In this document: positions 1 through 64,000 of the stretch, piece by piece
How positions within the stretch are numbered: position 1 is the first letter of the stretch
How the letters are laid out: each line of letters opens with the position of its first letter
Source of the DNA: Patescibacteria group bacterium
GTDB lineage: Bacteria; Patescibacteriota; Microgenomatia; UBA8517
DNA length: 64,000 bases
Direction of reading: 5' to 3'
Assembly: GCA_035291665.1 (NCBI GenBank)
Contig: DATDRP010000003.1
Span: forward strand, 84,549 to 148,548
Notes under the pieces: generated by a model
What the model was told of the DNA's origin: nothing
Seen by the model: only the letters and a program-made list of their open reading frames with translations
Databases searched by the model: none
Position numbers and translations under genes: made by a program

Positions 1-123
1 CCTTAATTCCTGTATTCCTAATATCCTACCCCCTACAATCTACTGCCTATTTCTTATATCTTTTCCCTCATATTTGTAGCCAAATTCGTTTTAATTCGTA
101 GCTAATTAGTAGCTACTTGTAGT

Positions 124-1161
124 TTAAAGTTTGCTGAATTTCCTATTGAGTAGTAGGCCAAAAATAGCCAGGGGTATCGTTATCAAAACCAACGAATATG
201 AGCTGTCAAAAATTCCCGTTGCCGGAAGCGCCGAAACCGTTGCTGTTGGGAAAACGGTTGGTCCCGCTCCGCCTCCTATATCACGAAGTTCGCCTCCAAC
301 CGTGACTTTCTTTTTGCAGGCATCTGCCGTAAGAAGACTTCCCTTGCTGTCCTTGACTGTGAGAATTGCTGTATAGGTTCCGGGTGTTTTGTACTCATAA
401 CTTATAAAATATTCTTCAGTTGTTATCACAGAATTAGATACTGTTCGGTCACCTGTATCGATTCTGTATTCCTGAATGGTTCCGTAAGGATCGTATCCGG
501 CAGCGGTAAAATCCACAGTCAAAGGTGCTTCCCCGCTTACAGGATTTACGATCAATTCCTCACAGCTGGATTTGTATAAACTTGCATATAACGAAGGCGT
601 TGGTGATCCGCCCGTTGTTCCTGTTGGACGGGTTGATGTTCCGGTTGGACCGGTTGAACCCGTCGACGCCGAGGAGAGTTTGATCCATTCAGCCTTAATT
701 GCCGCACTCTGAATACTCTCAAAATATTCAAGTACAACCAAATGCGTACCCGGAGTAATTCTACGGATAGCTTTGAACGTGGCATAATGCTGGCCTTTCC
801 AAGAATCGATTATCTTGTTTCCGTCAATGTAAAGCCTTACTCCATCATCCGAGCGGACTGTAAATTGATAATCCGCATCTTCAAAAATAAAATTACCCTG
901 CCATCTGATGGAAAAATTGTCAGCATAAATTGCAGGGTCAGGCGATCCCCATCCCCATCCAAAACTTATCTCTGGAGTCTCCCTAGTAAATGCTAGGGTC
1001 TCAAAATTCCTTCCGTTATAGTAACTACCCAAAAATTTACCGGTTGGAATTGCTTGAGCCTGAACAGATGTAACTCCGGCTAATAGTTGTATAAATAATA
1101 TTGAAGTTGACAGTAAACTCAGAACTTTTTTCATATTTAAGTTTAACAAACTAACAAACAT
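124..1161 (-). CDS. Secreted cell-surface protein: signal peptide, PA14 domain, PKD-like domain, Pro/Thr/Gly linker, C-terminal LPATG + hydrophobic helix + basic tail (sortase-type anchor)
   Basis: PA14 hallmark stretch YYNGRNFETLAFT...IRWQGNFIFEDADYQFTVRSDDGVRLYIDGNKIIDSW; PKD-like LTVDFTAAGYDP...TYTAILTVKD; C-terminal LPATG-IFDSSYSLVLITIPLAIFGLLL-NRKFSKL; N-terminal hydrophobic signal. Confidence 0.6.
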   Translation of the reverse strand: MFVSLLNLNMKKVLSLLSTSILFIQLLAGVTSVQAQAIPTGKFLGSYYNGRNFETLAFTRETPEISFGWGWGSPDPAIYADNFSIRWQGNFIFEDADYQFTVRSDDGVRLYIDGNKIIDSWKGQHYATFKAIRRITPGTHLVVLEYFESIQSAAIKAEWIKLSSASTGSTGPTGTSTRPTGTTGGSPTPSLYASLYKSSCEELIVNPVSGEAPLTVDFTAAGYDPYGTIQEYRIDTGDRTVSNSVITTEEYFISYEYKTPGTYTAILTVKDSKGSLLTADACKKKVTVGGELRDIGGGAGPTVFPTATVSALPATGIFDSSYSLVLITIPLAIFGLLLNRKFSKL

Positions 1162-1183
1162 TTAAATTCTTATATCCTCCCGC

Positions 1184-1222
1184 ACTTCTACTCTTCTACT
1201 CTTCTACTCTTCTACTCTTCTA
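1184..1222. repeat. Tandem octamer microsatellite (CTTCTACT)x4.5 just upstream of the PA14 protein start
   Basis: Direct reading: cttctactcttctactcttctactcttctactct. Confidence 0.85.
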
Positions 1223-1810
1223 CTCTATTTTAGTATACAAAAAAATCGACCCATTTGTCTTGCTTCCTCAAGGAACAGGTAGAGCGCCTGCCCAACACTC
1301 CACCTGTCCCCTCAAGAAACAAGGCTATTTTGAGTCGATTTAGCTTCTCAAAACGGACTTGATTTTTTAAAAAAAAGTTTTACGCTTTTTATTAAGCGCT
1401 TACAAAAATTAGCGCTTACCTTTAACTTATCTTGCGACAAGCCTGTCCTGCAAGATAATTAAGAAACTTAAAGAGCATTGCTACTCGTGTTTATTCCCCT
1501 TACCCGGGAACATCGATGGTGATGCTCTTTATTTGTTGCTGGCCTCTCTTTAATACAAACAGCCAGCAATCCTCCGGCAATCGCACCTCGAGGCATATTC
1601 GAATAGAATCCAAAGCCGAGTGGTAAGATGCGGAGGATTCACCTCCATGTCATTTTTAAAGTTCTTACACTTGATATTTTACTATGTAGGGAGGTAATGT
1701 CAAATCCCATAATGTATTATTAATTAATTTGTCGCTTTCCTATAGTTTTCGAGTATTGATAAACCGCCTTAATCTTCGCCTATTCTATGGAGAAAAATAT
1801 AAATGTGGAT

Positions 1811-1881
1811 AACTCGTGAATAACTTCACTCGTTAAGACTTGAGGTAAAAGCTGTGTCAAAACTCGTGAATAACTTCACTC
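1811..1881. promoter_or_regulatory. Two perfect 21-bp direct repeats (AACTCGTGAATAACTTCACTC) 50 bp apart, each containing the palindrome GTGAA-N4-TTCAC; candidate paired operator sites upstream of the 1943 HTH gene
   Basis: Copies at 1811-1831 and 1861-1881 are identical; internal dyad symmetry. Confidence 0.45.
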
Positions 1882-1942
1882 CTTTCTCATGTCAGTGCGA
1901 TTTGAGAGAAAATGATAACCTCCGACTTATAAAATTCAACAA

Positions 1943-2179
1943 TTGGAAAGAGTCTTTAAAAAAACTTCCGGCAGGTCAAATATAGAAAAGGCTGCCGTTG
2001 GAAATATTAGTGTCGCTGATTTTTTATCCCGGTTATCAGCAGAAGAATTTGATGTTTTGTGGGATCTGACGGGAGAATATACGGTCAAACAAATTGCTCA
2101 AAGAAACGGTCTTACACAAAGCCAGGTGAATACGCTCAGGTTTTCCCTCGGAGTAAAAGCACGTGCATACCTTTCCTGA
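1943..2179 (+). CDS. Small HTH protein, sigma-70 region-4-like C-terminus (putative transcription regulator)
   Basis: C-terminal KQIAQRNGLTQSQVNTLRFSLGVKAR resembles a region-4 HTH; 78 aa. Confidence 0.3.
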   Translation: MERVFKKTSGRSNIEKAAVGNISVADFLSRLSAEEFDVLWDLTGEYTVKQIAQRNGLTQSQVNTLRFSLGVKARAYLS

Positions 2180-2262
2180 ATTTTCCTGAAATATCCTAAA
2201 CCTAAAATTCTTGGGTGTTTAGCTAATTGCATGATAAAATTATGGGAAAGGGGGTGAGAAGT

Positions 2263-2568
2263 ATGGTAAGACAGAAAGATAACTGGGAAGCAGAATTGGA
2301 TGAAAGACGTAAACAGGAAAGATTGACACAAATCCGTGATGAAGTTGAAAGAGAGTACGGATATCCTCTTACTCAATCTTTTGTAAATTATGTATATGGT
2401 GATCAGACCCCTTCGGCAGATCTTGATTCACGAAGAGAAAATTTTGTATGCAACGTAGAAACTCTTATGTCGAGTCTTAATAGTGCAGATCGCAAAAAGG
2501 GAATTAAAGCATTATTGGAAGCAACAGAGTTGATTTCGAAAAGAATTTTTGAAGAACAACACTGGTGA
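2263..2568 (+). CDS. Hypothetical protein; start chosen at the Met preceded by GGGGGTGA
   Basis: ORF track 2227..2568; purine-rich RBS before ATG at 2263. Confidence 0.35.
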   Translation: MVRQKDNWEAELDERRKQERLTQIRDEVEREYGYPLTQSFVNYVYGDQTPSADLDSRRENFVCNVETLMSSLNSADRKKGIKALLEATELISKRIFEEQHW

Positions 2569-2639
2569 GTCAGATATAATATAATTACCTGCTAACTGCG
2601 AAGGGCTAAAAGTAAGAATTGATTTTGTGATTAATCGCA

Positions 2640-4076
2640 TCAATTCAACAACCTCTGGAGTTTATATAGATCTTTTATTGTTTTTTCCGAAAATATATTT
2701 TTATAACCCAGCCGCTTCGCCTCCTTCTCCCTTTTCTCCTCAAAAGATACAGTTTTTACATCTCCCAACAAACTTACTTCTCCGAAAAAAATACTATGCT
2801 CGCCAAAAGTTTTATTATAGTTCGAAGAAAGAATCGATGCACATACTGCAAGATCGATTGACGGATCGTTTTTGGCTGTAATACCACCGGCGATATTAAC
2901 ATAAACATCCGATTCATAAAGACGAACTCCAAGTCTTTTGCTAAGAACAGCAAGAAGAAGCTCAAGTTTTTTTGAGTCAATTCCTTGCGCAACACGTCTT
3001 GGTATTGCCATCTTTGTGGGAACAACAAGAGACTGTATTTCTATAAAAATCGGACGGGTTCCGTTAACAATTGCACTTATTACTTTCCCCGGAACTGATT
3101 TTTTGACATCGCTTAAGAATATCTTTTCAGGATCGCTCAATCCGATTAAGCCTTTGTCCTCCATGACAAAAATCCCCACTTCGTCTGTAGCTCCGAAGCG
3201 GTTTTTGACTGCCCGGACCATACGAACGGATAACGTTTTGTCGCCCTCAAACCAAAGAACAGTATCAACCAGATGCATTAAAACTGAAGGGCCTGCAACA
3301 CTACCTTGCTTAGTAACATGGCCAACTATGAAGATCGGAATTCCGGTGGACTTGGCAAACTTAATAAGTCGATACGCACATTCCCTCACCTGTCCTACCG
3401 ATCCCGCCATTCCCGACAGATCTGATGTTTGCATTGTCTGGATCGAGTCAATAATTATCCCTTGCAATTGCAAGGACTGTCCTTTTACGTTGTATATCGT
3501 TTCAATTATTTCATCTATATCTGTATCTTCAAGAAGCTGAATATTGTCGTTTTTTACACCCAATCTACTTGCTCTTATAGCAATTTGGCTAACCGATTCC
3601 TCACCGCTGACATAGATGACGGCAGATTGCTTGCTATCTACAGCAGATAGCTTTCTTTCACTTTCTGAGTTTCCTATTAATGCAGTCTTTTTGCTTTGGG
3701 CCATCTGCAATTTTGCAGCAGACTGTGGACTATTTGCTGTAAGCTGGTTTGCAACTTGCAGTAATAGCGTTGATTTTCCAATGCCGGGTTCTCCGGCAAT
3801 AAGTATTACTTGTCCGTTGACAATTCCCCCACCCAATACCCTATCCAGTTCAGGAATTTCAGTTAATATCCTTTCCGTTGACTTTTTCGGTACATCGGAA
3901 AGGCTTGTTAATTCTGCAATTCTCTCACTACTACCTTTTCTCTTTGCACTTTTCTCTGTTGAAACTATTGTTTCAACAGCACTATTCCACTCCCCGCATT
4001 CCGGACACTTCCCAAACCAACGATAGGATTCGTAAGAACATTGTTGACAGACATATATTGAACTTGATTTGGCCAT
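2640..4076 (-). CDS. radA: DNA repair protein RadA/Sms (zinc ribbon + RecA-like ATPase + Lon-like C-domain); extra ~35-aa insert after Walker A
   Basis: CQQCSYESYRWFGKCPECGEWNS zinc finger; GEPGIGKST Walker A; KNRFG motif; Lon-like C-terminus. Confidence 0.9.
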   Translation of the reverse strand: MAKSSSIYVCQQCSYESYRWFGKCPECGEWNSAVETIVSTEKSAKRKGSSERIAELTSLSDVPKKSTERILTEIPELDRVLGGGIVNGQVILIAGEPGIGKSTLLLQVANQLTANSPQSAAKLQMAQSKKTALIGNSESERKLSAVDSKQSAVIYVSGEESVSQIAIRASRLGVKNDNIQLLEDTDIDEIIETIYNVKGQSLQLQGIIIDSIQTMQTSDLSGMAGSVGQVRECAYRLIKFAKSTGIPIFIVGHVTKQGSVAGPSVLMHLVDTVLWFEGDKTLSVRMVRAVKNRFGATDEVGIFVMEDKGLIGLSDPEKIFLSDVKKSVPGKVISAIVNGTRPIFIEIQSLVVPTKMAIPRRVAQGIDSKKLELLLAVLSKRLGVRLYESDVYVNIAGGITAKNDPSIDLAVCASILSSNYNKTFGEHSIFFGEVSLLGDVKTVSFEEKREKEAKRLGYKNIFSEKTIKDLYKLQRLLN

Positions 4077-4092
4077 GTTTTATTAGAAAGAC

Positions 4093-4227
4093 TAGTGCAG
4101 TCCCGCACTTTCGCCCCTTCGACGCAAACACGCAATATTTGGGAGAAGGTAAGAATAGTGCTGGAACCAGCGCGGGCTCTCATATGAGCACTGCTGGCAT
4201 ATAAACTTTGAACTTGATCTGGCCATG
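4093..4227 (-). other. Upstream mimic ORF: divergent, synonymously recoded copy of radA codons 1-21 (MARSSSKFICQQCSYESPRWF) that reads through element A and stops 17 nt before the genuine radA ATG
   Basis: Reverse-complement translation from ATG (4224-4226) gives MARSSSKFICQQCSYESPRWFQHYSYLLPNIACLRRRGESAGLH*; radA itself begins MAKSSSIYVCQQCSYESYRWF; first 19 nt after the ATG are identical, then codons differ synonymously (CAA CAA TGT TCT TAC GAA vs CAG CAG TGC TCA TAT GAG). Confidence 0.6.
4098..4170. ncRNA. Copy A of a conserved ~75-nt structured element (core CCCCTTCGACGCAAACACGYARTATTTGGGAGAAGGYAAGAAYAGTGC), 22 nt upstream of the radA ATG; strand of action undetermined
   Basis: Near-identical cores at 4098-4170, 18847-18917 and 61652-61722; enclosing stems; compensatory change CCTTC/GAAGG (A,B) vs CCATC/GATGG (C). 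Confidence 0.55.
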
Positions 4228-4448
4228 TTTAATTATTCTTACGATTCGAATTATATCTAAAAAATAATAAATTAATAATAGTCATAACATTTGTTATGAC
4301 ATCTGATTAGTAATGTTAGTAATGATATTTTCCGTTTCCACCTTAGTTTGAATCGGAGGTTTTCTGATAAAGCGGATGAATCGGGGTGCCTGTACAATGC
4401 ACGTGCATCGCACAGACACCCAAATATAGTAAGTGTGGATCGTATTTT

Positions 4449-4895
4449 TTACTTTTTGGTGGAAACTGATTTGAAGATATTTTGTTGTCTACGCTCCTGC
4501 ATCAACTTTTCCAAATTGGGATTAATATCCACAAAGACTACTCCTCCTTTATTCCCTGGCGCCTGCGATTTATCATGAAGCGCTTTCATTTGTTCAATTA
4601 TTTGACCGCCCAGAAATGAAATCTGAGACATATCAAAAACATAAAATTGCAGGTTTCCCGATCTCATCATTCTTTCCAACCATTTCTTAGCAAGCTCAAC
4701 ATTGTTTGCTATCCCGTGTCTGCCGACATTTTCCATCAATTGAAATTGCTTAACCGGATCAACAAATACAACACCGGTTGTTTCCCCCGGTTTTCGTCCC
4801 AGATATTCCAACACCATCCCGCGGTATTCAACATTATCCGATCTTGTGAATTTTTCCAGCTCCATGTTTAATTGTAATACTCCAAGTCTAGTCAA
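4449..4895 (-). CDS. Hypothetical protein, possible STAS-like (anti-sigma-factor-antagonist-like) C-terminal domain
   Basis: C-terminal YVFDMSQISFLGGQIIEQMKAL...GGVVFVDINPNLEKLM resembles the STAS pattern. Confidence 0.3.
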   Translation of the reverse strand: MTRLGVLQLNMELEKFTRSDNVEYRGMVLEYLGRKPGETTGVVFVDPVKQFQLMENVGRHGIANNVELAKKWLERMMRSGNLQFYVFDMSQISFLGGQIIEQMKALHDKSQAPGNKGGVVFVDINPNLEKLMQERRQQNIFKSVSTKK

Positions 4896-4982
4896 TTTTA
4901 AGTTCCGGGTCGCATGGAAGGCTTTGCAAAACCTTCTTCCAACTATTTATTAATTTTAAAACATCTCTTTCAGCCATAAGAT

Positions 4983-5372
4983 TTAATGATTATTAAATGC
5001 TTCCTCCAGTGGACACCGTGGGAGTTTTGTATTTCCATCTGAATTTCTCGCAACTACCGATGCTGTAATCGATCCGGCCGCGAAATTAAAAATGAATCTG
5101 GGTCCGCTACACTCTTTCCCAAAATAAGGACAATTCAGTTTTTGACAACCTTCGTTCTTTAACATTTCCTCTTTTCCGGAAGAGGATATTACTATATCGC
5201 CAAATTGAAAAAATATTGTAGATGAAAGAAATCTATTAACCGTCACGTTTAAATCGACGGGGCTTGATATTGAAGTCACTTTTGTTAAACCCTTATCCAT
5301 AAGCCCCTGAATAATTTGGGTGCTTTGTTCTTTACCTATGCTCATTGTATTTGTATTATATTCCGTTCCCAC
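4983..5372 (-). CDS. Hypothetical Cys-containing small protein
   Basis: ORF only; CQKLNCPYFGKEC motif. Confidence 0.3.
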   Translation of the reverse strand: MGTEYNTNTMSIGKEQSTQIIQGLMDKGLTKVTSISSPVDLNVTVNRFLSSTIFFQFGDIVISSSGKEEMLKNEGCQKLNCPYFGKECSGPRFIFNFAAGSITASVVARNSDGNTKLPRCPLEEAFNNH

Positions 5373-5515
5373 CCTCAGTCAACATTATGAGACGCGATAA
5401 AATTAACTATAGTCAACTGTCTAAAATACTATATGCATTCAATTTAGTAATGTATAAAATTCTCAAAATAAAAAAAACCCAAGGTTAAACCTATTTGAGG
5501 TGAATTTATCGGATA

Positions 5516-5902
5516 CTAAAAATCAACATCGGGTTCACAGGGAACCATTGAAGCCAGTGCTTTCCAAAAAGTGGTTGATAGTCTTGATTTTGACTTTATC
5601 TGGGCACTTGGAAATATTCTTAAAGATACGTCTCCTCCTTCATATTTTATTTCTCCGGGATCACGCATTTGCGTACAATTAACTTCAGGATTATTCTTCA
5701 AAACACATGACGCACAAATGTCTCTTCTGAAATCTCTGGCCAATATGAAGTTGAATACATTCCGGCCATTAATTCCAGATAATACTATTTCGACACTATC
5801 CCTTTCAGGATCAGTTTGTTCAAGTCTGAAAGGATATGCGCTGCAAATTTTGATGTTTCTGATTTGATGGATTTTCTTAAACCTACCTAATCGTTCTGAC
5901 AT
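5516..5902 (-). CDS. Hypothetical protein with Cys cluster (CASCVLKNNPEVNC)
   Basis: ORF only. Confidence 0.3.
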   Translation of the reverse strand: MSERLGRFKKIHQIRNIKICSAYPFRLEQTDPERDSVEIVLSGINGRNVFNFILARDFRRDICASCVLKNNPEVNCTQMRDPGEIKYEGGDVSLRIFPSAQIKSKSRLSTTFWKALASMVPCEPDVDF

Positions 5903-5958
5903 GGTACCCTATTCTATGGCCAAATCTTTAAAAGTCAAGAAATTGTGAGGAGAATTCT

Positions 5959-6252
5959 CTATTCTTTCACTACATGGATTACCATCGTATCCCCGGCGTG
6001 CGTATCGCCATTCTCGTCAACTCTACCCATAGCATTAATTTTCTTGATACCGAACTTCCCAACCGGTCTTTCGAATGTTCCAATACCAACGGAACGTACC
6101 GCCCCATTTGACTGAATTCTGGCGAGTCTAAGACTTGTGAGTAGGTTGAAATCATCATTAGTTGTTTCCACCCCAAGATTATCAACAAAGGAAGTGATAT
6201 TGCCTTTGGGCCAAAGTTTGTTGTTTAATTTGAACTGTTCTTCTACTGACAT
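5959..6252 (-). CDS. Hypothetical small protein (weak HU/AbrB-like resemblance, not assignable)
   Basis: VGIGTFE resembles the HU GFGxFE motif but the DNA-binding arm is not conserved. Confidence 0.3.
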   Translation of the reverse strand: MSVEEQFKLNNKLWPKGNITSFVDNLGVETTNDDFNLLTSLRLARIQSNGAVRSVGIGTFERPVGKFGIKKINAMGRVDENGDTHAGDTMVIHVVKE

Positions 6253-6304
6253 ATAAAAAAATCTATTATTAGTTAGAATTAGTGAAGAAAGTATTCTCGG
6301 GTAA

Positions 6305-7417
6305 TTATTTATATCCCACCGGCTTAGCGGTAAGTACCATACCTAAGGACATTTTCTTATTTTCCGCATCAATATCTTCTACGATTATATTAACCTTATC
6401 ACCTTCTGACAAACTCGTTCCCGGAGGAATCTTCGTGATGTGAATAAGGCCTTCAATACCCTCTTCCAACTTAATAAACATGCCAAAATCCGTCCTGCGG
6501 ACGACTGTCCCCTGGTGTTTGGAATCTTTTACATATTTCGCTCCGGCTTTTTTCCATGGGTCATCTTTTGCCTGTTTCATCGAAAGAGATAGTTTTCCGT
6601 CACTTACTCCCAGCACCTTGACCTTAATCACATCTCCTTCGAATACAATATCCCTGACGCTTTGGACTTTGCTCCATGATAACTCCGATATGTGAACCAA
6701 ACCTTCAACTTTGACTTTTTGCTTTGCATCGATATCGACTTCGACTTCAACAAAGCATCCGAAATTTGCGATTTGCATTACCCGTCCGTCATAAACATCT
6801 CCATCTTTGATCATTTCGAGTGCCTTTCTGATTAGTTTAATATCTTCCGCGTCCGATACCTCTTTCTCGGAAAAAACTATTTTGTTGTCCGATCTGTCCA
6901 AATCTATAACCAATACTTTAAGCGGTCTTCCGACCAGTGAACCCGGATTTTTGATTGAAGACTTGCCAATTTGAGTTGTTGGAATAAATCCATGCACTCC
7001 TTCAAAATCCACATTTAAACCTGCTCCTGAAGCTGATTTGGGTAAAACAAACAACGGTTTTCGATTTTTGAAAGCATCTTTCAAAACCAGCCACACAGAA
7101 TCCTGCATAGCCTGGCGAAGCGAAAGAATAGTTAATCCATCAGGTGTTTCTCCAACAATAATAGTCGCCTCAACCGTATCTCCAACTTTGAGGTTTTTGA
7201 TGTAGTCGCGTGCTTCCTGGAATGCCTTTTCGGCAACAATTCCTTCCCCTTTTCCTCCAATATCCAAAACCAGTCTTTTATTTTCTTTGACAATTACGGT
7301 ACCGGTCACCTTCTCACCACGAATAAGAGTCCGCTTTTTATTTCCATACATTGCAAGAACTTCCTCCATTGAGGATGGGGCTTTTTTAGATTTTGTTGAA
7401 GTTTTCGGTTCGTCCAC
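6305..7417 (-). CDS. rpsA: 30S ribosomal protein S1 (short form, ~4 S1 domains)
   Basis: Repeated S1-domain signatures (GxV, FGxFV, GLxHISE...). Confidence 0.85.
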   Translation of the reverse strand: MDEPKTSTKSKKAPSSMEEVLAMYGNKKRTLIRGEKVTGTVIVKENKRLVLDIGGKGEGIVAEKAFQEARDYIKNLKVGDTVEATIIVGETPDGLTILSLRQAMQDSVWLVLKDAFKNRKPLFVLPKSASGAGLNVDFEGVHGFIPTTQIGKSSIKNPGSLVGRPLKVLVIDLDRSDNKIVFSEKEVSDAEDIKLIRKALEMIKDGDVYDGRVMQIANFGCFVEVEVDIDAKQKVKVEGLVHISELSWSKVQSVRDIVFEGDVIKVKVLGVSDGKLSLSMKQAKDDPWKKAGAKYVKDSKHQGTVVRRTDFGMFIKLEEGIEGLIHITKIPPGTSLSEGDKVNIIVEDIDAENKKMSLGMVLTAKPVGYK

Positions 7418-7479
7418 TCACAACAACCACCTTTCTGTATTTAACGGTCAAATTATATCCTATATATGGAGTGAAAACA

Positions 7480-7750
7480 AGACAGGATAAGTACTGGTAT
7501 AAGTTTAAGTCTATGAAATCGGTTGTAGGAAATGGGAAATGAGTTGTGAGTGGTGGGAACTGGAAAATGGAGATAAGTAAGTAGGTTGTAGGGGGTAGGA
7601 TGTTAGGAATAAAGGAATTAAGTAATTTAGTAAATTAGAGAAAAGTAGTAAGTTGTAAGAGGTAAGTTGTAGGTTGTAGGAGGTAGAAAATGGGAAATGA
7701 GTAATGGGAAGTGGGATGTGAGTAGTGAGTGATGGGTAATTAGTCTAAAG
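7480..7750. repeat. C-depleted (plus strand) / G-depleted (minus strand) low-complexity tract with GTAGGTTGTAGG-type motifs, upstream of rpsA on its coding strand
   Basis: ~270 nt almost devoid of C; motif GTTGTAGGTTGTAGGAGGTAG recurs. Confidence 0.8.
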
Positions 7751-7900
7751 TTTTTAGTCTTGAGTATTGAGTTTTAAGTTGAAGGCGTTGCCCTGACGGC
7801 TTGACCGCCATGCTTAGGCAAAACGTTTGCAGGAGGGTGACGTATTTTCAAGACATTTATATCGCAATCTCATCCGACGCGCACGCACACTGTTATCCGC

Positions 7901-8245
7901 TTAAGTTGAGTAGAAAAATAAATTTATAACAATCAATAATATTGAGAGAACCAAGGTTAATTTGGCCAAAAGGTTTAATATAAATAAACTGTTATTGACC
8001 CCTTTAAATTTACTCGCAGATACTGTAACAAAGTAAAAAATAAATCCAAGACCCAGTCTCCCGGGATCATATTTCCCAGACCTTAAAATAGGCCAATTTG
8101 ATGAATCCAGATTCTTATTCAATTGTTTAAATATTTGGGGAGATTTTGAATTTATTATTAACACTGAAAATAGAAGTGAAAAAATAAATACTGAAAATGA
8201 AAGAAGTATTACTGTTACCAACATCTCTGGAATGATAACGTTCAT
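7901..8245 (-). CDS. Hypothetical small polytopic membrane protein
   Basis: Hydrophobic segments; ORF. Confidence 0.35.
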   Translation of the reverse strand: MNVIIPEMLVTVILLSFSVFIFSLLFSVLIINSKSPQIFKQLNKNLDSSNWPILRSGKYDPGRLGLGFIFYFVTVSASKFKGVNNSLFILNLLAKLTLVLSILLIVINLFFYST

Positions 8246-8302
8246 CCTTTATAATCTTAACATAAGATTAATCACGGAATGAAGAATTCATTTAAAAATA
8301 TT

Positions 8303-8422
8303 GTCCTGGCGATGACGTATTTTCGCATACAGTTACCCGCATACTATCGTCTGCGCTACCCCGTTTCACAACTCTGTTCGGAATGGGAAGAAGTGGTACC
8401 AGGGCGCTCTGATCACCAGGAC
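8303..8422 (-). rRNA. rrf: 5S rRNA
   Basis: Reverse complement reads GUCCUGGUGAUCAGAGCGCCCUGGUACCACUUCUUCCCAUUCCGAACAGAGUUGUGAAAC...; CCGAAC..GUGAAAC loop C signature; terminal helix GUCCUGG/CCAGGAC. Confidence 0.75.
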
Positions 8423-8530
8423 AATATCTTCAAAATTGATAATTGTCCATTCAAACCATTTTAAATGTTAAATTGCAACTTTTTATTGCTCTTTATAAAT
8501 TCAAGGAGAAAGGACGACTCTCGTGCTTAG

Positions 8531-8669
8531 CGCGAGAATTTCTAATTTACAATTTAAAATTTCTATTGAATTTCAAATGACTTAATGTACTTAATTAAAA
8601 AATTGGGTCAATGAAAATTGAATAAAAGTTAAAAACTACATAACTAAAAATTCTTGTGCTATGCACAAG
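8531..8669. repeat. AT-rich ~140-nt repeat family, copy 1 (3' trailer of 23S); begins GCGCGAGAAT, ends in hairpin CTTGTGC-N3-GCACAAG
   Basis: Near-identical copies at 8531-8669, 11201-11340, 12953-13090; a related AT-rich insert sits in the 16S (27885-28010). Confidence 0.8.
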
Positions 8670-8790
8670 AGAAAAATGTCTTATTGACTGATTCGGTTAA
8701 GGTTAGCTTAACTCCTTACGGAGCTTCCACATCCTTCCGAACAACCTGGTATTCTTCCAGGAGTCTATAATGAACCCTAATCTTGGAGGG

Positions 8791-8823
<33 letters not shown>

Positions 8824-8954
8824 CTTAGGAATATAGCTACCCGGCTTTGCGGCTGACGCCACAACCGGCACACCAGAGATTCCTCCAGCCTGGTCCTCTC
8901 GTACTGAGGCCAGCTCTCCTCAAGGTTCTACGATTCCACCGGATAGAGTCCGAC

Positions 8955-9342
8955 ATATAGTATGTCAATACTTCGCATGTTTTTATTTCCGAACGATTTT
9001 TCGGAACTCACGATCGCTCGTGAGATCAGACTATATCTTGTACGTTCAGTTTAAATGAACGTACTCTGACGTATAGTCGTTGAGGATTCTACGTTCAGTT
9101 TAAATGAACGTAGCCTTTCCTGCTGATTGTCCGCACCTGTTGCTTTTTTACCCTGAACGACCAATATAAGTCGAACGGGTAGCACAGGATACAACGGAGT
9201 TCCCAGCAAATAGTCAAATTTATACTCGACTGGTCGAGTCCTATAATGATAACAGTTCTCTTTACTGATTGTTCAAATCAGAAGGTTCAAAAACGTGTTA
9301 TAGGAAGACAGCTCATGTCATTCCGATATGTTATCGAAATCA
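8955..9342 (-). mobile_element. ~390-nt ORF-less insertion at the 23S L2593-equivalent site (GACAGU|UCGG); candidate group I intron
   Basis: Flanking exon sequences align to E. coli 2585-2600 with ~390 extra nt between; 5' exon ends in U and the insert ends in G; contains modular hairpins (ACGTTCAGTTTAAATGAACGT twice). Confidence 0.45.
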
Positions 9343-9862
9343 ACTGTCTTACGACGTTCTGAACCCAGCTCACGTACCGCTTTAATGGGCGAACAGACCA
9401 ACCCTTGGCACCTTCTTCAGCGCCAGGATGCGATGAGCCGACATCGAGGTAGCGATCCGCGCCGTCGCTATGGACGCTCGGGCGCGACTACTCTGTTATC
9501 CCCGGGGTAGCTTTTATCCGTTAAGCTCCGTGCCTACCATGAGGCAATCGGAGGATCACTAAAACCTGCTTTCGCACTAGTTCGAGCCGTCGCTCTCACT
9601 ATCAAGCTGGCTTCTGCTTTTGCACATTGAAGTACGATGTCCATCCGTACTAAGCCAACCTTTGTGCCCTTGCGTTACTCTTTGGCAAGGTACCGCCCCA
9701 GTAAAACTGCCCACCTGACACTTTTCCTTCCGCCGTATCCAGGCGGAATAGGTAAGCCTCACATTTTCAAAAGAGTGGTATTACACTGTTCCCCGCAAAA
9801 TAAATCTGCGGGGTCCCACCTATTCTACACAATTCAAAAATATGAAAAGCAATGTCAAGCTG

Positions 9863-9893
<31 letters not shown>

Positions 9894-10025
9894 GTGGAAT
9901 TAGGCCGCGTCTTCACAGCCACCGCAATTTCGCCGAGTAGAGGCTCGAGACAGTTATTAACTCGTGACGCCGTTCATGCAGGTCGGAACTTACCCGACAA
10001 GGGGCTTCGCTCAAAACCTTATGAA

Positions 10026-10705
10026 AATCATCGTTGAGTTTTGGACTATATCTTCTCCGATTTGATCGGAGTTCGACGTATAGTCTCTGAGGATTCTAAA
10101 ACAGACTGGTTTCTTTTTTTTCTTGTATTCATTGTCTCGATAATATTGATAATTTTATTTATTCCATTTTTTGTTAAATGAGTTTTATTTTTCATTAACA
10201 AAAGTATTTTAGAAAATTTACTGAAATCATCTTTTTTAGAAGTTTTCAACTTATTTTCCTCAAAAAAAGGAATAATTATATCAAAAAGTTCCTTCTGAGA
10301 CTTCACACAATATCGAAAAAGATCTTCTCTGTGATTATCGTGTCTTCTGTTGACCGAAATTCTACCACATTTAAAAAATTTCATTACCGTAAATAATACG
10401 TTCTTACTTTTTTCTCCTTGCGATAAAACAAACTCGGGCATAATCTGATAACCCAGAGATGTAGTTGGATTCTTATGTAGGGTTACTGTAAAACAACCCT
10501 CTCCGTCTACAAATCCAACAATCCAGCCAATAAATTTTAGTCTTTCCTGCTGATTATCTTTACTGAATGCTTTTTCACTTGGTATCATCTACAGTATGAT
10601 GTTACCTTAGTAGCTTCAGATTAACAAGATTTTCCAGCATATAGTCGAATTTTACTACGGCAGTTTTGTATTGCCCTTACCGTAGAACAGTTATAGTTAC
10701 TGCTG
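10026..10705 (-). mobile_element. Group I intron at the 23S L1917-equivalent site carrying a LAGLIDADG homing endonuclease ORF
   Basis: Exon junction ...CUAUAACUGUUCUA | intron | AAGGUUUUGAGCGAAGCCCCUUGUCGGG corresponds to E. coli CCUA|AGGUAGCGAAAUUCCUUGUCGGG; ORF inside on the same strand. Confidence 0.7.
10046..10588 (-). CDS. LAGLIDADG-family homing endonuclease (single-motif type)
   Basis: IGWIVGFVDGEGCF matches the LAGLIDADG motif; located inside the rRNA intron. Confidence 0.85.
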   Translation of the reverse strand: MIPSEKAFSKDNQQERLKFIGWIVGFVDGEGCFTVTLHKNPTTSLGYQIMPEFVLSQGEKSKNVLFTVMKFFKCGRISVNRRHDNHREDLFRYCVKSQKELFDIIIPFFEENKLKTSKKDDFSKFSKILLLMKNKTHLTKNGINKIINIIETMNTRKKRNQSVLESSETIRRTPIKSEKI

Positions 10706-11200
10706 CCGTTTACCGGAGCTTTGCTTCACCCCATAAGATATCGCTTGCGCGATACCAAACAGGGATCCGTTTAACTTACCGGCACTGGGCAGGCGTCAGC
10801 CCGTATACTTCGCTTTTCAGCTTTGCACGGACCTGTGTTTTTGATAAACAGTCGGTTAATAAACTTTCGCTGCAACCCCGATTAAATCGGGGCAACCCAT
10901 CTCCCTAAGTTACGGGTAGTTTTTTTGCCGAATTCCTTAAGCCTCTTTCTCTCGCTCGCCTTACTATACTCTAGTAACCCACCTGTGTTGGTTTTGGTAC
11001 GGCTTACCTTGAATCTCACTGCGAATCTTTTCTCGTAGACAGAAATGTATGGAATAGTCCAAGTAAACTTAAACTCTGCATAACTCATCGATTAATCGTT
11101 TCAGCGGATTTCCCAACTGATACTATCTATAAGCTTGCACCCCACTTCACGAAGGGGCTCCAATTTTCCTATCCAGTCAATCCCCAGTTACTCATACGCT

Positions 11201-11340
11201 GCGCGAGAATTTTTAATTTACAATTTAAAATTTATATTGAATTTCTAATGACTTAATGTACTTAATTAAAAAATCGGGTCAATGAAAATTGAATAAAAAT
11301 TAAAAACTACATAACTAAAAATTCTTGTGCAACGTACAAG
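11201..11340. repeat. AT-rich repeat family copy 2, inside the 23S (E. coli ~1500 region)
   Basis: Aligned to copies 1 and 3; terminal hairpin CTTGTGCAACGTACAAG. Confidence 0.8.
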
Positions 11341-11707
11341 TTTGGCGATTCAAGACAAATACAGGAATTTTAACCTGTCATCCATCGACTACCCCCGCCC
11401 CTTTTTTGACAATAGCTTACGGAAATTTCATCTTTGGAAGGCGAAACGCCTCAAATTGTGTTGAGCCGTTTTCGGCTTCCGGGGTACGAAAATCCATTAA
11501 ACATTATCGAAAAAGGGGCGGGGCTTGCCTTAGGTGCCGACTAACCCGTCGAGGACGAACCTCGCGACGGAATCCTTGGGTATTTGGCGGACCAGATTCT
11601 CACTGGTCTAGTGCGCTACTCATACCGGCATTCTCACTCCCATTCGCTCCACCCAACTTTACAGTTGAACTTCACAGCAAATGGAACGCTCCCCTACCAC
11701 ACTCGCT

Positions 11708-11872
11708 CGCAGTTCGAGAAAATTCAAATGATAAATATCAAATGACAAATCAATCACAAATAACAAAACTTTAAAAGAGAAAATAATTTAAATTCTTTTG
11801 TCCTCTTTTTAATTTTGAGTTTGAATTGAATTTTGTGATTTGAGTTTTGAATTTCCTTGTACTGCGAACAAG
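11708..11872. repeat. Hairpin intervening-sequence family copy a, at 23S helix 45 (GCAGUACAAGG...CGAACUGCG arms)
   Basis: ~165-nt long inverted repeat inserted where E. coli has helix 45 (GCGGCAGCGACGC...); near-identical copy at 12499-12663. Confidence 0.75.
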
Positions 11873-11936
11873 CATCTCTGGCTTCGGTATTATCTTTAAT
11901 CCTCGATTAATTTTCGGCGCCTACTTCCATCGACCA

Positions 11937-11993
<57 letters not shown>

Positions 11994-12498
11994 TTATGGA
12001 AATAAACTTCCTTTGAAACTTAAGATAAATTTAGAGACCTTAGCCGAAAGTCTGGGTTGTTTCCCTTTACCCGCATCAGCTTAGCCCGATGCGAGTGTCT
12101 AGCGTGATAATGTACACCGTTATTCGGAGTTTGGTTGAGTGAACTTGGTTGCCCTCGTCCACCCATTCAGTAGCTCTACCATCGGTAACACCTTACACGC
12201 CACGGTCCCTATAGACCTTTCGGGGAGAACCAGCTATCTCCAGGTTCGTTTGGCATATTACCCCTATCCACAAGTCATCCCAAGTCATTGCAACGACAAC
12301 GGGTTCGGGCCTCCTCCCGACTTTCGTCGGGATTCACCCTGCTCATGGCTAGATCACCTGGTTTCGGGTCTTATCTCACATTCAAAATCGCGCTATTAAC
12401 ACTTGGTTTCCCTACGCCTCCCCCCGCAAAGCGGGGTTAGACAAGAATATAAGATAAACTCGCCGGTTCATTCTTCAATAGGCACGATATCACTCGCA

Positions 12499-12663
12499 CG
12501 CAGTTCGAGAAAATTCAAATGATAAATATCAAATGACAAATCAATCACAAATAACAAAACTTTAAAAGAGAAAATAATTTAAATTCTTTTGTCCTCTTTG
12601 TAATTTTGAGTTTGAATTGAATTTTGTGATTTGAGTTTTGAATTTCCTTGTACTACGTACAAG
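12499..12663. repeat. Hairpin intervening-sequence family copy b, at 23S helix 25
   Basis: Inserted after GAACCUGAAAC...CUUGUACGUAGUACAAGG, the helix-25 position; ~95% identical to copy a. Confidence 0.75.
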
Positions 12664-12728
12664 CTCTATCGGTTTGTCCGCAAACAGTTTCAGGTTCTAT
12701 TTCACTGGGCGTCCCGCCCTTCTTTTCG

Positions 12729-12760
<32 letters not shown>

Positions 12761-12952
12761 TTCTGCTTATATTTAGCCTTGGAAGATGGTTCTCCCAGAT
12801 TCCCACGAAGATGTCGATCGTGGTACTTAGGAAATCCCTAGAGTCATTTTTCATTTCGTATACAAGACTATCACTTTCTATGGTCGGCAATTCCATGCCG
12901 TTCTACTATGAAAAATGATCCCACATTGGGCTCCTGCAACCCCCTGCACTCT

Positions 12953-13090
12953 GCGCGAGAATTTCTAATTTACAATTTAAAATTTCTAATTAATTTCTAA
13001 TGACTTAATGTACTTAATAAAAAATCGGGTCAATGAAAATTGAATAAAAATTAAAAACTACATAACTAAAAATTCTTGTGCAAAGCACAA
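12953..13090. repeat. AT-rich repeat family copy 3, inside 23S domain I (after GUAGCGGCGAGCGAA)
   Basis: Aligned to copies 1 and 2. Confidence 0.8.
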
Positions 13091-13101
13091 GGTTTAGGCT
13101 T

Positions 13102-13132
<31 letters not shown>

Positions 13133-13810
13133 ATTTCCCCCGCTGAGCGGGGGTTGTTTTCTTTTCCTTCGGGTACTTAGATGTTTCAGTTTCCCGAGTC
13201 TCCTCCGAAAGAGCTATGTGCTTCGCACAAGGTGGCCTACAGCTATTTGACTACAGACTACAGGAAAAACTGTGACTGTAGACTGTTGACTGTAAGCAAA
13301 CTTATGCGAAGCGCTTTTACTCTTTGGTCCTCCGTTATGAGACGGAGTGGGTTTCCCCATTCGGACACCGCCGGGTCACAGGATCGTGGCTCCTATCCGA
13401 CGATTATCGCAGCCTTGCGCGTCCTTCTTAGGTAAGCAAAACCAAGGCATCCACTGTTCGCGTTAGTAAAGACATTTACCTCGTGTATAAACACGAGGAT
13501 TTTGGCCTTTCTCCTTAAATTTTTAAAGAGCAAATTAACTTGTTAATTTGCGATGTATCCGCCAACAAACGCCCCTTAAGTCGTGTTCGAACAGAACTAA
13601 AAGACTTAAGGTAAGTTGCGGCGGAAAAGAGCACTGTTTCAAAAAAGAAACAGCTTCTATCTCTCGCAAATCTGTTAATGTTCATCTCTTTAGTATCTGA
13701 AAGATGGTGACTCGCGGTTTAAAATATTATCCAAACCGCCAATCACCATTTCTCAAATGTCAAAGTCTTCCTTATACTCTTCTACTCTCACGCTCTTACA
13801 CTCTAAATTA

Positions 13811-13883
13811 AGTGGACCTGGGCGGGGTCGAACCGCCTACCTCGTCATTGCAAATGACGCGTTCAGCCAGTTAAACTTCAGGC
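13811..13883 (-). tRNA. tRNA-Ala (anticodon UGC) with G3:U70
   Basis: Reverse complement GGGCCUG...CAUUUGCAAUG...GGUUCGACCCCGCC...CAGGUCC-A; anticodon loop UUUGCAA; G3·U70 identity pair. Confidence 0.85.
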
Positions 13884-14044
13884 CCAAATTCGTATTTGCC
13901 GGTCCTGACTATTAAATTGTTAAAGTAAGGTACAGTTACCCTCCGAAACTTATCTCTCGGCTTCTCTTTCTATTCGAACACGCCTCGAGATGCGCTATCT
14001 GGAGGGTTGTTGCACTACATATAATTTAATTTGGAATGTGCAAC

Positions 14045-14070
14045 AAAAAACCGGCGCGTATAGGCCGGTT
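14045..14070 (-). terminator. Rho-independent terminator (minus strand): ACCGGC-N8-GCCGGT followed by a T6 run
   Basis: Reverse complement AACCGGCCTATACGCGCCGGTTTTTTG. Confidence 0.5.
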
Positions 14071-14248
14071 ATTACAAAAATGAGTGCAAAACCCCCCTTA
14101 AATCACGTGTCCGTATCAGGACCGTTTGAAAGTTGGATTGTTATTGCGTTTCTCATTCAGTAAATATCTCCCCATTCGCAAGCAATGTGTATTATACAAC
14201 AGAGGTCAACGATCAGTCAACACGGGGTTAAATGGGCAAATCTTACCT

Positions 14249-14971
14249 TTATTTATCTTGATAAGTACGAAGCCATGCTTCATAACGTTCATCACTATCA
14301 ATGGCTTTTAACTTCGCGAGTTCGTCCTCTCTTCTTTTCGGCTCAATGGCATTGGATATGGACCTTCCGATTATTTTGTAAAAGAGAGAATTTACCTTGA
14401 ACATATTTTGGATTTTTGCAAGAATTTCAACCCTATACCATCTTTTTGTAAAATTCGATGCATGAGTAGCTTCCAGGGGTACACTTTTACCAGCACGGTG
14501 CGGAATGGTTACACCTACGTTTTCACCATGATATCCCAACCTCCTGTGTCTCTCTGCTACTGTTGCCGTTGTATCATCACCAGGATCCTTTTCCATATTT
14601 TGGAGAATTATATCAACTACTATGGGTATGTTCAACAGTCTATGGTTTTGTTACGGCCTTTGTTTTCTTGGTCTTACACCCGGATACCATAAGTTGTGAT
14701 CTCTCACCCCAACCGGTTCCGGTGTGCACCGGTTAAATGCCGGACAACTCAAATCTTGACAATATGCATTTATCACACTATTTGCTTCTTTCTGAGCCCT
14801 TTGCGAATTTGATAATCCATATTGTTTGTATGCAATCAGATTTATTCCTCTATGATGGGGTTGCACCAAATTCGTTAATTTACCATTATTAACCACCCTT
14901 CCGCCTCGTTTGAGAATTTTACATACTTCTTCAAACCCCCAAGATTTTAACCGCTTTTCCGTATCAGGCAT
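14249..14971 (-). pseudogene. Two adjacent out-of-frame ORFs (106 aa + 128 aa) of unknown function, possibly one frameshifted gene
   Basis: 14651..14971 and 14249..14635 abut in different frames; Cys motif CQDLSCPAFNRC; no recognisable family. Confidence 0.25.
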
Positions 14972-15091
14972 ATGAAACTGTAAATGCAGTATATCAATAT
15001 AGAAGATTTTAACATGTAATTTTGATTGTTAATTAGCCTTATTTGTGGTAAATTAGTGGTTGTTCCGAAATTCTTTTTCTATGATTTATTG

Positions 15092-15150
15092 GGCGCGTGG
15101 CTCAGTGTCCGATCAAGTCGGCGACATGTCTAAGAGCGCGTTCCTGATGA
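15092..15150 (+). pseudogene. tRNA 5' half-fragment X (GGGCGCGUGGCUCAGUG, 23-nt insert in the D-loop, anticodon arm CGUUC-CUGAUGA); outer shell of a nested tRNA locus
   Basis: Identical first 17 nt to tRNA-Ile at 15242; matching 3' half at 15421-15470 (same CGTTC stem, ...CGCGCCC-U-CCA). Confidence 0.5.
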
Positions 15151-15164
15151 CAGAAATTATTTTG

Positions 15165-15203
15165 GGCTGCTAGTTCATTGGTAGAACGCTTTATTGATGA
15201 CGC
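15165..15203 (+). pseudogene. tRNA 5' half-fragment Y (GGGCUGC-UA-GUUC-AUUGGUA-GAAC-G-CUUUA-UUGAUGA)
   Basis: Acceptor strand GGGCTGC pairs with GCAGCCC of the 3' fragment at 15340-15372. Confidence 0.45.
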
Positions 15204-15241
15204 AAATAATAATTTGCGACATATTGAAAATTGAAAACGAG

Positions 15242-15313
15242 GGCGCGTGGCTCAGTGGTAGAGCGCCTTCCTGATAAGAAGGAGGTCCTAGGTTCGATCC
15301 CTAGCGCGCCCAC
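15242..15313 (+). tRNA. tRNA-Ile (anticodon GAU), intact, 72 nt
   Basis: GGGCGCG-UG-GCUC-AGUGGUA-GAGC-G-CCUUC-CUGAUAA-GAAGG-AGGUC-CUAGG-UUCGAUC-CCUAG-CGCGCCC-A. Confidence 0.85.
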
Positions 15314-15339
15314 AAAGTTCTCAATTTTCACTATAAGAA

Positions 15340-15372
15340 AGAAGTGCTAGGTTCGATTCCTAGGCAGCCCAC
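15340..15372 (+). pseudogene. tRNA 3' half-fragment Y (T-arm CUAGG-UUCGAUU-CCUAG + GCAGCCC-A)
   Basis: Complements fragment Y 5' acceptor strand. Confidence 0.45.
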
Positions 15373-15420
15373 AAGTTTCTGACATATCGAACGTTTTTGA
15401 AGCTGAAAGCTTCAAAGTCC

Positions 15421-15470
15421 GTTCGTTATAAGAACGAGGTCCAAGGTTCGATCCCTAGCGCGCCCTCCAC
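15421..15470 (+). pseudogene. tRNA 3' half-fragment X (anticodon arm CGUUC-GUUAUAA-GAACG, T-arm, CGCGCCC-U-CCA with encoded CCA)
   Basis: Nearly identical to the 3' half of tRNA-Ile; together with 15092-15139 would give a complete Ile-like tRNA (anticodon UAU). Confidence 0.5.
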
Positions 15471-15479
15471 AGATTACTT

Positions 15480-15650
15480 ACAACTAAAAACTTAAGGCTA
15501 ATTACACCCACTACTCACTTCTCACTACCCACATCTCACTACTCATTTCCTATCTCTTACCGCCTACATCCTACAATCAATCGCCTACTCCCACTTCCCA
15601 CTACTCACTTCTCATTACTTAATATCTTAAAATCCTTCATATATAATGAA
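15480..15650. repeat. G-depleted low-complexity tract (CTACTCAC / CCTACAAC motifs) upstream of the ATPase gene
   Basis: 170 nt with essentially no G on the plus strand. Confidence 0.8.
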
Positions 15651-15653
15651 GTT

Positions 15654-17771
15654 ATGCTTAAAACATTTGTTTTGAAAGTTCCAAGAGAGAATGTCGAAAC
15701 CCCCGAAGCAACACAAACTTTTTTATCAGCGCTTACCACGCTTAATCCGACAAGTACTCTTGAAAAATTACTTATAAAAAACCAAAAAGCTCTTGCTCTC
15801 GAAATTGTGCTTCAAAACCAGCAAATTACATTCAGGGTGGTTTGTGATTCTGAATTTGAACATCTGGTTACCACACAAATCCAGTCAAACTATCCGCTTT
15901 GTGTCATTCAGAATGCTGAAAATGAAATTTCCTTTGAAGACCTGACTCTGACAAAGGTTAACTTGAGGTTTGGTAATTTTTACCCGATTCAAACTTATGC
16001 TTCTTTCCGGGATTTGGATCCAATGTCGTCATTTTTATCGCTTCTTTCAAAGGCAACACCGAATGACGTCGTAATCATTCAATACGCTCTTGAGGCAGCT
16101 GGATCTTCCTGGCAGGCGAAAGGTAAAAACTTTGCTCTTTCAGGAGCCAAAAAAGCTGATGGGTCATTTGGTCCCAGACCCGACCAAAATGTCGTTAACG
16201 AAAAGATATCATTCCAAGGATTCAAAGTATCCATTCGGATAGCATCTAATTCGAAAACAACTCAAAAAGAACTTGCATCCGTGTATGATATTTTTAACCG
16301 CCCCGACGGCAATAGTTTTCGATCTTCATCCGTCATCAGGCTTTTTTTCAAAAAAGAAATGGCAAAATTCAAGAACCGGCTTTGCAGTGATTCTCAAATC
16401 CTTAACACTCCGGAGTTGGCAACGCTATGGCACTTGCCCGGTGAAAAAATAAAAGCCCCCTTAATTTCCTGGGGTTCAACAGTTTTATCAGAACCACCGG
16501 AAAATCTTCCGGTTGCAAAAATCATGTCCGATGAAGAAAAATCCCATGTCAACTTTTTTGCAAAAACACAGTTTAAGAATGAAGAGAGCATTTTCGGAAT
16601 CAAAGACAAGGATAGGCTTCGTCATGTCTGGACTGTCGGAAAAACCGGAACCGGAAAATCAACAATGATTGCCAACATGGCAATCGATGACATAAAAAAA
16701 GGGCGTGGAGTTGCGGTTATTGATCCGCACGGAGATCTTTGTGATGACATACTGGATTACATTCCCAGCTCCCGTATAAATGACACAATTTATTTCAATC
16801 CGGCTGACCGCGAATTTCCAATCGCACTCAATCCTCTTGAAGTAACAAATAAAGAAGAGGCGGAATTGGTTGTATCCGGACTGATGAGTATCTTTACCCG
16901 AGTATGGGCTAATGTTTGGTCTGCAAGAATGGAATATATTCTCCGTAACTCATTCATGACTTTGGCAGAAATCCCCGACTCGACGTTGGAGGACGTACTC
17001 CACTTGTTGGCGAATCAGACTTTCCGAAACAGAGTTCTTTCAAAAGTAAAAGACGACGCTATCGTAAAATTCTGGAAAGACGAGTTCGATCAAATGCCGG
17101 AAACATTACAAAAAGAAGCGATTGCACCAATCCAAAATAAAGTCGGACAATTTGTAACATCGCCTTTAATGAGAAGAATCCTTTCAAAACCAAAGTCCGC
17201 CATTTCGATTGACGACATCATGAATAACGGAAAAATATTTTTGGCCAATCTTTCCCAAGGCCGTCTCGGTGAAGACAACTCGGCGCTTCTGGGTGCAACA
17301 CTTATCACAAAAATTCAAGTTTCCGCAATGAGACGTGTGGACATTCCGAAAGATGACCGCCGGCCGTTTTACTTGTACGTTGATGAGTTTCAGAACTTCG
17401 CCACCGATTCATTCATCCGAATTCTATCAGAAGCAAGAAAATACGGATTGGCTCTGACTTTGGCTAATCAATATATGGCGCAAATTCCTCCCAACATACA
17501 AAAAGCAATTCTCGGAAACGCGGGAACTCTGGTTGCTTTCACAATCGGCGCAGAAGATGCCCAAATTGTACATCGGGAATTTGCCGAGGTGTTTTCGCAA
17601 AACGATTTGGTTAATTTGAAAAACTATCAAATTGCAGTGAAACTAATGGTCGATGCCCATTCAACCAGGCCCTTCTTTGCCTATACATTGCCTCTTCCCG
17701 CGCAGAGTAACCAAAACCGCCCCAAAGTGATTGCAGTTTCCCGGGAAAGGTGGGGAAAAAAATCGACGTAA
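15654..17771 (+). CDS. P-loop NTPase of the HerA/FtsK/VirB4 clade (DUF87-like), 705 aa, with ~300-aa N-terminal domain of unknown function
   Basis: VGKTGTGKST Walker A; AVIDPHGD (HerA/VirB4-like); LYVDEFQNF Walker B; no SD upstream. Confidence 0.6.
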   Translation: MLKTFVLKVPRENVETPEATQTFLSALTTLNPTSTLEKLLIKNQKALALEIVLQNQQITFRVVCDSEFEHLVTTQIQSNYPLCVIQNAENEISFEDLTLTKVNLRFGNFYPIQTYASFRDLDPMSSFLSLLSKATPNDVVIIQYALEAAGSSWQAKGKNFALSGAKKADGSFGPRPDQNVVNEKISFQGFKVSIRIASNSKTTQKELASVYDIFNRPDGNSFRSSSVIRLFFKKEMAKFKNRLCSDSQILNTPELATLWHLPGEKIKAPLISWGSTVLSEPPENLPVAKIMSDEEKSHVNFFAKTQFKNEESIFGIKDKDRLRHVWTVGKTGTGKSTMIANMAIDDIKKGRGVAVIDPHGDLCDDILDYIPSSRINDTIYFNPADREFPIALNPLEVTNKEEAELVVSGLMSIFTRVWANVWSARMEYILRNSFMTLAEIPDSTLEDVLHLLANQTFRNRVLSKVKDDAIVKFWKDEFDQMPETLQKEAIAPIQNKVGQFVTSPLMRRILSKPKSAISIDDIMNNGKIFLANLSQGRLGEDNSALLGATLITKIQVSAMRRVDIPKDDRRPFYLYVDEFQNFATDSFIRILSEARKYGLALTLANQYMAQIPPNIQKAILGNAGTLVAFTIGAEDAQIVHREFAEVFSQNDLVNLKNYQIAVKLMVDAHSTRPFFAYTLPLPAQSNQNRPKVIAVSRERWGKKST

Positions 17772-17779
17772 GTTGATTT

Positions 17780-17930
17780 TTTTGATAAAAGTACATATTT
17801 CTCTATTTTCTTTATTCTAAACTACTTAATTACTTAAACCCCGTATTTCCCAATACTCACATCCCACTTCCCACAACTCAATTTCTATCTCTTACCCTAC
17901 AACCTACTTCTTACAACCTAACATCGTTTT
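17780..17930. repeat. G-depleted low-complexity tract (CCCTACAACCTAC motifs) followed by its C-depleted mirror at 17990-18050
   Basis: Composition and motif reading. Confidence 0.8.
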
Positions 17931-18046
17931 CACCGGTACATTTAGACCTATAATAACGAACACTATTCTCCCCCATTAGCTTGTGAAAAGAATGTGAAAG
18001 ATGAATAGTTGTAGGTTGTACGATGTAGGAGGTAGGATAAGATATA

Positions 18047-18400
18047 GTGAGAATTACAAAACTTGATGATTTGGTTATATATCAGGAGTCAATCTTACTT
18101 ACTAAGGAAGTATTTACACTTTGTAAATGTCCCAAGCTCAAGACTGAATATAGCCTCCAAGATCAAATAAAACGAGCGTGCGTTTCTGTGTCTGCCAATA
18201 TTGCTGAAGGCTACGGTAGACGTACCAAGGCCGACTTTTCTCAGTTCTTATCAATCTCGCTAGGCTCATGCAATGAAGCGATAGCCTTACTGGACGTCAT
18301 TAAATTAAATTTTCCCACACTGGAAACTACAGAGCTAAAAGGAAAATATCAGATATTAAGTAAAAGGATTTATTCATTCCGCAGTTATCAAATTAAATAA
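18047..18400 (+). CDS. Four-helix-bundle protein of the type normally encoded inside 23S rRNA intervening sequences (TIGR02436-like)
   Basis: Matches this family's typical motifs: ...ACVSVSANIAEGYGRRTKADFSQFLSISLGSCNEAIALL...; 117 aa. Confidence 0.7.
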   Translation: MRITKLDDLVIYQESILLTKEVFTLCKCPKLKTEYSLQDQIKRACVSVSANIAEGYGRRTKADFSQFLSISLGSCNEAIALLDVIKLNFPTLETTELKGKYQILSKRIYSFRSYQIK

Positions 18401-18440
18401 ATATTTTCCACCTACAACTTACAACTTACTTCTTACCGCC

Positions 18441-18474
18441 ATGTCAAGTTTTTTGAACACAAAAAACTTGACAT
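18441..18474. promoter_or_regulatory. Perfect 14-bp-arm palindrome ATGTCAAGTTTTTT-GAACAC-AAAAAACTTGACAT overlapping the -35 of the promoter below (candidate operator)
   Basis: Direct reading. Confidence 0.6.
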
Positions 18475-18496
18475 TTAGCACTTCGTTTGATATACT
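18468..18496 (+). promoter_or_regulatory. Consensus sigma-70-type promoter TTGACA-N17-TATACT
   Basis: TTGACA 18468-18473, 17-nt spacer, TATACT 18491-18496. Confidence 0.6.
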
Positions 18497-18502
18497 GCTA
18501 GC

Positions 18503-18697
18503 TATCCTATAGAAATGTAGGGTAATGCTTTAGAGGTGAAAATTAGTTGTGAGTAGTGAGTAGTTGCTCACATCTCATAACCCACAACCCATAACTAATA
18601 TTGTTATTGTATTAATTAATATAATAACTTGTCGGCTTTAAGTCGAGTTAGACTCGACAAGTTTTTAAGCCGCGACCTTTAAAGTCGCGGCTTTTTT
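18503..18697 (+). ncRNA. Candidate small RNA (~195 nt): consensus promoter to intrinsic terminator, no ORF of 60 aa or more, several internal hairpins
   Basis: Promoter at 18468-18496; terminator GCCGCGAC-CTTTAAA-GTCGCGGC-TTTTTT at 18669-18697; internal hairpins CTTGTCG...CGACAAG and GTGAG...CTCAC. Confidence 0.4.
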
Positions 18698-18747
18698 ATT
18701 GCTCTTTTATAAAAATAGTGATAACTCAATAACCCTCCGATAAATCT

Positions 18748-18805
18748 TGGCACGAGGCGTATACGAATAGTATTGAAAAGCCGAATGCTAAAAACAGTAG
18801 GGTGT
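18748..18805. promoter_or_regulatory. Conserved ~55-nt element TTGGCACGAGGCGTRTAYGAATARTAYTGAAAARCC (second copy at 54631-54690); promoter-like
   Basis: ~75% identity between the two copies; the 54631 copy lies 20-60 nt upstream of the start of the minus-strand gene 54261..54599. Confidence 0.35.
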
Positions 18806-18846
18806 TGAGTACCTTAAAAAATTTATTTTAATACCCGCTGAATTTT

Positions 18847-18917
18847 TGCATTGCGACAGTCCCGCACTTTTGCCCCTTCGACGCAAACAGGTAGTATTTG
18901 GGAGAAGGCAAGAACAG
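18847..18917. ncRNA. Copy B of the structured ~75-nt element (no downstream minus-strand gene; carries a 41-codon ORF MFFNLYSSPGTVLAFSQILPVCVEGAKVRDCRNAKIQRVLK)
   Basis: Core alignment with copies A and C; outer stem GTCCCGCACT / AGTGCCGGGAGAC. Confidence 0.5.
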
Positions 18918-20553
18918 TGCCGGGAGACGAGTAAAGATTGAAGAACATTTTCGCGATTAGTGAAAGGTAGCCAGTTGACCGCCTTGAGCGGATTTCAACT
19001 TGCTGCCTTCCACTGGTCACGAGGACCAGTGTCTTTTGTTTAAGACGAGGGGAAGCAGGAAGTAAGCAGTAAGAAGTAAGGAATAAGCAATAGCGCATAT
19101 CACCTACAACCTACCGCTTACGACTTACAACCCATTTGTTCTTTAACAACTTTGCTGTTTACCACGTTCAATTTATTTGAGCGTGGATATAATTAAGGAA
19201 AAAGGAACCCTATTATATTTTTTCGATCGCGAGGACTACGGTTCTCGCGTCACGGAAGTAGTATAACGGGGTAAGAAAAGGGAATCCGCAATATCTTAAA
19301 TAATAAGGTATGTGCGGGATACCGGGGTTAGATAGTTTTTTAAAAAGACTTCTAACAGGACATGGGGTTAAATGATATATATAGATAGTCTCCTTTTTTC
19401 AAATGTCCCCTATTAATGGAGGGAACAGAGACCGTAATTATTTGCGGTTTCTTTTCCCTTCATTTTTTTGGGGCTAAAGTCCTTGGAGTTTTTTTGTTTT
19501 GGTTTAAGGCTTCGCCTTAGGCCACGTTTTTTGAATGCTGAAACATGCGATATAGTCGATTGAAGACTACGGTCTTTGTCGATACAAAAATATCAAAATG
19601 TTTTACCAGCTGTAATTCTAAATCCTTAAAAATTTAGAAGTTGGATAACCTTCAAAAAACAAAAACGAAAACAGAACCAATATGAAATTTATATTGGCGA
19701 AGTCCCGTACCGAATTTATTCTGGTGCGTGGAAAAACTTCAAAAGATTGCATCGCAAAGGATTATTATCCTGAGCGAAGACAAGTTTGACTTGTTGCAGT
19801 CGAAGGACTTCCTTTATTTCGGTTAGCCTGCTTTGCGAGCACTTCTCCTTTAAAAAGAGATTTATCAACTGAAACCAAAGGCACCCAGGATGGCGATAAA
19901 ATTCCTACTTGTAGAAGTTCGCACCCGCTTCGCGACACGCATTTCCGAGTTCTTTTCTTCCGTAAACCCGAGAAGAATCGAAATCTTATGCGCGATAAGA
20001 AGAAAAAGTAAATCGAGCAATCGATTAAAAGGCCTTCTTTTTATGACAAGGAAAACTGCGGGGGTATAAGACCTATCAAAATCTTATATTCAATCCGTAC
20101 CAGTCATTTGGGATTGTGACCCAACAAGGCAACAACTCAGGGATCAATCGCAACCAAGCTCAGCTTGGTAATCCTGTTTTGTATCAAAACCACTACGGTT
20201 AGATACGAAGAGATCTCGCATTTATACATGTTAAATGTGTAGAAATCGGGAAAAGCGAAAATCCAGCTCAGCTGGAGTACTTATCTTAAGTACGCGGAAA
20301 CTGGACAAGCGTTTTTTGTTTTTGCTTTGAAGAGACTTCTTCTTTTCTTCTTTATAAACAGAGAGTTTCCGGTGCACCCAACAAAGGTGTCATCCGCAAG
20401 CTACGAAGCTTGATTATAGAAACTGATATGTAGGATATCGGAGAGAAAGAAAAGAATTGGAGAAGTAGGAACGGAAGACGGCATTCAGGAGATGCGGAAA
20501 AATTTTATCAATCAGGTGTAGTTTTACCTGAATTCAGAAAAAAGGAGAATGTT

Positions 20554-20727
20554 ATGGATTACCATGGATTGATGATTGCTAGTTTGATCGCAGTTGGTGA
20601 TTGCTGTTGGTTCTTCCCGATGGTAAAAAGTGGGAAAATTAAATGTTCCTACGCAATAATTTTTTTGATCGGGATGGCCAGTTCCGCCGTTGTAATTTTA
20701 ATGTCAATCTTTCTGGCTAATAACTAG
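20554..20727 (+). CDS. 57-aa two-helix membrane micro-protein (below ORF-track cutoff), strong SD AAGGAG
   Basis: aaaaaaGGAGaatgttATG; MDYHGLMIASLIAVGDCCWFFPMVKSGKIKCSYAIIFLIGMASSAVVILMSIFLANN. Confidence 0.5.
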   Translation: MDYHGLMIASLIAVGDCCWFFPMVKSGKIKCSYAIIFLIGMASSAVVILMSIFLANN

Positions 20728-20734
20728 GAGGAGT

Positions 20735-20836
20735 ATGTACAACGTAAGGCGAATCTTTATTTATATCATTGCTGTCGTGGCTGCTGTTTTAATTATTGCC
20801 ATTGCAGCAACAATTCTACTTTCTGGAGGATTCTAA
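20735..20836 (+). CDS. 33-aa single-helix membrane peptide, SD AGGAGGAG, stop overlaps the next start (TAATG)
   Basis: MYNVRRIFIYIIAVVAAVLIIAIAATILLSGGF. Confidence 0.4.
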   Translation: MYNVRRIFIYIIAVVAAVLIIAIAATILLSGGF

Positions 20837-23079
20837 TGTACCACACGCGGCGCAACCGCAAAAACCTGATGAAGCTTTTCAGCTACGTCATGGTGTTCGT
20901 TCTAATTGTTACATCTTTTCAAACCGCCTTTGCCGGCAACGGCGAGGGAGATGGTGGAGACAACGGAAATGGTAAATCGGAAACGGCACCTGGACAGGTG
21001 AAAAAAGAAGGCGCTGTTGAAGTACCTGCCGCTTCGGTTGTTCAAGAAGGCCAAACTGTTGTCGTTCAACCTGAGGTCGTTTTGACTCAGGAACCAAAAG
21101 TGGTTCAATCCAGTGAAGTTCAGTCCAATACTAATTCCGAAGACTACGGGCAGAAGAAAAACGAAGGTCACAAGGTGCCAGTTTGCCATGTTCCGAAGGG
21201 AAACCCTTCCAACGCTCACGTCATAATCATAGACGAGAATGGTTGGAAAGATGGGACAAATCCCGGTGGCCATCAAGACGGTGGACATGGAGGCGATTAT
21301 TTGCTTCCTGGACCTGTAGAAAATTACAAAGCAGGTGAAAAATGTTCACCCCCTGAACCGCCCAAGGTTTGCAAGCTGACCAGTGATTGGGTAGTAGTTT
21401 CTCGCTCAGATTGGCAGTGGGATTCAGAAAAGGGAGATTATTTCCAAACAGTTACATACAAAAAGTACGACCAAAAAGACAGTTCTCAAGAATGTGATTC
21501 GAAGACTGAAACCGTTTGGAAGGGTTACTCCCCATGTGACGAGCAAACCGCTTGGACCAACTGGAATGTTATCTTGGACTGGACAAATGATCCTATCCAA
21601 AATGACCTCTACCGGAGACTCGAGCGATATACGTTCGACGCGCATGATTCTAGCCAAGTTTGCCTGAAAGAAACCAAGACTGAGCGGAAGTCCAAACCTG
21701 AGGAACCCAATATTCCAGAATCGCCTGAAACACCCAACGACAGTAAAGACATGCCAAGAAGCGTATGTATTCAGCGCGAAATTGTTTCAGAACAAAGAGT
21801 TGACCTGGAAACAGGGTTCAGCTCAATTATTCACTGGTTCGTTGATCGTATCAATATGGTGTTATACGGCGAAACATCCGTAACGGTCAATCAACCTAAT
21901 TCGTTGAATTCGCACTCCAGCATCAACCCCGTAACAGGATGCGAAGAAGTTTATGGCCACGCCGAGAATACCGAGCTTTATCAGCTCTGGATACATTCAA
22001 TTGACGGGTCAAATCCTCGTCCAATTAAAAACCAGGGTGAAGTAATTCACGGTAACGAAGCTGACTGGGGCATGTCAAATTTGATCGCTTACGTAGCGCC
22101 AAACGGTTACTTAAAAGTAACCGATGAAAAAGGAAGTTTTATCGATTCCTTTGTCGGCGAAGACACCAAGAGTTTCATGGCCAGCAATCCCGATTGGTCA
22201 CCAGATGGCAAGTATATCGCTTACACAAACAGTGATGACTCTCTTACCGTCATGCCTTACCCTTACGAAGGTAAAGGAACCAAATCCAACATCGAGTGCG
22301 CTCCACTTCGTTGGGAAGCGGATCAGTCAGGAATCAATTGTTTCCAGAAAGAAGCTGGTTGGGTACTAGTAAAATTTCCTTCATTGGAAGTACAACCAGT
22401 CGCATCTTGGATCAGTGACATGGTTCCCGACCCGGAAGGTGGCAACGCAGTTGTTGTAGTCAACATATCAGATCAGATGTACTTCGTTCCTGATATCAGT
22501 TCAGTTGAGAATTCAACGTTGCGTAGTGCACTACCAGACATGAAAGCTGTGTCCATCGAAGCAGAAGATGTAGTAGTTCAGGATTTGAACCCAGATTGGT
22601 ACTCCCCCAATAAGGTTGTACCTGAAAGTCTGGATTTTGACCAGGTCCGAGTATCGGCGCATGAGCTGGAAGCTGACAAGCCGTCAGAAGTTAACATAAT
22701 CGTAGATAAAGACCAATATATTGGGGAATTAGAAGACAATTTGGTCTTTGTTGTCGGTGAAAACCAAGGCTTGAAAGAGCAAAACGATCTGCTGAATAAG
22801 CAGGTTGAAAATCTTGAGAAGCAGAATGAGCTCTTGAAGGCAGAGGTAGATTCTCTGAAAGACGGCAACACCGACGTCGCGCTGACATCAGCAAGTTTGG
22901 CTGGTAAGTCTGTTTCAAACCAGGGTTGGTTAGTTGCTCTGTTGTTCGGGGTGATTTGTTGCATGGGTATTTTCATCTATGGGATGTTCAAGGGATATGT
23001 TCTCATCTCCCAACCCAATGCCCAACCCCAGTCTCAGAACCAGAGTACCAAGCCAGTAACCGATAAAACAAAGCCGTGA
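20836..23079 (+). CDS. 747-aa extracytoplasmic protein: N-terminal signal/anchor, TolB-like beta-propeller-type repeats, coiled coil, C-terminal TM anchor; acidic Q/P/E-rich N-region
   Basis: N-terminal hydrophobic helix; DWSPDGKYIAYTNSDDSLTV-type repeat; LKEQNDLLNKQVENLEKQNELLKAEVDSLK coiled coil; LVALLFGVICCMGIFIYGMF TM. Confidence 0.5.
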   Translation: MYHTRRNRKNLMKLFSYVMVFVLIVTSFQTAFAGNGEGDGGDNGNGKSETAPGQVKKEGAVEVPAASVVQEGQTVVVQPEVVLTQEPKVVQSSEVQSNTNSEDYGQKKNEGHKVPVCHVPKGNPSNAHVIIIDENGWKDGTNPGGHQDGGHGGDYLLPGPVENYKAGEKCSPPEPPKVCKLTSDWVVVSRSDWQWDSEKGDYFQTVTYKKYDQKDSSQECDSKTETVWKGYSPCDEQTAWTNWNVILDWTNDPIQNDLYRRLERYTFDAHDSSQVCLKETKTERKSKPEEPNIPESPETPNDSKDMPRSVCIQREIVSEQRVDLETGFSSIIHWFVDRINMVLYGETSVTVNQPNSLNSHSSINPVTGCEEVYGHAENTELYQLWIHSIDGSNPRPIKNQGEVIHGNEADWGMSNLIAYVAPNGYLKVTDEKGSFIDSFVGEDTKSFMASNPDWSPDGKYIAYTNSDDSLTVMPYPYEGKGTKSNIECAPLRWEADQSGINCFQKEAGWVLVKFPSLEVQPVASWISDMVPDPEGGNAVVVVNISDQMYFVPDISSVENSTLRSALPDMKAVSIEAEDVVVQDLNPDWYSPNKVVPESLDFDQVRVSAHELEADKPSEVNIIVDKDQYIGELEDNLVFVVGENQGLKEQNDLLNKQVENLEKQNELLKAEVDSLKDGNTDVALTSASLAGKSVSNQGWLVALLFGVICCMGIFIYGMFKGYVLISQPNAQPQSQNQSTKPVTDKTKP

Positions 23080-23125
23080 GGCTTTGTGTACTTTTTGCCG
23101 CAGGGGGCGTCGCATGACGCCCCCC
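23069..23125 (+). terminator. Tandem hairpins after the 747-aa gene (AAGCC-GTGA-GGCTT + TTTTT; GGGGGCGTC-GCAT-GACGCCCCC)
   Basis: Direct reading; the first hairpin is followed by a T-run. Confidence 0.5.
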
Positions 23126-24905
23126 GCGGGATCCTCCCCTCTCCCTTTCCTTCTTTCTTTCCTTAGGGATCAGATAATCACGTAAATTATTATTTATTAA
23201 AAAAACGTGATTGGACAAGAACAGTAAATTTTTATCAACTGTTACTTACCTACTCAGCTACGGCTGAATAATTTGATTTTTTCCATGAGCAAGTCTTGTG
23301 GAAAATATAATTTCGACACTCTGTAGTTTCGTGCTACGGAAACGATTTTATGCCCAACGGATTGAAAGTTGGAAAGGTTGAGAGTGGGAGGACCTGCGGG
23401 TTCGTACCAATATTTCTTAAACCAGATACCATTCGGTACCTGGCTACTTTTTCCTAATTCCCTCCAGTGCATATTCTTGCACGGAGTAAACCCCTTATTC
23501 GAGTCAAACTCGAGGAATCAACCTGATTACCGGTTGATAAGGGAAGGTTTATTCAAGTTCAACTTGAATAAACATAGACTTTCTTCCGCGGAAGAAGTTT
23601 GGAGAGCCATTGGCCCTTCAGATCACTCTTTCCGGATGAAAGCAGCAATAAAAAGGTATTGTGTGGAAATTTTGGGAAACCAAAATTTCAGATTCTGAAT
23701 TTATTCAGGATGACAAACACACAACAACCTTCTCTACTTTTTTTAATTTTGTCTACGGACAATATTAAAAAATCCCAAAAGGAATTTAACCGAAAGGTTA
23801 AATGTAGAGAAAAAGCGATAAGACTTATGCAAATTCTGCATAAGTCTTTGAAGTCAGGTGCCATATGGTACCTGACAGGTGATTTAGTTGTTGTTTTTGA
23901 GCATGGTGATTGAATCTCCAAAGAGATTCTTTCATTAAATCGAGTCCAACTTGATACCGCCCAAATAACAAATAAACTTTAATCACATTCAGATATCCTC
24001 GTGGTATCTGATCCCCCTTCGCTCTTACGAGCTACGAAGGGAAAAAACGTTTCCCATCCTCCTTCGTTCTGCACAGCAGAACTTTGGAAGGATACAATCG
24101 GCAACAACTTGCCGGTAGCAAATATTAAGCAATTGCTACATGGCGGGTTGCGCCATAGGGTATAACGAAGGGGCCTACTAGTTTGGTTTTTTCAAGATGG
24201 AGTGCCAAAGCTGGCGCTCAATATGACACCCGAGTAAGACTCGGACACAATCATACACATCTCGAAAAACAAATAAACTAGCAGGCCCCAAAAACAAAAA
24301 AACTTACAAGGCAAGTTAGAGAATGGAGAAAAGAGAAGAGTTCAAAGTTAGTATTAAATTGGTAGATAGTAGATTGTAGATCTTATATGGGGATAAAAAT
24401 CCTTCCCTATATTTCATATACCGTATGCTATAAACCAATTGTGTTACTTATTAGTCAGCAAAGTTCTTTAAAAATTTATTATTTAGTACAAAGCGAAAAG
24501 CGAAGAGAAAAAAGTTTTTAAGAAGTTAGTTTGAAACGCTTAATTCTTTATTCTATATACTAATTATAGTGTTCGAAAGCGTGGGGGTTAATCCCGTTAA
24601 TAAACCTCTAAAGCAACCACCCAGCTCAGCTGGGTAGGTAGGAAATTTTCGGTTCTCCCGGGGAATATCCAGGAAAGCCAAAATTTGAGATTGCCCCCAC
24701 ACTTTTGAACATAAAAATAGTGATTAGTGCAATGCTTGCAAGGACTGTCCTTGTACGCTGTGTATAGTAATTACTCATAACTCACCACTCATAACACACT
24801 TCTTATAACTTATCCCTCACCCCTACAACCAATCGCTTATTTCATATTGTTTTCGACAAAGAGTCTCCCAGTCACAAACCCGGAATTCATAATTAATCCC
24901 ATGAC

Positions 24906-25997
24906 TTGTTAATTCACTTTATTCATACTATAATTACCCACATTTTATATACTATGGGTGTAGAAACTAATAATACGCAAACCATCCGGATCGCTCCCGA
25001 CATTACATGGGTAGTCGGACCCGCTCCCGAAGAAGCGAAACCAAAACATTCAGTTGAGGTAAAACCAATTCGGAATTTATACAGTGATCATGAAAGGTTT
25101 AATATTAACCTACAATATCCAAACACTGGGGTTAACCTAGAACAGTTTTATACAACAAACCAAAAGACTAAACGATTGAATAATCAAACTGTGGATGCAC
25201 TTACACAAAACTTTGAAAGGTTTGAAGCCACCCTCCCCCAAAACCTTACATATCTGCAAAAACAAACTGCTGTCAAAGAATTCATTACATATCAAGAAGA
25301 ACTAAATCCAGATGATAAAGATTTCTTGCGAATTATGAAGAGGTCGTTTTCTGCGAGAGTGGTATGGCAAAAAAGAAGAGGCGGGTTTTCTGAACACCAG
25401 CCAAATTTTGTATCAAAAAAGTGGAAAGAGATTGACACCGAAAAAAGTCCGCTTCTATTGATAACCAACACTGAAACGGAAATTCCAAATGGCGATGAAA
25501 GGATAGTAACTACGATAGACGCGGCAGCCAATGGTTGGCCGATTGATGGTTCATTACCCCAAAAAGAAAGTCATTCACAATCATTTATATATCAACTCAG
25601 ATTTGTTGAAAAAGAAGATGTTGAAAAGTGGCTTGGAAAAATGAAAGCTAGAGTGAAAGATAAATTGATTACAATTATGAGTGCAAATAACCTTTCCCCG
25701 GAACAGTTCAGAGATTATTTTGATCCTCTTGTGGTATTTCTTTCTGATAGAGTTTCAAGAATGTCCCAACGTGAAGTGCTCAGAATCATTCAGACTGATG
25801 ATATCGAGGAAATTTATACTATATCCAAACCTCGCTCTTCAATAATAAACGAAAAATTCAGCGCGAGTTCTTCGGAAAATGAGTTTGACAGCAAGGCAAA
25901 TGCTTCAAAAAACTTTCGCGAAGATGTTTACCGTTTTGTTCGAAGGGAGAGAATAATAAACAGCTATTTGGACAAAACCAACAATAAATACAAATAA
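24906..25997 (+). CDS. Hypothetical protein (363 aa), no recognisable domain; no SD, preceded by a G-depleted tract
   Basis: ORF only. Confidence 0.4.
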   Translation: MLIHFIHTIITHILYTMGVETNNTQTIRIAPDITWVVGPAPEEAKPKHSVEVKPIRNLYSDHERFNINLQYPNTGVNLEQFYTTNQKTKRLNNQTVDALTQNFERFEATLPQNLTYLQKQTAVKEFITYQEELNPDDKDFLRIMKRSFSARVVWQKRRGGFSEHQPNFVSKKWKEIDTEKSPLLLITNTETEIPNGDERIVTTIDAAANGWPIDGSLPQKESHSQSFIYQLRFVEKEDVEKWLGKMKARVKDKLITIMSANNLSPEQFRDYFDPLVVFLSDRVSRMSQREVLRIIQTDDIEEIYTISKPRSSIINEKFSASSSENEFDSKANASKNFREDVYRFVRRERIINSYLDKTNNKYK

Positions 25998-26045
25998 TTT
26001 TACCATCCCAAAATTAGGTACAATAATATCTCTAATGATAATTCA

Positions 26046-26612
26046 ATGAGAAAAGATGTAGAAAACGAATTACAGAAATTTAGTGATTTGTTTTCCTCTG
26101 AACAAATGAGCGAAGTAGAAGTTGCATTGCAAAAAAGGGATAAATTAGCGCGATCAATAACACTTCGAATCGAACTGGAAAACGAATTGAGAAGCGGTAA
26201 ATCGCCCTGGAAGCAACTGCTTGATAAGGTTTCGGAAACCGGGGGTAATAAAGAGAGGTTTTATACTGACCTTCTCGATTTGGGTAAGAAACTTAACGAT
26301 CTTTTCTCCGCAGATAATTATCAGGGAATTGATCGCAATAATCTGAATGATCTCCGGAGCGTCTATGAAATATATCTTGCAAACTTTATAAGTGGCCAAG
26401 TTACATCGCACAATCCAGGTGTTAATCCTCAACAACCACTAAGTCCTGAAAGCATCTTGGCAACTCTTAATACAACCGCAATACCCTCACCCACCCATAA
26501 TACCGATATTCTTCTGGCGATCAATAGAAGCAACAACGGCAATGGTCCAATAACTCTCAAGTCCTCAGTTGAAGCTTTCATTCGAAGACAAGTCTATTCT
26601 TCAAAACTTTAA
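26046..26612 (+). CDS. Hypothetical protein (188 aa)
   Basis: ORF only. Confidence 0.4.
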   Translation: MRKDVENELQKFSDLFSSEQMSEVEVALQKRDKLARSITLRIELENELRSGKSPWKQLLDKVSETGGNKERFYTDLLDLGKKLNDLFSADNYQGIDRNNLNDLRSVYEIYLANFISGQVTSHNPGVNPQQPLSPESILATLNTTAIPSPTHNTDILLAINRSNNGNGPITLKSSVEAFIRRQVYSSKL

Positions 26613-26884
26613 TTGTTTCTATCTCTTCTTTTTTCTTTCAGCTTAAGCCTGGATTTTTTTTCGAAATATTCCCGATCACAATGCCCTTCCGTTGAATTGA
26701 GCGTTACGCTCAAAACTACTCCATTTACAACTTCGAAATTTGCCTGAAGTGAAAACCTGCAACCACCTTTATTACAGGAAATTGTATGTACACCGGGGCT
26801 GTATCCATTTTTTCCTTCAAAACTTTTAAGGTAACCTTTCCAGTATATTTTTAAACAAAACTCACTATTTTCCTGATATGTCAT
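26609..26884 (-). CDS. Hypothetical small Cys/His-containing protein; start moved to an internal Met because the ORF-track start overlaps a terminator
   Basis: ORF 26609..26929; terminator hairpin at 26896-26921 lies inside the annotated N-terminus. Confidence 0.3.
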   Translation of the reverse strand: MTYQENSEFCLKIYWKGYLKSFEGKNGYSPGVHTISCNKGGCRFSLQANFEVVNGVVLSVTLNSTEGHCDREYFEKKSRLKLKEKRRDRNN

Positions 26885-26895
26885 AATTTTAGAAT

Positions 26896-26921
26896 CAAAA
26901 AACCCCGCAAGAGCGGGGCTG
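26896..26921 (-). terminator. Rho-independent terminator downstream of 16S rRNA (minus strand): CCCCGC-TCTT-GCGGGG + TTTTTTG
   Basis: Reverse complement AGCCCCGCTCTTGCGGGGTTTTTTGA. Confidence 0.55.
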
Positions 26922-27181
26922 AAAATCATTTACAACTGATTCCCCTTACGCATTTTTGCATTCACCTTTTTATTCTTTTGTGGCAAACACTAAAAATGCT
27001 TAAGGGTTTGGATGTATTACTACCAAATACATCTCGAAAACTAAAATATAACCGGGAATGATGAGCCAGTTTTGTATGGACAAACTGCGAACTTAAAATC
27101 CGGGTGTCACTCACGCGTAACACAAAGTGTTACGCACAAGTGTGTATTCGCTCCGATATCATCGGAACTCACACTCCTTAG

Positions 27182-28822
<1,641 letters not shown>

Positions 28823-29112
28823 GTGACGGTTCTAATTAATAAAAATTAGATCCATCTAATCACTCCCAGTCATATTTTAATTTTCGAATCAGTTGTTAAA
28901 GTGCGAGATCTTAACAAACAAAAGAAGCCGCCCAGACGGCGGCTTTGTAGCCTTAAAGATTAATCTTCGTCTGGTCAACCGCTTCTCATCTTTTCCTTTC
29001 ACAAACCAACAAATTGATTTGTAATGTGTATTATATCAAATTTTGCAAATTGTTCAACGAATCGGTTTGTGGGATTGGAAATGAACCGGGGGTATGTTAA
29101 CATTGCGCCGCT

Positions 29113-29676
29113 ATGAGTTGTGAAGAGAAAATTTCGGTAAGCCGGTTTGACAGCCAAAATCCCTTTGATTGGGATAGAAACCAGCGCGGAATTTCAAATT
29201 ACACAGAGGTGCTTTACCATCAAAGCGGCCAAGAATTAAGCCTCACTGAAGCAGAAATACTTAAGGATCGTACGGTAATAATGCCTGTCCAAACCTTTTT
29301 TTCAAGCCATCCCAAGTATGGACCTGACACACAGATGGGGAAAATTCTTTTCCTTTCAGTATGCTCATATATGATCGAAAACCGGAAATATCACGGCAAA
29401 TTGAGAAAAAAGAAGGATAATAATATAGATTTGATTAAAAAGTTATATTTAAAAGCCCGAACAGAAAAAGTAATAAAAGCAGTTGGTGCTGAAATCGGCT
29501 TAAGTGACAAGAAGGCTTTACTTCTTGCAGAGGAGCTTCGGGTTGTTATGTTTCAACACCTGTCTGAAAAACCCAAAAACGGATTAAGGTTCAATCAGGT
29601 ACCTACCCCGGAAAGAACAAAAAATATATTGAAAGTTATTGAAAAGTATTTACCCCAAGAAACAGGAACTTGTTAG
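29113..29676 (+). CDS. Hypothetical protein (187 aa)
   Basis: ORF only. Confidence 0.4.
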   Translation: MSCEEKISVSRFDSQNPFDWDRNQRGISNYTEVLYHQSGQELSLTEAEILKDRTVIMPVQTFFSSHPKYGPDTQMGKILFLSVCSYMIENRKYHGKLRKKKDNNIDLIKKLYLKARTEKVIKAVGAEIGLSDKKALLLAEELRVVMFQHLSEKPKNGLRFNQVPTPERTKNILKVIEKYLPQETGTC

Positions 29677-29718
29677 AAAAATTAATTTAACCTACAATTT
29701 AAACTTGCACAATTAGTT

Positions 29719-30363
29719 ATGCATTTTAATCTAATCGAAATAATAAAAACCGCTGGATACTTTGGTATTTTCTTTATGATCTTTGCCGAATCCGGGCTGT
29801 TTTTCGGGTTTTTCTTTCCCGGAGATTCTCTTCTTTTTACGGCAGGATTTTTGGCGTCTCAGGGTTTTTTGGACATTAAAATTCTTTTACCTCTTGTTGT
29901 TGTCGCTGCTGTAGGTGGTGATTCAGCAGGATTTTGGACCGGTCATAAATTTGCTAAATGGCTACTCGGGAGAAAGGAATCGTTCCTTTTTAAGAAAGAG
30001 TATATCGACAAAGCAAACGCTTTCTATAAAAAACACGGCGGAAAAGCATTAATTATCGCAAGGTTTGTTCCTGCTGTCAGAACTTTTGTTCCTATTGTTG
30101 CAGGTATGGCCGGAATGCAATATGAATCTTTCATTAAATATAATATTTTCGGAGGATTAATTTGGGGAACCGGATTGACTCTCGCAGGATTTTTCCTTGG
30201 AAATCTGATCCCGAATGTCGACAGATACTTACTCCCAATCATATTGCTGATTATTTTCCTTTCTGTCCTTCCGGGTCTTATTCACATGAGAAAGGATATT
30301 TTAAAAATATTAAGAAAAAACAAACTTGCGGCCAAGCTGTTGGTATATTTGGGACAAGACTAA
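29719..30363 (+). CDS. DedA-family (SNARE-associated/TVP38) membrane protein
   Basis: IIARFVPAVRTFVPIVAGMAGM matches the DedA signature; polytopic. Confidence 0.7.
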   Translation: MHFNLIEIIKTAGYFGIFFMIFAESGLFFGFFFPGDSLLFTAGFLASQGFLDIKILLPLVVVAAVGGDSAGFWTGHKFAKWLLGRKESFLFKKEYIDKANAFYKKHGGKALIIARFVPAVRTFVPIVAGMAGMQYESFIKYNIFGGLIWGTGLTLAGFFLGNLIPNVDRYLLPIILLIIFLSVLPGLIHMRKDILKILRKNKLAAKLLVYLGQD

Positions 30364-30384
30364 ATATGAAGCTTCTGGCTTTGA

Positions 30385-31641
30385 CTAAAATGCTCTGAGA
30401 GAATTACGAATGACTTCATCGAATGTTGTTACACCTTGTTCAGCTTTCTCAAGTCCGTCACGAAGCAATGTTACCAAACCGCGTTGATTAACCTTCTTTC
30501 GGATTGTGTCTTCATTTTCTTTCATTCTTATTGATTCCCTGATCCCTGAATCAATTGCCAAAACCTCAAAAATCCCGACCCTTCCTTTATACCGAAGATA
30601 GTTGCAAGAAGGACACCCTACCGCTTTAACAAACACTTTGGGTGGACGTCCCATAACTTTGATGAAAAGTTCTTTTTCTTCAGTATTGGGTTCATAGCTT
30701 TCCTTACAATTTTGACAAATTTTCCGGACCAACCTTTGAGCAACCACACCGATGAGGGCTGAATTAATAAAGTAGGTTTCAATTCCCAAATCCAACAACC
30801 TGAAAAGCGCACCGATTGAATCATCAGCATGAACTGTCGAAAGCACCAGTTGTCCGGTAAGACCGCTTTGGATTGCAATTTCAGCCGTTTCCCGATCGCG
30901 GATTTCACCTATCAAAACTACGTCGGGAGTAAGTCTGAGAATTGTTCTTACTCCATGTGCAAAAGTAAATCCCTGATCGTCTTTTGTTTGCATCTGGTTG
31001 ACTCCGTCAAGTTGGAATTCTACCGGATTTTCAATCGTCATTATATTCAGATTTTTATCGGAGGAGAGTTTGCTTATCGTCGAATATAATGTAGTTGTTT
31101 TCCCGCAACCCGTGGGGCCGCTGACAAGAAGAAGTCCCGATCTTGATGAAAGCATTCTAGTGTAATTCTGGTAGGATACACTGGAAAATCCCAATGCGGA
31201 CAACTGCATAACAATTGTTCCTCTCTCATGAATACGGATCACAATGAGCTCACCTTTTATTGTCTGGGCAACCTCAACCCGCAAATTCACTGACCTATCG
31301 GTCAACTGAACTGTATATTGCCCCTCTTGGATCCTGCTTTTATTGGTCGGATCCAATCCTGATAATACTTTTATTCTCGAGGAAATTCCCGGATAGCTTT
31401 CGATGCGCGACCGCCCGAGTTCGTAAAGCTCCCCGTCAATTCTTGTACGAACCCGAAAATACTCATTTGTTACCGGTTCAAATAACAAATCCGACGCTCC
31501 CATTCTGATGACCTCCTGCAAAACTTCCTGAACAAATTTGGTCGTATCAGGATTTTCTACTAAGAAAAGTTTGGCCAATGTGGAGTTTTGGACAATAGAG
31601 TCCTGGGAAGTTTGAGAGGATGCGTTATGAGTGTCGTCCAT
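30385..31641 (-). CDS. pilB: Type II secretion / type IV pilus assembly ATPase (GspE/PilB family, short form with C-terminal Cys4 zinc motif)
   Basis: LVSGPTGCGKTTTL Walker A; IMTIENPVEF; LVLSTVHADDSIGALFRL; CQNC...CPSC. Confidence 0.85.
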   Translation of the reverse strand: MDDTHNASSQTSQDSIVQNSTLAKLFLVENPDTTKFVQEVLQEVIRMGASDLLFEPVTNEYFRVRTRIDGELYELGRSRIESYPGISSRIKVLSGLDPTNKSRIQEGQYTVQLTDRSVNLRVEVAQTIKGELIVIRIHERGTIVMQLSALGFSSVSYQNYTRMLSSRSGLLLVSGPTGCGKTTTLYSTISKLSSDKNLNIMTIENPVEFQLDGVNQMQTKDDQGFTFAHGVRTILRLTPDVVLIGEIRDRETAEIAIQSGLTGQLVLSTVHADDSIGALFRLLDLGIETYFINSALIGVVAQRLVRKICQNCKESYEPNTEEKELFIKVMGRPPKVFVKAVGCPSCNYLRYKGRVGIFEVLAIDSGIRESIRMKENEDTIRKKVNQRGLVTLLRDGLEKAEQGVTTFDEVIRNSLRAF

Positions 31642-31766
31642 TTTAGGCAGAAAGGTTATCTTAAGCGTAGATTAGTTTTGAAAAGGAGTCAATGAATTAT
31701 CTTATGAATTAGATCGTATATATACGTAATACATAGCTTGCTATCTGAAGCTTTAGCGAAAGATAG

Positions 31767-31838
31767 TGACCCTACCGGGAATCGAACCCGAATTTGCACC
31801 TTGAAAGGGTGCCGTCCTAACCGTTAGACGATAGGGCC
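31767..31838 (-). tRNA. tRNA-Glu (anticodon UUC)
   Basis: Reverse complement GGCCCUA-UC-GUCU...GGAC-G-GCACC-CUUUCAA-GGUGC...UCGGG-UUCGAUU-CCCGG-UAGGGUC-A. Confidence 0.85.
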
Positions 31839-31879
31839 TTGTCAGGAATGGCTGTGTCGAGCTTTGCTCTCCTTTGCTT

Positions 31880-31893
31880 TTCTAGCCAGACGA
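31880..31893. repeat. 13-bp partial duplicate of the tRNA-Glu 5' end (AGACGATAGGGC) 40 bp upstream of the tRNA; att-like scar
   Basis: gccagacgatagggcttaa vs cgttagacgatagggccttg. Confidence 0.5.
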
Positions 31894-31919
31894 TAGGGCT
31901 TAAATTATAATTATCAATT

Positions 31920-32110
31920 TTCAATTATTAATTTAAGCGAACTGTATTTTATCAAAAATTATGTTTCTTTACTATTTTCCGATTTCTCTCATATCATCCG
32001 CTTTTCTCTTTTTGCTTTTCGCTTTCTAATCCTATATTCAATATTTAATCTTCTTCACTCCCCGTTTCTTATCCTATCTACCATATACTAAACTCCATAT
32101 ACCAACCATG
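31920..32110. repeat. ~190-nt G-depleted pyrimidine-rich tract upstream of tRNA-Glu
   Basis: Almost no G on the plus strand; CT-rich motifs (ttctctcatatcatccgcttttctc...). Confidence 0.75.
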
Positions 32111-32205
32111 TCCCGCTCTTCAACGCCCTCCCGATGAAAATTGATCAGGACTCGAAGTACCATGTCTAAACAATATTGCTTATAACGTTACAAAATTTCT
32201 CCGAA

Positions 32206-33039
32206 TTAAATTACTGCCTCTTTTATATACTTAGCCCGAGCGCGATAAAGATTTTTACTGTGGGCTACTTCAACGCCCAACTTTTCAAGAAGAATATTTA
32301 CACCATTTTTAAAACATAATTCCTCAGAAGTTACACCCAATTCTCTCAAAGCTTCATATTTTACAAACAACATATTATAGTCACTTCCAAGTTGGGGTAT
32401 TCTTACAGTGAATAACAAATGTTGATTTTCTCCAAGATGGTTAGCCATTGCGACCTCTTCAGAAAATTCGTCTATTAATTCCCCTTTGTGTTCTCCGGAC
32501 TTTATAAAAATAATGGGGGCACTGGTTTCATTTGCAACATTTATTTTATTCCGAATATTAGCCGTAAGTTCAGCCTCTTTTGAATGTTTTTCCTTTCCAA
32601 TTAAGAATGTTATACCTAAAGGACTTACAATATTTTGGTAGCCACCTGCTTCCAAACTCATAAAAGTATTACCGAAATCGGCAATTAAAAATTGAGAGTA
32701 TCTTTTTTGAGCATAACTTGGGGTCATACTCATGACTGATTTTTCGGATCTTTTTTCATCTGCTCTCCAATGGGTGTGGAAAAAAACCTTTAAAGCGTCG
32801 TAAAAACCTTCCGGAGCAACAATACCTTTCTCTTTACCAACAGAATATACTGTTTCCAAAGACTGATCTTTAAGATTATTTATCTGAATTCCATATTCTC
32901 GCTTATTTCGTTCACTTAAATTAATAATATCTTGAAAATCACTGATAGTCGGACTGCCTTTCAAATAAAAACTTTCACCGCTAGCCAGCCTTTCAATTAT
33001 TGAACCTTTATCTTTTTGTTCTGTATCTTCTCCAGACAT
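32206..33039 (-). CDS. Hypothetical protein (277 aa)
   Basis: ORF only. Confidence 0.4.
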   Translation of the reverse strand: MSGEDTEQKDKGSIIERLASGESFYLKGSPTISDFQDIINLSERNKREYGIQINNLKDQSLETVYSVGKEKGIVAPEGFYDALKVFFHTHWRADEKRSEKSVMSMTPSYAQKRYSQFLIADFGNTFMSLEAGGYQNIVSPLGITFLIGKEKHSKEAELTANIRNKINVANETSAPIIFIKSGEHKGELIDEFSEEVAMANHLGENQHLLFTVRIPQLGSDYNMLFVKYEALRELGVTSEELCFKNGVNILLEKLGVEVAHSKNLYRARAKYIKEAVI

Positions 33040-33165
33040 ATAAATTTGTTTCCTACCCTACTTAATTAACTTAGTCATCTTAATTAACTCAATCTCTCAA
33101 TCCTTTTTTCTCCCAATGTATTCATTCAACTAACCATTAATAAATAAATTCTTTACGCTTACGCA

Positions 33166-35073
33166 TTATCCCGCTCCTCCACCTCCTCCGCCACCTCCAC
33201 CACCGCCCCCACCTGAAAAACCTCCGGAAGAACTTGTACCGGAAGCTCCATATGACCCGAACGATCCGGATAGTGTTGATACCGCAGAAGACAAATCAGA
33301 AAAACCGCCACTGAACGAAGAAAGTCCCGTCCCTCCTCCGCCCGAACTGTAAATCACCGGATAGAATCCGGATGTTTCAACAGCCTTATCAAATGAAATC
33401 GGAAGTTGTGAGAGAGCCTTTGCAGAAATACCCAATACGGTTCCATAAACCAGGTACTTCTCCCACAAAATCACAGAATCGATCGGATACCTTTTTGTTA
33501 CGGAATAATCCTTCATGAAGCGTTTGAAAGCAAGCCACGATGCCGCTTCATGAAGACCTGTATTAGTCTTTTTATACATTAACGGTGAAATAAAAAGGAC
33601 TATTACCATAGCTACAGCTCCGAATATAAATAAGGGGATAAGTAAAACTTGAGTACTTGTTAAGGCAAAAATAAACTGTAAACCGAATATTCCAAGTCCA
33701 TACAATCCAAGTGAAATTGCCGACTCTTTCATAACGCTCTTATAAGCTTCCTCACTTTCCTTTGAGATTAATTTCCTATTGATAAGTTCCGGTAAAGGAT
33801 CTTTCAGCCAATCCTCCCAAAAACTTCTGGTTGAGGAGGCGTTAGTTTTTGCATAATTTTTTATTGTTTCAAAATCAACTTCTTTTTTTGAGTTTTTAAA
33901 AATGAATTTTATAAGTTTCTTTTCGCTTTCAGAAATTTCTCTATCTCTGTCATAACTCTCTATCATCAGAATTAATTTGAAATCTTTTGACTTCCCCAAC
34001 AAATTCATAAATCCTGTTGTTTCATATTTTTCTATTTTTACTTTCTTTTTCCTAACCAGATTCAAAATAGTTGAGACAATTGATTTTGAGGATGGCTTGT
34101 GGTTCCAGCTTAAAAGTGCATCGACCAATACGGGTTCCAAATCACTCGGAGGTTCATGCAGTTTACCCGACAAATTTACTTCAGGCAGCTTTGGATCGTT
34201 GCCGTATTTATACCATTTCAAAAGCCAGCGAGAAATTACCACCAGAGGAAATAGGATAAATCCTATAATCAGGATAAGCTGAATAATACTCTGAAGCCTG
34301 GTTTTGTTTTGAAATGACTTTTCCTCCGAAAGAATTTTTTCAAGACTGGAATTACCTCTCTGCGCAAAGGTTGCACCTTCCAATTTTGGAATAAGAACGC
34401 GTACTTCAAAAAACTTCTTTGCCGGTAAATTTTCGGCAGAAAAAGTGACATCACTGTTAGATTGAATTTTAACAACACCATTCAGCGGTCCGTGTCCAAA
34501 AGCCCAAATGTTTTCTCCCGGAGACAAGTAGCTTGTATGAATTAACGCCACCACGGATCCTGTACCTTTGCTCCACTCGTCTCCGATTAACTGCCAGTAA
34601 AATTCCGATATATCATAGTGAATAGTAACCGCGTTTTTTATCCTGTAACTTAATTTGAAAATTTTATCTTCATTCAAAGCAATATAGTGCCATTTAACAT
34701 AAAATTTGTCAGATGAATTGCTAGTTTCATATGTTCCCGGATCACCTGATATTGATGGAACATAAAGGAGTTGTTCTTCGGTATCACGGTCCACTTCCAT
34801 CATTGAAAAATTATCGATTTCATAGTTTTCGCAGCCGCCGCATTTTGCTTTCAGTGGAATCCACTGGTCAGCCCAGGAAAAACTTCCATCGAACGAGTAC
34901 GTCCTATCTTCCTGAATAAAAGCAGATCCATCCGGGTTAATTTTTACATCAATCTTTGTTGTTTTGATGGAATAGTCTTTAGCAAGTGCCGAGTGTGAAG
35001 AAAAAAGAAAATAGAAAATAGAAAAAAAGAAAACCAAAAATATTTTTCCGAAATTAAAGAAGCATCTGCCCAT
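33166..35073 (-). CDS. DUF2207-type membrane protein: signal peptide, large extracytoplasmic domain, TM helices, C-terminal Gly/Ser-rich tail
   Basis: Architecture, and the poly-G tail ...SGGFSGGGGGGGGGGGGGAG. Confidence 0.6.
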   Translation of the reverse strand: MGRCFFNFGKIFLVFFFSIFYFLFSSHSALAKDYSIKTTKIDVKINPDGSAFIQEDRTYSFDGSFSWADQWIPLKAKCGGCENYEIDNFSMMEVDRDTEEQLLYVPSISGDPGTYETSNSSDKFYVKWHYIALNEDKIFKLSYRIKNAVTIHYDISEFYWQLIGDEWSKGTGSVVALIHTSYLSPGENIWAFGHGPLNGVVKIQSNSDVTFSAENLPAKKFFEVRVLIPKLEGATFAQRGNSSLEKILSEEKSFQNKTRLQSIIQLILIIGFILFPLVVISRWLLKWYKYGNDPKLPEVNLSGKLHEPPSDLEPVLVDALLSWNHKPSSKSIVSTILNLVRKKKVKIEKYETTGFMNLLGKSKDFKLILMIESYDRDREISESEKKLIKFIFKNSKKEVDFETIKNYAKTNASSTRSFWEDWLKDPLPELINRKLISKESEEAYKSVMKESAISLGLYGLGIFGLQFIFALTSTQVLLIPLFIFGAVAMVIVLFISPLMYKKTNTGLHEAASWLAFKRFMKDYSVTKRYPIDSVILWEKYLVYGTVLGISAKALSQLPISFDKAVETSGFYPVIYSSGGGGTGLSSFSGGFSDLSSAVSTLSGSFGSYGASGTSSSGGFSGGGGGGGGGGGGGAG

Positions 35074-35265
35074 AATCCAATCATACCATTACTCTGCCCC
35101 CTTGAAACTCCCTCGTAACAAATACGGGAGAGGCCGGCATAAAAAAATTATTAAAAACACCTTCATATTGTTTTGATCTGAGGTAGGTGTATTTACCGGA
35201 GTTGGATTTATACTCAAACTGGTTTACAATAATTTCTTGCTTAATGAATTTATGAACTTTTTTAT

Positions 35266-35463
35266 ATGGGAAAAGAATTAAAAAGACAACTTAATGATTC
35301 AGTCACACCGTTTGAAGTTCCCCCAGGTTGGGATTATCTGGGAAGTGTGACAGACCAAGGAATTACGTATTTTGAGTTCTCAACCGGAGGCTCATATATC
35401 TTCAAATATTACAAATGCCCTGTAACGGGAAACCGTAGATTCACCAGAGAAGATTTGATTTGA
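35266..35463 (+). CDS. Hypothetical 65-aa protein
   Basis: ORF only. Confidence 0.25.
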   Translation: MGKELKRQLNDSVTPFEVPPGWDYLGSVTDQGITYFEFSTGGSYIFKYYKCPVTGNRRFTREDLI

Positions 35464-35716
35464 AAAAATAGTTGTGCTTTAAAGAAGGAATTTGTTAATT
35501 TCTATGAAAGGGCTTTTATGAGAGCTTCGCGAATATTTTTTCCCCCAAACCAGCCTTTGAAATAAACAATTGCATGTTTATTCCTATTCCACTCCTGAAG
35601 GTAGTATTTATCTATATGACCACCTTTTTTCAGAAGAAGTTCGATTAATTTGTCTAACGAAAGTGAGCTGTTAATACTTCATTATAGCACGTACGAGCAA
35701 GGGGTTTTTGGGTGTT

Positions 35717-35974
35717 TTATAACGTCAGCTCACCGATTATTAGCGTCTCTTTTTGCTTTTTTGTCAATTTCTTAAGTTGGGCTTCCCTCTTCATAGATTC
35801 AGATCTGGTTTTGAATTTCTCCTTGAATACTAATTTAAAGGAATCAAAATATCGCATATATTTTGCGGATTTTCCGGATTTGCTTTTGTGTTCCAGCAGT
35901 CTTTTTTTTAGATTATTGGTCTGACCAATATATAAAGTGTTTGAAGATGTACGGAGGATGTAAACAAAATACAT
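35717..35974 (-). CDS. Stand-alone GIY-YIG nuclease-domain protein (~86 aa); start moved to MYFVYIL
   Basis: MYFVYILRTSSNTLYIGQTNNLKKRLLEH matches the GIY-YIG motif; the upstream 35 codons of the ORF-track model are not supported. Confidence 0.7.
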   Translation of the reverse strand: MYFVYILRTSSNTLYIGQTNNLKKRLLEHKSKSGKSAKYMRYFDSFKLVFKEKFKTRSESMKREAQLKKLTKKQKETLIIGELTL

Positions 35975-36166
35975 AATATTTATAAGACCGAAGCCCATGA
36001 GCGAATGAAATGAGTCGAATGACTGCGGAGCTTGGCACACTTTGCTAAAGCTACGAGGTGTCGAATCGCTCCTTAGCACTCACTTTGTTCGTGCTACCTT
36101 TTCTGTATCCGTCTGCGCCAATTCTTTTCTTTCTTCTAGCGAAGCAAGGCGCAGAATTGTGCCTTG

Positions 36167-36237
36167 CTGCGGGACTTGGATTCGGACCAAGATACTATCC
36201 TCCAAAGGGATATGTCCTACCATTAGACGATCCCGCA
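36167..36237 (-). tRNA. tRNA-Gln (anticodon UUG) with U1:A72
   Basis: Reverse complement UGCGGGA-UC-GUCU-AAUGGUA-GGAC-A-UAUCC-CUUUGGA-GGAUA-GUAU-CUUGG-UCCGAAU-CCAAG-UCCCGCA-G. Confidence 0.8.
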
Positions 36238-36350
36238 TTGTACCTATCCTTATTCTGCTCTCGCAGAATCCTATCATGTCGCCGAGTCAAACTCGGCTTT
36301 TACCTCCAGTACAGACGACTACGTTTTGAAATCGGAAAGAATGTTAATTA

Positions 36351-36474
36351 AACAAGCAATTATAACAGATTTAGGGAATCTAAATTTGATTGACACGAAT
36401 AAAAATGAATCAAATCTGATATGTCATCCTCCTTGGAGGGGTAACACCGATTCAGACTCAAGGGGGGATGTCAT
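36351..36474 (-). promoter_or_regulatory. TIR promoter-cassette element T1 (ATGACATCCCCCC...GGAGGATGACAT + ATCAGATTTGATTCA... + TGTTATAAT), oriented toward tRNA-Gln
   Basis: Family of five; see finding. Extended -10 TGTTATAAT at 36358-36366 (minus strand). Confidence 0.55.
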
Positions 36475-36527
36475 AGCAAAATTAAGCGTAAAATGTTAAA
36501 ATATCAACGTTTGTGAAGGTACACAAG

Positions 36528-36599
36528 GCCCCGTAGCTCAATGGTAGAGCAACACCCTTTTAAGGTGATGGTTGAAGGTTCGAGCCCTTCCGGGGTCAC
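36528..36599 (+). tRNA. tRNA-Lys (anticodon UUU)
   Basis: GGCCCCG-UA-GCUC-AAUGGUA-GAGC-A-ACACC-CUUUUAA-GGUGA-UGGUU-GAAGG-UUCGAGC-CCUUC-CGGGGUC-A. Confidence 0.75.
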
Positions 36600-36699
36600 C
36601 CTCCAGTAAGTTTTTTAAGACATCAAAAAAACCACACTTTAGTAAAATGAATTACTCAATGTGTGGTTTTTTCTTTTTCAGATTAACTCGAAGAAATTA

Positions 36700-37065
36700 T
36701 TAATATCTTCCGCCTCCTCTACTACCGCCTCTTGTATCACGTCTGAAACCGCCTCCGCCTCTATCTCCTCCGCCTCTATCTCCTCCTCCGAAATCTCTTC
36801 TGGGTCTTTCTTCCATAGGTCTTGCGACGTTGACGACAATCTTTCTGCCTTCAAGTTCTGTATCGTTATACAATTTGATTGCCTCTTCAGCAGCTTTCTC
36901 GTCTTCCATCTCTACAAAAGCAAAGCCTTTGCTTCGACCTGAATATTTATCTGTGATAATTTTAACGGATGCAACTTTTCCTGCCTTACCAAAAAGCTCA
37001 GTCAAAGAGTCTTCCGTCACAGTAAAAGGAAGATTTCCTACAAATAGTCTTTTTTTATTGTCCAA
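36700..37065 (-). CDS. RRM-type RNA-binding protein with C-terminal RGG/Gly-Arg-rich tail
   Basis: LFVGNLPF (RNP2) and KGFAFVEM (RNP1); GGGDRGGGDRGGGGFRRDTRGGSRGGGRY. Confidence 0.8.
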   Translation of the reverse strand: MDNKKRLFVGNLPFTVTEDSLTELFGKAGKVASVKIITDKYSGRSKGFAFVEMEDEKAAEEAIKLYNDTELEGRKIVVNVARPMEERPRRDFGGGDRGGGDRGGGGFRRDTRGGSRGGGRY

Positions 37066-37414
37066 AGTTTCTCACCACCGTTCTTAGCCTGAAGACGATC
37101 GGCTAACAATCAACACTTCAATTGAAGAAAATGTTTAAGTATTTTCCAAAATCAGTCTCAGACGAACTGTTCATCATAAATCGATGAACACATAAGGCAT
37201 TATACATCATATCCGCAAAAATATCATTCCTGAAGAGAAATCAATTCAAATCCGGAGGAAAAATAATATCTTTCAAGTTCTTGCCTGTTGCTTCTTCGAA
37301 ATTTCAAAAACCCTTCAACGTTTCAATCCGGGATGGTTTCTTTTGCAAGTGCTCGATACTTATAATTACCGATATAATATCATGTGGTAAGATATTTTAA
37401 AATCTATCGCAATT

Positions 37415-37527
37415 ATGACATCCTCCACGGACTAAAGTCCGTGGTTTCCCATGAGGGAGGATGACATATCAAATTCAATTCCTCCACGTTCAGTTTACAT
37501 GAACGTGGTTTCCTTGAAATTGTTATG
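37415..37527 (+). promoter_or_regulatory. TIR promoter-cassette element T2; its last 3 nt are the ATG of the 37525 gene
   Basis: ATGACATCCTCC-[CACGGACTAAAGTCCGTG]-GTTTCCCATGAGGGAGGATGACAT-ATCAAATTCAATTCC-[CCACGTTCAGTTTACATGAACGTGG]-TTTCCTTGAAATTGTTATG. Confidence 0.6.
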
Positions 37528-38118
37528 AAACTTAATTCCAAACAGCTTCGGGTGTCTGATCCGACCGAAGAGGAAGTAAAAAACTTAAAAAGAAACCCGA
37601 TTTATCTGGTTTTGGATGAAATAATTGATACATATAATATCGGATCTCTTTTTCGACTTGCTGATGCAACTGGGATTTCGAAAGTTTACCTCTGCGGTAA
37701 CATGGAATATCCTCCGTCCAGCCGGATTCACAAAGCAGCTGTCGGAACGGAAAATTGGGTACCCTGGGAGAAGAGAGATTCTACATTTGAAGTAGTTAAG
37801 GAATTAAAAGGAAAAAGCCTCCAGCCTGTACTCCCGGTTCGGAAGATTCCTACGCTCGGAGAAGGGCTTCCGGCCCGGAGGAGTGTTCAAATAATTTCCG
37901 TCGAACAATCTCCCAAATCTATTGCCTATTCCCTATTGCCCGGTGCCTTATCCCTCCCTTGCGCCGTTGTTGTCGGTAATGAAACTTCAGGAATCAGTAC
38001 GGAAGTTCTCAAGGAATCGGATGTTATTGTGGAGCTTCCGATGCACGGCATCAACAAATCCTTCAATGTCTGGGGTTCGGCGGCAGTTGTTATATATAAA
38101 ATATTGGAATCGATGTGA
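37525..38118 (+). CDS. SpoU/TrmH-family RNA 2'-O-methyltransferase
   Basis: SpoU methylase fold motifs (...GNETSGIS..., ...NVWGSAAVVIYKI). Confidence 0.75.
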   Translation: MKLNSKQLRVSDPTEEEVKNLKRNPIYLVLDEIIDTYNIGSLFRLADATGISKVYLCGNMEYPPSSRIHKAAVGTENWVPWEKRDSTFEVVKELKGKSLQPVLPVRKIPTLGEGLPARRSVQIISVEQSPKSIAYSLLPGALSLPCAVVVGNETSGISTEVLKESDVIVELPMHGINKSFNVWGSAAVVIYKILESM

Positions 38119-38592
38119 TCAAACTTTAGTCTCTAAGAAATATTTTCTAACCGAACTCACTAACTTTCTTCTGTCATTCCCCTCTCTGTACGCTAAATAA
38201 CGAAGGAGTGTGTCAGGGGATCTTTTTCTCAAAGTCTTCAAAACCATTGCCTTGATTTCAATTGTCGTTATCGTTTTTCGCTTCAGCCCTAGTAATTTAC
38301 TTTCAACTTCATTTGTAATTTTCTCGGTAAATTGACTGATATCTCCCCTGTCAACTCCTTTCTTATCAAGACATGAATGATAAATACTTGCATATAACTT
38401 TGCTCTGTTGTATTTTTGCTTCTTTCCTGAATTTTTAATTACTGTCAAATAAGAAAGGTGGATATACTCATATGTTGTAAAAGTATTCTCACAATCCAAA
38501 CATTTTCTTCTTCTCCACACTTTATTTCTTTTCGTGTTCGCCCGGGAATTTGTCACCATCACCTGATAACTACCACAAAAAGGACAATTCAT
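38119..38592 (-). CDS. nrdR: Transcriptional repressor NrdR (zinc ribbon + ATP-cone)
   Basis: MNCPFCGS...VTNSRA...RRRKCLDCENTFTTYE. Confidence 0.85.
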   Translation of the reverse strand: MNCPFCGSYQVMVTNSRANTKRNKVWRRRKCLDCENTFTTYEYIHLSYLTVIKNSGKKQKYNRAKLYASIYHSCLDKKGVDRGDISQFTEKITNEVESKLLGLKRKTITTIEIKAMVLKTLRKRSPDTLLRYLAYREGNDRRKLVSSVRKYFLETKV

Positions 38593-38704
38593 ATCAATAT
38601 ATAGTCATATAATATTTTATATTTTGAAAATTTTGCTTCCCCTGTCATAGCTTAAGAGCTATATCGTATCAAGTTCCCGTTATATCATTTTAACGTTAAG
38701 TGTT

Positions 38705-39088
38705 GTGAAAATAATAATAGCATATATTGACATGAAGGGGGTGATAACTATAAATCACGAAAACGAACCCCTCTTTGTTGTTCTTTTGGAAAGTGTTATA
38801 AGAAAAATTTCAACCACCGGGCTCCCGATTCAGGAATTCAACGAAATAAAAAACTTTCCTATCGGTTATGGAAAACTTGAAGAATTTGTGAAAGCAAACG
38901 TCGGACTTGGAAACTATGAGTGGAAGAAAGGGAAACTCTATAACTCTGAAAGATTCAATTATCTCGATTTGGACGATAAACACCTGGAATCATTAAGGTT
39001 GAGAGCGATAAAAGCGGGAATGTCTGAAGCTGAACTCGCAGGAAAATTGATTGCGGAGATACTGGATATCAGACTTCCCAATGTTTGA
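38705..39088 (+). CDS. Hypothetical protein (127 aa)
   Basis: ORF only. Confidence 0.35.
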   Translation: MKIIIAYIDMKGVITINHENEPLFVVLLESVIRKISTTGLPIQEFNEIKNFPIGYGKLEEFVKANVGLGNYEWKKGKLYNSERFNYLDLDDKHLESLRLRAIKAGMSEAELAGKLIAEILDIRLPNV

Positions 39089-39193
39089 CGGTTTGAAAGC
39101 TAATCCCAAGCACGATCTTTGGATTTTAATCACAACTTTGTCTGTTAAAAATATTATAGAAATTTAATATAGTTAACAATCCGATTTGAAGGT

Positions 39194-40024
39194 TTACAAC
39201 GCTGAAGTTACTGCGCTCTCCATATCCTTCCATGAATACGCTCCGGCAAAGTTTGTAGTATTAACATAAAATCCTGGAGTTCCCTTGACACCGATACTGG
39301 CCGCTAAGGTTGTATCACTCGACAGGCGATCGTCATACTTTCCGCTGTCTAAACAACTTTTCAACTTATTCTGATCAACTGCAGATTTCAAGAACTCGGC
39401 AATATCTCCGGACTTGGTCTTGTCATTTTTAACTTTATTATTTAAAAGATCATAACCGGCACTTGTGAAAAGAAGATTGTGTGCTTGCCAGAATTTACCT
39501 TCATCGAAAGCGCAATATAGAGCTTTCATCCCCATCTCTCCATTCCCGTGTCCCGGTGTATAAATATAAACCAGGGACGCTTTTCCTTGGTTAACCAGCT
39601 TCTCCATTTCGGGAACCGGAGCAACATATGTCCCACCCTCTGAAACCAGCTTAAACCGGTCTCCCGATTGATTATTCAATTCAGGATTGAGTCCGGATGC
39701 AATATGGCAATAAGGACAGCTTGGATCTTCAACGGCAACAAACAAAACCTTCTTTTTGTCATCACCAAATTTAATTAGGTCTTGACTGAACAATTTCTTG
39801 ATCTGGTCCTGGGTCACTGCAACTTGGCCTGCTTGAGCTTGAGGTTGGGCTTGCTGTGTATTATCGGTAGATGTTGAAGGAGTTGTCGAACCCCCTCCGC
39901 CTTTTTCAAGACTGCTGACTTTTTCCCATAAAATTCCGATAACAAAAGCCATTATAAACGAAAGGGCTATGAACATCGGAAGAAGTTTATCTGTGAGGCT
40001 TTTTACCTTTTCCAGTTTTGGCAT
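39194..40024 (-). CDS. Membrane-anchored DsbA-like thiol:disulfide oxidoreductase (CPYC active site)
   Basis: N-terminal TM; VEDPSCPYCH; thioredoxin fold. Confidence 0.7.
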   Translation of the reverse strand: MPKLEKVKSLTDKLLPMFIALSFIMAFVIGILWEKVSSLEKGGGGSTTPSTSTDNTQQAQPQAQAGQVAVTQDQIKKLFSQDLIKFGDDKKKVLFVAVEDPSCPYCHIASGLNPELNNQSGDRFKLVSEGGTYVAPVPEMEKLVNQGKASLVYIYTPGHGNGEMGMKALYCAFDEGKFWQAHNLLFTSAGYDLLNNKVKNDKTKSGDIAEFLKSAVDQNKLKSCLDSGKYDDRLSSDTTLAASIGVKGTPGFYVNTTNFAGAYSWKDMESAVTSAL

Positions 40025-40082
40025 GTGTTTATTTTGGTCATTCCAGGCTCTTTTGTCAAGGAGTGAAACCTTAAGTTAAACC

Positions 40083-41054
40083 CTACCAGCTGGGAGTTTC
40101 TTTGTCTAGAAACTTAAGTGCATCCATCCCAGCCATACAGCCAAAACCGGCTGTTGTGATTGCCTGCTTATAGTGCTGGTCATGTACTTCCCCTGCAACA
40201 AACACTCCTTCCAGGTTCGTTGAAGTGTGCTCATATACTTTGATATATCCCCGTTCGTCCATCTCTATAGGACCCTTGAAAACATCACTATCGGGTTTAT
40301 GTCCAATTGCCACAAAAATTCCGTCAACTTTGAGTTCGCTTACCTTATTATCCTTGTTATTAAAAATCTCAAGTTTTTCAACTTTCTTCTCACCTATAAT
40401 CTTTTTTACTTCGCTATTCCATAAAAATTTAATTTTTTTATTATCAAACGCTTTTTGCTGCATTGCAGCGGATGCTTTCAATGCGTCTCTTCTATGAATT
40501 ACTGTCACATCGATAGCATACTTCGTCAAAACTAATGCTTCAGTTAATGCCGAATCTCCTCCTCCGACAACCGAAACTACTTTATCTTTATAAAATGGAG
40601 CATCGCATGGAGCACAAGTTGCCACTCCCCGGCCGAGAAGTTCCTGTTCTCCGGGGACACCAAGCCATCTGTTACTTGCCCCTGTCGAAATAATAACTGA
40701 TCTTGCCATATATTCTACATCCCTGGTTTTTACCTTATAGGGTTTTGTGGAAAAATCAGTTTGGGTTACATTTTTTTCAACAAACTCAGCACCGAAGCGT
40801 TCAGCTTGGTTTCTCATGCGGGTCATAAGATCCGGTCCTTGGACCCCTTCCGGAAATCCTGGAAAATTATCAACTGTTGTTGTCAGCATTAATTGTCCTC
40901 CCCAATTTTCTCCGCCAACTATCAGAGTCGAAGCGGCTCCCCTGGTTGTATATATCGCAGCCGTAAGAGCAGCCGGACCGGAGCCGATAATAACAACATC
41001 CCAAGGTTGACCTTCCTTTGGTTTTTCTGCATACACAATCTTTGTAATTTCCAT
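40083..41054 (-). CDS. trxB: Thioredoxin reductase (NADPH)
   Basis: VVIIGSGPAALTAAIY FAD site; CAPCD redox motif; VVGGGDSALTEA NADPH site. Confidence 0.9.
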   Translation of the reverse strand: MEITKIVYAEKPKEGQPWDVVIIGSGPAALTAAIYTTRGAASTLIVGGENWGGQLMLTTTVDNFPGFPEGVQGPDLMTRMRNQAERFGAEFVEKNVTQTDFSTKPYKVKTRDVEYMARSVIISTGASNRWLGVPGEQELLGRGVATCAPCDAPFYKDKVVSVVGGGDSALTEALVLTKYAIDVTVIHRRDALKASAAMQQKAFDNKKIKFLWNSEVKKIIGEKKVEKLEIFNNKDNKVSELKVDGIFVAIGHKPDSDVFKGPIEMDERGYIKVYEHTSTNLEGVFVAGEVHDQHYKQAITTAGFGCMAGMDALKFLDKETPSW

Positions 41055-41135
41055 ACAAATTAATTTCGTAAGAACATGTAAAAACTATTCCGAAATATCT
41101 TTCGAAATGGTTTTACTTTAACAATAGGGCTCTCA

Positions 41136-41567
41136 CTACAAAGACGACATTCCACCGCTTGATGAGTCATCTTCGTCACTGGCTGCATCAGGAGGAGTTA
41201 CGGTTCCTGCGGTCGGAGTGTCCGGTGTCTCACTTGATGCTTCTTCAGTTGTTGTATCCACCACGCTTCCCATCGGAGCAACAACTGGTGCAGATGAACT
41301 TTCTGACACTCCTGTTGCCACGGATGGAACTTCAGGTTCTTCAACTGCCGGCATTACAGAAGGAGCATTTCCCATTGAAGGCATCTCAGCTACCGGTTTT
41401 TCCTCAGCCTGACTCACTACAGTAGGCTCTTGAGCCACACCCATTCCCACACTTCCACCCATCGGTGGCGTTGAACTTGCCACGGGTGTTGATTGTACCG
41501 GCTCATTCACAGTTGTTGTAGCCGTTCCCATCGGATTGACTGGTTTTTTTGGTTTCATCGGATCCAT
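41136..41567 (-). CDS. Pro/Thr/Ser/Val-rich low-complexity protein (143 aa), probably secreted/surface
   Basis: Composition only. Confidence 0.35.
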   Translation of the reverse strand: MDPMKPKKPVNPMGTATTTVNEPVQSTPVASSTPPMGGSVGMGVAQEPTVVSQAEEKPVAEMPSMGNAPSVMPAVEEPEVPSVATGVSESSSAPVVAPMGSVVDTTTEEASSETPDTPTAGTVTPPDAASDEDDSSSGGMSSL

Positions 41568-41721
41568 TTATTATCACCTCCAAACTCCTTAAAAACAAAA
41601 AAGTATATACCCCGGTATACTTGCACTCCAATTTAAAGGAGTCGGTGTTCCGGGGAACACACTTTAGTAATAAGTTAATCTTTTAAAAAGTACATTTCCC
41701 CACTCAACAATTTGCGTTAGC

Positions 41722-42042
41722 TCATAATACTTTTTTAATCAAATCTTCAAATGCTTGTTTTCCTGCAAATCCTATTTGTCTGCCTATTTCCACACCTTCC
41801 CTGACCATAATTGTAGTAGGAATCGACATGACATCATATTTTTGAGCAACAGATTGATTTTCATCAACATTAATTTGAGCGACTATCAACTTATCTTTGA
41901 AGGTGTCAGATAGCTCTTCCAAAGCAGGTTCTGCCATTTTACAAGGTCCACACCAATCCGCATAAAAGTCGACCAAAACTGGAAGCTTTGATTTTATAAT
42001 TTTATCCTCGAAATCCGAAGCGCTTACTTTTATTATAGTCAT
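41722..42042 (-). CDS. trxA: Thioredoxin
   Basis: WCGPCK active site; 106 aa. Confidence 0.9.
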   Translation of the reverse strand: MTIIKVSASDFEDKIIKSKLPVLVDFYADWCGPCKMAEPALEELSDTFKDKLIVAQINVDENQSVAQKYDVMSIPTTIMVREGVEIGRQIGFAGKQAFEDLIKKVL

Positions 42043-42102
42043 AACTTAAATTTAATATTCGCGTAAAACACTATACAATCTTCTAAAAGTTTAAGTCAAC
42101 CA

Positions 42103-43140
42103 TCAAATAAATGCTATGGGCAATGTCAGTACCGACAGCATATAAAACAGCTTCCGATTTTTAAGATTTTTATACAAAACGATAAGTGCAAATGGGTAAT
42201 AATACGAAAAATATCTTCTGAACTCTGGAAGATACGGACAGTCAACAAATCCTACGGAAAAAACAAATAATGCCAGGAAAATAGATATTAATTTCACAAA
42301 ATGCACATCTCCCTTAATGAGAAAGTCATCTTTGTGTCGCAGGATCTGATACAATACCCAAACCGAAAAGATTATATACATACTTCCCGATATAATAATT
42401 CTCCATTGGCCTTTGTCCATCAAAATCAGATAATCTTTTGCAATCTGAAGAAGAGCAAAGGAGTTTCCGCAAATTTCACTGTAAACATTAAACTGATAAA
42501 ATCCGTCACCGAATAATTTGATATTTGAAAAATATAATATTATGGGAAAAAAACTCACCCCTAATAAACTCACAAACAACTCTTTATATCTTTTTCCCTT
42601 GAGGAGGATTATCGCAATTGGTAAATAAAAAATAATTGATACCGGCCGAAATAAATAAGAAAGACCGGAAATTATACTCGCCCAGAGGAACCTCTTTTTC
42701 ATAAAAAGTATAAATATGACAAGCAAAAATATAGCCACGGCAGATTCTGTTGAAATTTTACTGGTTTGATTAAAAACTATCGGAGGGAAAATTGTTACCA
42801 AAAAACTGTAAAGGGGATTTTTGGTTAGTCGGTAAGAAAAAATGAAGAGAAGTAATAGTATTAATATTCCAAGTACGAGTCCGGATATGTATATATTCCC
42901 GAAAATTAAGGAAATCAGATATATGGATACCGGAATTCCCGGAAAATATCTCGAATCAGCGAAAGACAAATCTTTCGGATAATCTCCCCCTTTCAGTGAC
43001 TGCGTATATGTAAAAAATCTTTCCTGTTCGAAGTTATTTATTAGTAAATCAGGATGAAGAATGTTTTTATAATACAAGAGTCCGACATGGAATAATATTG
43101 TTAATGTTAGAAATAAAAAAAATCGTTTGGAGAATGTCAT
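42103..43140 (-). CDS. Polytopic membrane protein (345 aa), function unknown
   Basis: Many hydrophobic helices. Confidence 0.45.
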   Translation of the reverse strand: MTFSKRFFLFLTLTILFHVGLLYYKNILHPDLLINNFEQERFFTYTQSLKGGDYPKDLSFADSRYFPGIPVSIYLISLIFGNIYISGLVLGILILLLLFIFSYRLTKNPLYSFLVTIFPPIVFNQTSKISTESAVAIFLLVIFILFMKKRFLWASIISGLSYLFRPVSIIFYLPIAIILLKGKRYKELFVSLLGVSFFPIILYFSNIKLFGDGFYQFNVYSEICGNSFALLQIAKDYLILMDKGQWRIIISGSMYIIFSVWVLYQILRHKDDFLIKGDVHFVKLISIFLALFVFSVGFVDCPYLPEFRRYFSYYYPFALIVLYKNLKNRKLFYMLSVLTLPIAFI

Positions 43141-43166
43141 AAATTAAGTATATAATTTCATTTGTT

Positions 43167-43724
43167 ATGTTAGCTAGGTTACAAAATATAATTGTTTGTT
43201 TTTCAATTATTATCGTTCTTTTCTCTTTGCACTTAACGCTATTTACCGGCGAAGTACTCGCGGTCTGCCCTGTCTGCACAATAGCGGTTGGCGCCGGACT
43301 GGGAATTTCCCGAGCCCTGGGGATTGATGATGCCGTCACCTCCGTCTGGATCGGAGGACTGATCCTTTCTATGTCCTTTTGGATGATTGACTGGCTGGAG
43401 AAAAGATTTCAGTCTAAGTACAAGTCAAAGAAGAAGTTGTTTAGTACTATAGTCTTTTTATCGATTTTCATTTTAACTTTAGTTCCGCTCTGGTACGGTA
43501 AGTTTATTGGCCGGGCTAACAATTCCCTTTGGGGAATAGACAAAATTATATTCGGTACTTTCTGTGGATCTTTGGCTTTTATAATTGGTAAATGGGCAGA
43601 CGCAAAAGTCCGGGAAGTTAAAGGCAAACAGCTTTTTATTTACCAAAAGGTTGTTTTTCCTGTAGCATCATTGCTACTTCTTAGTATCATATTAGACATA
43701 ATAATTACAAAGTTTTCATTGTAA
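43167..43724 (+). CDS. Membrane protein (185 aa), function unknown
   Basis: Hydrophobic helices; CPVC motif near N-terminus. Confidence 0.4.
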   Translation: MLARLQNIIVCFSIIIVLFSLHLTLFTGEVLAVCPVCTIAVGAGLGISRALGIDDAVTSVWIGGLILSMSFWMIDWLEKRFQSKYKSKKKLFSTIVFLSIFILTLVPLWYGKFIGRANNSLWGIDKIIFGTFCGSLAFIIGKWADAKVREVKGKQLFIYQKVVFPVASLLLLSIILDIIITKFSL

Positions 43725-43793
43725 AAAAATTAATAGTATTTATTCGCAGTAATTTGTATAATTCGTATAAATTCGTATATTAGTATCAAAATT

Positions 43794-44390
43794 ATGAAAA
43801 TTAATAATTACAAAAACCTTCTCGACAAAGTCGAACGGGTTACAAAACAAAAGGATCTTGATCTTTCCTCCGGAGAAGATCTCTCCATCGGAATAATGAA
43901 TCTCATTTCCATAGAGGAGCATTTATTTTTCACTTATAACAAAACCAAAGACGCCAAATTCATAGACCTTCTTGATGAAGTAAGAAGAATGCGGACAGAA
44001 CTTCTTAAGGAGATCATTAAGGATTATAAAGGCGAAGTTTGGTGCATCAGTAAACACTTACTGGCGGCTTCGATGAGAATAATGGAAGTTGGAACAAAAG
44101 AACTGAAGAAAGCCTCCGGCCCAGAGGGCCTCAAGCCCGGCGGGGGTGAACAAAAGAAAAAAGCCGCTTCCCTGTTTCAAAAGTCTTATGATCTGTATTC
44201 CCTTTTCTGGGGACTCAATTTGGGAGTTGTAAGTACGAAAGACGCAATACGTGATACGAAAGAGGGAGAAAGTATTTCGCTAACCAGCGATCCTACGTCC
44301 GACAACTTACATCCTACAACCAAGAACGAATCGGTTTTTTCGAAATTGGGAAACCTAGTACAAAAAGCGATTGATTGTTGTAGGGAATAA
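43794..44390 (+). CDS. Hypothetical protein (198 aa)
   Basis: ORF only. Confidence 0.4.
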   Translation: MKINNYKNLLDKVERVTKQKDLDLSSGEDLSIGIMNLISIEEHLFFTYNKTKDAKFIDLLDEVRRMRTELLKEIIKDYKGEVWCISKHLLAASMRIMEVGTKELKKASGPEGLKPGGGEQKKKAASLFQKSYDLYSLFWGLNLGVVSTKDAIRDTKEGESISLTSDPTSDNLHPTTKNESVFSKLGNLVQKAIDCCRE

Positions 44391-44450
44391 TAAGTTCAGA
44401 AGGTTGAACGAAGTGAAATCCCGTACTAAAGCGCAACTTTCAGTGCGGGA

Positions 44451-45308
44451 CTATAGACTGCTGCAGGGAATAAATTTAAACCAATTTTCTTCAAATAAAA
44501 ACGGCAAGAGAATCTTTGAAAGTTGCTCCGGATCCCAGAATATGTATCCATGAGTTCCTCCGACTACCCATTTCAAAATAAATCCTTTCTTTTCCATCTT
44601 TTGACAATCTTCAATAATATCAGGATTATCACGATCTCCAACTGTCAATAGAATTCTTTTTTTCCATTTTTCTAAATCAATCGAATTTCTTTTGGCAATT
44701 TCATCAAATATAAAAATACTCTCGTCAACATCAAGGGTTTCGAATTCTTTAATCGCTCTGGAGGCGTTTTTATAGGTCTTTGTTTTTCGCCACTTTCTTG
44801 CTTCAACCAACCAGATATAAATATTGTTCACCAGAAGCATTATCTTTTTTGTGAAACCCATCTTGTACGCCGCCAAGAGTAAGAATCGCTGAAACTTTAG
44901 ACTGCGAGAAAATAATTTCCTTGAGTTAATTATCGGAGAAATCAAAATAAGTTTTCTTGGTTCTATCAATTTTTTCGACAATGCCACACCGGCAATATAT
45001 CCGCCAAAAGAAGTTGCAATTATTGAATAGGAATTCGGATTAAATGATCTGATAAAATCGGAAACGATAACCGCATAATCAAAAGTTTTCAGATTTTTCA
45101 ACGTAAAAAGCTTATTTCTTCCACCCAGACCGGGGAGTGTAAAATTTACAAAATCTGCCTTGGGATTATCCTTCAAAAGCTCTTTTATTAATGGTTTATA
45201 TACATATTCAGATCCTGGAAACGGTGGTATCAAAAATATGGGATAACGAGTTCTTGCAGATCGTTCGTATCTAATTTCGTAATTTTCAGTCCGAAAAACT
45301 CCACGCAT
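44451..45308 (-). CDS. Alpha/beta-hydrolase-fold protein (putative esterase/lipase)
   Basis: IIATSFGGY nucleophile elbow (GxSxG-like). Confidence 0.5.
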   Translation of the reverse strand: MRGVFRTENYEIRYERSARTRYPIFLIPPFPGSEYVYKPLIKELLKDNPKADFVNFTLPGLGGRNKLFTLKNLKTFDYAVIVSDFIRSFNPNSYSIIATSFGGYIAGVALSKKLIEPRKLILISPIINSRKLFSRSLKFQRFLLLAAYKMGFTKKIMLLVNNIYIWLVEARKWRKTKTYKNASRAIKEFETLDVDESIFIFDEIAKRNSIDLEKWKKRILLTVGDRDNPDIIEDCQKMEKKGFILKWVVGGTHGYIFWDPEQLSKILLPFLFEENWFKFIPCSSL

Positions 45309-45412
45309 ACTTTAAATATAATGCATTTATGGAGTAACTGGTATTTGAAGTGCGGTGTTTTTGTTATTTTTCACTCTTTCAGCTATGTAAAATGTAATTG
45401 CATTAAATCCAA

Positions 45413-46150
45413 TCAGTTTATTAAAAATTCTTTGATTGTACTCAAATCTTTTTTGTTAAAAACACAAAAGTGACCTCCTTCATTTACAATAAACTTGCTG
45501 TTTTCAAGAAGTTCGCGGAGGTGCTCTCCCCCCTTCCGGGGCATCAATAGGTCGTTTTTCCCGTTAAATATCAAGGATCTATTTTTAATATTTGGCAATA
45601 TTTCCCTGTTATCAATGTTCTCAATTAAATCTAAAAGTGCAAGATGTTTTTCAAATGGGTGTTTTTTCATTTCTATCAGATTTAACTTCAGATCTTCTTC
45701 ATATATTTCCCTATCTTTATCTCCGGTATAAGGATTAAATATCCTATACAGTTTTTCCAAAATCTCAATTGGAATATTATCCCCTATCCTTATTAATACC
45801 TTTCTAAAAAGTTTGACCCTGAAGACCATTATTCCTAAATTTGCCAGAAGTAAATTCGGCTTAAAATGTACTCCCGATGCAATAAAAATTAATTTTGCAT
45901 TCGGATATTTTACTGCGACGCGTGGTAGTATTAACCCTCCCATCGAAATTCCGATTATTAAGTCAGGCTTTTTTCCTTCAAGTCCGTTAATTATTACATT
46001 TGTTGAATTTTTTATATTCAGATCTTTCAAATTAAAATACAGGCTGGGAGTTAGAACGTCATAACCTTCTTTTTTGAGAAATTTAATTAAAAAATGCTGA
46101 TTCAATTCCGTCTGCGGCCAACCATGAAGAATAAGCGCGGTCTTTGCCAT
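45413..46150 (-). CDS. Alpha/beta-hydrolase-fold protein
   Basis: IIGISMGG nucleophile elbow. Confidence 0.55.
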   Translation of the reverse strand: MAKTALILHGWPQTELNQHFLIKFLKKEGYDVLTPSLYFNLKDLNIKNSTNVIINGLEGKKPDLIIGISMGGLILPRVAVKYPNAKLIFIASGVHFKPNLLLANLGIMVFRVKLFRKVLIRIGDNIPIEILEKLYRIFNPYTGDKDREIYEEDLKLNLIEMKKHPFEKHLALLDLIENIDNREILPNIKNRSLIFNGKNDLLMPRKGGEHLRELLENSKFIVNEGGHFCVFNKKDLSTIKEFLIN

Positions 46151-46258
46151 TATTAAATAATAGTAGGTGCAACGGAATTGTACATAGACCGTTGCTACTC
46201 GTCAGATTACTGTTGGAATTGCCCGAAGTTGATAGTTGTCGAGAATATGTTTAAGTGA

Positions 46259-46978
46259 TCATTTATTCTCAAATTGAATATTTGTTATTGAACGATTTAA
46301 CTGAAGAGTGTAATGTTCACCACCATCGGCCGGCTTCCAAGTGGAATCTTGAGATATTTCAAATCCTTTATAAATTATATTTCCCATATCCCAACCACCA
46401 TTATATCCATATTCACTACCAGGCCATATAGACTTTATTGCTTTTTCTGCGGGTCCTGGATAAATATTACTTAAAAGAGCGAGGGATTTTACCTTTGCCT
46501 TATACAAATTTACCGAATCCATATTAATCTGATTGTCTAATGTGGGGTCATCTTCCGGATGTAAAGTTACATAAAATCCTCGTGGATTAACAATAACTTT
46601 ATTATTTTCGTCATCTAATTTAAACGAATCCGCTCGTGGAATAACAATTAATCTCGTGTTGTTTTGTTCAATTAAAAACGATGAGCGAACGGGTAAGATA
46701 TTCAATCCAAAAGGCATCTCAATCTTTACCGCCTTCCTCGACAAACTATTCTCGACCTCAAAATATCCATCGACCGTTGAGGCATAATCTTCAAGTATCT
46801 TACCGGAATTCTTTTCGAGACAATCCAGAAGTGGTCCTGTATAACTGTCTTCCAGTAATTTATGTTTTTCCATCATTCCGTCAACAGCCAAGACAGTACC
46901 AGGAGCAACAATACCCATAATCGTGTAGACAACACCTACTTTCAAAAACTCTCTTCTTGATATCACTTTTTCAGTCAT
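46259..46978 (-). CDS. Secreted protein with twin-arginine-type signal (SRREFLKVGVVYTIMGIVAPGTVLA); start at Met13 of the ORF-track model
   Basis: S-R-R-E-F-L-K consensus Tat motif followed by an h-region and an A-x-A-like site. Confidence 0.45.
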   Translation of the reverse strand: MTEKVISRREFLKVGVVYTIMGIVAPGTVLAVDGMMEKHKLLEDSYTGPLLDCLEKNSGKILEDYASTVDGYFEVENSLSRKAVKIEMPFGLNILPVRSSFLIEQNNTRLIVIPRADSFKLDDENNKVIVNPRGFYVTLHPEDDPTLDNQINMDSVNLYKAKVKSLALLSNIYPGPAEKAIKSIWPGSEYGYNGGWDMGNIIYKGFEISQDSTWKPADGGEHYTLQLNRSITNIQFENK

Positions 46979-47383
46979 GTACCTGAAATATAATGTTTTA
47001 AACATAAAAGTCAAGCATTTACTGAATAAATATTTAGCAAATCGGATGTGTGTTTGTATTTTGACTAAATCTACTTCAACACTTCAAACTTCAACACCGG
47101 GTGTTGAATAGCTTCGAACAATGGGGTATCTTAATCTGTGGAGCTTCATCTTTTCGGAAGCAACTCGAGTCCGACGCCTGTGAAAAATACAGCCAATCCC
47201 ACTCCGGTTAAACCAGCAACTAACAAGGCTAAACCTGATGCAATACCGGCCATTCCGGCCGATTCAACAAACCCTCCTCTTTCCGGCATATTATGCCTAT
47301 TATACCCCAAAACTGATATAATATGTCGACTTGGAGACGTGGCAGCCCACCCAAGGTGGGTCAGCCTTGGGTTGAAGTGGACG

Positions 47384-47635
47384 ATGTTTTACGTATACAT
47401 ATTACAAAGTGAAAAGACATTAAAATTATACAAAGGTTCTACATCAGATTTAAAAAGGAGGTTACATGAACATAATTCAGGAAAAACTAAATCTACCAGA
47501 AACAATGGGGAATGGAAATTAATATATTACGAAGCGTTCTTGAACAAAAAAGACGCATTGATCGAGGAAAGATTTTTAAAAACAGGCAAAGGTAGAGATA
47601 GAATAAAATATTTGTTAAAAAATACTATAAGGTGA
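47384..47635 (+). CDS. Stand-alone GIY-YIG nuclease-domain protein (84 aa); stop overlaps the first nt of tRNA-Ser
   Basis: MFYVYILQSEKTLKLYKGSTSDLKRRLHEH; the upstream 82 codons of the ORF-track model are not supported. Confidence 0.7.
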   Translation: MFYVYILQSEKTLKLYKGSTSDLKRRLHEHNSGKTKSTRNNGEWKLIYYEAFLNKKDALIEERFLKTGKGRDRIKYLLKNTIR

Positions 47636-47719
47636 GGTCGCATAGCGGACTAGTGCAGCGGTCTTGAAAACCGCCGTAGTCTTTTAAGGCTACCGTGGGT
47701 TCGAATCCCACCCTCACCG
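47631..47719 (+). tRNA. tRNA-Ser (anticodon UGA), long variable arm
   Basis: GGUGAGG...GCGGU-CUUGAAA-ACCGC-CGUAGUCUUUUAAGGCUACCG-UGGG-UUCGAAU-CCCAC-CCUCACC-G. Confidence 0.85.
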
Positions 47720-47722
47720 CTA

Positions 47723-48235
47723 ATGACAGAAACACATCCTTTCGGCAACTTCGTACCAAAAAATTCTAAATATTTAATTCTCGGAAGTTTTACAGGTAAG
47801 ATTACTGATCCTTCTTATGACTGGTTTTATTCAAATAAAAGAAACCAATTTTGGCCGATTTTAAGGCAGGTGTATAACTTAAAGTTGGAAACGAAAGAGG
47901 AAAAACAGCAATTATATAAGAAATTACAGATCGCGATCACCGACATAATTTTAAGCTGCGACAGGAAAAAAGGAACCAATTCAGATACTAATTTAACTAA
48001 TATTACCTTCAACACAAAAGCTATCAAGAAAATTCTTAATGATAATAAAATTGAAAAGATCTTTTTCTCCAGTAAATTCGTTGAAAAACTATTTAAAAAG
48101 AAATTCCCCGACTTCACTTCCCTTTACCCTTACTCTTACTTCTATACTCTTCCTTCCCCTTCTCCCCGATATGCAAAACTGAGCTTGTCTGATAAGATAA
48201 AAAAATATAAAAAACTACTGCCAACTATTGCCTAG
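47723..48235 (+). CDS. Uracil-DNA glycosylase-superfamily protein (Mug/TDG- or family-6-like)
   Basis: YLILGSFTG...NQFWPILRQVY parallels Mug GINPG...NRFWKVIYQAGF. Confidence 0.5.
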   Translation: MTETHPFGNFVPKNSKYLILGSFTGKITDPSYDWFYSNKRNQFWPILRQVYNLKLETKEEKQQLYKKLQIAITDIILSCDRKKGTNSDTNLTNITFNTKAIKKILNDNKIEKIFFSSKFVEKLFKKKFPDFTSLYPYSYFYTLPSPSPRYAKLSLSDKIKKYKKLLPTIA

Positions 48236-48253
48236 TTTCCAGTACCCAACCTT

Positions 48254-48757
48254 ATGACCTTTTACATATTCCGCCACGGAGCAACATATTTCAGTAAAAA
48301 TAAAATTTTTTATGGAGATGCTGTAGAAACAGCTGAAATTTTACCGGAAAACACCCCGATTATCAAAAAGCTCGCTTCATATTTAAAAAAAGTAAGTATT
48401 GATAAAGGTTTTACATCACCGTACAAAAGATCTGTACAAACGACCGATATTATAAAAAAGGAAATAGGTTTGGAATTTGAAATAGATGACAGACTCGGCG
48501 AGCAAATGATGCTCTATGGAAAAGAAACATTTAAGGAATTCCAAAAAAGGTTAACCGATTTTGTAAATGAAGTTAAAGAAAAAAACTACAAAAACGTAGC
48601 CATCTGTTCACACGGTTGGCCGATTGCCGGACTGATTGCCGCTATTCTAAAAGGTAAAATTCAAAAAATAGATCTTCTAAAGTATCCTGAAACAGGAGAG
48701 TTGATTATCATCAAAGACGGCAAAGTCGAAACAATTGATTTCAATCAGAAGGATTAA
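48254..48757 (+). CDS. Histidine phosphatase superfamily protein (phosphoglycerate-mutase-like)
   Basis: IFRHGAT (RHG catalytic motif); later SHG. Confidence 0.7.
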   Translation: MTFYIFRHGATYFSKNKIFYGDAVETAEILPENTPIIKKLASYLKKVSIDKGFTSPYKRSVQTTDIIKKEIGLEFEIDDRLGEQMMLYGKETFKEFQKRLTDFVNEVKEKNYKNVAICSHGWPIAGLIAAILKGKIQKIDLLKYPETGELIIIKDGKVETIDFNQKD

Positions 48758-49314
48758 GAATTAATCAATCTTTCAATCTTTTTTAACTTCAGCTTTATCA
48801 AAGACAGGAAAAAGATTATCACAAAGGCCGAGAAACTCATCCATGGAATTGTGATATACCCGAAATTTGTAACAAATCTTTCCGAACATGACACAGAATA
48901 TCCAAGCGTTGCACAAGGTGCGTACGGGTTCGGAGTAACCTGAAGGGAATAATGATATATCGCGATAAGGCCTCCGATAAAACTCAACGGTAATAAAAAT
49001 AAATGAACTTTCTGCGTTTTAACAAAACGCTCAGTCATAAGAAGTACCGTTGTCGGGTACATAAAAATACGCTGGTACCAGCATAATAGACAGGGCGTCA
49101 AATGTCTTATTTCAGAAAGATACAGGCTCCCAAAAGTCGCAACAAAAGAAACCGATACAATCAAACGGAAAGAATGTTTTGTTAAGAAATCATATAAGTT
49201 TCTTGAAGTTTTTTTATTTTTAGTAACCTTTGAAAGCGCAAATATAAAGACCACAAGTATAAATATTATATTTGAGAGCAAAACCAAAAAACTTAATAAT
49301 TTTATACCGTCCAT
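48754..49314 (-). CDS. dsbB: Disulfide bond formation protein B (BdbC/DsbB-like)
   Basis: SLYLSEIRHLTPCLLCWYQRIFMYP closely matches the BdbC signature; 4 TM helices. Confidence 0.7.
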   Translation of the reverse strand: MDGIKLLSFLVLLSNIIFILVVFIFALSKVTKNKKTSRNLYDFLTKHSFRLIVSVSFVATFGSLYLSEIRHLTPCLLCWYQRIFMYPTTVLLMTERFVKTQKVHLFLLPLSFIGGLIAIYHYSLQVTPNPYAPCATLGYSVSCSERFVTNFGYITIPWMSFSAFVIIFFLSLIKLKLKKIERLINS

Positions 49315-49351
49315 AAATCTTAGTTAAAAGCTGATAGAGAAAAGCGAAAAG

Positions 49352-50095
49352 TTATTGAGTTGAGAGTTCCTTTTCAACTACCTGATAAAAATCTTCCCTT
49401 CCCCTGATATTATCCAATTTTTTACCGTTTACAAAAAAGGTCGGAGTTGCATTAACCCGAAGCTGATATCCCCCATTCGAGTCGGCTTCTATTTTATTTT
49501 TAACTTCATCAGAATTGTAATCCCGATCGAACTTGTCCATATCAAGACCCATTTGTCGTGCATATTCATACACTTTATCCTTTGAATTTGAATCCTTTAC
49601 CCACTCTTCCTGATGGCTGAATAGGAAGTCATGCATATCCCAGAATTTACCCTGTCTACCCGCAGCCTCCGCCGCTCTCGATCCAATCATGGCCTTTGTG
49701 TGTTGAGGAAGCGGAAAATGCCTGAATGTAAACTTGGCTTTATCTTTGTATTTTTCATACACATCATTTACAAGCTCCGAGAAAATAGCACATGCTGGAC
49801 ATTCAAAATCTCCGTACTCTATAATCGTAACTTGCGCATCCTGATTACCCCGTACCCAATCCGTCCCCGATATCGAATACAGACTTTGTGAGACAGTCTC
49901 GACCGGCGCTGAAAAATATGAATAGGCTTTAAATCCCAAAAAACCAACAATTACAATTCCGACCGCAATGAAGAATAACTTTTGAATTTTTTGCGAATTA
50001 GTTTGTTTTATTGTTTCTTCCTGTTTATGGGTCTTTGCCAATTCCCTTTTCTCCTTTTTCGTCAGTAATGACTCGTCTTTATTCTCTTCTTCCAT
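49352..50095 (-). CDS. Membrane-anchored DsbA/BdbD-like oxidoreductase (CPAC active site)
   Basis: N-terminal TM; YGDFECPACAIF; thioredoxin fold. Confidence 0.7.
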   Translation of the reverse strand: MEEENKDESLLTKKEKRELAKTHKQEETIKQTNSQKIQKLFFIAVGIVIVGFLGFKAYSYFSAPVETVSQSLYSISGTDWVRGNQDAQVTIIEYGDFECPACAIFSELVNDVYEKYKDKAKFTFRHFPLPQHTKAMIGSRAAEAAGRQGKFWDMHDFLFSHQEEWVKDSNSKDKVYEYARQMGLDMDKFDRDYNSDEVKNKIEADSNGGYQLRVNATPTFFVNGKKLDNIRGREDFYQVVEKELSTQ

Positions 50096-50239
50096 ATATG
50101 TAAAATACTACAAGAACATGAATAATCATGTACACAATCGCAAACTCCGCTTAAATCCAACTTAAATTTAAGTATTAGGAGTATACGATGAATTTTAAAA
50201 AGCCTCAAGACGATGATACAGAAATTGCCTGGTAATTCC

Positions 50240-50770
50240 TTAAAACATCAAAATAAAAAGCAAAAGTGCGAATCCGACCGACAACAGGTATGCTTTGGTC
50301 TGATCGGAAGATAATTCCAAATTCATTTCGCTAAACCAATAGGAGAGATTTTTATTTTTCCTGAATTCCCAAATTTGTTCCAGGAGTAACTTCAAAGACG
50401 CAGCATAGACAAGCCCCTTACCAAATAAACTTCCGGATGAACTTACAACAAAGAATGTAAGAACTAAAAATATAACCTGGAAATAAGCCGTATGAAAAAT
50501 CAGTTTTTCAAACTGGGTTAAGTCTTTCGCAACATCTCCGATTTTCAGGAATTTTTTATTTTTGATAAGACTTTTTATCTCAAGCGATAACGAATTTTGC
50601 GGGCGAATTACGAAGGCATATAAAATATAATCTATATTCGGTAAATAAAACCCAAGAAGCGCTCCCAGCCATACCAAAACATAATTAAGGTTGTACCAGC
50701 GTTTCAAGACTGTAGCCAATCCGAAGATAATAATCAGCACCAACAATTGGTTTAGTTTCCTTCTTTCCAC
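50240..50770 (-). CDS. Polytopic membrane protein (176 aa), unknown
   Basis: Hydrophobic helices. Confidence 0.35.
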   Translation of the reverse strand: MERRKLNQLLVLIIIFGLATVLKRWYNLNYVLVWLGALLGFYLPNIDYILYAFVIRPQNSLSLEIKSLIKNKKFLKIGDVAKDLTQFEKLIFHTAYFQVIFLVLTFFVVSSSGSLFGKGLVYAASLKLLLEQIWEFRKNKNLSYWFSEMNLELSSDQTKAYLLSVGFALLLFILMF

Positions 50771-50819
50771 TCTACATTAAGATTAAACCAAACTCAGTCC
50801 AAAATCCATAGTTTTAAAA

Positions 50820-51230
50820 TTAATTTTTACGCGAAAAATATTTACTGAATGGCATTTTGTTAGACACAAATTCAAGATAACTCGGATCAAGTTCAAGTTT
50901 TGATACAAGCTCGTCATCGGGAATAAATCTGTATTTTTCTATTTCAAAAGTCAGGTCATCAGCAACAACTATACCTTCCGACATAAGCAACTTTTTTTGA
51001 TCATCTGCAGAGTAATAAGAGCCTTTGATGCTGATTCTGCCCAAAGTATTTACAACCCTCCACCAAGGAACTATTACACTTTTCTCGAGTTTATTAAGAA
51101 CCCAACCGACTTGTCTTCCTGCTCTTGGTAAACCCAAATAAAGTGCAACCTGTCCATAGCTAACTACTTTTCCCCGCGGAACTAGTCTGACAAACTTTAT
51201 CACACCCGCTTTGAACTTTGACATCTTCAT
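50820..51230 (-). CDS. Alkyltransferase-like protein (O6-alkylguanine-DNA alkyltransferase fold with Cys replaced by Trp: PWWRVV)
   Basis: VSYGQVALYLGLPRAGRQVGWVL...VPWWRVVN vs canonical PCHRVV. Confidence 0.65.
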   Translation of the reverse strand: MKMSKFKAGVIKFVRLVPRGKVVSYGQVALYLGLPRAGRQVGWVLNKLEKSVIVPWWRVVNTLGRISIKGSYYSADDQKKLLMSEGIVVADDLTFEIEKYRFIPDDELVSKLELDPSYLEFVSNKMPFSKYFSRKN

Positions 51231-51343
51231 ATCAGTAAGTTTATTACTTTATTTATTGAATCTTAATTCAAAAACTACGTCGTACTTCCTTTCTTATTAT
51301 TATTTCCATCTTTAAGCTGCTTAAGTCGCCACAGATGCGGAGT

Positions 51344-51697
51344 TCATTTTGAATTCCTGTGTGGTAACTTATTCACTTTGGATTCTTCTTTAAGTTGCTT
51401 AAGTCGCCACATAAACAGCTTTGGTTTGCTTTTTACCTGGTACGCATCGGATACGAAACTTTTCGCCCGTTCCAATAAAGTTCTGGGTGTATCCCTTGCA
51501 AGCTTAATATAAAGCGATCTATTATTAAGATCTCCAAGTTCCTTTGCTAATTCATACCCATACTTTTGGAATTCTCTTGAAACATATTTATCGCGTGAGA
51601 ATTCAAGAGGCAACCCCCCTTGCCCTTTCTCTTCTTTGGCAAGGTTTCCCAGAACGTCTCCTATTGTCGAAAAACCTTTCTTTTTATAAAAATCCAT
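51344..51697 (-). CDS. Hypothetical protein (117 aa); its last 8 codons are duplicated 79 bp downstream
   Basis: Direct repeats TCTTTAAGYTGCTTAAGTCGCCACA at 51308-51332 and 51387-51411. Confidence 0.35.
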   Translation of the reverse strand: MDFYKKKGFSTIGDVLGNLAKEEKGQGGLPLEFSRDKYVSREFQKYGYELAKELGDLNNRSLYIKLARDTPRTLLERAKSFVSDAYQVKSKPKLFMWRLKQLKEESKVNKLPHRNSK

Positions 51698-51723
51698 CTG
51701 TTAATTTTACTTTAAATAATACT

Positions 51724-51895
51724 ATGACATCCTCCCCGCTCTTGCTAGCGGGGTTTCCTCCAAAGGAGGATGACATATCAGAATTCAATTCCCTGCACCA
51801 TCCGGTGCAGGACCAAGTCCCATGCCGAATGGCATGGGGCATCCCCGATTGAATCGGAGTTTTCTTGAAGTCTGTTATAATTGAAAAAATTTATG
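51724..51895 (+). promoter_or_regulatory. TIR promoter-cassette element T3, ending TGTTATAAT-N12-ATG of the 51893 gene
   Basis: ATGACATCCTCC-[CCGCTCTTGCTAGCGG]-GGTTTCCTCCAAAGGAGGATGACAT-ATCAGAATTCAATTCC-[CTGCACCATCCGGTGCAG]...[CCCATGCCGAATGGCATGGG]...TCTGTTATAATTG. Confidence 0.6.
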
Positions 51896-52177
51896 GAAAC
51901 TCCGCCAAAGGGTCACCTCGAACAGGTAGTTCTCGAAATCAGAGAAAATACTGCAGCACAACTTGCCAAAGGCGGCAGTCTTATGGTCCAAATTAACGAT
52001 TCCAAAACAGTAATCTTCAAACTACCGGATACGAATAATAAAAGCAACAAAATATCGTTCGAACCCCTTGTAAGTTTATTGAGGGAAAATCCAAATTCCC
52101 AAGTAAAATTTATTATCCTGAATTCAAATCATCAAATCGCGTCTGTTTACAAAGGGCATACAAAAAGTCAAATGTAG
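51893..52177 (+). CDS. Hypothetical protein (~95 aa; ORF-track start at 51881 is a TTG, ATG at 51893 preferred)
   Basis: ORF. Confidence 0.35.
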   Translation: METPPKGHLEQVVLEIRENTAAQLAKGGSLMVQINDSKTVIFKLPDTNNKSNKISFEPLVSLLRENPNSQVKFIILNSNHQIASVYKGHTKSQM

Positions 52178-52195
52178 CTGGAGCCTTAAAACCAC

Positions 52196-52438
52196 TTACT
52201 TCACATCCACAACATGTCGGCTTACTTTTCGATACCTTATTACCCCTATCAAAAATAAAATGATTCCTGCAACAGCAAAAAATAATCCTATAATGATATA
52301 TGAAGGCTGTTGAAAAAATTTAACGAAACTTACACCGGCAACAAACAATGTTAAAGCTGTTCTGATATAGGAAAGTAGTGTTCTCTCCTTGGCAAGTTGA
52401 GTTCTATGCTGGGCAAGATGTCTGTTGGTAATTTTCAT
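52196..52438 (-). CDS. DUF202 (YidH)-family small membrane protein
   Basis: HRTQLAKERTLLSYIRTALTL motif, then two TM helices. Confidence 0.55.
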   Translation of the reverse strand: MKITNRHLAQHRTQLAKERTLLSYIRTALTLFVAGVSFVKFFQQPSYIIIGLFFAVAGIILFLIGVIRYRKVSRHVVDVK

Positions 52439-52444
52439 AATAGT

Positions 52445-53053
52445 TTAAAGTGAAAGGGATTTTAACATTTCAACAACAACTTTTTCTATCGTTTCGTTTA
52501 GAACCCCCAACTCATCTTCATTGAAATTCTGCAGTACATAATCTTCTCCCCGTGGTACCCGTGGTGCTTTCTCTTCTTGTGATACTTTCCTATTATCTAT
52601 TCCTATCCTCACTCTCCAAAAATCATTCGTCCCGAGTTTCTCTTCAATAGATTGCACACCGTAATGAAGTTTGGGTCCGACACCAAACTGAATCTTATAT
52701 TCGCCAAGAGCAATATCCAAATCATCATGAATCACGTACAAATCCGTATTTTGAATTTTGTAGAAAGTGTAAAGCGACGCTACCGCCATACCCGACTCGT
52801 TCATAAACGTCTGCGGTTTGGCAAGTAAAACGTCTCCTATTCGTAAAATCTCGGCATTAAATTTCTTCTCAATTTTAAAATCGGTATTCTGAATTTGATT
52901 GCCCTGCAGAGCAGGGTCACGCTTTGCATGAGAAATTAGAAATTTGGATTCAGAAATTGCCCGTTTAAGATTATCTAAAACGAGCCATCCCACATTATGG
53001 CGGGTATTGGCATACTTTTCACCTGGGTTACCGAGTCCAATTATTAGTTTCAT
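52445..53053 (-). CDS. pth: Peptidyl-tRNA hydrolase
   Basis: MKLIIGLGNPGEKYANTRHNVGW. Confidence 0.9.
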   Translation of the reverse strand: MKLIIGLGNPGEKYANTRHNVGWLVLDNLKRAISESKFLISHAKRDPALQGNQIQNTDFKIEKKFNAEILRIGDVLLAKPQTFMNESGMAVASLYTFYKIQNTDLYVIHDDLDIALGEYKIQFGVGPKLHYGVQSIEEKLGTNDFWRVRIGIDNRKVSQEEKAPRVPRGEDYVLQNFNEDELGVLNETIEKVVVEMLKSLSL

Positions 53054-53122
53054 AGCTCAATTCTACCACGTCGAAATTGACAAAGAAGAAGTTGATAAAG
53101 TAGAATATCCCATAATTGAAAA

Positions 53123-53353
53123 ATGGCTGAATTATTGATAATAAAACACGTTACTCCAGATGGAAAAGAAGAAGGAATAGATATTTGGAAGGCAGATGAG
53201 CACGGATCGGCTAACCTAACAGGCCTTGATAGAGTAGTTGGTACAGGATCAGATATGACCGATCGGGCAATCCTACGAGCTGCAAGAGTCAATGGTGTAA
53301 AACCCAACGAAATTAAAGAAAAACTTCTCAGCGGGGAAATCGTAAAGTTTTAA
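53123..53353 (+). CDS. Hypothetical 76-aa protein
   Basis: ORF only. Confidence 0.3.
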   Translation: MAELLIIKHVTPDGKEEGIDIWKADEHGSANLTGLDRVVGTGSDMTDRAILRAARVNGVKPNEIKEKLLSGEIVKF

Positions 53354-53548
53354 TATTTTCAGGTCTTTCGGTTTTTAAGTTTTACAAAACGCATCATAAC
53401 CACCCGCACTCACCTGCTAGGTGAATTAAGTTTGCACCTGAGAATTTTGATCAACACCTACCAATTCTTTAATAAATCCACCAAATCAAAAACTTTCAAC
53501 TATTAACAAGTTGGCACCGCATATACATCTTAAGCTTGTTAAAAACTT

Positions 53549-54202
53549 TTACTTACCCTCCCCCACAAACGGCACAAAATAAAATGTCCCGAATGTCTCT
53601 TTTTTATATCGTGCTTGCCCGCTGAAGCCTCGGCGAAAGCGGGTCATTACCGTTTCTGCTCCTTCCCCTACCGGTGCAACTAATACTCCTCCAACTTTCA
53701 ACTGGTCAAACAAATCCATCGGAACTTCTTTAACCCCCGCAGTTATTAATATTGCATCGTAAGGAGCGTGTTCAATCCATCCGTGTTCACCGCTTCCCGC
53801 TTTTACAAATACATTCTTGTATCCCAACCTTGCAAGGCGGGAACCTGCAGTGAGTGAAAGTTCGGGCACGATCTCAATCGTGTAGACTTCACCAAAAAAG
53901 TAAGACAGTATCGCTGCTTGATACCCCGAACCGGTTCCGATCTCAAGAACACTTTTTGCTTTTAGCTTTTCGCTTTTAGCTATCAGCAGGTTTGTCATCC
54001 TTGCGACAGTAAAGGGTTGGCTCATCGTCTGGCCAAATCCGATATTAACAGGTGCATCATCATAAGAGATTTCTTGATATTTTCTCGGAGCAAACTTATG
54101 CCGAGGAACCATACTCATCATCTGAAGAACTTTTTCATCGCCAAATTTATACTGCTCACGTATCAACTTCACCATCTCCACACGTTTCTCACTAAAGTTC
54201 AT
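53549..54202 (-). CDS. pcm: Protein-L-isoaspartate O-methyltransferase
   Basis: VLEIGTGSGYQAAIL SAM motif; ...ITAG...VAPVG. Confidence 0.85.
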   Translation of the reverse strand: MNFSEKRVEMVKLIREQYKFGDEKVLQMMSMVPRHKFAPRKYQEISYDDAPVNIGFGQTMSQPFTVARMTNLLIAKSEKLKAKSVLEIGTGSGYQAAILSYFFGEVYTIEIVPELSLTAGSRLARLGYKNVFVKAGSGEHGWIEHAPYDAILITAGVKEVPMDLFDQLKVGGVLVAPVGEGAETVMTRFRRGFSGQARYKKETFGTFYFVPFVGEGK

Positions 54203-54260
54203 ATAACACTGATCTACAAATTGGGACGAATAATATCGATACCTACAACTTTTGGATCTT

Positions 54261-54599
54261 TCAAATTTTCTTTACAAACTTTCTTGCGTATCCTCCAAGT
54301 ACCGGATATTCAAATTCCTCACCTTTCCAAGCTTTATAAATCAAAATCAACCATGAAACAAAAGACAATACACCCAGAAGCCCGGACAGCGGCGCTAAAA
54401 TTATTGTAACTGCCAAAATCCAACCCAGTATAAAATAAAATCCAAAAACGACAATTGACTGCATCGCATGGAAGCGCACGAAGGAATTTTTCTCAAGCAA
54501 CAAAAAGGCTACACCTGTTATTGGGCCCAATAAATAAGTTAATCCTCCTGCAGTATTTTTCGGTAATCCTGTAACCAACTTCTCTTCTTTTTCAGGCAT
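54261..54599 (-). CDS. Small membrane protein (DUF4870-like), SD GAGGGGTGGTGA
   Basis: Two TM helices. Confidence 0.45.
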   Translation of the reverse strand: MPEKEEKLVTGLPKNTAGGLTYLLGPITGVAFLLLEKNSFVRFHAMQSIVVFGFYFILGWILAVTIILAPLSGLLGVLSFVSWLILIYKAWKGEEFEYPVLGGYARKFVKKI

Positions 54600-54702
54600 A
54601 AATTATCACCACCCCTCGCCCGCCGATCAATTTTGGCACGAGGCGTGTATGAATAATACTGAAAAACCAAGTGCGAAAATAAGGCGGGTTCGCTCTTCTA
54701 CT

Positions 54703-55668
54703 CTATAGTAATTCTATCAGAAAAAATACAATGTACACTCCAAGAAGAATCCCCGCTTCCCATCTGTCCAATCTCTTTTTTGTTCTTATAAAATAAGAAA
54801 AAAGAAGATAAACAAAAATAAACGTAAACCCGGGAATAATATACCTCATAGGTATTAATGATTTAACCGGATTAATTAATACCGATAAGCCAACTATCAA
54901 TGTAGTATTAGCAGCAATTGACCCCAAAAGATTCCCGATAAACATTTCCGGTTCTTTGTCTTTCAATGATTCCAGAGAAAACGCAAATTCGGGTAAGGAT
55001 GTTCCTATTGCAAGGATAAATAGTCCGATTACGAAAATGGGTATGTTATTTTTTTCGGCTAATAGAGATGAAAACTTTACAATCGTGTCAGCTGAAAAAA
55101 GCATCAGAGTGATCCCGATTGTTACAGCTGCCAGATTTTTCCATTTCTCTTCGGCAAAATGTTCAACTTTTTTTATTAATTTAGTGAAGGTTAAGCCTTT
55201 TTGGTGCTCTTCTAAAGCTCTTTGATGATAATGTCTGAAAAAATTTAGAATGTAAAATATATATACCGAAATTAAAATAACACCGTCTATTCTGGATAAA
55301 TTTCCATCTACCAATAATATATAGGGTATTATTCCGCAAATAAAACCCATTCCGATCATTTTATGGGTTAAAGACTGGGAAATTACCACTCTTCCCGAAA
55401 TTAAAGCAGCCCCTGCTCCTATTAAGGCAATATTTGCAATATTGGATCCGAGTGTTACTCCCAAAGAAAGTCCCGGCTTCCCTTCAACGGCAGAGGTTAT
55501 ACCCACAATTAGTTCCGGAAGTGATGTTCCGATGGCAATAAGAACTGCAGAAAGCCCGACTAATCCAGTAGTCCCGGCTATCTTCTTAAGGGCGATAACC
55601 GCCATATCTGCAGATTTTATTAAGACTATAGAAAAAATAATTATTGATGCTGTTAATAAGTACGTCAT
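54703..55668 (-). CDS. Ca2+/cation antiporter-family (CaCA, YrbG-like) Na+/Ca2+ exchanger
   Basis: Two alpha-repeats GTSLPELIVGITSA / GNLLGSIAANTTLIVG. Confidence 0.8.
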   Translation of the reverse strand: MTYLLTASIIIFSIVLIKSADMAVIALKKIAGTTGLVGLSAVLIAIGTSLPELIVGITSAVEGKPGLSLGVTLGSNIANIALIGAGAALISGRVVISQSLTHKMIGMGFICGIIPYILLVDGNLSRIDGVILISVYIFYILNFFRHYHQRALEEHQKGLTFTKLIKKVEHFAEEKWKNLAAVTIGITLMLFSADTIVKFSSLLAEKNNIPIFVIGLFILAIGTSLPEFAFSLESLKDKEPEMFIGNLLGSIAANTTLIVGLSVLINPVKSLIPMRYIIPGFTFIFVYLLFSYFIRTKKRLDRWEAGILLGVYIVFFLIELL

Positions 55669-55801
55669 AACAATTTCAAGGAAACCCCGCCCAGGGCGGG
55701 GAGGTCTCCGACTCAGAGAGTCTCTGACTCGGAGAGATTTGAATTTGATATGTCATCCTCCCTCACGGGAAACCACGGACTTTAGTCCGTGGAGGATGTC
55801 A
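55666..55801 (-). promoter_or_regulatory. TIR promoter-cassette element T4; ends exactly at the ATG of the exchanger gene (GTTTCCTTGAAATTGTT-ATG)
   Basis: Reverse complement ATGACATCCTCC-[ACGGACTAAAGTCCGT]-GGTTTCCCGTGAGGGAGGATGACAT-ATCAAATTCAAATCTCTCCGAGTCAGAGACTCTCTGAGTCGG...CCCCGCCCTGGGCGGGGTTTCCTTGAAATTGTTATG. Confidence 0.6.
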
Positions 55802-55844
55802 TAATAATTACCCTTTAATGCTACCATAATAATTTTTAACAATT

Positions 55845-57599
55845 CTACTTATTCTGAAGCTTAAAAAGAGTCTTTATTTCGGAGAGTGTTGTAGCTTCGT
55901 TTACCCCCTTGTCAGCTCTGAATTTCACCAACCTCGGAAACCGAAGTGCATATCCGCTCGTATGAATTGGGCTTTCAGTCAGATCGTCACCTGCAAGTTC
56001 GACTACAAATTTAGGATTAACCCAAAAGTCAGGTGTGTAGTTTTTATGAATTTCATACTCTTTTGGCATTTCTTTAACAATTTCTTTTTCCAAAAGTTTT
56101 TTATAACTTCTGAATTCTACATCCGAAAGGCCCGTTCCAATCTTAGTCAATGTTAAAATCTTACGCCCACTCTTACTCTTACCGTTAGTGTTACTTATTA
56201 CTCCCACCAAAAACTGCCCAAGACCAAAAGATGCCCTTTTTCCCTTACCTACGGTATATCCCATCACAATACAGTCAACCGTATCGGATAACTTCCCCTC
56301 TGATGCCTCCTCCTGCTTCATTTTTACCCAGCGCCAGCCCGTTCTTCCGGGAACGTAGTTGGCGTCATATTTTTTAACGATAACTCCCTCAAGTCCGAGT
56401 TTTATATTCTTCCGATACTCTCGATTAATTACTTCAGGTTCTTGAGTCAGAAGTGTCTCATCAAGAACAAGTAACTTATTTCCTTTCCTTACAATCTTTT
56501 CCAAAACCTTCCGTCTTTCAAAATAAGGCTTATCCATAAAACTTACCCCATCACAAGAAATTACATCAAATACCTGAAAACTCAATGGAATTGCTTTTGC
56601 AGTTAAGTCAATCTGATGCACTCGCCGTCTTTTCATTGTCGTTTGAAAATCCAGTAGACGCTTCATTTCCGGATCCATCCCAACCGCTTCGGAATCCAGT
56701 ATCGCTTCATCACAATTTAAGATCTCACCGATCCTCTGAAGTTCCGGAAACATTTCTGTAACGTCATTCGAGTTTCTTGTAAATGCTTTAATAAATTTCC
56801 CCCGCTTGAAATGAACCAAAACCCGAAGGCCATCAAATTTCGGTTCAACAAAAACCTTTCCCATTTTCTTAATCATTTCAGCGGGACTTTTCAATCTTTG
56901 CGCAAGCATCGGAAGCACTGGTATTCCAACTATCGGTTTAACATTCTTAACCGTCCTTTCAATTCCTTTTTCCTTTACACTTCGTGCAAGTATTCCAACA
57001 TCGGGTAAGATCACATATGCTTCCTCGATTGTCTTACTCTTACTCTTACCCCCTGTTTCCATCCAGGAAAGTGCGTCAAGAATTGTCTTATCTGAAAATC
57101 CCAACCTCAACTTACCAACCGGAATTCTTGCAATAAACCTTGCGCTCAAAGGATCAACTCTTTCTAAAAGTTCTGCCATTTGACCGATTTTTCTTTCGAC
57201 ACTTTTCTCTCCCTCATCCCGGGCAATTTCCAATAGGTTTTCATATATTGTTAAAACATTTAAACCCGTCTTACTCTTACTCTTACTTAAACTCTCCGCT
57301 ACTATTCCCAAATCTCCTTTCTCCTTATATTCTCGTGTCACGTCCTTTGAATCCCGTCCATAAGCTTTCGCAATTGCCTGAAGCATCATTTTTTCTGCTA
57401 AATTGAAGACAACACTTTTATAATTTGGAGCTAAAATTCCAAGAGAAAGATAACAAATTTTATCAATTTCATCAAGCGTTGCTTTTTTATACAAATCGGA
57501 TAAAATTTCTGTTATTTTCAAACGCGATGAAGTCTCTTCCAGTTTTTTCAGGTATTCTGCAAATTCGGAGAAAGTCATATTCCACCACGAATTATACAA
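55845..57599 (-). CDS. lig: ATP-dependent DNA ligase (584 aa) carrying three in-frame (GTAAGA)3 microsatellites encoding KSKSK(T)
   Basis: EPKFDGLRV (KxDG); repeats tcttactcttactcttac at 57031-57050, 57270-57287, 56170-56183. Confidence 0.85.
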   Translation of the reverse strand: MYNSWWNMTFSEFAEYLKKLEETSSRLKITEILSDLYKKATLDEIDKICYLSLGILAPNYKSVVFNLAEKMMLQAIAKAYGRDSKDVTREYKEKGDLGIVAESLSKSKSKTGLNVLTIYENLLEIARDEGEKSVERKIGQMAELLERVDPLSARFIARIPVGKLRLGFSDKTILDALSWMETGGKSKSKTIEEAYVILPDVGILARSVKEKGIERTVKNVKPIVGIPVLPMLAQRLKSPAEMIKKMGKVFVEPKFDGLRVLVHFKRGKFIKAFTRNSNDVTEMFPELQRIGEILNCDEAILDSEAVGMDPEMKRLLDFQTTMKRRRVHQIDLTAKAIPLSFQVFDVISCDGVSFMDKPYFERRKVLEKIVRKGNKLLVLDETLLTQEPEVINREYRKNIKLGLEGVIVKKYDANYVPGRTGWRWVKMKQEEASEGKLSDTVDCIVMGYTVGKGKRASFGLGQFLVGVISNTNGKSKSGRKILTLTKIGTGLSDVEFRSYKKLLEKEIVKEMPKEYEIHKNYTPDFWVNPKFVVELAGDDLTESPIHTSGYALRFPRLVKFRADKGVNEATTLSEIKTLFKLQNK

Positions 57600-57626
57600 A
57601 ATTTAATACCAATCTACTAATGAATG

Positions 57627-57869
57627 TCATTTGATGGAGCCGATGAGATAGGTTGAAAAAAACAGGTAACCTAAAACAACAATTGCCAGAAATGTAATTC
57701 CGAAAATAAGACTTATCAGCCCGTGCTCATGGTTGTGAATTAATTTATTGGTTCCATCCCCTATCAAAACCATCCCGAAAAGAGCGGGTAATACTAAAAT
57801 TAAATAAATAAATTGCGGATCATTCGGATTCATAATACAAGCTTGAAAGTAACAAGTGACAAGTAACAC
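57627..57869 (-). CDS. Small two-helix membrane protein (80 aa)
   Basis: Hydrophobic helices. Confidence 0.35.
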   Translation of the reverse strand: MLLVTCYFQACIMNPNDPQFIYLILVLPALFGMVLIGDGTNKLIHNHEHGLISLIFGITFLAIVVLGYLFFSTYLIGSIK

Positions 57870-57903
57870 GTTCTTTCTTTTGCAACTTGTTGCCTTTTAC
57901 ATG

Positions 57904-58971
57904 TTACTTATTACTGGCCATCACATATCTTGCTGCTTTGGTTCGGCCTTCTTTCTTTATTATTTTCTTTTCGATCAAATAATTCAAATCGCGAAGGACT
58001 GTATCTTCGGAAACCATTGGGAGAACATCTTTCAGATTTTGCATTGCAGCGTATCCCTTCTCCCCCATATATTCTATCAACTTCATCTGTCTTTCGGTGA
58101 GAGCAACTTGCATCCCGATTACCCCTTTCAATCTTGTATCGATTGACAGTTTTCTGATCTTTTCTTTTATTTTTGAAAGTTCAATCGCAACCACCCCGGT
58201 AAAATATTCAAGCCAGGATGTTACGTCTTTTTCAAAAATATCGCCTTCTTTGGAATCCGTATTTGAAAATGCTTCATAATAATCCCCCGGATTTTCATCA
58301 AAATGTTCTTCCAATGCAAAAAACTTTTTAATGTCATAGCTTTCCCGTAAAAGTATCAAGGTGGAAAAAGCTCTGATAGTCCTGCCGTTTCCTTCAACAA
58401 AAGGATGGATGGAAACCAAAATATAATGCGCGATACCTGCCTTAATTATTGGATGGATTTCCTGCGATTGAGGGTCATTAAGCCAATCGATAAAATCTTC
58501 CAGAAGGTATGGGACTTTCTCGTATGATGGCGGACGGAAAACAACTTCCCCGCTGCCTTCTTCCTTTAAAACTACCTGAGTCTTTCTGATGACGCCAACT
58601 TTTTCTTCAGGAACAACGCGTCTGACTGTTTCCCGATGAATCTCCGTAAGCATGTTAATGTCGTATCCGCCCCTTTTCACTGAAAGTTCATCCAAAAGTC
58701 CTACTACATTACGATAATTTATGACTTCCTGGATATCCCGTTCCTTAGCAAATATCTCAATTCCTTCCAGAACTTGTTTTGTCTGATCGATATTCAAGTC
58801 ATTTCCCTCGATATGGGTCCCGTGATGAACAGTTCGAAGCATCGCGTCACTTTTGAATCTTTTTTCGTACATCGGAACCAAAGGTGCGTTTTCAATTACC
58901 TCTTTGGCGGCCTCAATGGCACCGATGTTTTTCAGAATCTTATTTGTAATTACGAATTTTGGAATATACAT
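57904..58971 (-). CDS. Fic/Doc-family protein (AMPylation-type) with C-terminal winged-helix
   Basis: HPFVEGNGRTIR matches HPFx[DE]GNGR. Confidence 0.85.
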   Translation of the reverse strand: MYIPKFVITNKILKNIGAIEAAKEVIENAPLVPMYEKRFKSDAMLRTVHHGTHIEGNDLNIDQTKQVLEGIEIFAKERDIQEVINYRNVVGLLDELSVKRGGYDINMLTEIHRETVRRVVPEEKVGVIRKTQVVLKEEGSGEVVFRPPSYEKVPYLLEDFIDWLNDPQSQEIHPIIKAGIAHYILVSIHPFVEGNGRTIRAFSTLILLRESYDIKKFFALEEHFDENPGDYYEAFSNTDSKEGDIFEKDVTSWLEYFTGVVAIELSKIKEKIRKLSIDTRLKGVIGMQVALTERQMKLIEYMGEKGYAAMQNLKDVLPMVSEDTVLRDLNYLIEKKIIKKEGRTKAARYVMASNK

Positions 58972-59090
58972 AATATAAAGGGTAAGTATAAGTTTAAGTT
59001 GAAGGATAAATACATGGTGTTACGATCTTAAACCTGGACTTACTTATTATTGATATATTACGCATTTCCTGCGGAAAATACAAGATGTCT

Positions 59091-60707
59091 TCATAATGAA
59101 AACAGCAAATATTTATCGTCTTCGAACTCAAAGTGTTTGTAATATTTTTTGATTTTTTCCAGTCTTCCCTCTTCCACCAGATCCTTCCAAATAAGAACAT
59201 ATTTGACGCTCTTACTTTTTATCAAAGAATCAAATTCCGGACTCGGAAAACTTTGCCAGTACAAATTTCTTACCTCGTTCCAACTTGGTGGTTCGAACCC
59301 TGAAGCCCCGCCTAATAAATGTTTTCTGTGATAAAGAGAGTAAACCATTCTTTCTGTTTCAACTGCTGCTTTTTCCCCATGCGCCCAGGAGTAAACCGGT
59401 AGTTCCAAAAGTACTCCACCGGGCAATTTATTTATAAATTGATAAACTTTCGGATAATCAGCAGTCTTTTTGAATTCGAAATAAGGAATTTTCTTGGATA
59501 GTGGAAGAAGTGCCATTATAACGACGAGAGTAAAAATAATCTTGTTTTTAATATTAACTTTTGTAGTTTTTAATAAATCGGTAAGTTTTAAGCAAAAGAT
59601 GAATCCTGCGGCAAATAACGCTGGCATAAGCCATCTTCCCGGAGATCTAAATGCCGAAAATCCAGGGATTATATAATAAAAAATTCCGTAAGGAAGAGGA
59701 ACGAAGATCTTACCGAAGATTTTGAATGTCGAACCCGCAATTTTAAGAACCGGTCCCAAGCTCAATAATAAACTTACGAGTAAAAGTATTTTCAACCAGC
59801 CAAAATCCCCATCTTTACTTTTTTTATTTATGATTAAACCCATAATCATTAGTCCTGCAAAAATTCCATCCGTTAATAGGTTTTTCAAAAGTAAATCGAT
59901 CCCCAATGAAAAGTGGGCAGCATCCCGGATAGACCTGACATAATCAAATTCATTCGATACTGCCAGATAAGCTCTTGCCGGCAGCAGCATAACTAATAAA
60001 GCCGTCATCAAAAAAAGCAGGAAATTAACTTTCTCTTTCAAAATTATTTTTACATTCCCGAAAGAAATTAAAATGATTGCCAATAATGCAAAATAAACTC
60101 CCATCGGACTTTCCCACATTTGGATTCCCCAAAAAAGTGCTGATATCAAAAGTGTCGTGATACGTCTGCTCTTGAAATATTTCCAGAAACAATAAATTGA
60201 AATCAACCACCATTGCATTGTCCACATTTGAAGATGGACAACAAATCCAAGTCTTATCACGGAAACCCCGAGTGCTAAAGAAGTAATTAATGAGGCTGTT
60301 TTATTCTTTGTTACTTCAAAAAACCAAAAATAACAAATTAAAATAGATGTAATTTGTCCGAATAAAAGTGTCGTCCCAACAGCAATATTCGGCTGGCTGA
60401 AAATCTTTACCGGTAAATAAGATATAAACCCCGAAGGAATAAGCATATCTGAATACGCCATTGTATTTTTATTCGGATAAAATATATTTCCGTTAAAAAT
60501 ATTCGCCAGATCATTAGGAATTTTTTGAACTGTCTGGTTGAGGATCCAAACAATCATTACCCCATCCCACTTTTCAGCAATACGTTTTGTCGGATCTTTA
60601 AGGATCGGCCAAAGACTCCAAATAGATACCGTAACGATGAGAAATAAACTAAGAAAATGTTTTCTGAGAAATTCTATCACTACAGGAAGTATATACTTCG
60701 GATTCAA
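59091..60707 (-). CDS. Large polytopic membrane protein (538 aa), possible membrane glycosyltransferase (family 39/83-like)
   Basis: More than 12 predicted TM helices, soluble C-terminal domain. Confidence 0.4.
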   Translation of the reverse strand: MNPKYILPVVIEFLRKHFLSLFLIVTVSIWSLWPILKDPTKRIAEKWDGVMIVWILNQTVQKIPNDLANIFNGNIFYPNKNTMAYSDMLIPSGFISYLPVKIFSQPNIAVGTTLLFGQITSILICYFWFFEVTKNKTASLITSLALGVSVIRLGFVVHLQMWTMQWWLISIYCFWKYFKSRRITTLLISALFWGIQMWESPMGVYFALLAIILISFGNVKIILKEKVNFLLFLMTALLVMLLPARAYLAVSNEFDYVRSIRDAAHFSLGIDLLLKNLLTDGIFAGLMIMGLIINKKSKDGDFGWLKILLLVSLLLSLGPVLKIAGSTFKIFGKIFVPLPYGIFYYIIPGFSAFRSPGRWLMPALFAAGFIFCLKLTDLLKTTKVNIKNKIIFTLVVIMALLPLSKKIPYFEFKKTADYPKVYQFINKLPGGVLLELPVYSWAHGEKAAVETERMVYSLYHRKHLLGGASGFEPPSWNEVRNLYWQSFPSPEFDSLIKSKSVKYVLIWKDLVEEGRLEKIKKYYKHFEFEDDKYLLFSL

Positions 60708-60769
60708 AATATTATCAAATTGACTTTTGGGCAGATAACATTCGGGTTTAGGGATTAATTATTGACTCA

Positions 60770-61630
60770 TTATCCTGATATCTTCTTCAGAGTTTTCGGT
60801 ATTTGATCCGACAAGTCGTCAGAATTGTAATTGACGCCAACCATTTTATGAAGTTCATCTGCAGCAGCTTTTATCAGATAACTTGCGGCGGCGGCGGCCA
60901 AAAAAGGATCGTTTTTCGCCAAAAGCCCAACCGTAAGACCTGCCAAAATATCTCCGGTTCCTCCCTTAGTCAAACCCGGGTTTCCGCCTGTAACAGCTAC
61001 TGTTTCCGATGGAGATGCAACATTTGTTTCCGGTCCCTTGGCAACTATAATACAATTATATTTCCTAGCCTCTGCCTGAATAAGTTTTACGTCTTGAGTT
61101 TTTAGTTTAAAAAGCATTTCCATTTCTTTTCTGTTCGGCGTTATTATCGCCCTTGGCGGTATCCACTTTGCATCCATCGTCTGCAAACTCCCCGCATCGA
61201 TTACCCACTTTTTGGACTTGAACTTGGTTAGTAGTCTTTCTGTTATTTCTCTAGTTTTTTTTCCCTCTCTATCATTTGAAATTTGGAATTTGTCATTTGG
61301 AATTTGAGATTCACTAGTGAACCGCATAAGTCCCGGTCCCATAAGAACCGCGTCTGACTTTTTAATATATGCTTCAACATCGTTCCAAGGAACCCAAATG
61401 AAAGACATTAATTCAGATTTAATATTATTAGCAATGTCGCCTACGCTGGGCTCCGGCGAACTAAAAAATACCATATCAACAATTCTTGACGCCGCTTTAA
61501 CAGCTAAAAGAGGTGCGCCATGGAAAAGCGACGACCCGCCGATAATAGTAACTTGCCCGTTTTGCTCTCCTAACGAGTTGTTTTTCGGTTTAAACAGTTT
61601 GTGTAACTCGTTTTTATCAAAGGTTTTCAT
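60770..61630 (-). CDS. nnr: ADP-dependent NAD(P)H-hydrate dehydratase (YjeF C-terminal domain / Nnr2); start moved to MKTFDKNE
   Basis: GGSSLFHGAPLLAVKAASRIVDMV; IDAGSL; GGNPGLTKGGTGDILAGL. Confidence 0.75.
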   Translation of the reverse strand: MKTFDKNELHKLFKPKNNSLGEQNGQVTIIGGSSLFHGAPLLAVKAASRIVDMVFFSSPEPSVGDIANNIKSELMSFIWVPWNDVEAYIKKSDAVLMGPGLMRFTSESQIPNDKFQISNDREGKKTREITERLLTKFKSKKWVIDAGSLQTMDAKWIPPRAIITPNRKEMEMLFKLKTQDVKLIQAEARKYNCIIVAKGPETNVASPSETVAVTGGNPGLTKGGTGDILAGLTVGLLAKNDPFLAAAAASYLIKAAADELHKMVGVNYNSDDLSDQIPKTLKKISG

Positions 61631-61647
61631 ATTATCTTGAAAATGGA

Positions 61648-61791
61648 TTAGCCCCGAACAATCACCCCATCGACGCAAACACGTAGTATTTGGGAGATGG
61701 CAAGATCTGTGCGGGGCCCGTTATCTTCCCCATTCGATACCGGTGATGGTTGATATAACTTTTTCAAATCATCGAGATCAAAAATCTTCAT
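61648..61791 (-). other. Upstream mimic ORF: 47 codons MKIFDLDDLKKLYQPSPVSNGEDNGPRTDLAISQILRVCVDGVIVRG; its first ~26 residues are a diverged copy of the Nnr N-terminus (MKTFDKNELHKLFKPKNNSLGEQNGQ); reads through element C and stops 17 nt before the nnr ATG
   Basis: Codon-by-codon reverse-complement translation from ATG 61789-61791; 14/26 identities with the downstream gene's N-terminus. Confidence 0.55.
61652..61722. ncRNA. Copy C of the structured ~75-nt element, 22 nt upstream of the nnr ATG
   Basis: Core ...CCCCATCGACGCAAACACGTAGTATTTGGGAGATGGCAAGATCTGTGCGGGGC; outer stem GCCCCG/CGGGGC; CCATC/GATGG covaries with CCTTC/GAAGG of copies A and B. Confidence 0.55.
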
Positions 61792-61931
61792 ACTAATATT
61801 ATAATTGTTATAGCACACTCAAAACAAAATGTCGTATTTCTTTGAGTTTGATATATAGGAATTCTATGTTTGTTAAACAAAATGTCAGAAGTGACAACTT
61901 GTTATAATATAACTATGTAATATTATTTACC

Positions 61932-62091
61932 ATGACATCCTCCACTTTACTTATGTCCGTGGTCTCCCCTGAGGGAGGATGGTATACCGTGCCTGCCGGC
62001 AGGCAGGTCAGAGTTCAATTCTCTCCGAGTCAGAGACTCTCTGAGTCGGAGACCTCCCCGCCCAGGGCGGGGTTTCCTTGAAATTGTTATG
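61932..62091 (+). promoter_or_regulatory. TIR promoter-cassette element T5; ends in the ATG of the 62089 gene (GGGGTTTCCTTGAAATTGTT-ATG)
   Basis: ATGACATCCTCC...GAGGGAGGATGGTAT-[CCTGCCGGCAGG]-AGTTCAATTCTCT-[CCGAGTCAGAGACTCTCTGAGTCGG]-[CCCCGCCCAGGGCGGGG]-TTTCCTTGAAATTGTTATG. Confidence 0.6.
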
Positions 62092-62412
62092 AAATATCAA
62101 AAAGACAAAATTTATGATCTTGAGGTTGAAAAACAAAAAAAGATTGAGGATCTGGTTGCGGAGGATGCTAAAAAGTTTAAGAAACAATTCATTGAACGTG
62201 CTTTGAAACTGGTAACTAGTGGATTTGGACTTGTGTCAGCTCTAGCTTGGAACGAGTTTATCAAAGAGGTGGTTGAAGTTTATATTAAACCTTTTTTTGG
62301 TAAAAATTCAGGTCTTATCTCACTTTTCATTTATGCGCTTCTTGTCACAGCGCTGGCAGTTTTCATCACCTATCAACTGAGTAAATTCGGAGGAGATATA
62401 AAAGAGGATTAG
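62089..62412 (+). CDS. Hypothetical protein with C-terminal TM helix (107 aa)
   Basis: ORF; hydrophobic LISLFIYALLVTALAVFITY. Confidence 0.4.
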   Translation: MKYQKDKIYDLEVEKQKKIEDLVAEDAKKFKKQFIERALKLVTSGFGLVSALAWNEFIKEVVEVYIKPFFGKNSGLISLFIYALLVTALAVFITYQLSKFGGDIKED

Positions 62413-62693
62413 TCTTCTGTATACCAACGTCCCTTTATATACCGACGCTTGTCTGGTGTTTCGATTTTCTTTGTTTCTGTCACTTCATTCGCTTGTCTTT
62501 GAGTCTGATCTGCCAACGTATCCCCCCGCCGACCTTGCCTTTGAGGAGTCTTTCTCGATCCGTCCGGATTTAGATGTCTAGTATTAATATCGTTGTCGTT
62601 TCTTTGGGTTACAACCACTCCTACTAACGGTAATGCAAATTCGAATTGCCTGGCTGCCTCATCCGAAGACTTTTTATTTGCTTTTGATTCCAT
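62409..62693 (-). CDS. Hypothetical basic/charged protein (94 aa)
   Basis: ORF only. Confidence 0.3.
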   Translation of the reverse strand: MESKANKKSSDEAARQFEFALPLVGVVVTQRNDNDINTRHLNPDGSRKTPQRQGRRGDTLADQTQRQANEVTETKKIETPDKRRYIKGRWYTED

Positions 62694-62797
62694 AATAGGT
62701 CCTATTTTACCCCCCTAACTCAACTTTTTCCACCCTATTCGCAAGTTTAACTGCCTAAATTTGGATCATTCTAAAAGTTATATAATATGATTTAGCT

Positions 62798-64000
62798 ATG
62801 GATATAACTGATACTGAATACCACTCCACGCCGCTTCCCAAAATTGATCCGGTAAAAATGGGCGAAACAGGTCTTAATGAAAAAATTTATCCTCATACGC
62901 AAATGCATTTGGGGTCTTTAATTCACCTCGCAATTGCAGATGAACTGAAAGGAAACAACTGGCGTGAACACCCGTATTTGGAACATTTACGAGGTTTGGA
63001 TGAGGGTCTGGCTAAAAGTGTAGAGGAAGGTGTTAAGAAACTATCCAAAGAAATAACGGTTAATTTAACTTCTAAGGAAGTAGGAAAAGAAACCATCTGG
63101 TTAAGCGAAGTCCCCTTCAGGGTCAGCGCTCAGCAAGTGGAAACAATCGAAAATGTATTATCTGAAAAAGATAAATATCAAAAGATTGCAGAAGCTCTCG
63201 GCTACAAATCCGTTAATGCTCTGGGTGTTGGGGTCCTGACCGATCCGGAATATTTTACAAAACTGAAAGATAACGAAAAAATCCTTGGAGATGAGAAAGA
63301 ATTTACCGAAATTAAAAAATTTTCAAATGCTTTGATGGGTTACTATTATTTTGACTTTAGTCACATCCACATTAAACCTTCCGAAAAACTAAAGTCCGAT
63401 AATGAAGTCCAAAGTGGAAGTGTTCCCGAATTTACGGAATTTGATATTGAAAAAATCCCAGAAAGAATTAAAAAATTAGTTGCATCAACAAGCACCACAA
63501 CCGATCTCATCGGGTTAACGATTGATAAATCCGATGACGATGCAAAAGAAACCATTAATGAATTTCAAAAATTACTAACCGAAGGTTTGAATATCAGTCT
63601 ATTGGATTTTCAAGCTTTGGGGGAAGATAAAAAGACAACATTAAACAATTTGATTTTATTAATTGAAGAAGGCAAAGTAAGCATCAACATCGCTGAAATC
63701 AAATGCATGTTTCAATCAGATATCAAAACAAGGGAGGGTTTGAAAAAGATCGGTTTTGATAAAGATACAATAACGGACGTTCATGTCAGAGATATATCTC
63801 ACACTTTATGGTCGATGTTTCAGCTGCTATCATCTTTAAAGATTTCTACTGAACAAACCACACGTGATTCAGAAAACGTTAAGATAGCTCTTCAGAAATC
63901 AGGAAATGCCGGTGAAGATAGATTTAAATTGCTGCGCGAATCCGTCGCATATACCAATCAATTTATTCAAAACCCAAATGGTGTAAAACTGGTGCGAATT
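62798..64000 (+). CDS. Hypothetical protein, 5' partial (runs off the window with no stop, >400 codons); not in the ORF track
   Basis: Open frame from ATG 62798 (MDITDTEYHSTPLPKIDPVKMGETGLNEKIYPHTQ...) to the window end; TATAAT 12 nt upstream. Confidence 0.5.
   Translation, partial: MDITDTEYHSTPLPKIDPVKMGETGLNEKIYPHTQMHLGSLIHLAIADELKGNNWREHPYLEHLRGLDEGLAKSVEEGVKKLSKEITVNLTSKEVGKETIWLSEVPFRVSAQQVETIENVLSEKDKYQKIAEALGYKSVNALGVGVLTDPEYFTKLKDNEKILGDEKEFTEIKKFSNALMGYYYFDFSHIHIKPSEKLKSDNEVQSGSVPEFTEFDIEKIPERIKKLVASTSTTTDLIGLTIDKSDDDAKETINEFQKLLTEGLNISLLDFQALGEDKKTTLNNLILLIEEGKVSINIAEIKCMFQSDIKTREGLKKIGFDKDTITDVHVRDISHTLWSMFQLLSSLKISTEQTTRDSENVKIALQKSGNAGEDRFKLLRESVAYTNQFIQNPNGVKLVRI

Follow-up and report, generated by a model that had tools for sequence, protein, structure and literature searches.

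A dispersed palindromic repeat family of Woesebacteria, probably mobile on evolutionary time scales, lies between duplicated gene starts at radA and nnr

The GC-rich hairpin found upstream of radA is probably one member of a family of palindromic repeats that is dispersed in Woesebacteria and mobile on evolutionary time scales, and the functional start of both radA and nnr is probably the second of two start copies, the one 3' of the hairpin. On balance, we favor a mobile palindromic repeat that separates a promoter and old start from a rescued gene over a dedicated regulator. Three copies (W1 at radA, W2 between genes, and W3 at nnr) occur in the 64-kb stretch of DNA that was analyzed (the window; Table 1), where a 28-nt core pattern matched three times against zero matches expected by chance, and five more distinct copies were found in other genomes (54–93 bits). 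The copies tend toward positions in or beside gene 5' ends.

Each element is a single hairpin, an imperfect palindrome of ~68 nt. Across eight distinct full copies, whose loci are not independent, 90.9% of alignment cells were paired and 15 of 26 pairs had changed on both sides; none of 500 shuffles matched these values, and slid controls were 32–49% paired. This covariation upholds the preliminary description of a discrete structured element upstream of radA, though its extent, given there as 4098–4170 (~73 nt), is now 4098–4165. The apical sequence is common to W1–W3, and the tails 3' of the hairpin group by target gene. Stop codons in the hairpin numbered 19 against 43 expected, with four across 24 sense frames, and in four of the eight copies all three sense frames were open. 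The hairpin was rejected as a coding fragment (the conserved 'SQILRVCVEG' frame) because the open frame differs among loci and because so many of the sense frames are open.

One member and some possible relatives are more diverged. The element at radA locus L008 (2286–2367) is a longer variant that was missed by both covariance models and aligned by eye only. Within the window, covariance model R2 gave two weak matches (Table 1). One is inverted relative to W2, ~280 nt away, and its apex (CGAGGACTACGGTTCTCGCGTC) looks by eye like that of nnr locus L018, which is weak evidence; the other, in a spacer adjoining the 23S rRNA gene, has the common outer stems (AACTTACCTT ... AAGGGGCGTTTGT) and a different apex. 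A tRNA-Ile, accompanied by att-like partial repeats and a gene for a type IV coupling protein, is found ~3.5 kb away from W2. The idea that W2 carries a mimic of a nearby 71-nt repeat, D13, was set aside on its different layout.

At the gathering threshold, the hairpin matched no Rfam family (the only matches were rRNA, tRNA, and, within the 23S gene, one group I intron), and no relevant match appeared around W1 and W2 at E ≤ 10. The hairpin translated in all frames, which yields very short peptides, had no match in a protein database at E ≤ 10. It was not found in viral contigs (pattern scans) or phage records (blastn), and ~7 kb of further DNA from the window's genome held no additional copy. 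No transposase, integrase, or reverse transcriptase linked to the hairpin was seen in the window, of which ten ORFs were compared with Pfam, nor was a short fixed-length target-site duplication of the usual MITE kind. The flanks of W2 had no direct repeat and those of locus L005 only a possible 8-nt repeat (TACTTGAC), while the flanking repeats at radA and nnr are 60–80 nt long and diverged.

At radA, the real start codon is the minus-strand ATG at 4076, and the first 21 codons of the gene (4014–4076) form the downstream copy of a start repeat. The upstream copy, here called the mimic, aligned to 4015–4085 with 72% nucleotide identity and a score of 62 (18.5 ± 2.8 in shuffles). This repeat is a mosaic, identical at 26 of 28 nt at its 5' end and at ~58% in the remainder. 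The mimic was initially described as encoding the same 21 residues as the RadA N-terminus; 16 of the 21 are identical, with synonymous changes at 10 codons (a serine codon, for example, is AGC versus TCC). From the mimic, an upstream ORF (MARSSSKFICQQCSYESPRWF-QHYSYLLPNIACLRRRGESAGLH*) continues through the hairpin and ends 15 nt 5' of the real ATG, rather than the 17 nt first reported. The linker combines a unique part (CACTAGTCTTTC) with part of the repeat (TAATAAAAC) and holds the stop codon of the upstream ORF and a weak −10-like TCTAAT; a search for promoter-like sequence between W1 and the real ATG gave no match. A promoter-like site does lie farther upstream; its end is 5 nt from the mimic ATG, which makes that ATG or an adjacent base the probable start of the transcript. 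The insertion point falls past codon 20/21, between ...TGGT and TCCCNGCAC.

The order of mimic, hairpin, and real ATG (61630) is the same at nnr, where the mimic sits immediately behind a TATAAT box, the insertion point is past codon 25/26, and the upstream ORF (61648–61791) terminates 17 nt short of the real ATG. The architecture, called identical in the preliminary description, is thus shared in layout, but just 13 of 25 residues agree between the nnr mimic and real start. The coupling of the element to a start copy at two unrelated genes was borne out.

Table 1. Positions of the hairpin copies, start copies and neighboring features in the window
Feature	Position	Strand	Evidence or detail
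Intact radA, 478 aa	2640..4076	-	Pfam Zn_ribbon_LapB, AAA_25, DnaB_C; homologues named RadA/Sms
Tail and linker, hairpin to real radA ATG	4077..4097	-	
radA upstream ORF, 44 codons (mimic, hairpin, stop)	4092..4226	-	TAG at 4094-4092
Hairpin copy W1 (radA)	4098..4165	-	5' T(T)CCAGCAC ... GTGCGGGACTG 3'; covariance-model match 4093-4167, 93 bits; fold -29.8 kcal/mol
Mimic, upstream copy of radA -9 to +62	4165..4235	-	ATG 4226-4224
Promoter-like site, TTTAGA-18-AATAAT or TAGATA-16-AATAAT	4232..4261	-	Sequence match
Terminator-like hairpin of the unit upstream of radA	4281-4300		
Possible diverged hairpin relative	13551..13625	-	Covariance model R2, 16.9 bits, E 0.06; weak
Hairpin copy W2, intergenic, no flanking duplication or mimic	18852..18926	-	
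Possible diverged, AT-richer hairpin relative	19206..19279	+	Covariance model R2, 17.3 bits, E 0.05; weak
Intact nnr, 286 aa	60770..61630	-	100% match to a protein annotated as NAD(P)H-hydrate dehydratase; Pfam PF01256
Hairpin copy W3 (nnr)	61650..61716	-	Covariance-model match 61644-61718, 87 bits; fold -32.7 kcal/mol, z -2.9
Mimic, upstream copy of nnr codons 1-25 (MKIFDLDDLKKLYQPSPVSNGEDNG)	61717..61791	-	

Positions 4000–4450 of the window were reproduced without a single base difference in four independent assemblies of different samples; this, together with recurrence in other species, rules out assembly chimerism. The radA arrangement, with the same junction codon, occurs in three more species (L008, L013, and L014), and the nnr arrangement, also with the same junction codon, occurs at L018 and in degraded form at L016; this recurrence confirms the earlier view of a systematic feature and not a chance duplication. 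When GTDB genomes and JGI metagenomes were scanned for an exact pattern, which was too strict for diverged members, one species (L005–L007) was added. As a side observation, gene callers had lengthened or shortened radA and nnr at hairpin loci (P0021, P0044, P0092, P0210, and P0220).

Close relatives provide empty sites. The hairpin is absent from radA at L010 and L021 and present at the corresponding L008 and L014, with 85% RadA identity between filled and empty relatives. At an ATPase gene it is present in L016 and absent in L018; the L016 copy is reversed, keeps the reading frame, and lies between the Cation_ATPase_N motif and the conserved ATG and promoter. That copy has no mimic, nor has W2 or the L005 copy, which stands upstream of hrcA and ahead of a promoter, so the mimic is not an intrinsic part of the element. 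Where mimics do occur, TATAAT boxes stand 5' of them, and at L014 the mimic, together with the DNA 5' of it, aligns with the native promoter and start of L021 (17 nt identical). Some arrangements are decaying: a cysteine of the mimic has become tyrosine at L014, the L008 mimic has a frameshift, and most of the mimic and half of the hairpin have been deleted from L016 nnr. Such decay argues against an indispensable device. Counting against the mobile-repeat explanation, the use of the same radA codon at ~61–65% RadA identity demands either very old insertions followed by many losses or strong site specificity.

The mimic is best read as a displaced former gene start that still stands at its native promoter, and the position of that promoter suggests that it remains in use. 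The hairpin would split the original promoter and first codons from the remainder of the gene, and radA and nnr would survive because a second complete start copy lies directly 3' of the hairpin. The 5' limit of this second copy would be near the start codon, and hence near the transcription start if the genes are, as they appear, leaderless; its 3' limit would be the insertion point. The native promoter would still drive transcription, ribosomes would load at the old start and cross the hairpin, whose sense strand is nearly free of stop codons, and they would meet a stop codon placed from 17 nt ahead of the real ATG to 14 nt inside the gene, which may allow re-initiation at the real start. 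The upstream frame does read through the hairpin and stop within that interval, a geometry kept in seven of seven loci (chance per locus 0.09–0.17); at L018 it overlaps the real start (ATGA). These stops beside the real start suggest translational coupling, in which ribosomes that terminate on the upstream frame would re-initiate on the real gene, and we consider such coupling probable.

The two start copies have diverged in an unusual way. Synonymous differences (pS) were 0.76–0.95 at W1, L008, L013, and W3 and 0.71 at L014, while pN was 0.18–0.35; amino acids have thus been kept despite near-saturated synonymous sites. In a neutral-decay simulation, in situ duplication was rejected at W1 (P<0.0005), L013 (0.003), W3 (0.005), and L008 (0.01), and L014 alone was compatible with it (0.08). 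At four of the five loci, the kept amino acids and changed synonymous sites are not what a plain duplication with later neutral decay would leave. The alternatives are that one copy derives from another lineage or that selection has acted on the upstream frame.

Codon composition was previously taken to hint at a foreign origin of the mimic. The GC-richer codons hold for the radA mimic (GC3 0.60 versus 0.30 in the real start, and versus 0.34 in the gene) but not for nnr (0.40 versus 0.52), so within the window the hint applies to radA only. Elsewhere, the L008 mimic is lower in GC3 than its gene (0.25 versus 0.45), and at L013 the copies are equal (0.36), the real copy having the GC-richer synonymous codons over codons 7–20. 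Those codons fall into two sequence types, one of each per locus, with the order in W1 and L014 swapped relative to L008 and L013. At nt 22–39, the W1 mimic equals the L008 real copy at 18 of 18 positions. The start segments in this comparison are only 60 nt long, and the two types largely follow host codon usage, so they may not indicate ancestry.

The second start could have arrived in a mobile cassette made up of the hairpin, its linker, and a 5' piece of radA or nnr from an earlier host, which we regard as possible but doubtful. Such a cassette might enter by recombination in the homologous 5' segment, Campbell-type or site-specific at a ...TGGT or ...AACGG core; the resulting pair would consist of a native and a foreign start copy, with the crossover position setting which lies upstream. 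A foreign copy would differ from the native one at the outset as much as copies of two species do, with amino acids conserved, which would account for the divergence seen. It also fits the mosaic at W1, the mimic codon composition that departs from that of the host (upward in GC3 at W1, downward at L008), the two swapped sequence types, and the clustering of tails by target gene; divergent repeats are also those expected to escape deletion. This must be set against an insert of just ~150–180 nt that encodes no recombinase, the lack of a free, plasmid-borne, or phage-borne form among the viral contigs and phage records, and the correspondence of the 60-nt sequence types with host codon usage. 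At L014, moreover, the real copy is near-native (2 of 13 identical-residue codons differ from the native start of L021, versus 46% gene-wide) and the mimic fits neutral decay, which points to in situ duplication there.

Alternatively, the insertion event itself may duplicate the target's own sequence, an equally tentative reading. The duplication might be a very long staggered-cut target duplication, or it might be RNA-templated, a nick at the insertion point priming the copying of nascent mRNA to its 5' end before synthesis switches to the hairpin RNA. At L013, L014, L008, and the nnr loci, the repeat has its 5' boundary within ~2 nt of the start codon, and with a TATAAT 5–8 nt upstream, this boundary is where a leaderless mRNA would be expected to begin. 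At L013 and L014 the native start is GTG; the repeat sets in at the TGG there, and the insert contributes the A that completes the new ATG. At W1, however, the repeat continues upstream to −9, past the most probable site of transcription initiation, and L008 has a 33-nt linker without a counterpart 5' of its mimic. In situ duplication plus neutral decay fits L014 but failed at the other four loci, where divergence would require selection on the upstream peptide or on repeat dissimilarity. Duplication is lacking where rescue would be unneeded (the intergenic W2 and L005 copies and the in-frame ATPase copy), as expected if the event duplicates its target, yet radA and nnr may represent just two independent events. 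No reverse transcriptase is linked to the hairpin, and only 5 of 20 differences between the W1 copies lie at template adenines; this lack of adenine specificity is not DGR-like and rules out a DGR TR/VR pair.

What either source of the start copy would amount to is a 'self-rescuing' insertion, a notion we put forward with reserve: the hairpin would enter the 5' end of an essential or housekeeping gene along with a fresh start copy, made from the target's own transcript or carried as a start fragment from a previous host, and would turn the old start into a coupled upstream ORF.

We consider it improbable that the element is a cis-regulatory RNA device for radA and nnr (an attenuator, riboswitch-like element, processing site, or ribozyme) with the mimic as a sensor peptide. 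The structure is strongly conserved, as are the loop and bulge sequences, U–G pairs favor the gene-sense (mRNA) strand, and the upstream ORF ends beside the real start in all loci. W1 also contains a small, terminator-like alternative hairpin (AGTGC-GGGACT-GCACT plus a T-rich run), with weaker equivalents seen by eye at L013, L014, and W2, but folds of the full leaders share only the main hairpin, with no conserved alternative fold. Furthermore, a dedicated device is hard to reconcile with copies that have no downstream gene (W2), precede a promoter (L005), or lie antisense in a coding region (L016), with absence from close relatives (L010 and L021) and decay at L016, L014, and L008, or with the functionally unrelated roles of radA and nnr. 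Of the candidates first proposed, an insertion element that brings or displaces a gene 5' end is the one we favor; self-cleaving or known regulatory RNAs found no support in Rfam even at E ≤ 10, and for a leader-peptide attenuator, the full leaders gave no conserved terminator or antiterminator fold. An mRNA structure joining the mimic to the real start was likewise not seen in the leader folds.

It is very unlikely that the mimic serves as a first 'exon' from which the segment through the second copy is spliced out or bypassed (UGG U to UGG U): this would explain purifying selection on mimic amino acids, the start of the hairpin exactly at the would-be take-off site, and the identity of TGGT and AACGG(G) at both borders, but every downstream copy keeps an intact ATG and frame, upstream copies decay in several lineages (cysteine loss, frameshift, deletion), the take-off codon has no stop codon after it, group I/II intron signatures are lacking, and the gap of 150–180 nt far exceeds the 50 nt bypassed in T4 gene 60. 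A group I or BHB intron was rejected on the lack of a model match, borders that misfit (group I splice-site rules included), and copies that are same-sense and not complementary.

The favored mobile palindromic repeat resembles several known systems in part. Rickettsia palindromic elements (RPEs) and intragenic MITEs are short dispersed palindromic repeats that are tolerated in protein-coding genes (PMC10969869). As in RPEs, ORFs run through the hairpin described here, and the L016 ATPase copy is an in-frame insertion that keeps the host ORF open; this likeness is one of features. RPEs are ~150 nt long against ~68 nt here, and their host phylum is unrelated. RPEs are, furthermore, simply translated within the protein, unlike the hairpins at radA and nnr. 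The dispersal of copies that conserve the hairpin and their presence or absence at orthologous sites are MITE-like, but the short target-site duplication of MITEs is lacking. To our knowledge, a duplicated gene start with an upstream frame has not been described for RPEs or MITEs.

The insertion of phage 21 or e14 at icd and of SXT at prfC brings a replacement gene end. As here, SXT–prfC and phage 21–icd leave two non-identical gene-end copies, one joined and one left as a fragment, that differ mainly at synonymous sites, but those elements span kilobases and have a tyrosine integrase and defined attP/attB sites, whereas the inserts described here are 150–180 nt, have no recombinase, and place the same hairpin at different genes. 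REP/REPIN, ERIC, Correia, and SPRITE repeats are likewise dispersed, family-specific hairpins of similar size and conserved structure whose within-genome copies resemble each other (as the apices of W1–W3 do). They are mostly extragenic, with short target duplications or none, and REP-type families lack a preference for gene 5' ends and start duplication, while no RAYT-like gene was seen for the hairpin here. Coupled upstream ORFs and leader peptides also end near or overlap the main start (compare the ATGA of L018), but the upstream ORF here would consist of the gene's own former start joined to a repeat, and no regulatory codons or conserved alternative structures were found. Bypass elements are known from T4 gene 60 and as the mitochondrial 'byps' of Magnusiomyces; they too are GC-rich hairpins in coding sequences of AT-rich genomes with matching flanking codons, but the loci here have a full second start and N-terminus downstream, a gap three times longer, and no stop after the take-off site.

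We did not find a description of this hairpin family of Woesebacteria, which belong to the candidate phyla radiation. We also know of no prior description of a split duplicated gene start around a hairpin, or of self-rescuing insertion by bacterial repeats. The radA and nnr loci show how repeats can persist in the 5' ends of conserved genes, through a split, duplicated start and a putatively coupled upstream ORF, and they carry a warning for annotation, since start calls at these loci go wrong. The combination of saturated synonymous sites with kept amino acids suggests either an exchange of start cassettes between lineages or selection on a relic peptide. If the duplication was made from a transcript, it would represent a retro-type insertion process in bacteria, and self-rescuing insertion, if true, would give a repeat a way to enter genes without killing them.

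The radA and nnr loci share an unusual layout in which a GC-rich, imperfect palindrome of about 68 nt separates a diverged upstream copy of the gene start (the mimic) from the functional start (the real copy; Table). This confirms, with corrections, the overall observation of the preliminary description. The radA mimic and real copy (repeat family D14) are 72% identical in nucleotide sequence, with a local alignment score of 62 versus 18.5 +/- 2.8 for shuffles, and form a mosaic: 26 of the first 28 nt are identical, with ~58% identity beyond. The mimic had been read as encoding the same 21 residues as the RadA N-terminus, but 16 of the 21 match; ten codons differ synonymously only, among them one AGC/TCC serine switch. 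At nnr, the match is 13 of 25 residues. Scanning the window (39% GC) with a 28-nt core pattern recovered only the sites of the radA, intergenic, and nnr hairpins (W1, W2, and W3, respectively), with none expected by chance. Assembly artefact is ruled out: window positions 4000-4450 recur without a single change in four independent assemblies, one of them a Logan assembly of an SRA run and the other three JGI metagenomes from the Rifle aquifer. The source belongs to the candidate phyla radiation, and the relatives of its RadA and Nnr are Candidatus Woesebacteria.

Coordinates of the repeat-associated loci and other features of the window
Feature	Position	Strand	Remarks
radA	2640-4076	minus	478 aa; ATG at 4076
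radA mimic	4165-4235	minus	diverged direct repeat of 4015-4085 (radA -9 to +62)
radA mimic ATG	4226	minus	150 nt upstream of real ATG; opens 44-codon frame
Hairpin W1	4098-4165	minus	GC-rich, between radA copies
Hairpin W2	18852-18926	minus	intergenic, without flanking repeat
Hairpin W3	61650-61716	minus	nnr
nnr mimic	61717-61791	minus	
nnr real ATG	61630	minus	
Possible weak, diverged hairpin relatives	13551-13625; 19206-19279		
71-nt repeat	18733-18803; 54619-54689	minus	79% identity; enclosing stem ACCCGCC...GGCGGG
DUF4870 membrane-protein gene	54261-54599		
Second palindromic repeat family	37414-37471; 51723-51780; 55754-55810; 61932-61989		ATGACATCCTCC ... GGAGGATGACAT
23S rRNA gene	8672-13477	minus	4.8 kb
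Group I intron	9007-9284		in 23S rRNA gene
LAGLIDADG endonuclease ORF	10046-10588		in 23S rRNA gene
Repeated 140-174-nt segments	8530-8669, 11201-11340, 12953-13092; 11700-11873, 12491-12664		23S region
tRNA-Ile	15241-15313		
Partial copies of tRNA-Ile 3' half	15327-15370; 15422-15465		
Type IV secretion coupling protein gene	15654-17771		TrwB/TraG-type
23S rRNA-intervening sequence protein gene	18047-18400	plus	PF05635; free-standing
Strand-skewed low-complexity spacers	1169-1240; 7507-7737; 15516-15637; 17851-17920; 18007-18042; 19103-19127; 24776-24821		one strand pyrimidine-only (CACTTCTCACTACCC..., CCTACAACCTAC...), other purine-only

Every copy of the element folds into one long imperfect hairpin (-23 to -33 kcal/mol), and the proposed structure stood up to covariation analysis of eight distinct copies from five genomes: 90.9% of cells formed standard pairs (75% in shuffles and 32-49% with slid partner columns) and 15 of 26 pairs had changed on both sides, values matched by 0 of 500 shuffles, although covariation alone gives the same signal for an RNA hairpin as for a single-stranded-DNA hairpin. 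A six-copy set agreed with this. Internal loops and bulges are near-invariant (CTT-R-C, CTCCC-R-AA, and TT-Y-GCGT), and the U-G pairs fall on the gene-sense strand. Stop codons are depleted within the element (19 observed versus 43 expected, with just four across 24 sense frames), as expected for a repeat surviving within translated sequence.

Other repeats and insertions occur in the same window. A 71-nt repeat without an Rfam match may be an undescribed cis-regulatory RNA: one copy lies ~20 nt upstream of the DUF4870 gene, resembling a structured 5' leader, and the other is directly downstream of W2, with a terminator but no gene behind it. The second palindromic family bears no relation to the W1-W3 hairpin, and the nnr mimic has one of its copies ~140 nt upstream. 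The intron, endonuclease ORF, repeated segments, and overall span of the 23S rRNA gene point to several insertions. The coupling protein gene is the next after two partial copies of the tRNA-Ile 3' half, copies that are typical of attachment-site duplications, and this region, which contains W2 and lies between the 23S and 16S rRNA genes (~14 kb apart), may be the remnant of an integrated conjugative element. The gene for a 23S rRNA-intervening sequence protein is also near W2, outside the rRNA genes, and strand-skewed spacers occupy many intergenic regions.

Unusual gene calls in RadA and Nnr homologues pointed to further loci; these calls were either extended at the N-terminus by translation of the hairpin 3' end or truncated there. 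The order promoter, mimic, hairpin, linker, and real ATG recurs at radA in three further species (loci L008, L013, and L014/L015), with the mimic/hairpin junction at ...TGGT|(T)CCCNGCAC in all of these loci. At nnr, the layout is complete in L018, at the identical codon, and degraded in L016, which retains only ATGAGAAATTTTGAT of the mimic and the hairpin 3' half. The radA site is empty in the close relatives L010 and L021, whose RadA proteins are 85% identical to those of L008 and L014, respectively. RadA proteins of the four element-bearing genomes share only 61-65% identity, a distance not exceeded in the sample.

In keeping with these empty sites, the element behaves as a mobile repeat rather than a fixed regulatory device. 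A P-type ATPase gene of L016 contains a complete, reversed hairpin copy that separates the conserved promoter/ATG from the Cation_ATPase_N motif, stays in frame, and has no duplication; L018 lacks the element at the orthologous site. In L005, a copy without a mimic precedes the hrcA promoter and CIRCE operator. Separately, another, independently assembled contig from this population (L020, JGI contig C687J35164_10002211) ends ~330 nt upstream of a DUF5654 gene, within the nnr mimic/hairpin region, which would fit contig breakage at the repeat.

Alignments and promoter positions place the mimic at the native start, which makes the functional start a secondary copy set after the hairpin. In the empty-site relative L021, the promoter and native start are the counterparts, by alignment, of the L014 mimic and its upstream DNA, including 17 identical bases (TAATATTTGCATGTGGT); the L014 real copy aligns with L021 coding sequence. 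TATAAT boxes lie 5-8 nt ahead of the mimic start in W3, L008, L013, and L014, and all promoter-like matches at W1 precede the mimic. The 5' boundary of the repeat coincides with the start codon, within ~2 nt, at most loci; since the genes are apparently leaderless, transcription is expected to start there too. Where the native start is GTG, in L013 and L014, the repeat opens with the TGG of that start, and the A of the new ATG comes from the inserted DNA.

In all seven loci, the mimic start opens a frame that crosses the hairpin without a stop and terminates close to the real ATG, an outcome obtained in 9-17% of trials per locus when the intervening sequence was shuffled; the loci are not independent, yet their stop codons vary in kind and position. 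Gaps from stop to ATG are 15 (a TAG, at the window's radA), 17, 11, and 14 nt at four loci, and at the remaining three the frame extends into the gene, with overlaps of 4 (ATGA), 8, and 14 nt. We infer that the real gene would be translated through termination and re-initiation from the upstream frame or, at minimum, that ribosomes on this frame would keep the hairpin open. A seven-C run in the L008 radA mimic (2268-2276) shifts the frame relative to RadA, reflecting either a true frameshift (mimic decay) or a homopolymer sequencing error.

Divergence between mimic and real copy within one genome (pS 0.71-0.95, pN 0.18-0.38) is similar to that between real copies, or between mimics, of different species, and thus resembles orthologue divergence between distant species. 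This could mean that one copy came from the functional gene of another lineage, with gene start and hairpin moving as a cassette by recombination and diverged repeats being those that escape deletion. Simulated in-situ duplication, in which the mimic decayed neutrally and the real copy was kept strictly conserved, rarely reproduced the observed amino-acid identity at W1 (P <0.0005), L013 (P 0.003), W3 (P 0.005), or L008 (P 0.01), whereas L014 (P 0.08) fits neutral decay. GC3 is host-like in real copies, above host in the W1 mimic (0.60 versus 0.34, in the top 2% of windows), and below host in the L008 mimic (0.25 versus 0.45). Codons 7-20 form two sequence types, one of each per locus, with the order swapped between W1/L014 and L008/L013. 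Alternatively, the duplication may have occurred in place, with selection on the upstream peptide or on dissimilarity between repeats. L014 supports in-place duplication and the other loci fit the cassette better, in a comparison based on segments of 60-75 nt, too short to decide.

The interpretation in the preliminary description is supported in part. Among the explanations offered there, that of an insertion element fits best, one that displaces and duplicates the gene 5' end; a self-cleaving RNA or dedicated RNA regulator is unlikely: full-leader folds shared no structure besides the hairpin, and an Rfam search returned no family at the gathering threshold or at E<=10. Known introns, ribozymes, and riboswitches were rejected, as were a DGR pair, since differences between copies are not adenine-specific, and gene 60 bypass, whose rules the loci fail.

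Phage 21/e14 targets a gene end at icd and brings a replacement. The diverged gene-end pair here recalls that arrangement and also SXT, which inserts at the prfC 5' end and likewise brings a replacement gene end (PMC2791158), but the insert is 150-180 nt and lacks a recombinase. Like MITE/RPE-type palindromic repeats (PMC10969869), the element is dispersed, polymorphic, and tolerated within coding sequence, although it has no short target duplication and no known transposase. A limited literature search turned up no account of hairpin repeats linked with duplicated gene starts, and there is a real, though less than even, chance that the duplicate start is generated by a new insertion mechanism. 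Sequences of the tails after the hairpin group according to target gene (radA, GGGACTGC[AG]C; nnr, GGG[GA]CTA[AT]TCC[AG]TTT). The apical part of W3 matches W1 and W2 from the same genome and not the nnr copies of other species. These sequence patterns suggest that the insertions are old and gene-specific, with hairpin centres homogenised within a genome.

Follow-up and report, generated by a model that had tools for sequence, protein, structure and literature searches.

G-free intergenic tracts of a 1.1-Mb Patescibacteria genome as a probable satellite-like family of degenerate heptanucleotide arrays

Introduction

Heptamer repeats are over-represented in bacterial genomes, and polymerase slippage has been proposed as the cause (PMC4692102, PMC4679880). 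The STRR sequences of heterocystous cyanobacteria (Calothrix, Nostoc) are heptanucleotide repeats (cited in PMC4692102 and PMC4679880), while the GGGAATC repeats of Xanthomonas and the GGGGAYT repeats of Nostoc PCC 7120 form G-quadruplexes (PMC4692102). TAACTGA direct repeats have been described in marine Beggiatoaceae, cyanobacteria and Bacteroidetes, mostly as 2–6 exact copies that lie directly upstream of start codons in forward orientation (PMC4679880). A 7-bp unit can also be read by a protein: the omega protein of pSM19035, a ParB protein with a ribbon-helix-helix fold, binds WATCACW heptads, needs at least four of them in contiguous array and has sites that overlap promoters (PMC9499535). 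These parS/operator sites are carried by a plasmid together with their cognate protein and comprise 7–10 heptads in mixed direct and inverted orientation. Perfect ATCTTTC repeats occur in the promoters of Haemophilus influenzae hmw1A and hmw2A, with reported phase-variation control of hmw1A (PMC8262952). Our literature search returned no paper linking heptamer repeats to Patescibacteria.

Here, we describe strand-asymmetric tracts that lack G almost entirely on one strand in the genome of a Patescibacteria group bacterium (assembly of 1.1 Mb, 97% completeness). The tracts were followed across the assembly and in one window, by which we mean the whole stretch of 64,000 nucleotides analysed (positions 84,549–148,548 of contig DATDRP010000003.1, hereafter C3); coordinates without a contig name refer to this window. 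The arrays belong to a known class, the intergenic heptanucleotide long simple-sequence repeats of the STRR type, and are unusually abundant and degenerate here, with a lag-7 identity of 0.41–0.57 in the window that falls short of the near-perfect units of a strict simple-sequence repeat.

The likeness to STRR sequences lies in the tandem 7-nt units, the mostly intergenic location, the many dispersed arrays per genome, the mixing of different heptamers within an array, the patchy phylogenetic distribution and the lack of an established function. The arrays described here differ from them in being degenerate (lag-7 identity 0.5–0.65), in using three letters per strand and an xCxxAxx frame, and in residing in a 1.1-Mb Patescibacteria genome. 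With the GGGAATC and GGGGAYT repeats they share the character of strand-asymmetric G-rich/C-rich intergenic heptamers, and may also be likened to them in that length and sequence vary at the same site between relatives; in contrast to those repeats, they contain no canonical G4 motif (loops of 1–7 nt). Four motifs with loops of up to 12 nt were found inside the arrays, and G-quadruplexes were rejected as a general property. Like the TAACTGA repeats, they are intergenic heptamer direct repeats common to distant lineages with no known transfer mechanism, but they extend over 50–300 nt, are degenerate and are randomly oriented relative to genes. The omega sites resemble them in their contiguous 7-bp units, in the placement of arrays beside promoters and in sequence, CTCACW being one position off WATCACW; they differ in that the present arrays contain as many as about 45 unidirectional heptads, occupy dozens of sites on the chromosome, have a consensus C rather than A at position 2 and come with no identified cognate protein. 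The ATCTTTC repeats are likewise a G-free heptanucleotide repeat upstream of a gene, whereas the repeats studied here have diverged too far to slip frequently and show no link with gene starts.

Results

Arrays in the window

The strand-asymmetric base depletion and shared sequence vocabulary noted in the initial annotation are well illustrated by the largest array of the window (7461–7785), which consists of about 46 degenerate heptamers and has its G-free strand on the minus strand (eight C in 325 nt on the plus strand). Its lag-7 identity is 0.53 (z = 8.3), and BLAST finds 22 related segments elsewhere in the genome. The array lies between the 5S rRNA region and the gene for ribosomal protein S1. 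Its upstream neighbour is the 5S rRNA gene (8304–8420, minus strand; Rfam RF00001, 79.6 bits); downstream and outside the repeat lies rpsA (6305–7417, minus strand), the product of which contains three S1 domains (Pfam, E = 4e-31). At the left edge of the window, positions 1–97 (plus strand) form the end of an array situated between two minus-strand genes; this array starts before the window and measures about 200 nt as a whole (C3:84422–84623). It is 86% identical over 65 nt to part of the 7461–7785 array (BLAST).

Several arrays accompany a group of accessory genes. The array at 15497–15647 (plus strand; three G in 151 nt; lag-7 identity 0.56, z = 6.5) stands directly before the gene for a TraG/HerA-like ATPase, and its direct-orientation partner at 17776–17934 (plus strand; four G in 159 nt) begins 5 nt past the stop codon of the same gene. 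A short array of opposite orientation, previously noted as a mirror (17981–18056, minus strand; one C in 76 nt on the plus strand; lag-7 identity 0.46), overlaps the start of the gene for a 23S-IVS-type protein, at the end of which lies a short CCTACAA-type array (18388–18442, plus strand; lag-7 identity 0.52). Farther downstream, an opposite-orientation heptamer array absent from the earlier list (24313–24396, minus strand; lag-7 identity 0.53) is followed by an ACTCAYA-type array (24763–24848, plus strand; two G in 86 nt; lag-7 identity 0.56) upstream of a 363-aa gene that gave no family match. A T-/C-rich array of CGCTTTT and related units (31945–32132, plus strand) is flanked by a tRNA gene and the 3' end of a minus-strand gene and is antisense to both.

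The best period is 7 nt in nine of the tracts listed earlier and 8 nt in two. The first of these two (1142–1247, plus strand; lag-8 identity 0.64) is G-poor and encloses a perfect (CTTCTACT)5.2 at 1185–1226; the other, also G-poor and nearer to period 8 (13718–13811, plus strand), is flanked by a tRNA gene and the 5' end of the 23S rRNA gene, both on the minus strand. Most of the tracts in the initial list show the base depletion claimed for them. The tract at 62690–62760 is weak and, as delimited here (62700–62760), shows no periodicity. The short CCTACAA/CTTACGA heptamer run at 19090–19140 (plus strand; lag-7 identity 0.57) contains five G and so is not strictly G-free.

Abundance and unit structure

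G-free or C-free runs of at least 60 nt occur in the assembly far above the expectation from base composition. Taking as asymmetric any tract with no more than one G and 13 or more C per 50 nt, or the mirror image of this, we count 254 in the 1.1-Mb assembly, compared with about 113 in third-order Markov simulations, and all tracts of at least 100 nt are intergenic. Short G-poor stretches within genes (antisense 128 versus 31) are a separate phenomenon, namely the ordinary purine bias of coding strands. Intergenic tracts of at least 80 nt have a lag-7 identity of 0.513, compared with 0.328 after shuffling (z = 26), and harmonics appear at lag 14 (z = 18), lag 21 (z = 15) and lag 28. A tandem-periodicity scan that is blind to composition detects 75 period-7 arrays (5.1 kb) and none in simulated sequence; the same scan yields 38, 34 and 18 arrays at periods 12, 8 and 6, respectively, and simulated sequence gives at most three at any period other than 7. 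Seven is thus the commonest tandem period in the genome. Of the 75 period-7 arrays, 54 are intergenic, compared with about 13–17% of the genome.

The units can be summarized as W-C-Y-H-A-Y-H, with ACTCACT, TCCCACT, TCCCATT, ACCTACA, ACTTACA and TCCAATT as examples. This pattern fits 22 of 52 array consensus units but only 9% of random heptamers, and four contiguous units of this kind match 72 times in the genome and never in simulations. Counted as single units, G-free heptamers exceed chance only about 1.6-fold; what stands out is that arrays remain G-free even when they are long and diverged.

The arrays are related to one another by descent of segments as well as by vocabulary. An all-against-all BLAST of 48 intergenic arrays gave 44 collinear matches of at least 40 nt, the longest being 92 nt at 89% identity, whereas controls in which the heptamers were shuffled inside each array gave 0–1. 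These matches join 18 arrays from contigs C1, C3, C4 and C6 into a single family. Among the gaps that separate paralogous arrays in alignment, 7 nt is the commonest length above 1 nt; multiples of 7 account for 13 of the 68 gaps. Inspection of the aligned copies revealed no consistent ends; the shared segments are internal and of variable extent. A 63-aa tatA-like gene, identified by eye from its translation (approximately C3:69790–69980, minus strand), is bracketed by same-orientation arrays of 303 and 285 nt (C3:69462–70337, about 14–15 kb before the window). The shared segments of these two arrays are 89–90% identical.

Folding and base constraint

The predicted folding energies of the two array strands are −0.002 and −0.051 kcal/mol per nt, compared with −0.167 for other intergenic DNA. 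The initial description of the tracts as unstructured therefore holds, with values of about 0 kcal/mol per nt on both strands. Its companion proposal, triplex or H-DNA, was rejected as unlikely because the G-free strand contains 28% A and hence is not homopyrimidine.

Loss of one base goes further than neutral decay predicts. In arrays chosen by periodicity alone the rarer of G and C makes up 5.1%, against 10.4 ± 0.9% under a neutral model with a random founder unit and unconstrained substitution to matching divergence; none of 200 simulations was as low as 5.1%. Positions 2 (C) and 5 (A) of the unit are 82% conserved versus 53–67% at the other five (permutation p < 0.0002), a comparison with some circularity since the rotation used to phase the units favours C and A columns. 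These two results, together with the co-orientation of neighbouring arrays described below, are not fitted by a purely neutral model.

Orientation and genomic context

Relative to the genes around them, the arrays are randomly oriented. Among the 35 arrays of at least 70 nt, the G-free strand agrees with the strand of the upstream feature in 18 cases and opposes it in 17 (p = 1.0), and agrees with the downstream feature in 14 and opposes it in 21 (chance level), counts that carry some error as genes were called with a crude codon-usage ORF scorer supplemented by ARAGORN tRNAs and Rfam rRNAs. According to the initial annotation, G is usually missing from the strand that is sense for the downstream gene; about four of nine tracts fit this in the window, and the genome-wide 14 against 21 does not confirm it. 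With two gene sets, 25–27 of the 35 arrays lie between tandem genes, 6–8 between convergent genes and two between divergent genes, so that gene starts do not determine where arrays lie. Nor do the arrays play an orientation-dependent part in the expression of the neighbouring gene.

The arrays are also clustered. A 92-kb region (C3:26–118 kb) contains 18 of the 35 where 2.9 would be expected (p = 4e-11, for a region picked after viewing the data), and includes the split rRNA genes, the TraG/HerA-like ATPase gene and a gene for a PA14/PKD protein. Random orientation relative to genes and presence only in this accessory neighbourhood were the two observations that had been put forward as arguing against a leader function; the former is what the counts give, and, largely in line with the latter, the tracts are concentrated in one such neighbourhood.

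Neighbouring arrays 150–4000 nt apart share their orientation in a ratio of 14:1, regardless of the strand of the one to four genes between them. Genes bracketed in this way by co-oriented arrays include tatA and those for the TraG/HerA-like ATPase, the 23S-IVS-type protein and the PA14/PKD protein, among others. Contig-scale GC skew does not explain the ratio. A replication-strand bias was considered and rejected: the GC skew of contig C3 is negative throughout, yet arrays occur on it in both orientations.

The rRNA genes themselves are split, the 5S and 23S genes (8304–13477, minus strand) being 13.7 kb from the 16S gene (27182–28823, minus strand). The interval contains plus-strand accessory genes, including those for the TraG/HerA-like ATPase and the 23S-IVS-type protein, and encodes a 747-aa protein that gave no family match.

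Comparison with other genomes

A period-7 G-free array is absent at the rpsA locus in 19 relatives (S1 protein 46–55% identical) and at the rho locus in 24, all from other genera, although the 5S–rpsA arrangement, with 5S rRNA-like sequence upstream, is kept in at least two of the array-less relatives. The position of the arrays at these loci is therefore not conserved, and the expectation that tracts might be conserved in position and not in sequence is rejected at both. Synteny of rho and rpsA holds in this family: the rho gene (C3:82078–83424) and rpsA lie 4–12 kb apart on the same strand here and in the five relatives with compared coordinates, and this conserved neighbourhood is a useful anchor for comparison.

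Arrays of the same grammar occur at other sites in some relatives, where they measure 130–300 nt and include one perfect (CCTACAA)7 as well as ACTCACT runs. Of 401 genomes drawn from across the phylum, 98 contain the four-unit pattern; its count is highest in the present genome (72), followed by 38, 28 and 27. Homology of arrays across genera was tested by BLAST and rejected: the E-values were good, but the best score of 48.8 bits lies within the 37–51 bits of unit-shuffled controls. Judged from their sequences, the arrays of different genera share a unit grammar, not demonstrable descent. Arrays of this type are also found in many other phyla: when species genomes were searched for four CYCACWW units, the matches listed included members of Bacteroidota, Gemmatimonadota, Cyanobacteria, Campylobacterota, Planctomycetota and CPR, among them a Bacteroidales genome with a G-free degenerate array of 343 nt. 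A metagenome scan yielded a relative at 53% identity only.

Discussion

We consider, with moderate confidence, that the G-free tracts constitute a satellite-like family of decayed or degenerate tandem arrays, built of 7-nt units and, in a few modules, of 8-nt units. The units would have multiplied locally by replication slippage or unequal exchange. Ectopic recombination or gene conversion would then have carried segments of 40–90 nt from one intergenic site to another, as a rule close by and without change of orientation. Point mutation would erode the arrays, which would survive wherever the genome tolerates additional DNA, namely at gene ends and in the accessory region that surrounds the split rRNA genes. 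We infer that slippage and recombination generated the arrays and that inertness let them persist. Such inertness is likely, since neither strand is predicted to fold when one of them uses only A, C and T. The earlier suggestion that the tracts are products of a specific mutational process thus pointed in the right direction, in so far as they are heptamer arrays of the slippage type, slippage itself being presumed.

The results that the neutral model does not fit invite functional readings. Rather unlikely, in our judgement, is the reading in which a DNA-binding protein uses the arrays as binding tracks, occupying one heptad per dimer and polymerising along the units, so that the arrays would act, whatever their orientation, in nucleoid organisation, segregation or accessory-gene silencing. 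The contiguous 7-bp register with its preferential conservation of C2 and A5 speaks for such a track, with the circularity of the phasing to be set against it, and the CTCACW subset matches six of the seven positions of the omega site. The minimum of four contiguous heptads known for omega (PMC9499535) is present, as the 72 four-unit WCYHAYH matches attest; several arrays adjoin promoter-like −35 elements; random orientation to genes suits a role at the level of DNA; and the constraint against G exceeds the neutral model. Yet the omega family (PF07764) was not found, in a search in which the control genomes were silent too, and the arrays, of up to 300 nt and several unit subfamilies, have nearly all of their heptads in one orientation where omega sites are mixed. 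They are also absent at the rpsA and rho loci of related genera and from about three quarters of the sampled genomes of the phylum. A three-letter xCxxAxx heptad code, widespread in Patescibacteria and read by a small polymerising protein so as to mark or insulate cassettes or organise the chromosome, would, if true, account for why G is selected against, why two positions are conserved and why orientation is coherent locally; we regard it as quite improbable. The co-orientation of neighbours whatever the gene strand, the bracketing of tatA and of the genes for the TraG/HerA-like ATPase, the 23S-IVS-type protein and the PA14/PKD protein, the concentration of 18 of 35 arrays in one 92-kb accessory region and the segments shared by the arrays on either side of tatA (89–90% identical) would also be expected if the arrays were boundaries or landing pads of mobile gene cassettes, either because genes split pre-existing arrays or because direct arrays mediate excision or exchange. 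This is unlikely: inspection identified no terminal inverted repeats, target duplications or recombinase, and tatA is a housekeeping gene.

Readings that act through RNA fare worse. C-rich, G-free, unstructured RNA of at least 80 nt after a stop codon could recruit Rho, making the arrays Rho-loading (rut) sites or transcriptional insulators. Their composition is ideal for rut sites (31% C, 1.8% G, about 0 kcal/mol per nt), Rho is encoded in the genome, some arrays follow stop codons in gene orientation behind the repeat GATATTAR, and arrays are somewhat enriched between convergent genes. However, the sense strand of the upstream gene is matched in only 18 of 35 cases (p = 1.0), and half of the arrays would therefore be transcribed as G-rich RNA, which leaves this reading very unlikely. 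The initial annotation proposed unstructured pyrimidine-rich 5' leaders that would allow initiation independent of a Shine-Dalgarno sequence, a reading that is extremely improbable. It can draw on four cases in the window in which the strand lacking G is also sense for the gene that follows and on the TATAAT that stands 6 nt before the ATG of the TraG/HerA-like ATPase gene. Against it, orientation is random across the genome, and the 6–8 of 35 arrays between convergent genes have no start codon to serve. Promoter-like sites occur at or after the 3' ends of arrays: TTAATA-17-TATAAT at the end of 15497–15647 (15619–15647), a site at 17927–17954 at the 3' end of 17776–17934, and, in a relative, TTGACT-17-TATAAA sites at or just after the array 3' end. 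Visual reading of the sequence likewise places a putative promoter-like site, absent from the output of the scan tool, downstream of the tract before rpsA. Arrays so placed would therefore not be transcribed as leaders. Moreover, rpsA retains its own ordinary AAAGGTGG Shine-Dalgarno downstream of the 7461–7785 tract, and the tract is missing upstream of rpsA in the 19 relatives from other genera. The analysis thereby removes a tempting but wrong reading of the tracts as special translation leaders.

The satellite-like family has consequences beyond this locus. Streamlined genomes of 1 Mb can evidently also hold about 5 kb of satellite-like heptamer DNA, concentrated at accessory genes and the split rRNA operon. 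The depletion of G, the two conserved positions and the co-orientation of bracketing arrays offer handles on why 7-nt repeats are favoured and whether they are functional. In genomes of the candidate phyla radiation, such arrays are likely to be break points in short-read assemblies and sites of recombination.

Other sequence features

The C-free strand of the 7461–7785 array carries, at 7678–7704 (plus strand), AGGAGG followed after 6 nt by an ATG and a four-codon frame. Shine-Dalgarno-like sites of this sort recur as the complement of CCTCCTAC units and are probably meaningless. The TTAATA-17-TATAAT element preceding the TraG/HerA-like ATPase gene (15619–15656) ends 6 nt before the ATG and would give a leaderless or nearly leaderless mRNA. 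The 23S rRNA gene carries a group I intron (9007–9284).

Further short-period intergenic repeats fall outside the WCYHAYH pattern and are built of CACGAAT/TCGTATT or AATCAAA/CCAAATA units (for example, C3:37100–37260, C1:60–110 and C4:92930–93000). The 8-nt repeat (GATATTAR)2–4 occurs at 30 sites genome-wide, such as C3:80455–80474, C3:73221–73240 and C3:42082–42101. At least 13 of the 30 copies lie 4–39 nt past stop codons in gene orientation, and in seven or eight copies the repeat is followed by a G-free heptamer array.

What the first reader, a model, noticed from the sequence alone, without database searches (positions are those of the whole stretch)
15092..15470. Russian-doll tRNA locus: intact tRNA-Ile(GAU) nested inside two concentric pairs of tRNA half-fragments
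The order is 5' half X (15092-15150, identical first 17 nt to tRNA-Ile but with a 23-nt D-loop insert), 5' half Y (15165-15203), complete tRNA-Ile (15242-15313), 3' half Y (15340-15372, acceptor complementary to Y 5'), then 3' half X (15421-15470, CGCGCCC-U-CCA, complementary to X 5').

X 5' and X 3' both carry the anticodon-stem pentamer CGTTC. Joining them at that repeat would give a complete Ile-like tRNA with anticodon UAU.

This is either successive insertions into the anticodon/D region of pre-existing tRNA genes, each insertion bringing its own tRNA, or unusually long tRNA introns containing tRNAs. Either is rare in bacteria. The HerA-ATPase island begins 180 bp downstream, so this may be the integration scar of that island.
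Basis: seen in the sequence. Interest (0 to 1): 0.65.

Follow-up and report, generated by a model that had tools for sequence, protein, structure and literature searches.

The report
Nested tRNA-Ile genes built by insertions
One working isoleucine tRNA gene sits inside two older copies of the same gene, each split in its anticodon loop by a small hairpin-forming mobile element carrying a replacement tRNA; related uncultured bacteria share this undescribed arrangement.

Summary
The order is X 5' half, Y 5' half, intact tRNA-Ile(GAU), Y 3' half, X 3' half. The locus is 100% identical in three independent assemblies.

Homologous nests occur in at least six other Woesebacteria-like (CPR) lineages. 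Two relatives have the plain, un-nested gene.

Each "intron" is one defined two-hairpin element: [AT]GAC-hairpin-GAC-ATAT-helix(cargo)-helix-TT[AT]. Both helices covary. Five more copies without a tRNA lie between genes in this window, always at AT|RA sites.

The innermost tRNA is canonical in every locus. Outer copies range from perfect to badly decayed, or have lost a half.

Best reading (about 0.55): repeated DNA-level insertion of a small non-autonomous element carrying a tRNA-Ile into the CTGAT|AA anticodon-loop site of the resident gene. Only the innermost gene works.

The apparent UAU anticodon and the CGTTC repeat are by-products of the element's second hairpin. The "island scar" idea fails, because the downstream ATPase gene is a conserved neighbour in relatives.

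True splicing of the outer tRNAs is not excluded (about 0.15). The outer exons are unexpectedly well conserved. No transposase was found. I found no published description.

The parts
15044..15054 (+). Promoter-like extended -10 (TGTGGTAAATT) upstream of the outermost 5' half
   Evidence: The same TGGTAAATT or TGATAAATT box lies upstream of the outermost 5' half in L008, L033, L036 and L040. The consensus scan, which needs a -35, did not call it. Its function is inferred.
15091..15148 (+). X 5' half: outermost, oldest tRNA-Ile copy, ending ...CCTGAT
   Evidence: The first 17 nt are identical to the inner tRNA. tRNA-Ile profile hit. Sequence checked.
15108..15130 (+). 23-nt hairpin insert in the D-loop of X
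   Evidence: A 22/22 identical copy lies in L033 next to tRNA-Ala. A homologous, covarying insert sits at the same D-loop position of the outer 5' half in L033.
15149..15427 (+). X-level two-hairpin element (GAC...GTT). Hairpin 1 arms are 15149-15158 and 15374-15383, with the whole Y unit in its loop. Hairpin 2 is 15384-15427.
   Evidence: Fold helices. Its boundaries and motifs match the other copies. Covariation counts.
15164..15198 (+). Y 5' half: middle tRNA-Ile copy, ending ...TTGAT
   Evidence: Profile hit E = 3e-5. Intact Y-type tRNA-Ile(GAU) genes exist in other metagenomes. It is 35/35 identical to the Y 5' half of L008.
15199..15332 (+). Y-level two-hairpin element. Hairpin 1 is 15199-15220. 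The second helix has arms 15221-15238 and 15317-15334 and encloses the working tRNA.
   Evidence: Fold. Hairpin scan. Covariation.
15241..15312 (+). Intact tRNA-Ile(GAU), the only canonical copy
   Evidence: ARAGORN. Rfam tRNA 72.8 bits. All 21 of 21 stem pairs form.
15333..15371 (+). Y 3' half (ATAAG...GCAGCCCA)
   Evidence: It is 39/39 identical to L008. The acceptor stem is 7/7 complementary to the Y 5' half and the anticodon stem is 4/5.
15384..15427 (+). Second hairpin of the X-level element (ATAT-CGAACG...CGTTCG-TT). It is the source of the 'CGTTC repeat' and of the false UAU anticodon.
   Evidence: It has the same AUAU/UUAU base with a U.U mismatch as the other copies.
15428..15469 (+). 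X 3' half (ATAAG...CGCGCCC-T) plus CCA
   Evidence: The T stem is 4/5 paired. The discriminator is T, where every intact copy has A (sequence).
37415..37526 (+). Intergenic copy 'a' of the same two-hairpin element, without a tRNA
   Evidence: fold z = -7.3; I2: 97% to copy c.
51724..51878 (+). Intergenic copy 'b'
   Evidence: (D7).
55667..55802 (-). Intergenic copy 'c'
   Evidence: (I1, I2).
36362..36474 (-). Intergenic copy 'd', upstream of tRNA-Gln
   Evidence: (D12, I6).
61932..62090 (+). Intergenic copy 'e'. Its first hairpin is partly decayed.
   Evidence: (D7, I1).

Best explanation
**What it is.** The locus holds one functional tRNA-Ile(GAU) gene (15241-15312) buried inside two older tRNA-Ile genes.

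**How it arose (inferred).** Each older gene was cut in its anticodon loop at CTG-AT|AA by DNA-level insertion of a small non-coding two-hairpin mobile element. Its plan is [AT]GAC-stem-loop-stem-GAC-ATAT-stem-(cargo)-stem-TT[AT]. One of its loops carried a replacement tRNA-Ile gene.

Because the cargo restores the function the insertion destroys, the insertion is tolerated and cannot easily be lost. The new tRNA has the same anticodon loop, so it is the next target. Repeats of this cycle give the Russian doll.

**How it is expressed (inferred).** The stack is transcribed from the old promoter upstream of the outermost 5' half. Ordinary tRNA end-processing releases only the innermost tRNA. The outer halves serve as leader and trailer that fold back on each other, and they decay slowly.

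**Shown:** the nest, its recurrence, the element's anatomy and copies, and the decay gradient.

**Inferred:** the order of events, mobility in trans, transcription and processing, and the non-function of X and Y.
For: 1. **Real and reproducible.** The ENA and JGI assemblies match the locus at 100%, and a partial Logan contig matches where it overlaps.
2. **Recurs in relatives.** Homologous nests occur in L008, L033/34, L035 (partial), L036-39, L040 and L041-43. Single-level nests occur in L007 and L021, and L017 keeps only an outer 5' half. L009 and L016 hold partial or interrupted copies cut by contig ends. The un-nested state with the same neighbouring genes is seen in L026 and L032.
3. **Decay gradient.** The innermost copy has 21/21 stem pairs in all 8 loci tabulated. 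Outer copies range from 21/21 (L008 X', L036, L021) to acceptor stems of 2-4/7 (L040, L041, L007). Some have lost a half (L033 X'', L017) or have unequal numbers of halves (L036: two 5' halves, one 3' half). Window X has a T-stem mismatch, a D-loop insert and discriminator T (sequence).
4. **A defined unit.** Insert boundaries coincide with the ends of a discrete element that has five further copies in intergenic DNA of this window. Copies a and c, and c and e, are 97% identical over 70-79 nt. The hairpin motif occurs 6 times against 0.66 in shuffles.
5. **Common target.** All 7 insertion sites in the window read AT|RA with AT on both sides.
6. **Structure under constraint.** Both helices covary. 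Hairpin 1: 97.7% of cells paired against 75.8% in shuffles, with 19 double-change cells. Helix 2: 96.0% against 77.1%, with 21 double-change cells. No shuffle in 500 reached either.
7. **Native promoter retained.** The outermost 5' half keeps the conserved TGGTAAATT box seen in relatives.
8. **Not a group I intron.** No core is detected, although the same library finds one in the 23S gene.
Against: - No transposase or recombinase was found in any ORF scanned in the 64-kb window. Mobility would have to be supplied in trans.
- How a tRNA gene first became cargo in a hairpin loop is unexplained.
- The outer exons are far better conserved than expected for dead DNA. The Y halves are 74/74 identical between the window and L008, although the 23S genes are only 82-92% identical. 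The X' exons of L008 equal the window's working tRNA, 72/72. The L036 and L007 5' halves are 34/34 identical.
- All five intergenic copies point the same way as the gene downstream. That would also suit a role in RNA.
- The L007 and L021 nests have different flanks and a 35/36 junction without AT duplication. More than one kind of insert must therefore exist.
- The helix arms used for the covariation counts were cut at fixed offsets from anchors that I chose by eye.
Confidence: 0.55

Rival explanations
1. The outer genes are functional. The inserts are true RNA introns of a new, non-group-I kind, each housing a tRNA, and a protein enzyme plus a ligase removes them. One transcript would then yield up to three tRNA-Ile molecules.
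For: - Outer exons are conserved far more than the spacers.
- The outer copies in L008 X', L036 and L021 form perfect cloverleaves once the inserts are removed.
- The insert helices covary, as expected for RNA structure.
- Removing the element plus one AT restores a correct anticodon loop.
- Element orientation always follows transcription.
- Patescibacteria are known to be rich in tRNA introns (PMC13011429).
Against: - Outer copies are clearly dispensable in many lineages: a missing 3' half (L033 X'', L017), non-complementary acceptor stems (L007, L040, L041), and two 5' halves for one 3' half (L036).
- Window X has discriminator T, a T-stem mismatch and a D-loop insert.
- The same element sits in intergenic DNA, where no splicing is needed.
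- I saw no bulge-helix-bulge geometry in the predicted fold, and no group I core is detected.
- No RNA ligase or splicing endonuclease domain was found in the window ORFs scanned.
- One tRNA-Ile(GAU) is enough for a cell.
Confidence: 0.15
2. The nest arose in place, with no tRNA-carrying mobile cassette. A tandem array of tRNA-Ile genes, each with its own hairpin leader and trailer, suffered deletions that left orphan halves. Unequal crossing-over between the repeated tRNA segments then multiplied the 5' and 3' modules.
For: - Unequal numbers of 5' and 3' halves in L036 and L041.
- Direct repeats of 17-44 nt lie about 100 nt apart and are good substrates for such exchange.
- Leaders and trailers of all inner tRNAs are related...ATATCAAAATT...GCAT... 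before the tRNA and CAAA/CAAG after it.
- The whole nest is inverted in some lineages, so the locus does recombine.
Against: - The junctions are exact. No nucleotide of the outer tRNA is lost or duplicated beyond AT.
- The 5' junction lies within the same three positions of the anticodon loop (35/36 or 36/37) in about a dozen 5' modules.
- Insert ends coincide with those of an element that also exists at five unrelated intergenic sites.
- X, Y and the inner gene are different alleles whose acceptor stems differ by three compensated pairs and are nested in matching order. Intact Y-type genes exist on their own elsewhere.
Confidence: 0.15
3. The halves are attachment-site scars left by integration of the downstream type IV secretion/HerA-like island, or of other integrase-driven islands, into tRNA-Ile.
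For: - tRNA genes are classic integration sites (established knowledge).
- Orphan 3' fragments that begin TAAGAA lie after intact tRNA-Ile genes in several metagenome loci.
Against: - No integrase domain in any ORF scanned.
- The halves lie 2-100 nt from the inner gene, with no cargo genes between them.
- 5' halves are present as well as 3' halves.
- The 705-aa DUF8128/TrwB gene is a conserved CPR gene next to tRNA-Ile in all relatives, nested or not, and on either strand.
Confidence: 0.03
4. It is an assembly or chimera artefact among similar tRNA genes.
For: One Logan contig breaks inside the inner tRNA, as repeats tend to cause.
Against: - Identical sequence in independent ENA and JGI assemblies.
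- Homologous but diverged nests in at least six other lineages from different samples.
Confidence: 0.01

Closest known systems
Bacterial MITE- or REPIN-type elements (for example Correia elements of Neisseria, and REPINs moved by RAYT transposases). The details of those families are from memory.
   Same: Short (about 110-160 nt), non-coding, multi-copy and intergenic. It forms strong hairpins, has a 2-nt repeat at both junctions, and its outward end recreates a -10-like box (TGTTAT+AAT).
   Different: Here two hairpins have conserved bases with fixed mismatches (A.A and U.U) and freely covarying upper stems. The loops carry cargo, including a complete tRNA gene. The target includes the anticodon loop of that same tRNA. 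No cognate transposase has been identified.
IS200/IS605 family and its small non-autonomous derivatives. ISDra2 inserts 3' to TTGAT as single-stranded DNA and is recognised through subterminal hairpins (PMC2806898).
   Same: The insert lies immediately 3' of YTGAT in the tRNA loop. Ends are hairpins rather than inverted repeats. Removing the insert would restore the target exactly.
   Different: The intergenic copies follow YNAT, not one fixed pentamer. The left hairpin starts at the junction itself. No TnpA was found.
Genomic islands and phages that integrate into tRNA genes and carry a replacement segment of the tRNA (established knowledge)
   Same: The same principle applies: an insertion into an essential tRNA gene is tolerated because the insert brings the missing function.
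   Different: Those elements replace only the 3' part through an integrase, leave one 3' scar, and carry many genes. Here a whole tRNA gene is supplied, both halves of the old gene remain, and there are no cargo genes.
Group I introns in anticodon loops of Patescibacteria tRNA genes, at position 35/36 (Nakagawa et al. 2026, PMC13011429)
   Same: Same phylum, same loop and nearly the same position. Both cause standard tools to miss the interrupted gene.
   Different: No group I core is detected. The insert ends in U rather than G. Most of the insert is a tRNA.
Archaeal multi-intron, split and permuted tRNA genes processed at bulge-helix-bulge motifs, and intron transposition in Thermoproteales (from memory)
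   Same: Inserts occur in the D, anticodon and T regions. tRNA halves must pair across long distances.
   Different: This organism is a bacterium. I saw no bulge-helix-bulge geometry. The inserts contain whole tRNAs. Many outer copies are decayed.

Membership tests
Group I intron | Conserved catalytic core detectable by the Rfam Intron_gpI model | tested here: not met
   No hit at E <= 10 in 14900-15700. The same library finds a group I intron in the 23S gene at 9007-9284.
Group I intron | 5' exon ends in U and the intron ends in G | tested here: not met
   The 5' exon can end in U36, but every insert ends ...YNAT or ...TT, never G.
Archaeal/eukaryal-type protein-spliced tRNA intron | Bulge-helix-bulge motif (3-nt bulge, 4-bp helix, 3-nt bulge) at the exon-intron boundaries | tested here: not met
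   Predicted folds give a three-way junction of the anticodon stem, hairpin 1 and the cargo helix, with no such motif. This rests on inspection only.
Archaeal/eukaryal-type protein-spliced tRNA intron | Splicing endonuclease and RNA ligase encoded in the genome | not testable with these tools
   No such domain in the window ORFs scanned. Only 64 kb of the genome is available.
tRNA-targeting integrative island (attachment-site scar) | Integrase gene, and an island bounded by a direct repeat of the tRNA 3' segment | tested here: not met
   No integrase domain found. Halves lie 2-100 nt apart without genes between them. The neighbouring DUF8128/TrwB gene is conserved synteny.
MITE/REPIN-like non-autonomous element | Short, non-coding, dispersed copies with high mutual similarity | tested here: met
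   Five intergenic copies of 112-159 nt plus two in the nest. Pairs are 97% identical over 70-79 nt.
MITE/REPIN-like non-autonomous element | Terminal or subterminal hairpin potential maintained in evolution | tested here: met
   Covariation in both helices. DNA fold z = -7.3 for copy a.
MITE/REPIN-like non-autonomous element | Short repeat of the target at both junctions, and a target preference | tested here: met
   AT on both sides and AT|RA at all 7 sites in the window. The same holds in L008, L036 and L041. It does not hold in L007 and L021.
MITE/REPIN-like non-autonomous element | Filled and empty sites among relatives | tested here: inconclusive
   Un-nested tRNA-Ile in L026 and L032. 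L044 lacks copy 'a' before the same SpoU start codon, but its whole upstream region differs, so it is not a clean empty site.
MITE/REPIN-like non-autonomous element | A cognate transposase somewhere in the genome | not testable with these tools
   No transposase domain in the window ORFs scanned. The rest of the genome is not available.
IS200/IS605-derived element | Insertion 3' of one fixed 4-5-nt target, and TnpA-type subterminal hairpins at both ends | tested here: inconclusive
   YTGAT precedes the insert in the tRNA, but ATTAT, ACTAT, GCTAT or ACCAT precede it elsewhere. Hairpin spacing differs from what I recall for IS608 (memory). No TnpA found.

The most novel reading that the evidence does not exclude
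The two-hairpin units are a new class of bacterial intervening sequence that is removed precisely from RNA by a protein enzyme and religated. X, Y and the inner gene would then all give working tRNAs, and the same unit would be cut out of mRNA leaders. That would be enzyme-catalysed tRNA splicing in Bacteria, with tRNAs housed inside tRNA introns.
Probability: 0.12. Interest if true: 0.95.

Novelty: new variant of a known kind. Interest (0 to 1): 0.72.

Why it matters
**A selfish route to permanence.** If the main reading holds, this is a small mobile element that hits an essential single-copy tRNA gene and survives by carrying a spare copy of that gene. The element becomes indispensable, and the same target is set up again. 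That explains a layered fossil record of earlier tRNA-Ile alleles at one locus across a whole clade of CPR bacteria.

**Annotation.** Standard tools report only the innermost gene. They could miscall the halves, or read a false tRNA-Ile(UAU).

**A new repeat family.** It identifies a structured repeat in Woesebacteria that sits at promoters and start codons.

**If the minority reading holds.** It would be the first protein-dependent tRNA splicing in Bacteria.

Tried and rejected
- **Viral contig scan** for the 3'-half pattern: nothing found.
- **Genome-collection scan:** only unrelated tRNAs, and tRNA-Ile(UAU) genes with the same acceptor stem in other CPR.
- **Hammerhead ribozyme.** CUGAUGA forms at the 5' junction, but the hairpin is followed by ACAU rather than GAA. 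The intergenic copies lack the C and U. Rejected.
- **C/D-box or kink-turn.** UGAUGA...CUGA occurs in X only. Y and the relatives have no CUGA, and the best register pairs CUG normally. The weak Rfam snoRNA hits are this coincidence.
- **TTGACA in the hairpin as a -35 box.** No -10 at the right spacing in any copy. Rejected.
- **Bulge-helix-bulge geometry:** not found.
- **Integrase, transposase, RNA ligase.** None among about 45 ORFs scanned. A GIY-YIG nuclease lies next to tRNA-Ser, with no evident link.
- **SpoU locus of a relative as a clean empty site.** The coding part aligns but the upstream region is unrelated.
- **Rfam on the intergenic copies.** Only a sub-threshold HgcC match: 26.8 bits against a gathering score of 50.
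- **Literature.** Searches for nested or split tRNAs in CPR found only the group I intron paper.
Full report
**Context**

The window comes from a CPR (Patescibacteria) bacterium close to Woesebacteria.
- It has a 4.8-kb 23S rRNA gene (8672-13477, - strand) containing a group I intron and a LAGLIDADG gene.
- It also has 5S rRNA, tRNA-Ala (13812-13885, -) and an unlinked 16S rRNA gene (27182-28823, -).
- The best homologues of the neighbouring 705-aa protein are named Woesebacteria.

On the + strand the order is:
- X 5' half, 15091-15148, with a 23-nt D-loop insert
- Y 5' half, 15164-15198
- an intact tRNA-Ile(GAU), 15241-15312
- Y 3' half, 15333-15371
- X 3' half, 15428-15466, then CCA

Only the inner gene is called by ARAGORN and reaches Rfam's threshold (72.8 bits). 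X 3' scores 19 bits.

The repeats are far beyond chance. The strand folds with the three acceptor stems nested, z = -5.4.

The locus is 100% identical in ENA and JGI assemblies. A Logan contig that starts at window 15260 matches its overlap at 100%. It is not an artefact.

**It is not unique**

I found relatives in two ways: a metagenome scan for the shared 3'-half pattern, and look-ups anchored on neighbouring proteins. A tRNA-Ile profile then located the halves.

| Locus | What it shows |
|---|---|
| L008 | X' > Y > another tRNA-Ile, followed by tRNA-Ala and 23S |
| L033/L034 | Neighbouring protein 77% identical. X'' 5' half with a homologous D-loop insert > Y'' > inner gene. No X'' 3' half was found. 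|
| L035 | Partial nest |
| L036-39 | Two 5' halves but only one 3' half |
| L040 | Decayed outer copy |
| L041-43 | Two 5' pieces and two 3' halves |
| L007, L021 | Single-level nests |
| L017 | Intact gene with an outer 5' half; the outer 3' half is decayed |
| L009, L016 | Partial or interrupted copies cut by contig ends |
| L026, L032 | Plain tRNA-Ile in the same gene neighbourhood (the un-inserted state) |

Intact Y-type and X-type tRNA-Ile(GAU) genes exist on their own in other metagenomes.

**Anatomy of the inserts**

Every insert in the window, L008, L033, L036 and L041 follows one plan:
- The 5' exon ends YTGAT.
- Next comes GAC, a variable stem-loop, then GAC again. This is hairpin 1. 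Its base is A-U, U-A, G-C, then an A.A mismatch, then C-G.
- Then comes ATAT and a second helix. Its base is A-U, U-A, R-Y, then a U.N mismatch (U.U or U.C).
- The second helix ends TT, CT or CC, followed by AT-AAG of the 3' exon.

The replacement tRNA normally lies in the loop of the second helix. In the window's X level, the Y unit lies in the loop of hairpin 1 instead, and the second helix is a plain hairpin, ATAT-CGAACG...CGTTCG-TT at 15384-15427.

- The second CGTTC is an arm of that hairpin.
- The 'UAU anticodon' is the element's ...GTT end abutting AT-AA. L036 shows the same GTT|ATAAG junction next to a different tRNA, and the five intergenic copies end in the same GTTAT.

Both helices covary strongly across instances:

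| Helix | Cells paired | Paired in shuffles | Double-change cells | Shuffles reaching this |
|---|---|---|---|---|
| Hairpin 1 | 97.7% | 75.8% | 19 | 0/500 |
| Second helix | 96.0% | 77.1% | 21 | 0/500 |

One caveat applies. I cut the arms at fixed offsets from the conserved anchors, and I chose those anchors by eye.

**The same unit occurs away from tRNAs**

Five more copies lie in intergenic DNA of this window: 37415-37526, 51724-51878 and 61932-62090 on the + strand, and 55802-55667 and 36474-36362 on the - strand.
- They share the same ends, ATGAC...GACATATCA.A.TT......TGTTAT.
- Some pairs are 97% identical over 70-79 nt.
- The hairpin motif occurs 6 times, against 0.66 in shuffles.
- Copy 'a' folds with z = -7.3.

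All seven sites in the window read AT|RA, with AT on both sides. They comprise two anticodon loops (CTG-AT-AAG), two -10 boxes (T-AT-AAT) and three start codons (AT-G). In each case, removing the unit plus one AT restores a sensible sequence.

A relative has the same SpoU start codon without the unit. Its upstream region is otherwise unrelated, so this is not a clean empty site.

**Which copies work**

A stem-pair table gives 21/21 for the innermost gene in all 8 loci tabulated. Outer copies vary:

| State of the outer copy | Loci |
|---|---|
| 21/21 stem pairs | L008 X', L036, L021 |
| One mismatch (20/21) | Window X and Y, L008 Y |
| Two mismatches | L033 Y'' |
| Acceptor stem only 2-4/7 | L040, L041, L007 |
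| 3' half lost or unrecognisable | L033 X'', L017 |

Window X also has discriminator T, where all intact copies have A, and it has a D-loop insert. Outer copies have collected further hairpin inserts in the D region and the T loop.

This gradient, together with the unequal numbers of halves, argues that the outer copies are relics.

**Mechanism proposed**

Steps 1 and 2 rest on anatomy and comparison. Steps 3 and 4 are inference.
1. A resident tRNA-Ile gene with its own TGGTAAATT promoter is hit at CTG-AT|AA by a two-hairpin element that carries a tRNA-Ile gene.
2. The cargo replaces the lost function and becomes the next target. Repeats of this cycle give X > Y > inner gene.
3. Transcription runs from the old promoter (15044-15054). 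tRNA end-processing releases the inner tRNA.
4. The element moves in trans. The route may be single-stranded DNA, as in IS200/IS605, where ISDra2 inserts 3' of TTGAT. Alternatively it may be a 2-bp crossover at AT.

No transposase was found in the window.

**What does not fit**

The outer exons are too well conserved for dead DNA:
- The Y halves are 74/74 identical between the window and L008, whose 23S genes are 82-92% identical. The spacers have diverged and the inner tRNAs differ.
- The X' exons of L008 equal the window's working tRNA.
- The 5' halves of L036 and L007 are 34/34 identical.

Three explanations are possible, and none has been tested:
- Spread of the cassette between lineages by recombination, using the halves as homology arms. 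Selection would then act at the level of the element.
- Gene conversion.
- Real function of the outer copies, which is the splicing rival.

All five intergenic copies also point the same way as the gene downstream of them. That fits selection for the promoter-like end, but it would equally suit a role in RNA.

**Other readings**
- **Island scar: rejected.** The DUF8128/TrwB gene is conserved next to tRNA-Ile in nested and un-nested relatives, on either strand. No integrase domain was found.
- **Origin in place by deletion and unequal exchange: partial at best.** It may add or remove modules, as in L036. It does not explain exact junctions that coincide with the ends of a dispersed element.

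**Known or new**

Searches of the held literature found group I introns at 35/36 in Patescibacteria tRNA genes (PMC13011429). They found nothing on tRNA genes nested within tRNA genes.

I file this as a new variant of known kinds: a small non-autonomous element combined with 'replace what you break' targeting of a tRNA gene. I reserve about 0.12 for genuine protein-dependent tRNA splicing in Bacteria.

Noticed in passing
window 37415-37526(+), 51724-51878(+), 61932-62090(+), 55802-55667(-), 36474-36362(-): Five intergenic copies of a 112-159-nt two-hairpin repeat (ATGACATCCTCC...GGAGGATGACATATCA...TGTTAT). Each lies directly before a gene and points the same way as that gene. With the flank, its end makes TGTTATAAT, or it abuts the start codon. 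The copies contain smaller CCTCC-hairpin-GGTTTCC units.
   Followed up: partly
window 1169-1240, 7507-7737, 13771-13810, 15483-15620, 17851-17907, 18007-18042: Strand-biased low-complexity repeats such as CTTCTACT... and CACTACTCACTTCTC.... The stretch just after the nest is almost free of G. They flank the rRNA, tRNA and DUF8128 units. Their function is unknown.
   Followed up: no
window 8530-13477: The 23S rRNA gene is 4.8 kb. It has a group I intron (9007-9284), a LAGLIDADG gene (10046-10588) and internal repeats of 140 nt (8530, 11201, 12953) and 174 nt (11700, 12491). These suggest several related insertions.
   Followed up: no
window 47138-47720: A 165-aa ORF with a GIY-YIG nuclease domain ends inside the start of tRNA-Ser(UGA).
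   Followed up: no
window 15109-15130 and L033 4399-4420: The hairpin inserted in the D-loop of X (CCGATCAAGTCGGCGACATGTC) is 22/22 identical to a sequence beside tRNA-Ala in a relative whose neighbouring protein is only 77% identical. It is either another small mobile hairpin or a relic of an inverted X 5' half.
   Followed up: partly
window 15040-15480 compared with L008, L033, L036, L041 and L040: The whole nest is inverted in the window and in L040, where it shares a strand with the DUF8128 gene and diverges from tRNA-Ala. In L008, L033 and L036 it shares a strand with tRNA-Ala; L041 has the same divergent arrangement from the DUF8128 gene.
   Followed up: partly
window 4098-4164, 18857-18923, 61649-61715; 18733-18803, 54619-54689: Two further dispersed repeat families, of 67 nt and 71 nt, at 78-90% identity (D4 and D9).
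   Followed up: no
L003, L004, L005: Other CPR genomes use the same acceptor stem (GGGCGCG/CGCGCCC) for a genuine tRNA-Ile(UAU). A UAU isoacceptor therefore exists in the phylum, even though the one apparent in this window is spurious.
   Followed up: no
window 37402-37508 (-): Sub-threshold Rfam match of intergenic copy 'a' to the archaeal HgcC RNA family: 26.8 bits against a gathering score of 50, E = 7.5e-4.
   Followed up: no

Follow-up and report, generated by a model that had tools for sequence, protein, structure and literature searches.

A conserved non-coding RNA element of Candidatus Woesebacteria with a predicted terminator-switch architecture

When a strong bacterial promoter runs into a canonical terminator within some 195 nucleotides and no gene lies between them, is the product a small RNA (sRNA) in its own right or the early end of a longer transcript? 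The question is raised by a locus in a 64-kb stretch of DNA (hereafter the window) from a genome of Candidatus Woesebacteria (CPR/Microgenomates), contigs identical to which are known from groundwater metagenomes. An earlier note, made from the DNA letters alone, had described a textbook promoter with a palindromic operator and proposed a candidate sRNA of about 195 nt. Table 1 presents the features of the region. The rRNA genes of the window are split and lie on the minus strand; between them, on the plus strand, are a T4CP-like gene and the unit examined here, which consists of a promoter, a 12-nucleotide motif (M) and a terminator (T1). The same layout is seen in relatives such as L015 (L numbers denote related loci), and orthologues of the T4CP-like protein, 50-77% identical, occur in about 80 Woesebacteria/Patescibacteria assemblies. 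At most loci, a secreted protein is the product of the plus-strand gene that comes next, and across loci these proteins show no homology to one another. A homologue search with the corresponding 747-aa protein of the window returned only two matches, both without annotation. No ORF between the unit and this gene exceeds 91 aa, and the plus strand from 18500 to 21000 holds no further promoter scoring at least 9/12. The plus strand downstream is free of rRNA and tRNA genes, those for rRNA being on the minus strand behind leaders of their own.

Table 1. Coordinates of the unit, its neighbouring genes and the rRNA leaders in the window.
Feature	Position	Strand	Remarks
23S rRNA gene	8672-13477	-	with group I intron and insertions
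tRNA-Ala/23S leader promoter	14220-14191	-	
T4CP-like gene, 705 aa	15654-17771	+	upstream of the promoter-M-T1 unit
23S-rRNA-IVP family gene, 117 aa	18047-18400		four-helix-bundle protein; upstream of the promoter-M-T1 unit
Palindrome, 15-nt arms, 4-nt loop	18441-18455 / 18460-18474		arms 100% complementary
Sigma-70-type promoter, TTGACA-17-TATACT	18468-18496	+	-35 at 18468-18473, -10 at 18491-18496
5'-terminal hairpin, UAUCCUAUA-GAAA-UGUAGGGUA	18503-18524	+	GNRA loop, two G-U pairs
Motif M, AUGCUUUAGAGG, 12-mer	18525-18536	+	proposed anti-terminator strand
Variable hairpin	18546-18581	+	C-free 5' arm, G-free 3' arm; GUGAG/CUCAC-type low complexity
A/U-rich hairpin of variable region	18603-18628	+	
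First terminator-like hairpin, weaker	18622-18666	+	core 18642-18658, then U5; directly upstream of T1
Terminator T1, stem AAGCCGCGAC/GTCGCGGCTT, 10 bp	18667-18697	+	stem 18667-18693, loop CUUUAAA, U6 18692-18697
Element A, ..AACCCUCC..UUGGCACGAGGCG..AGGGU..	18700-18808	+	dispersed structured repeat
BoxA-like box GUACCUUAAAAAA	18809-18821	+	
Second, near-canonical boxA GUUCUUUAACAA	19138-19149	+	L009 counterpart GCUCUUUAACAA
Secreted-protein gene, 747 aa	20836-23079	+	signal peptide, fast-evolving; next same-strand gene
Second M copy UUGCUUUAGAGG	24616-24605	-	within convergent conserved structure 24570-24711
16S rRNA gene	27182-28823	-	
16S leader promoter	~29057-29030	-	

The promoter reported in the earlier note is present as described; it scores 11/12 against the consensus, carries in addition an extended -10 element (TGn, with its TG at 18488-18489) and has an inferred transcription start site (TSS) at about 18503. 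The claim that it is the only consensus sigma-70 promoter in the window does not survive a window-wide scan, which returned seven sites at 11/12 where shuffled sequences predict 2.7, and one of the seven is the promoter of the tRNA-Ala/23S leader. Only at this site did the scan find TGn together with a perfect -35 and a spacer of 17 nt. Taken alone, the match is not significant; it becomes so because a promoter of the form TTGAC(A/T)-17-TAT(A/T)(A/G/C/T)T is kept in 23 other sequences, 12 of them genome loci and 11 metagenome loci. The palindrome is indeed perfect and its 3' arm includes the -35 hexamer, as had been observed, with the correction that the arms measure 15 nt rather than 14. The view of the palindrome as an operator fares less well. 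While an inverted repeat likewise embeds the -35 in L100 and L107, in other relatives the sequences that can form a hairpin at the -35 or upstream of it are different or absent, and among the orthologous promoters of the 24 units no palindromic half-site is conserved besides the -35 itself. Since the palindrome sequences are not conserved across units, they do not constitute a shared operator. The palindrome could be the 3' hairpin of an upstream transcript.

The unit was defined by a BLAST search of the intergenic region against 80 related loci, followed by a reading of the loci and a motif search. Colinear similarity was obtained in the closest relative, L009, and promoter-proximal similarity in L010 and L016. 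In 12 other Woesebacteria genomes (L009-L016, L030, L040, L045 and L078) the unit was recognized, in each case immediately 3' of the T4CP-like gene. A metagenome scan with the promoter and M pattern gave many chance matches, from which 11 further units in independent contigs were picked by hand by virtue of their shared T1/boxA-like/element A context. Together with the window there are 24 units, and conservation in related genomes, a point raised with the original proposal, is thereby established for at least 23 relatives. The order of parts is the same throughout: a promoter, then in many units a 5' hairpin whose loop is of the GNRA type, M, zero to several hairpins that cannot be aligned, and T1. 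An Rfam scan, which had likewise been suggested, matched no family; with Rfam 15, positions 18441-18830 gave no match at the gathering threshold, and permissive E-values gave only terminator-driven sub-threshold matches, such as asX2, whose 30.9 bits fall short of its gathering threshold of 70. Nor did the flanking non-coding regions reveal a family for the unit, and ten related loci returned rRNA, tRNA and intron matches only. A literature search on non-coding RNAs or RNA-based regulation in CPR, Woesebacteria or Patescibacteria found nothing relevant. From its sequence, the unit is best described as a new element of CPR bacteria, a conserved non-coding RNA whose putative architecture is that of a terminator switch.

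The RNA predicted for the window is 197 nt long and folds with a minimum free energy (MFE) of -67.2 kcal/mol (z = -7.8 against shuffles). Its 5'-terminal hairpin shows compensatory changes in relatives, reading AUCCUGUA-GUAA-UACAGGAU in L009, ACUCUAG-GAUA-CUAGAGU in L010 and CCUG-GAAA-CAGG in L045, and is missing from the minimal units L030 and L078. The low-complexity hairpin that comes after M has analogous but unalignable GUAAG/CUUAC counterparts in L009, L011, L100, L112, L159, L196 and L203, and the minimal units have none. Measured from the inferred TSS to the U-tract of T1, the units are between 48 nt (L030) and 260 nt (L009) long. A 6S RNA, which would be a single extended hairpin of about 180 nt with a central bubble, or another housekeeping RNA was considered and rejected on size and fold, as the RNA has several hairpins and its shortest homologues measure only 48 nt. 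A protein-coding unit was rejected as well. The longest ORF within the unit spans 25 aa (18564-18641) in a segment that cannot be aligned among relatives, and no consistent start codon was found 3' of the Shine-Dalgarno (SD)-like AGAGG within M. The description of hairpins without an ORF between promoter and terminator is therefore upheld but for this unconserved 25-aa frame, and a conserved coding frame spanning the region, one of the two observations named beforehand as counting against an sRNA, was looked for among the homologues and none was found.

Besides the promoter and the terminator, M is the only sequence conserved across these homologues of variable length. Its consensus, (A/U)UGCUUUAGAGG, is almost invariant, with six distinct 12-mers among 20 units. 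Sites complementary to M occur in the 64-kb window only in the T1 region and in a convergent element at 24605-24616. Two simpler identities for M were rejected. As a mimic or complement of rRNA it fails since GCUUUAGAG has zero copies in the 16S and 23S genes at up to one mismatch, inspection revealing only a generic SD-like match of 4-6 nt to the 16S 3' tail. As a boxA it fails since the rRNA leaders of this lineage have a canonical boxA of the GCACUUUAACAA type, without M.

The clean terminator noticed about 195 nt downstream of the promoter corresponds to T1 with its run of six U, and a GC-rich stem followed by U6-U8 is present in all 24 units. Within T1, the segment ACCUUUAAAGU (M', 18675-18685) may form 11 base pairs with M, including two G-U pairs, with a predicted duplex energy of -13.0 kcal/mol. 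Complementarity of M to the T1 loop plus the pairs closing it is seen in every unit. Among the 13 genome-derived units (the window plus 12 loci, one without a detected terminator), the 12 with a detected terminator have M:T1-loop duplexes of -8.7 to -17.3 kcal/mol; those of the metagenome units are -15.3, -12.0, -12.4, -13.1, -13.5, -14.6 and -15.2, plus three weaker ones. As controls, 481 other terminator-like hairpin loops of the same loci gave a mean of -5.1 (sd 2.6), and only 0.4% of them reached -13 or lower. The two partners covary in L009, where M reads GCUUUAGAGAG and the loop CUUUCUAAAGC, and in L123 the pairing register is shifted (UAGAGGAGC:GCUCCUCUA). The T1 stems show G-C/C-G swaps at each position, and 23 units have 16 different inner stems between them; 22 of the 23 retain the innermost C-G pair, which belongs to M'. 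Although the partner allows wobbles and register shifts, M itself is near-invariant, which suggests that M is also read in a sequence-specific manner by something else.

The M-complement takes up the whole 7-9-nt loop of T1 and 1-3 nt of either arm, so that full M:loop pairing is incompatible with a complete T1 stem. In prefix folds that end with this loop, at least 8 bp form between M and the loop region in 22 of the 24 units (11 bp in the window). By comparison, among 470 control terminators an upstream 15-nt window pairs with the loop through at least 8 bp in 12.8% of cases and through at least 10 bp in 3.4%. When the whole unit is folded, T1 and the M:loop helix come out near-isoenergetic: T1 forms in the MFE structure of 14 of the 24 units, and the M:loop helix remains in about 10. 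In the window, GGCUUUAAG at 18634-18642, in the weaker hairpin directly before T1, is also complementary to M, and it is there that M pairs in the full-length MFE structure. Judged from these predicted folds, M:loop pairing and T1 compete in the manner characteristic of a two-state terminator/antiterminator element.

Element A follows T1 in the window, L009, L014, L015, L123 and L159; a module of the tRNA-Ala/23S leader is its paralogue, and another copy lies at 54605-54690. Next comes a boxA-like box, for which the references are the boxA of the 16S leader (the type given above) and those of the 23S leader (GUACCUUACUUUAACAA / CUUACUUUAACAA). A box of the form G(C/U)AC(A/C)UUAAAA is found 3' of T1 in at least 14 of the 24 units when up to three mismatches are allowed, for which the only yardstick is a rough one, namely that 1% of random 220-nt windows match at the stricter limit of two mismatches. 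These boxes deviate from the 16S boxA of the lineage at 1-3 positions, and the box after T1 may work as a boxA. Overall, the ordered plus-strand modules downstream of T1 are 69-77% identical to L009, where neutral DNA should be scrambled. One block (19470-19694) is 77% identical to L009 without its ORF being kept. Together with the boxA-like boxes and the secreted-protein gene that comes next at most loci, these modules speak for transcription of the plus strand beyond T1.

The same arrangement is found in the organism's own rRNA leaders. In both the 16S and the 23S leaders, a promoter is followed by about 100 nt, a GC-rich hairpin with a U-run, and then boxA. Each also has a segment complementary to its hairpin loop. 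In the 16S leader of the window, CCAGACG pairs with the loop CGUCUGG, and in that of L015 the pairing is retained with a changed sequence (CAGAUGG:CCAUCUG), indicating covariation; in the 23S leader of the window, UGCGAAUGGG pairs with the loop CCUAUACGCG. Since rRNA must be transcribed through these leader hairpins, the analogy argues that T1, which has the same layout, would be a conditional rather than an obligatory terminator.

Taken together, the unit may be a conserved rrn-like transcription-attenuation leader from which transcription would continue, under some conditions, towards variable secreted-protein genes, a model in which we place moderate confidence. According to this model, the promoter would fire at about 18503 and the nascent RNA would bear the optional 5' hairpin followed by M in single-stranded form. 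As the 5' arm and loop of T1 emerge, M would pair with the loop and its closing pairs over 8-12 bp. The resulting helix would consume the loop and delay or block T1 formation, allowing RNA polymerase to continue via the boxA-like boxes and a long untranslated region into the secreted-protein gene. Should a trans factor occupy M, T1 would form and a short RNA would be released, of about 195 nt in the window and 48-260 nt in relatives. The model thus implies that read-through past T1 occurs and is regulated, and that the sensor would be a trans factor reading M, for which the neighbouring 23S-rRNA-IVP family protein is one candidate. Of the features expected of an attenuator, the unit has a promoter-proximal terminator in an untranslated leader and a conserved, mutually exclusive helix; it has no sensor domain beyond the 12-mer, no leader ORF and no functionally coherent downstream gene. 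The distance of the 747-aa gene, which lies 2.1 kb from the unit beyond further terminator-like hairpins, also counts against attenuation. A more far-reaching version, in which capture of the hairpin loop is an antitermination mechanism common to the 16S leader, the 23S leader and the unit, with the invariant M carried by at least two convergent RNAs per locus and read by a dedicated trans factor, is tentative and less likely than not.

The principal rival is the original proposal of a stand-alone trans-acting sRNA, in which T1 is constitutive, M is a seed or protein-binding motif acting on other RNAs, and M pairs with the loop only after release to give a closed, protected shape. Part of that proposal stands, as the unit is conserved and non-coding, with a strong promoter of its own and a canonical U6-U8 terminator in 24 of 24 units. 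So strong a terminator in all units fits a constitutive 3' end, as does its presence in the MFE structure of 14 full-length folds, and the syntenic position is kept while the downstream genes vary. A second M nearby, in a separate conserved structure, would suggest a shared trans partner. What speaks against an sRNA is that only M and the terminator are conserved within a length of 48-260 nt, and that a motif competing with its own terminator during synthesis would be counter-productive if termination were constitutive. Nor would an sRNA account for the conservation of same-strand modules past T1, including the boxA-like boxes, or for a promoter, hairpin with U-run and boxA design shared with rRNA leaders that need read-through. 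Finally, the complements of M in the window are confined to the T1 loop and the convergent structure. A purely trans-acting sRNA is on balance unlikely, and the evidence points to the ~195-nt RNA as the terminated product of the attenuator, not necessarily a free-standing trans-acting sRNA.

The second copy of M offers a different reading of the rrn-like layout, in which M is the boxC-like strand of a long-range processing stalk whose other strand is the distal 12-mer complement at 24605-24616. A cargo varying from 130 nt to 6 kb would be enclosed by the stalk, either for cleavage of the RNase III type or to let the 5' and 3' ends of the transcript pair. Such convergent pairs are present in the window and in 11 relatives (L009, L010, L012, L014, L015, L023, L030, L040, L045, L146 and L168), their spacing lying between 130 bp (L030) and 6.1 kb (the window), and both copies change together, to GAGAG in L009 and to GAGA in L030. 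In addition, boxA directly precedes M in L012 and in the second units of L016 and L107, which recalls the boxA-boxC order of E. coli rrn leaders. The distal structure itself gives conflicting signals. On the minus strand, its M copy is part of the multiloop in a structure of ~140 nt that a long stem closes, while on the plus strand the same segment presents a hairpin loop complementary to M. Fold energies of the two orientations are contradictory between clades: in L030, L040, L045, L146 and L168 the structure folds far better in the plus orientation, in favour of a stalk, whereas the clade of the window conserves a U-G pair on the minus strand that would be a C-A mismatch on the plus strand. 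Moreover, the cargo lies before the distal element at some loci and after it at others, several intrinsic terminators intervene between the two M sites, and the complementarity of M to the T1 loop is left unexplained. A processing stalk therefore seems improbable as the main function; the distal element may be a second partner of M, part of such a stalk, or a separate RNA bound by the same factor. The same inverted 12-mers flank the variable secreted-protein genes and could also be read at the level of DNA, as sites for a repressor or for an invertase that flips the segment between them (phase variation of a surface protein); alternatively, the palindrome over the -35 would be an operator. The perfect 15-nt arms over the -35 in the window would suit this, and hairpin-forming repeats near the -35 are enriched across the units (z < -2 in 11 of 24). 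Against it, the palindrome sequences are not conserved between genomes, there is no syntenic recombinase or regulator gene, and 12 bp is short for a recombinase site. A third complementary copy, placed exactly in the terminator loop and covarying with M, argues for pairing of RNA instead, and a DNA-level role appears very improbable.

With 24 examples, the unit offers a well-delimited conserved RNA element and a two-state mechanism that can be tested. The resemblance of its architecture to the organism's own rRNA leaders is an unexpected link. The unit may also provide a strong promoter and leader from which fast-evolving surface proteins are expressed, and such proteins are central to the episymbiotic way of life of these bacteria. 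If loop capture holds true, a hypervariable surface-protein cassette would be linked to a strong rrn-type expression platform, and the design would represent a new class of riboregulator specific to CPR bacteria; if it is general, it would bear on the control of rRNA transcription in reduced genomes.

Among known systems, the leaders of trp and pyr, the T-box, the PyrR, TRAP and LicT attenuators and the riboswitch platforms all share with the unit a promoter-proximal terminator in an untranslated leader. In these classical systems, as in the unit, an upstream segment is mutually exclusive with the terminator and the alternative folds are near-isoenergetic. Unlike them, and unusually, the unit has its competing helix over the loop of the terminator and the pairs that close it, not over one arm. 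It also differs in being without an aptamer, a leader peptide or a tRNA-binding domain, and in preceding genes that are non-homologous and of no consistent function. The leaders of rRNA operons, with their nut-like boxB-boxA-boxC antitermination signals and the NusB/NusE/SuhB system (PMC2800207, PMC4807359), offer another comparison. They resemble the unit in having a near-consensus promoter, a hairpin and a boxA-like box, and the 16S and tRNA-Ala/23S leaders of the window share with it the order of parts and the loop-complementary segment, the latter leader also having element A in common with it. Unlike rrn leaders, the unit has no rRNA or tRNA downstream, its hairpin carries a full U-tract and M is not a boxA.

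HK022 put and Bacillus EAR are cis-acting RNAs that bring about processive antitermination. Like the unit, they are structured RNAs located just after a strong promoter and before long transcription units that contain terminators. The unit has no similarity to them in sequence or structure and no Rfam match, and differs in having an explicit helix that competes with one specific terminator. In Listeria, SreA and SreB are terminated RNAs derived from riboswitches or attenuators that also act in trans. By analogy, the terminated RNA of the unit could accumulate and act via its conserved single-stranded motif, and a terminated RNA acting in trans in this way would reconcile the sRNA and the leader.

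Beyond the unit, the proposed attenuator leader, the window carries a second copy of M, the nearly invariant 12-mer complementary to the loop of the unit's terminator T1. This copy, UUGCUUUAGAGG, lies within the multiloop of a distal structure whose closing stem is long (GUGUGGGGG...CCCCCACGC) and which matched no Rfam family. The same M-bearing structure occurs in eleven related loci from other Woesebacteria and Patescibacteria genomes or metagenome contigs (L009, L010, L012, L014, L015, L023, L030, L040, L045, L146 and L168). The table presents an overview of the features discussed here. In L107, L016 (~7160-7200), L014 (~9040-9110) and L159, a second M-containing unit follows the first on its 3' side, and in three cases a boxA, the antitermination box of rRNA leaders, reads GAUCUUUAACAA or CUCUUUAACAA immediately 5' of M.

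Features surrounding the unit, by window position unless a related locus is named
Feature	Position	Strand	Remark
Conserved block after the T4CP-like stop codon	17927-18010; L009 3590-3660; L010 ~8455-8520; L016 ~6390-6470
Long G-free tracts	17856-17925; 18405-18441; 18567-18598; 19100-19140; 7780-7500 (-); 15640-15500		CUUAC/CCUAC/CAACC-type
M-bearing distal structure	24570-24711	- (putative)	~140 nt; conserved; convergent with unit
Element A	18700-18808 (+); 14040-13930 (-); 54605-54690 (+)		Dispersed structured repeat, ..UUGGCACGAGGCG..
Element B	18857-18923; 4098-4164; 61665-61716		Second dispersed motif, ..GACGCAAACAnGUAGUAUUUGGGAG..
PF05635 gene (23S-rRNA-intervening-sequence protein, four-helix bundle)	18047-18400	+	Also L011, L014, L023 (- strand)
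tRNA-Ile	15241-15313	+	Single intact copy; opposite strand to rRNA genes
16S leader	29057-28895	-	Comparison: L015 ~13940-13790 (-)
tRNA-Ala/23S leader	14220-13925	-

Two dispersed elements accompany these structures. Element A, for which Rfam gave no match, recurs in L014, L015, L034, L037, L052, L054, L123 and L159, and its closing stem covaries (CCCUCC/GGAGGG, CCCGCC/GGCGGG). The three window copies of element B are 88-90% identical and include a compensatory change from CCUUC/GAAGG to CCAUC/GAUGG; two of them lie directly 5' of minus-strand gene starts.

Intergenic conservation extends to the block directly 3' of the T4CP-like stop codon, which reads GGTACATTT..CCTATAATAACG..GTGAAAAGARTGTGAAA and in the window forms the loop of an inverted repeat with 36-nt arms (17885-17920 / 18012-18047). 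Within the 2.4-kb ORF-free region, conservation is highest at 19470-19694 (77% identity to L009 4884-5121), and since its 30-aa ORF is frame-broken in L009, this segment is probably a non-coding element. The G-free tracts of the window form imperfect hairpins with their C-free complements, and one of ~280 nt lies 5' of an S1-like gene (6305-7417, -). The pattern YTACAACYTAC is over-represented, occurring 18 times where 3.3 matches would be expected.

Turning to the neighboring genes, in four genomes the PF05635 gene, which lies outside any rRNA gene, separates the unit from the T4CP-like gene. Because its orientation differs between genomes and L009, the closest relative of the window, lacks it, this gene is an optional or mobile insertion. 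Further upstream, judged by eye, what seem to be partial copies of tRNA 3' halves surround tRNA-Ile (15090-15480), two downstream (~15320-15470) and one upstream (~15090-15160); integration or recombination at a tRNA gene might have left them behind.

The window's own rRNA leaders offer a comparison. Both the 16S leader and the tRNA-Ala/23S leader, which contains one copy of element A, run from a promoter through a terminator-like hairpin with a U-run to boxA, and in both an upstream segment is complementary to the loop of the leader's own hairpin. Comparing the window with L015 shows covariation of this segment-loop pairing in the 16S leader.
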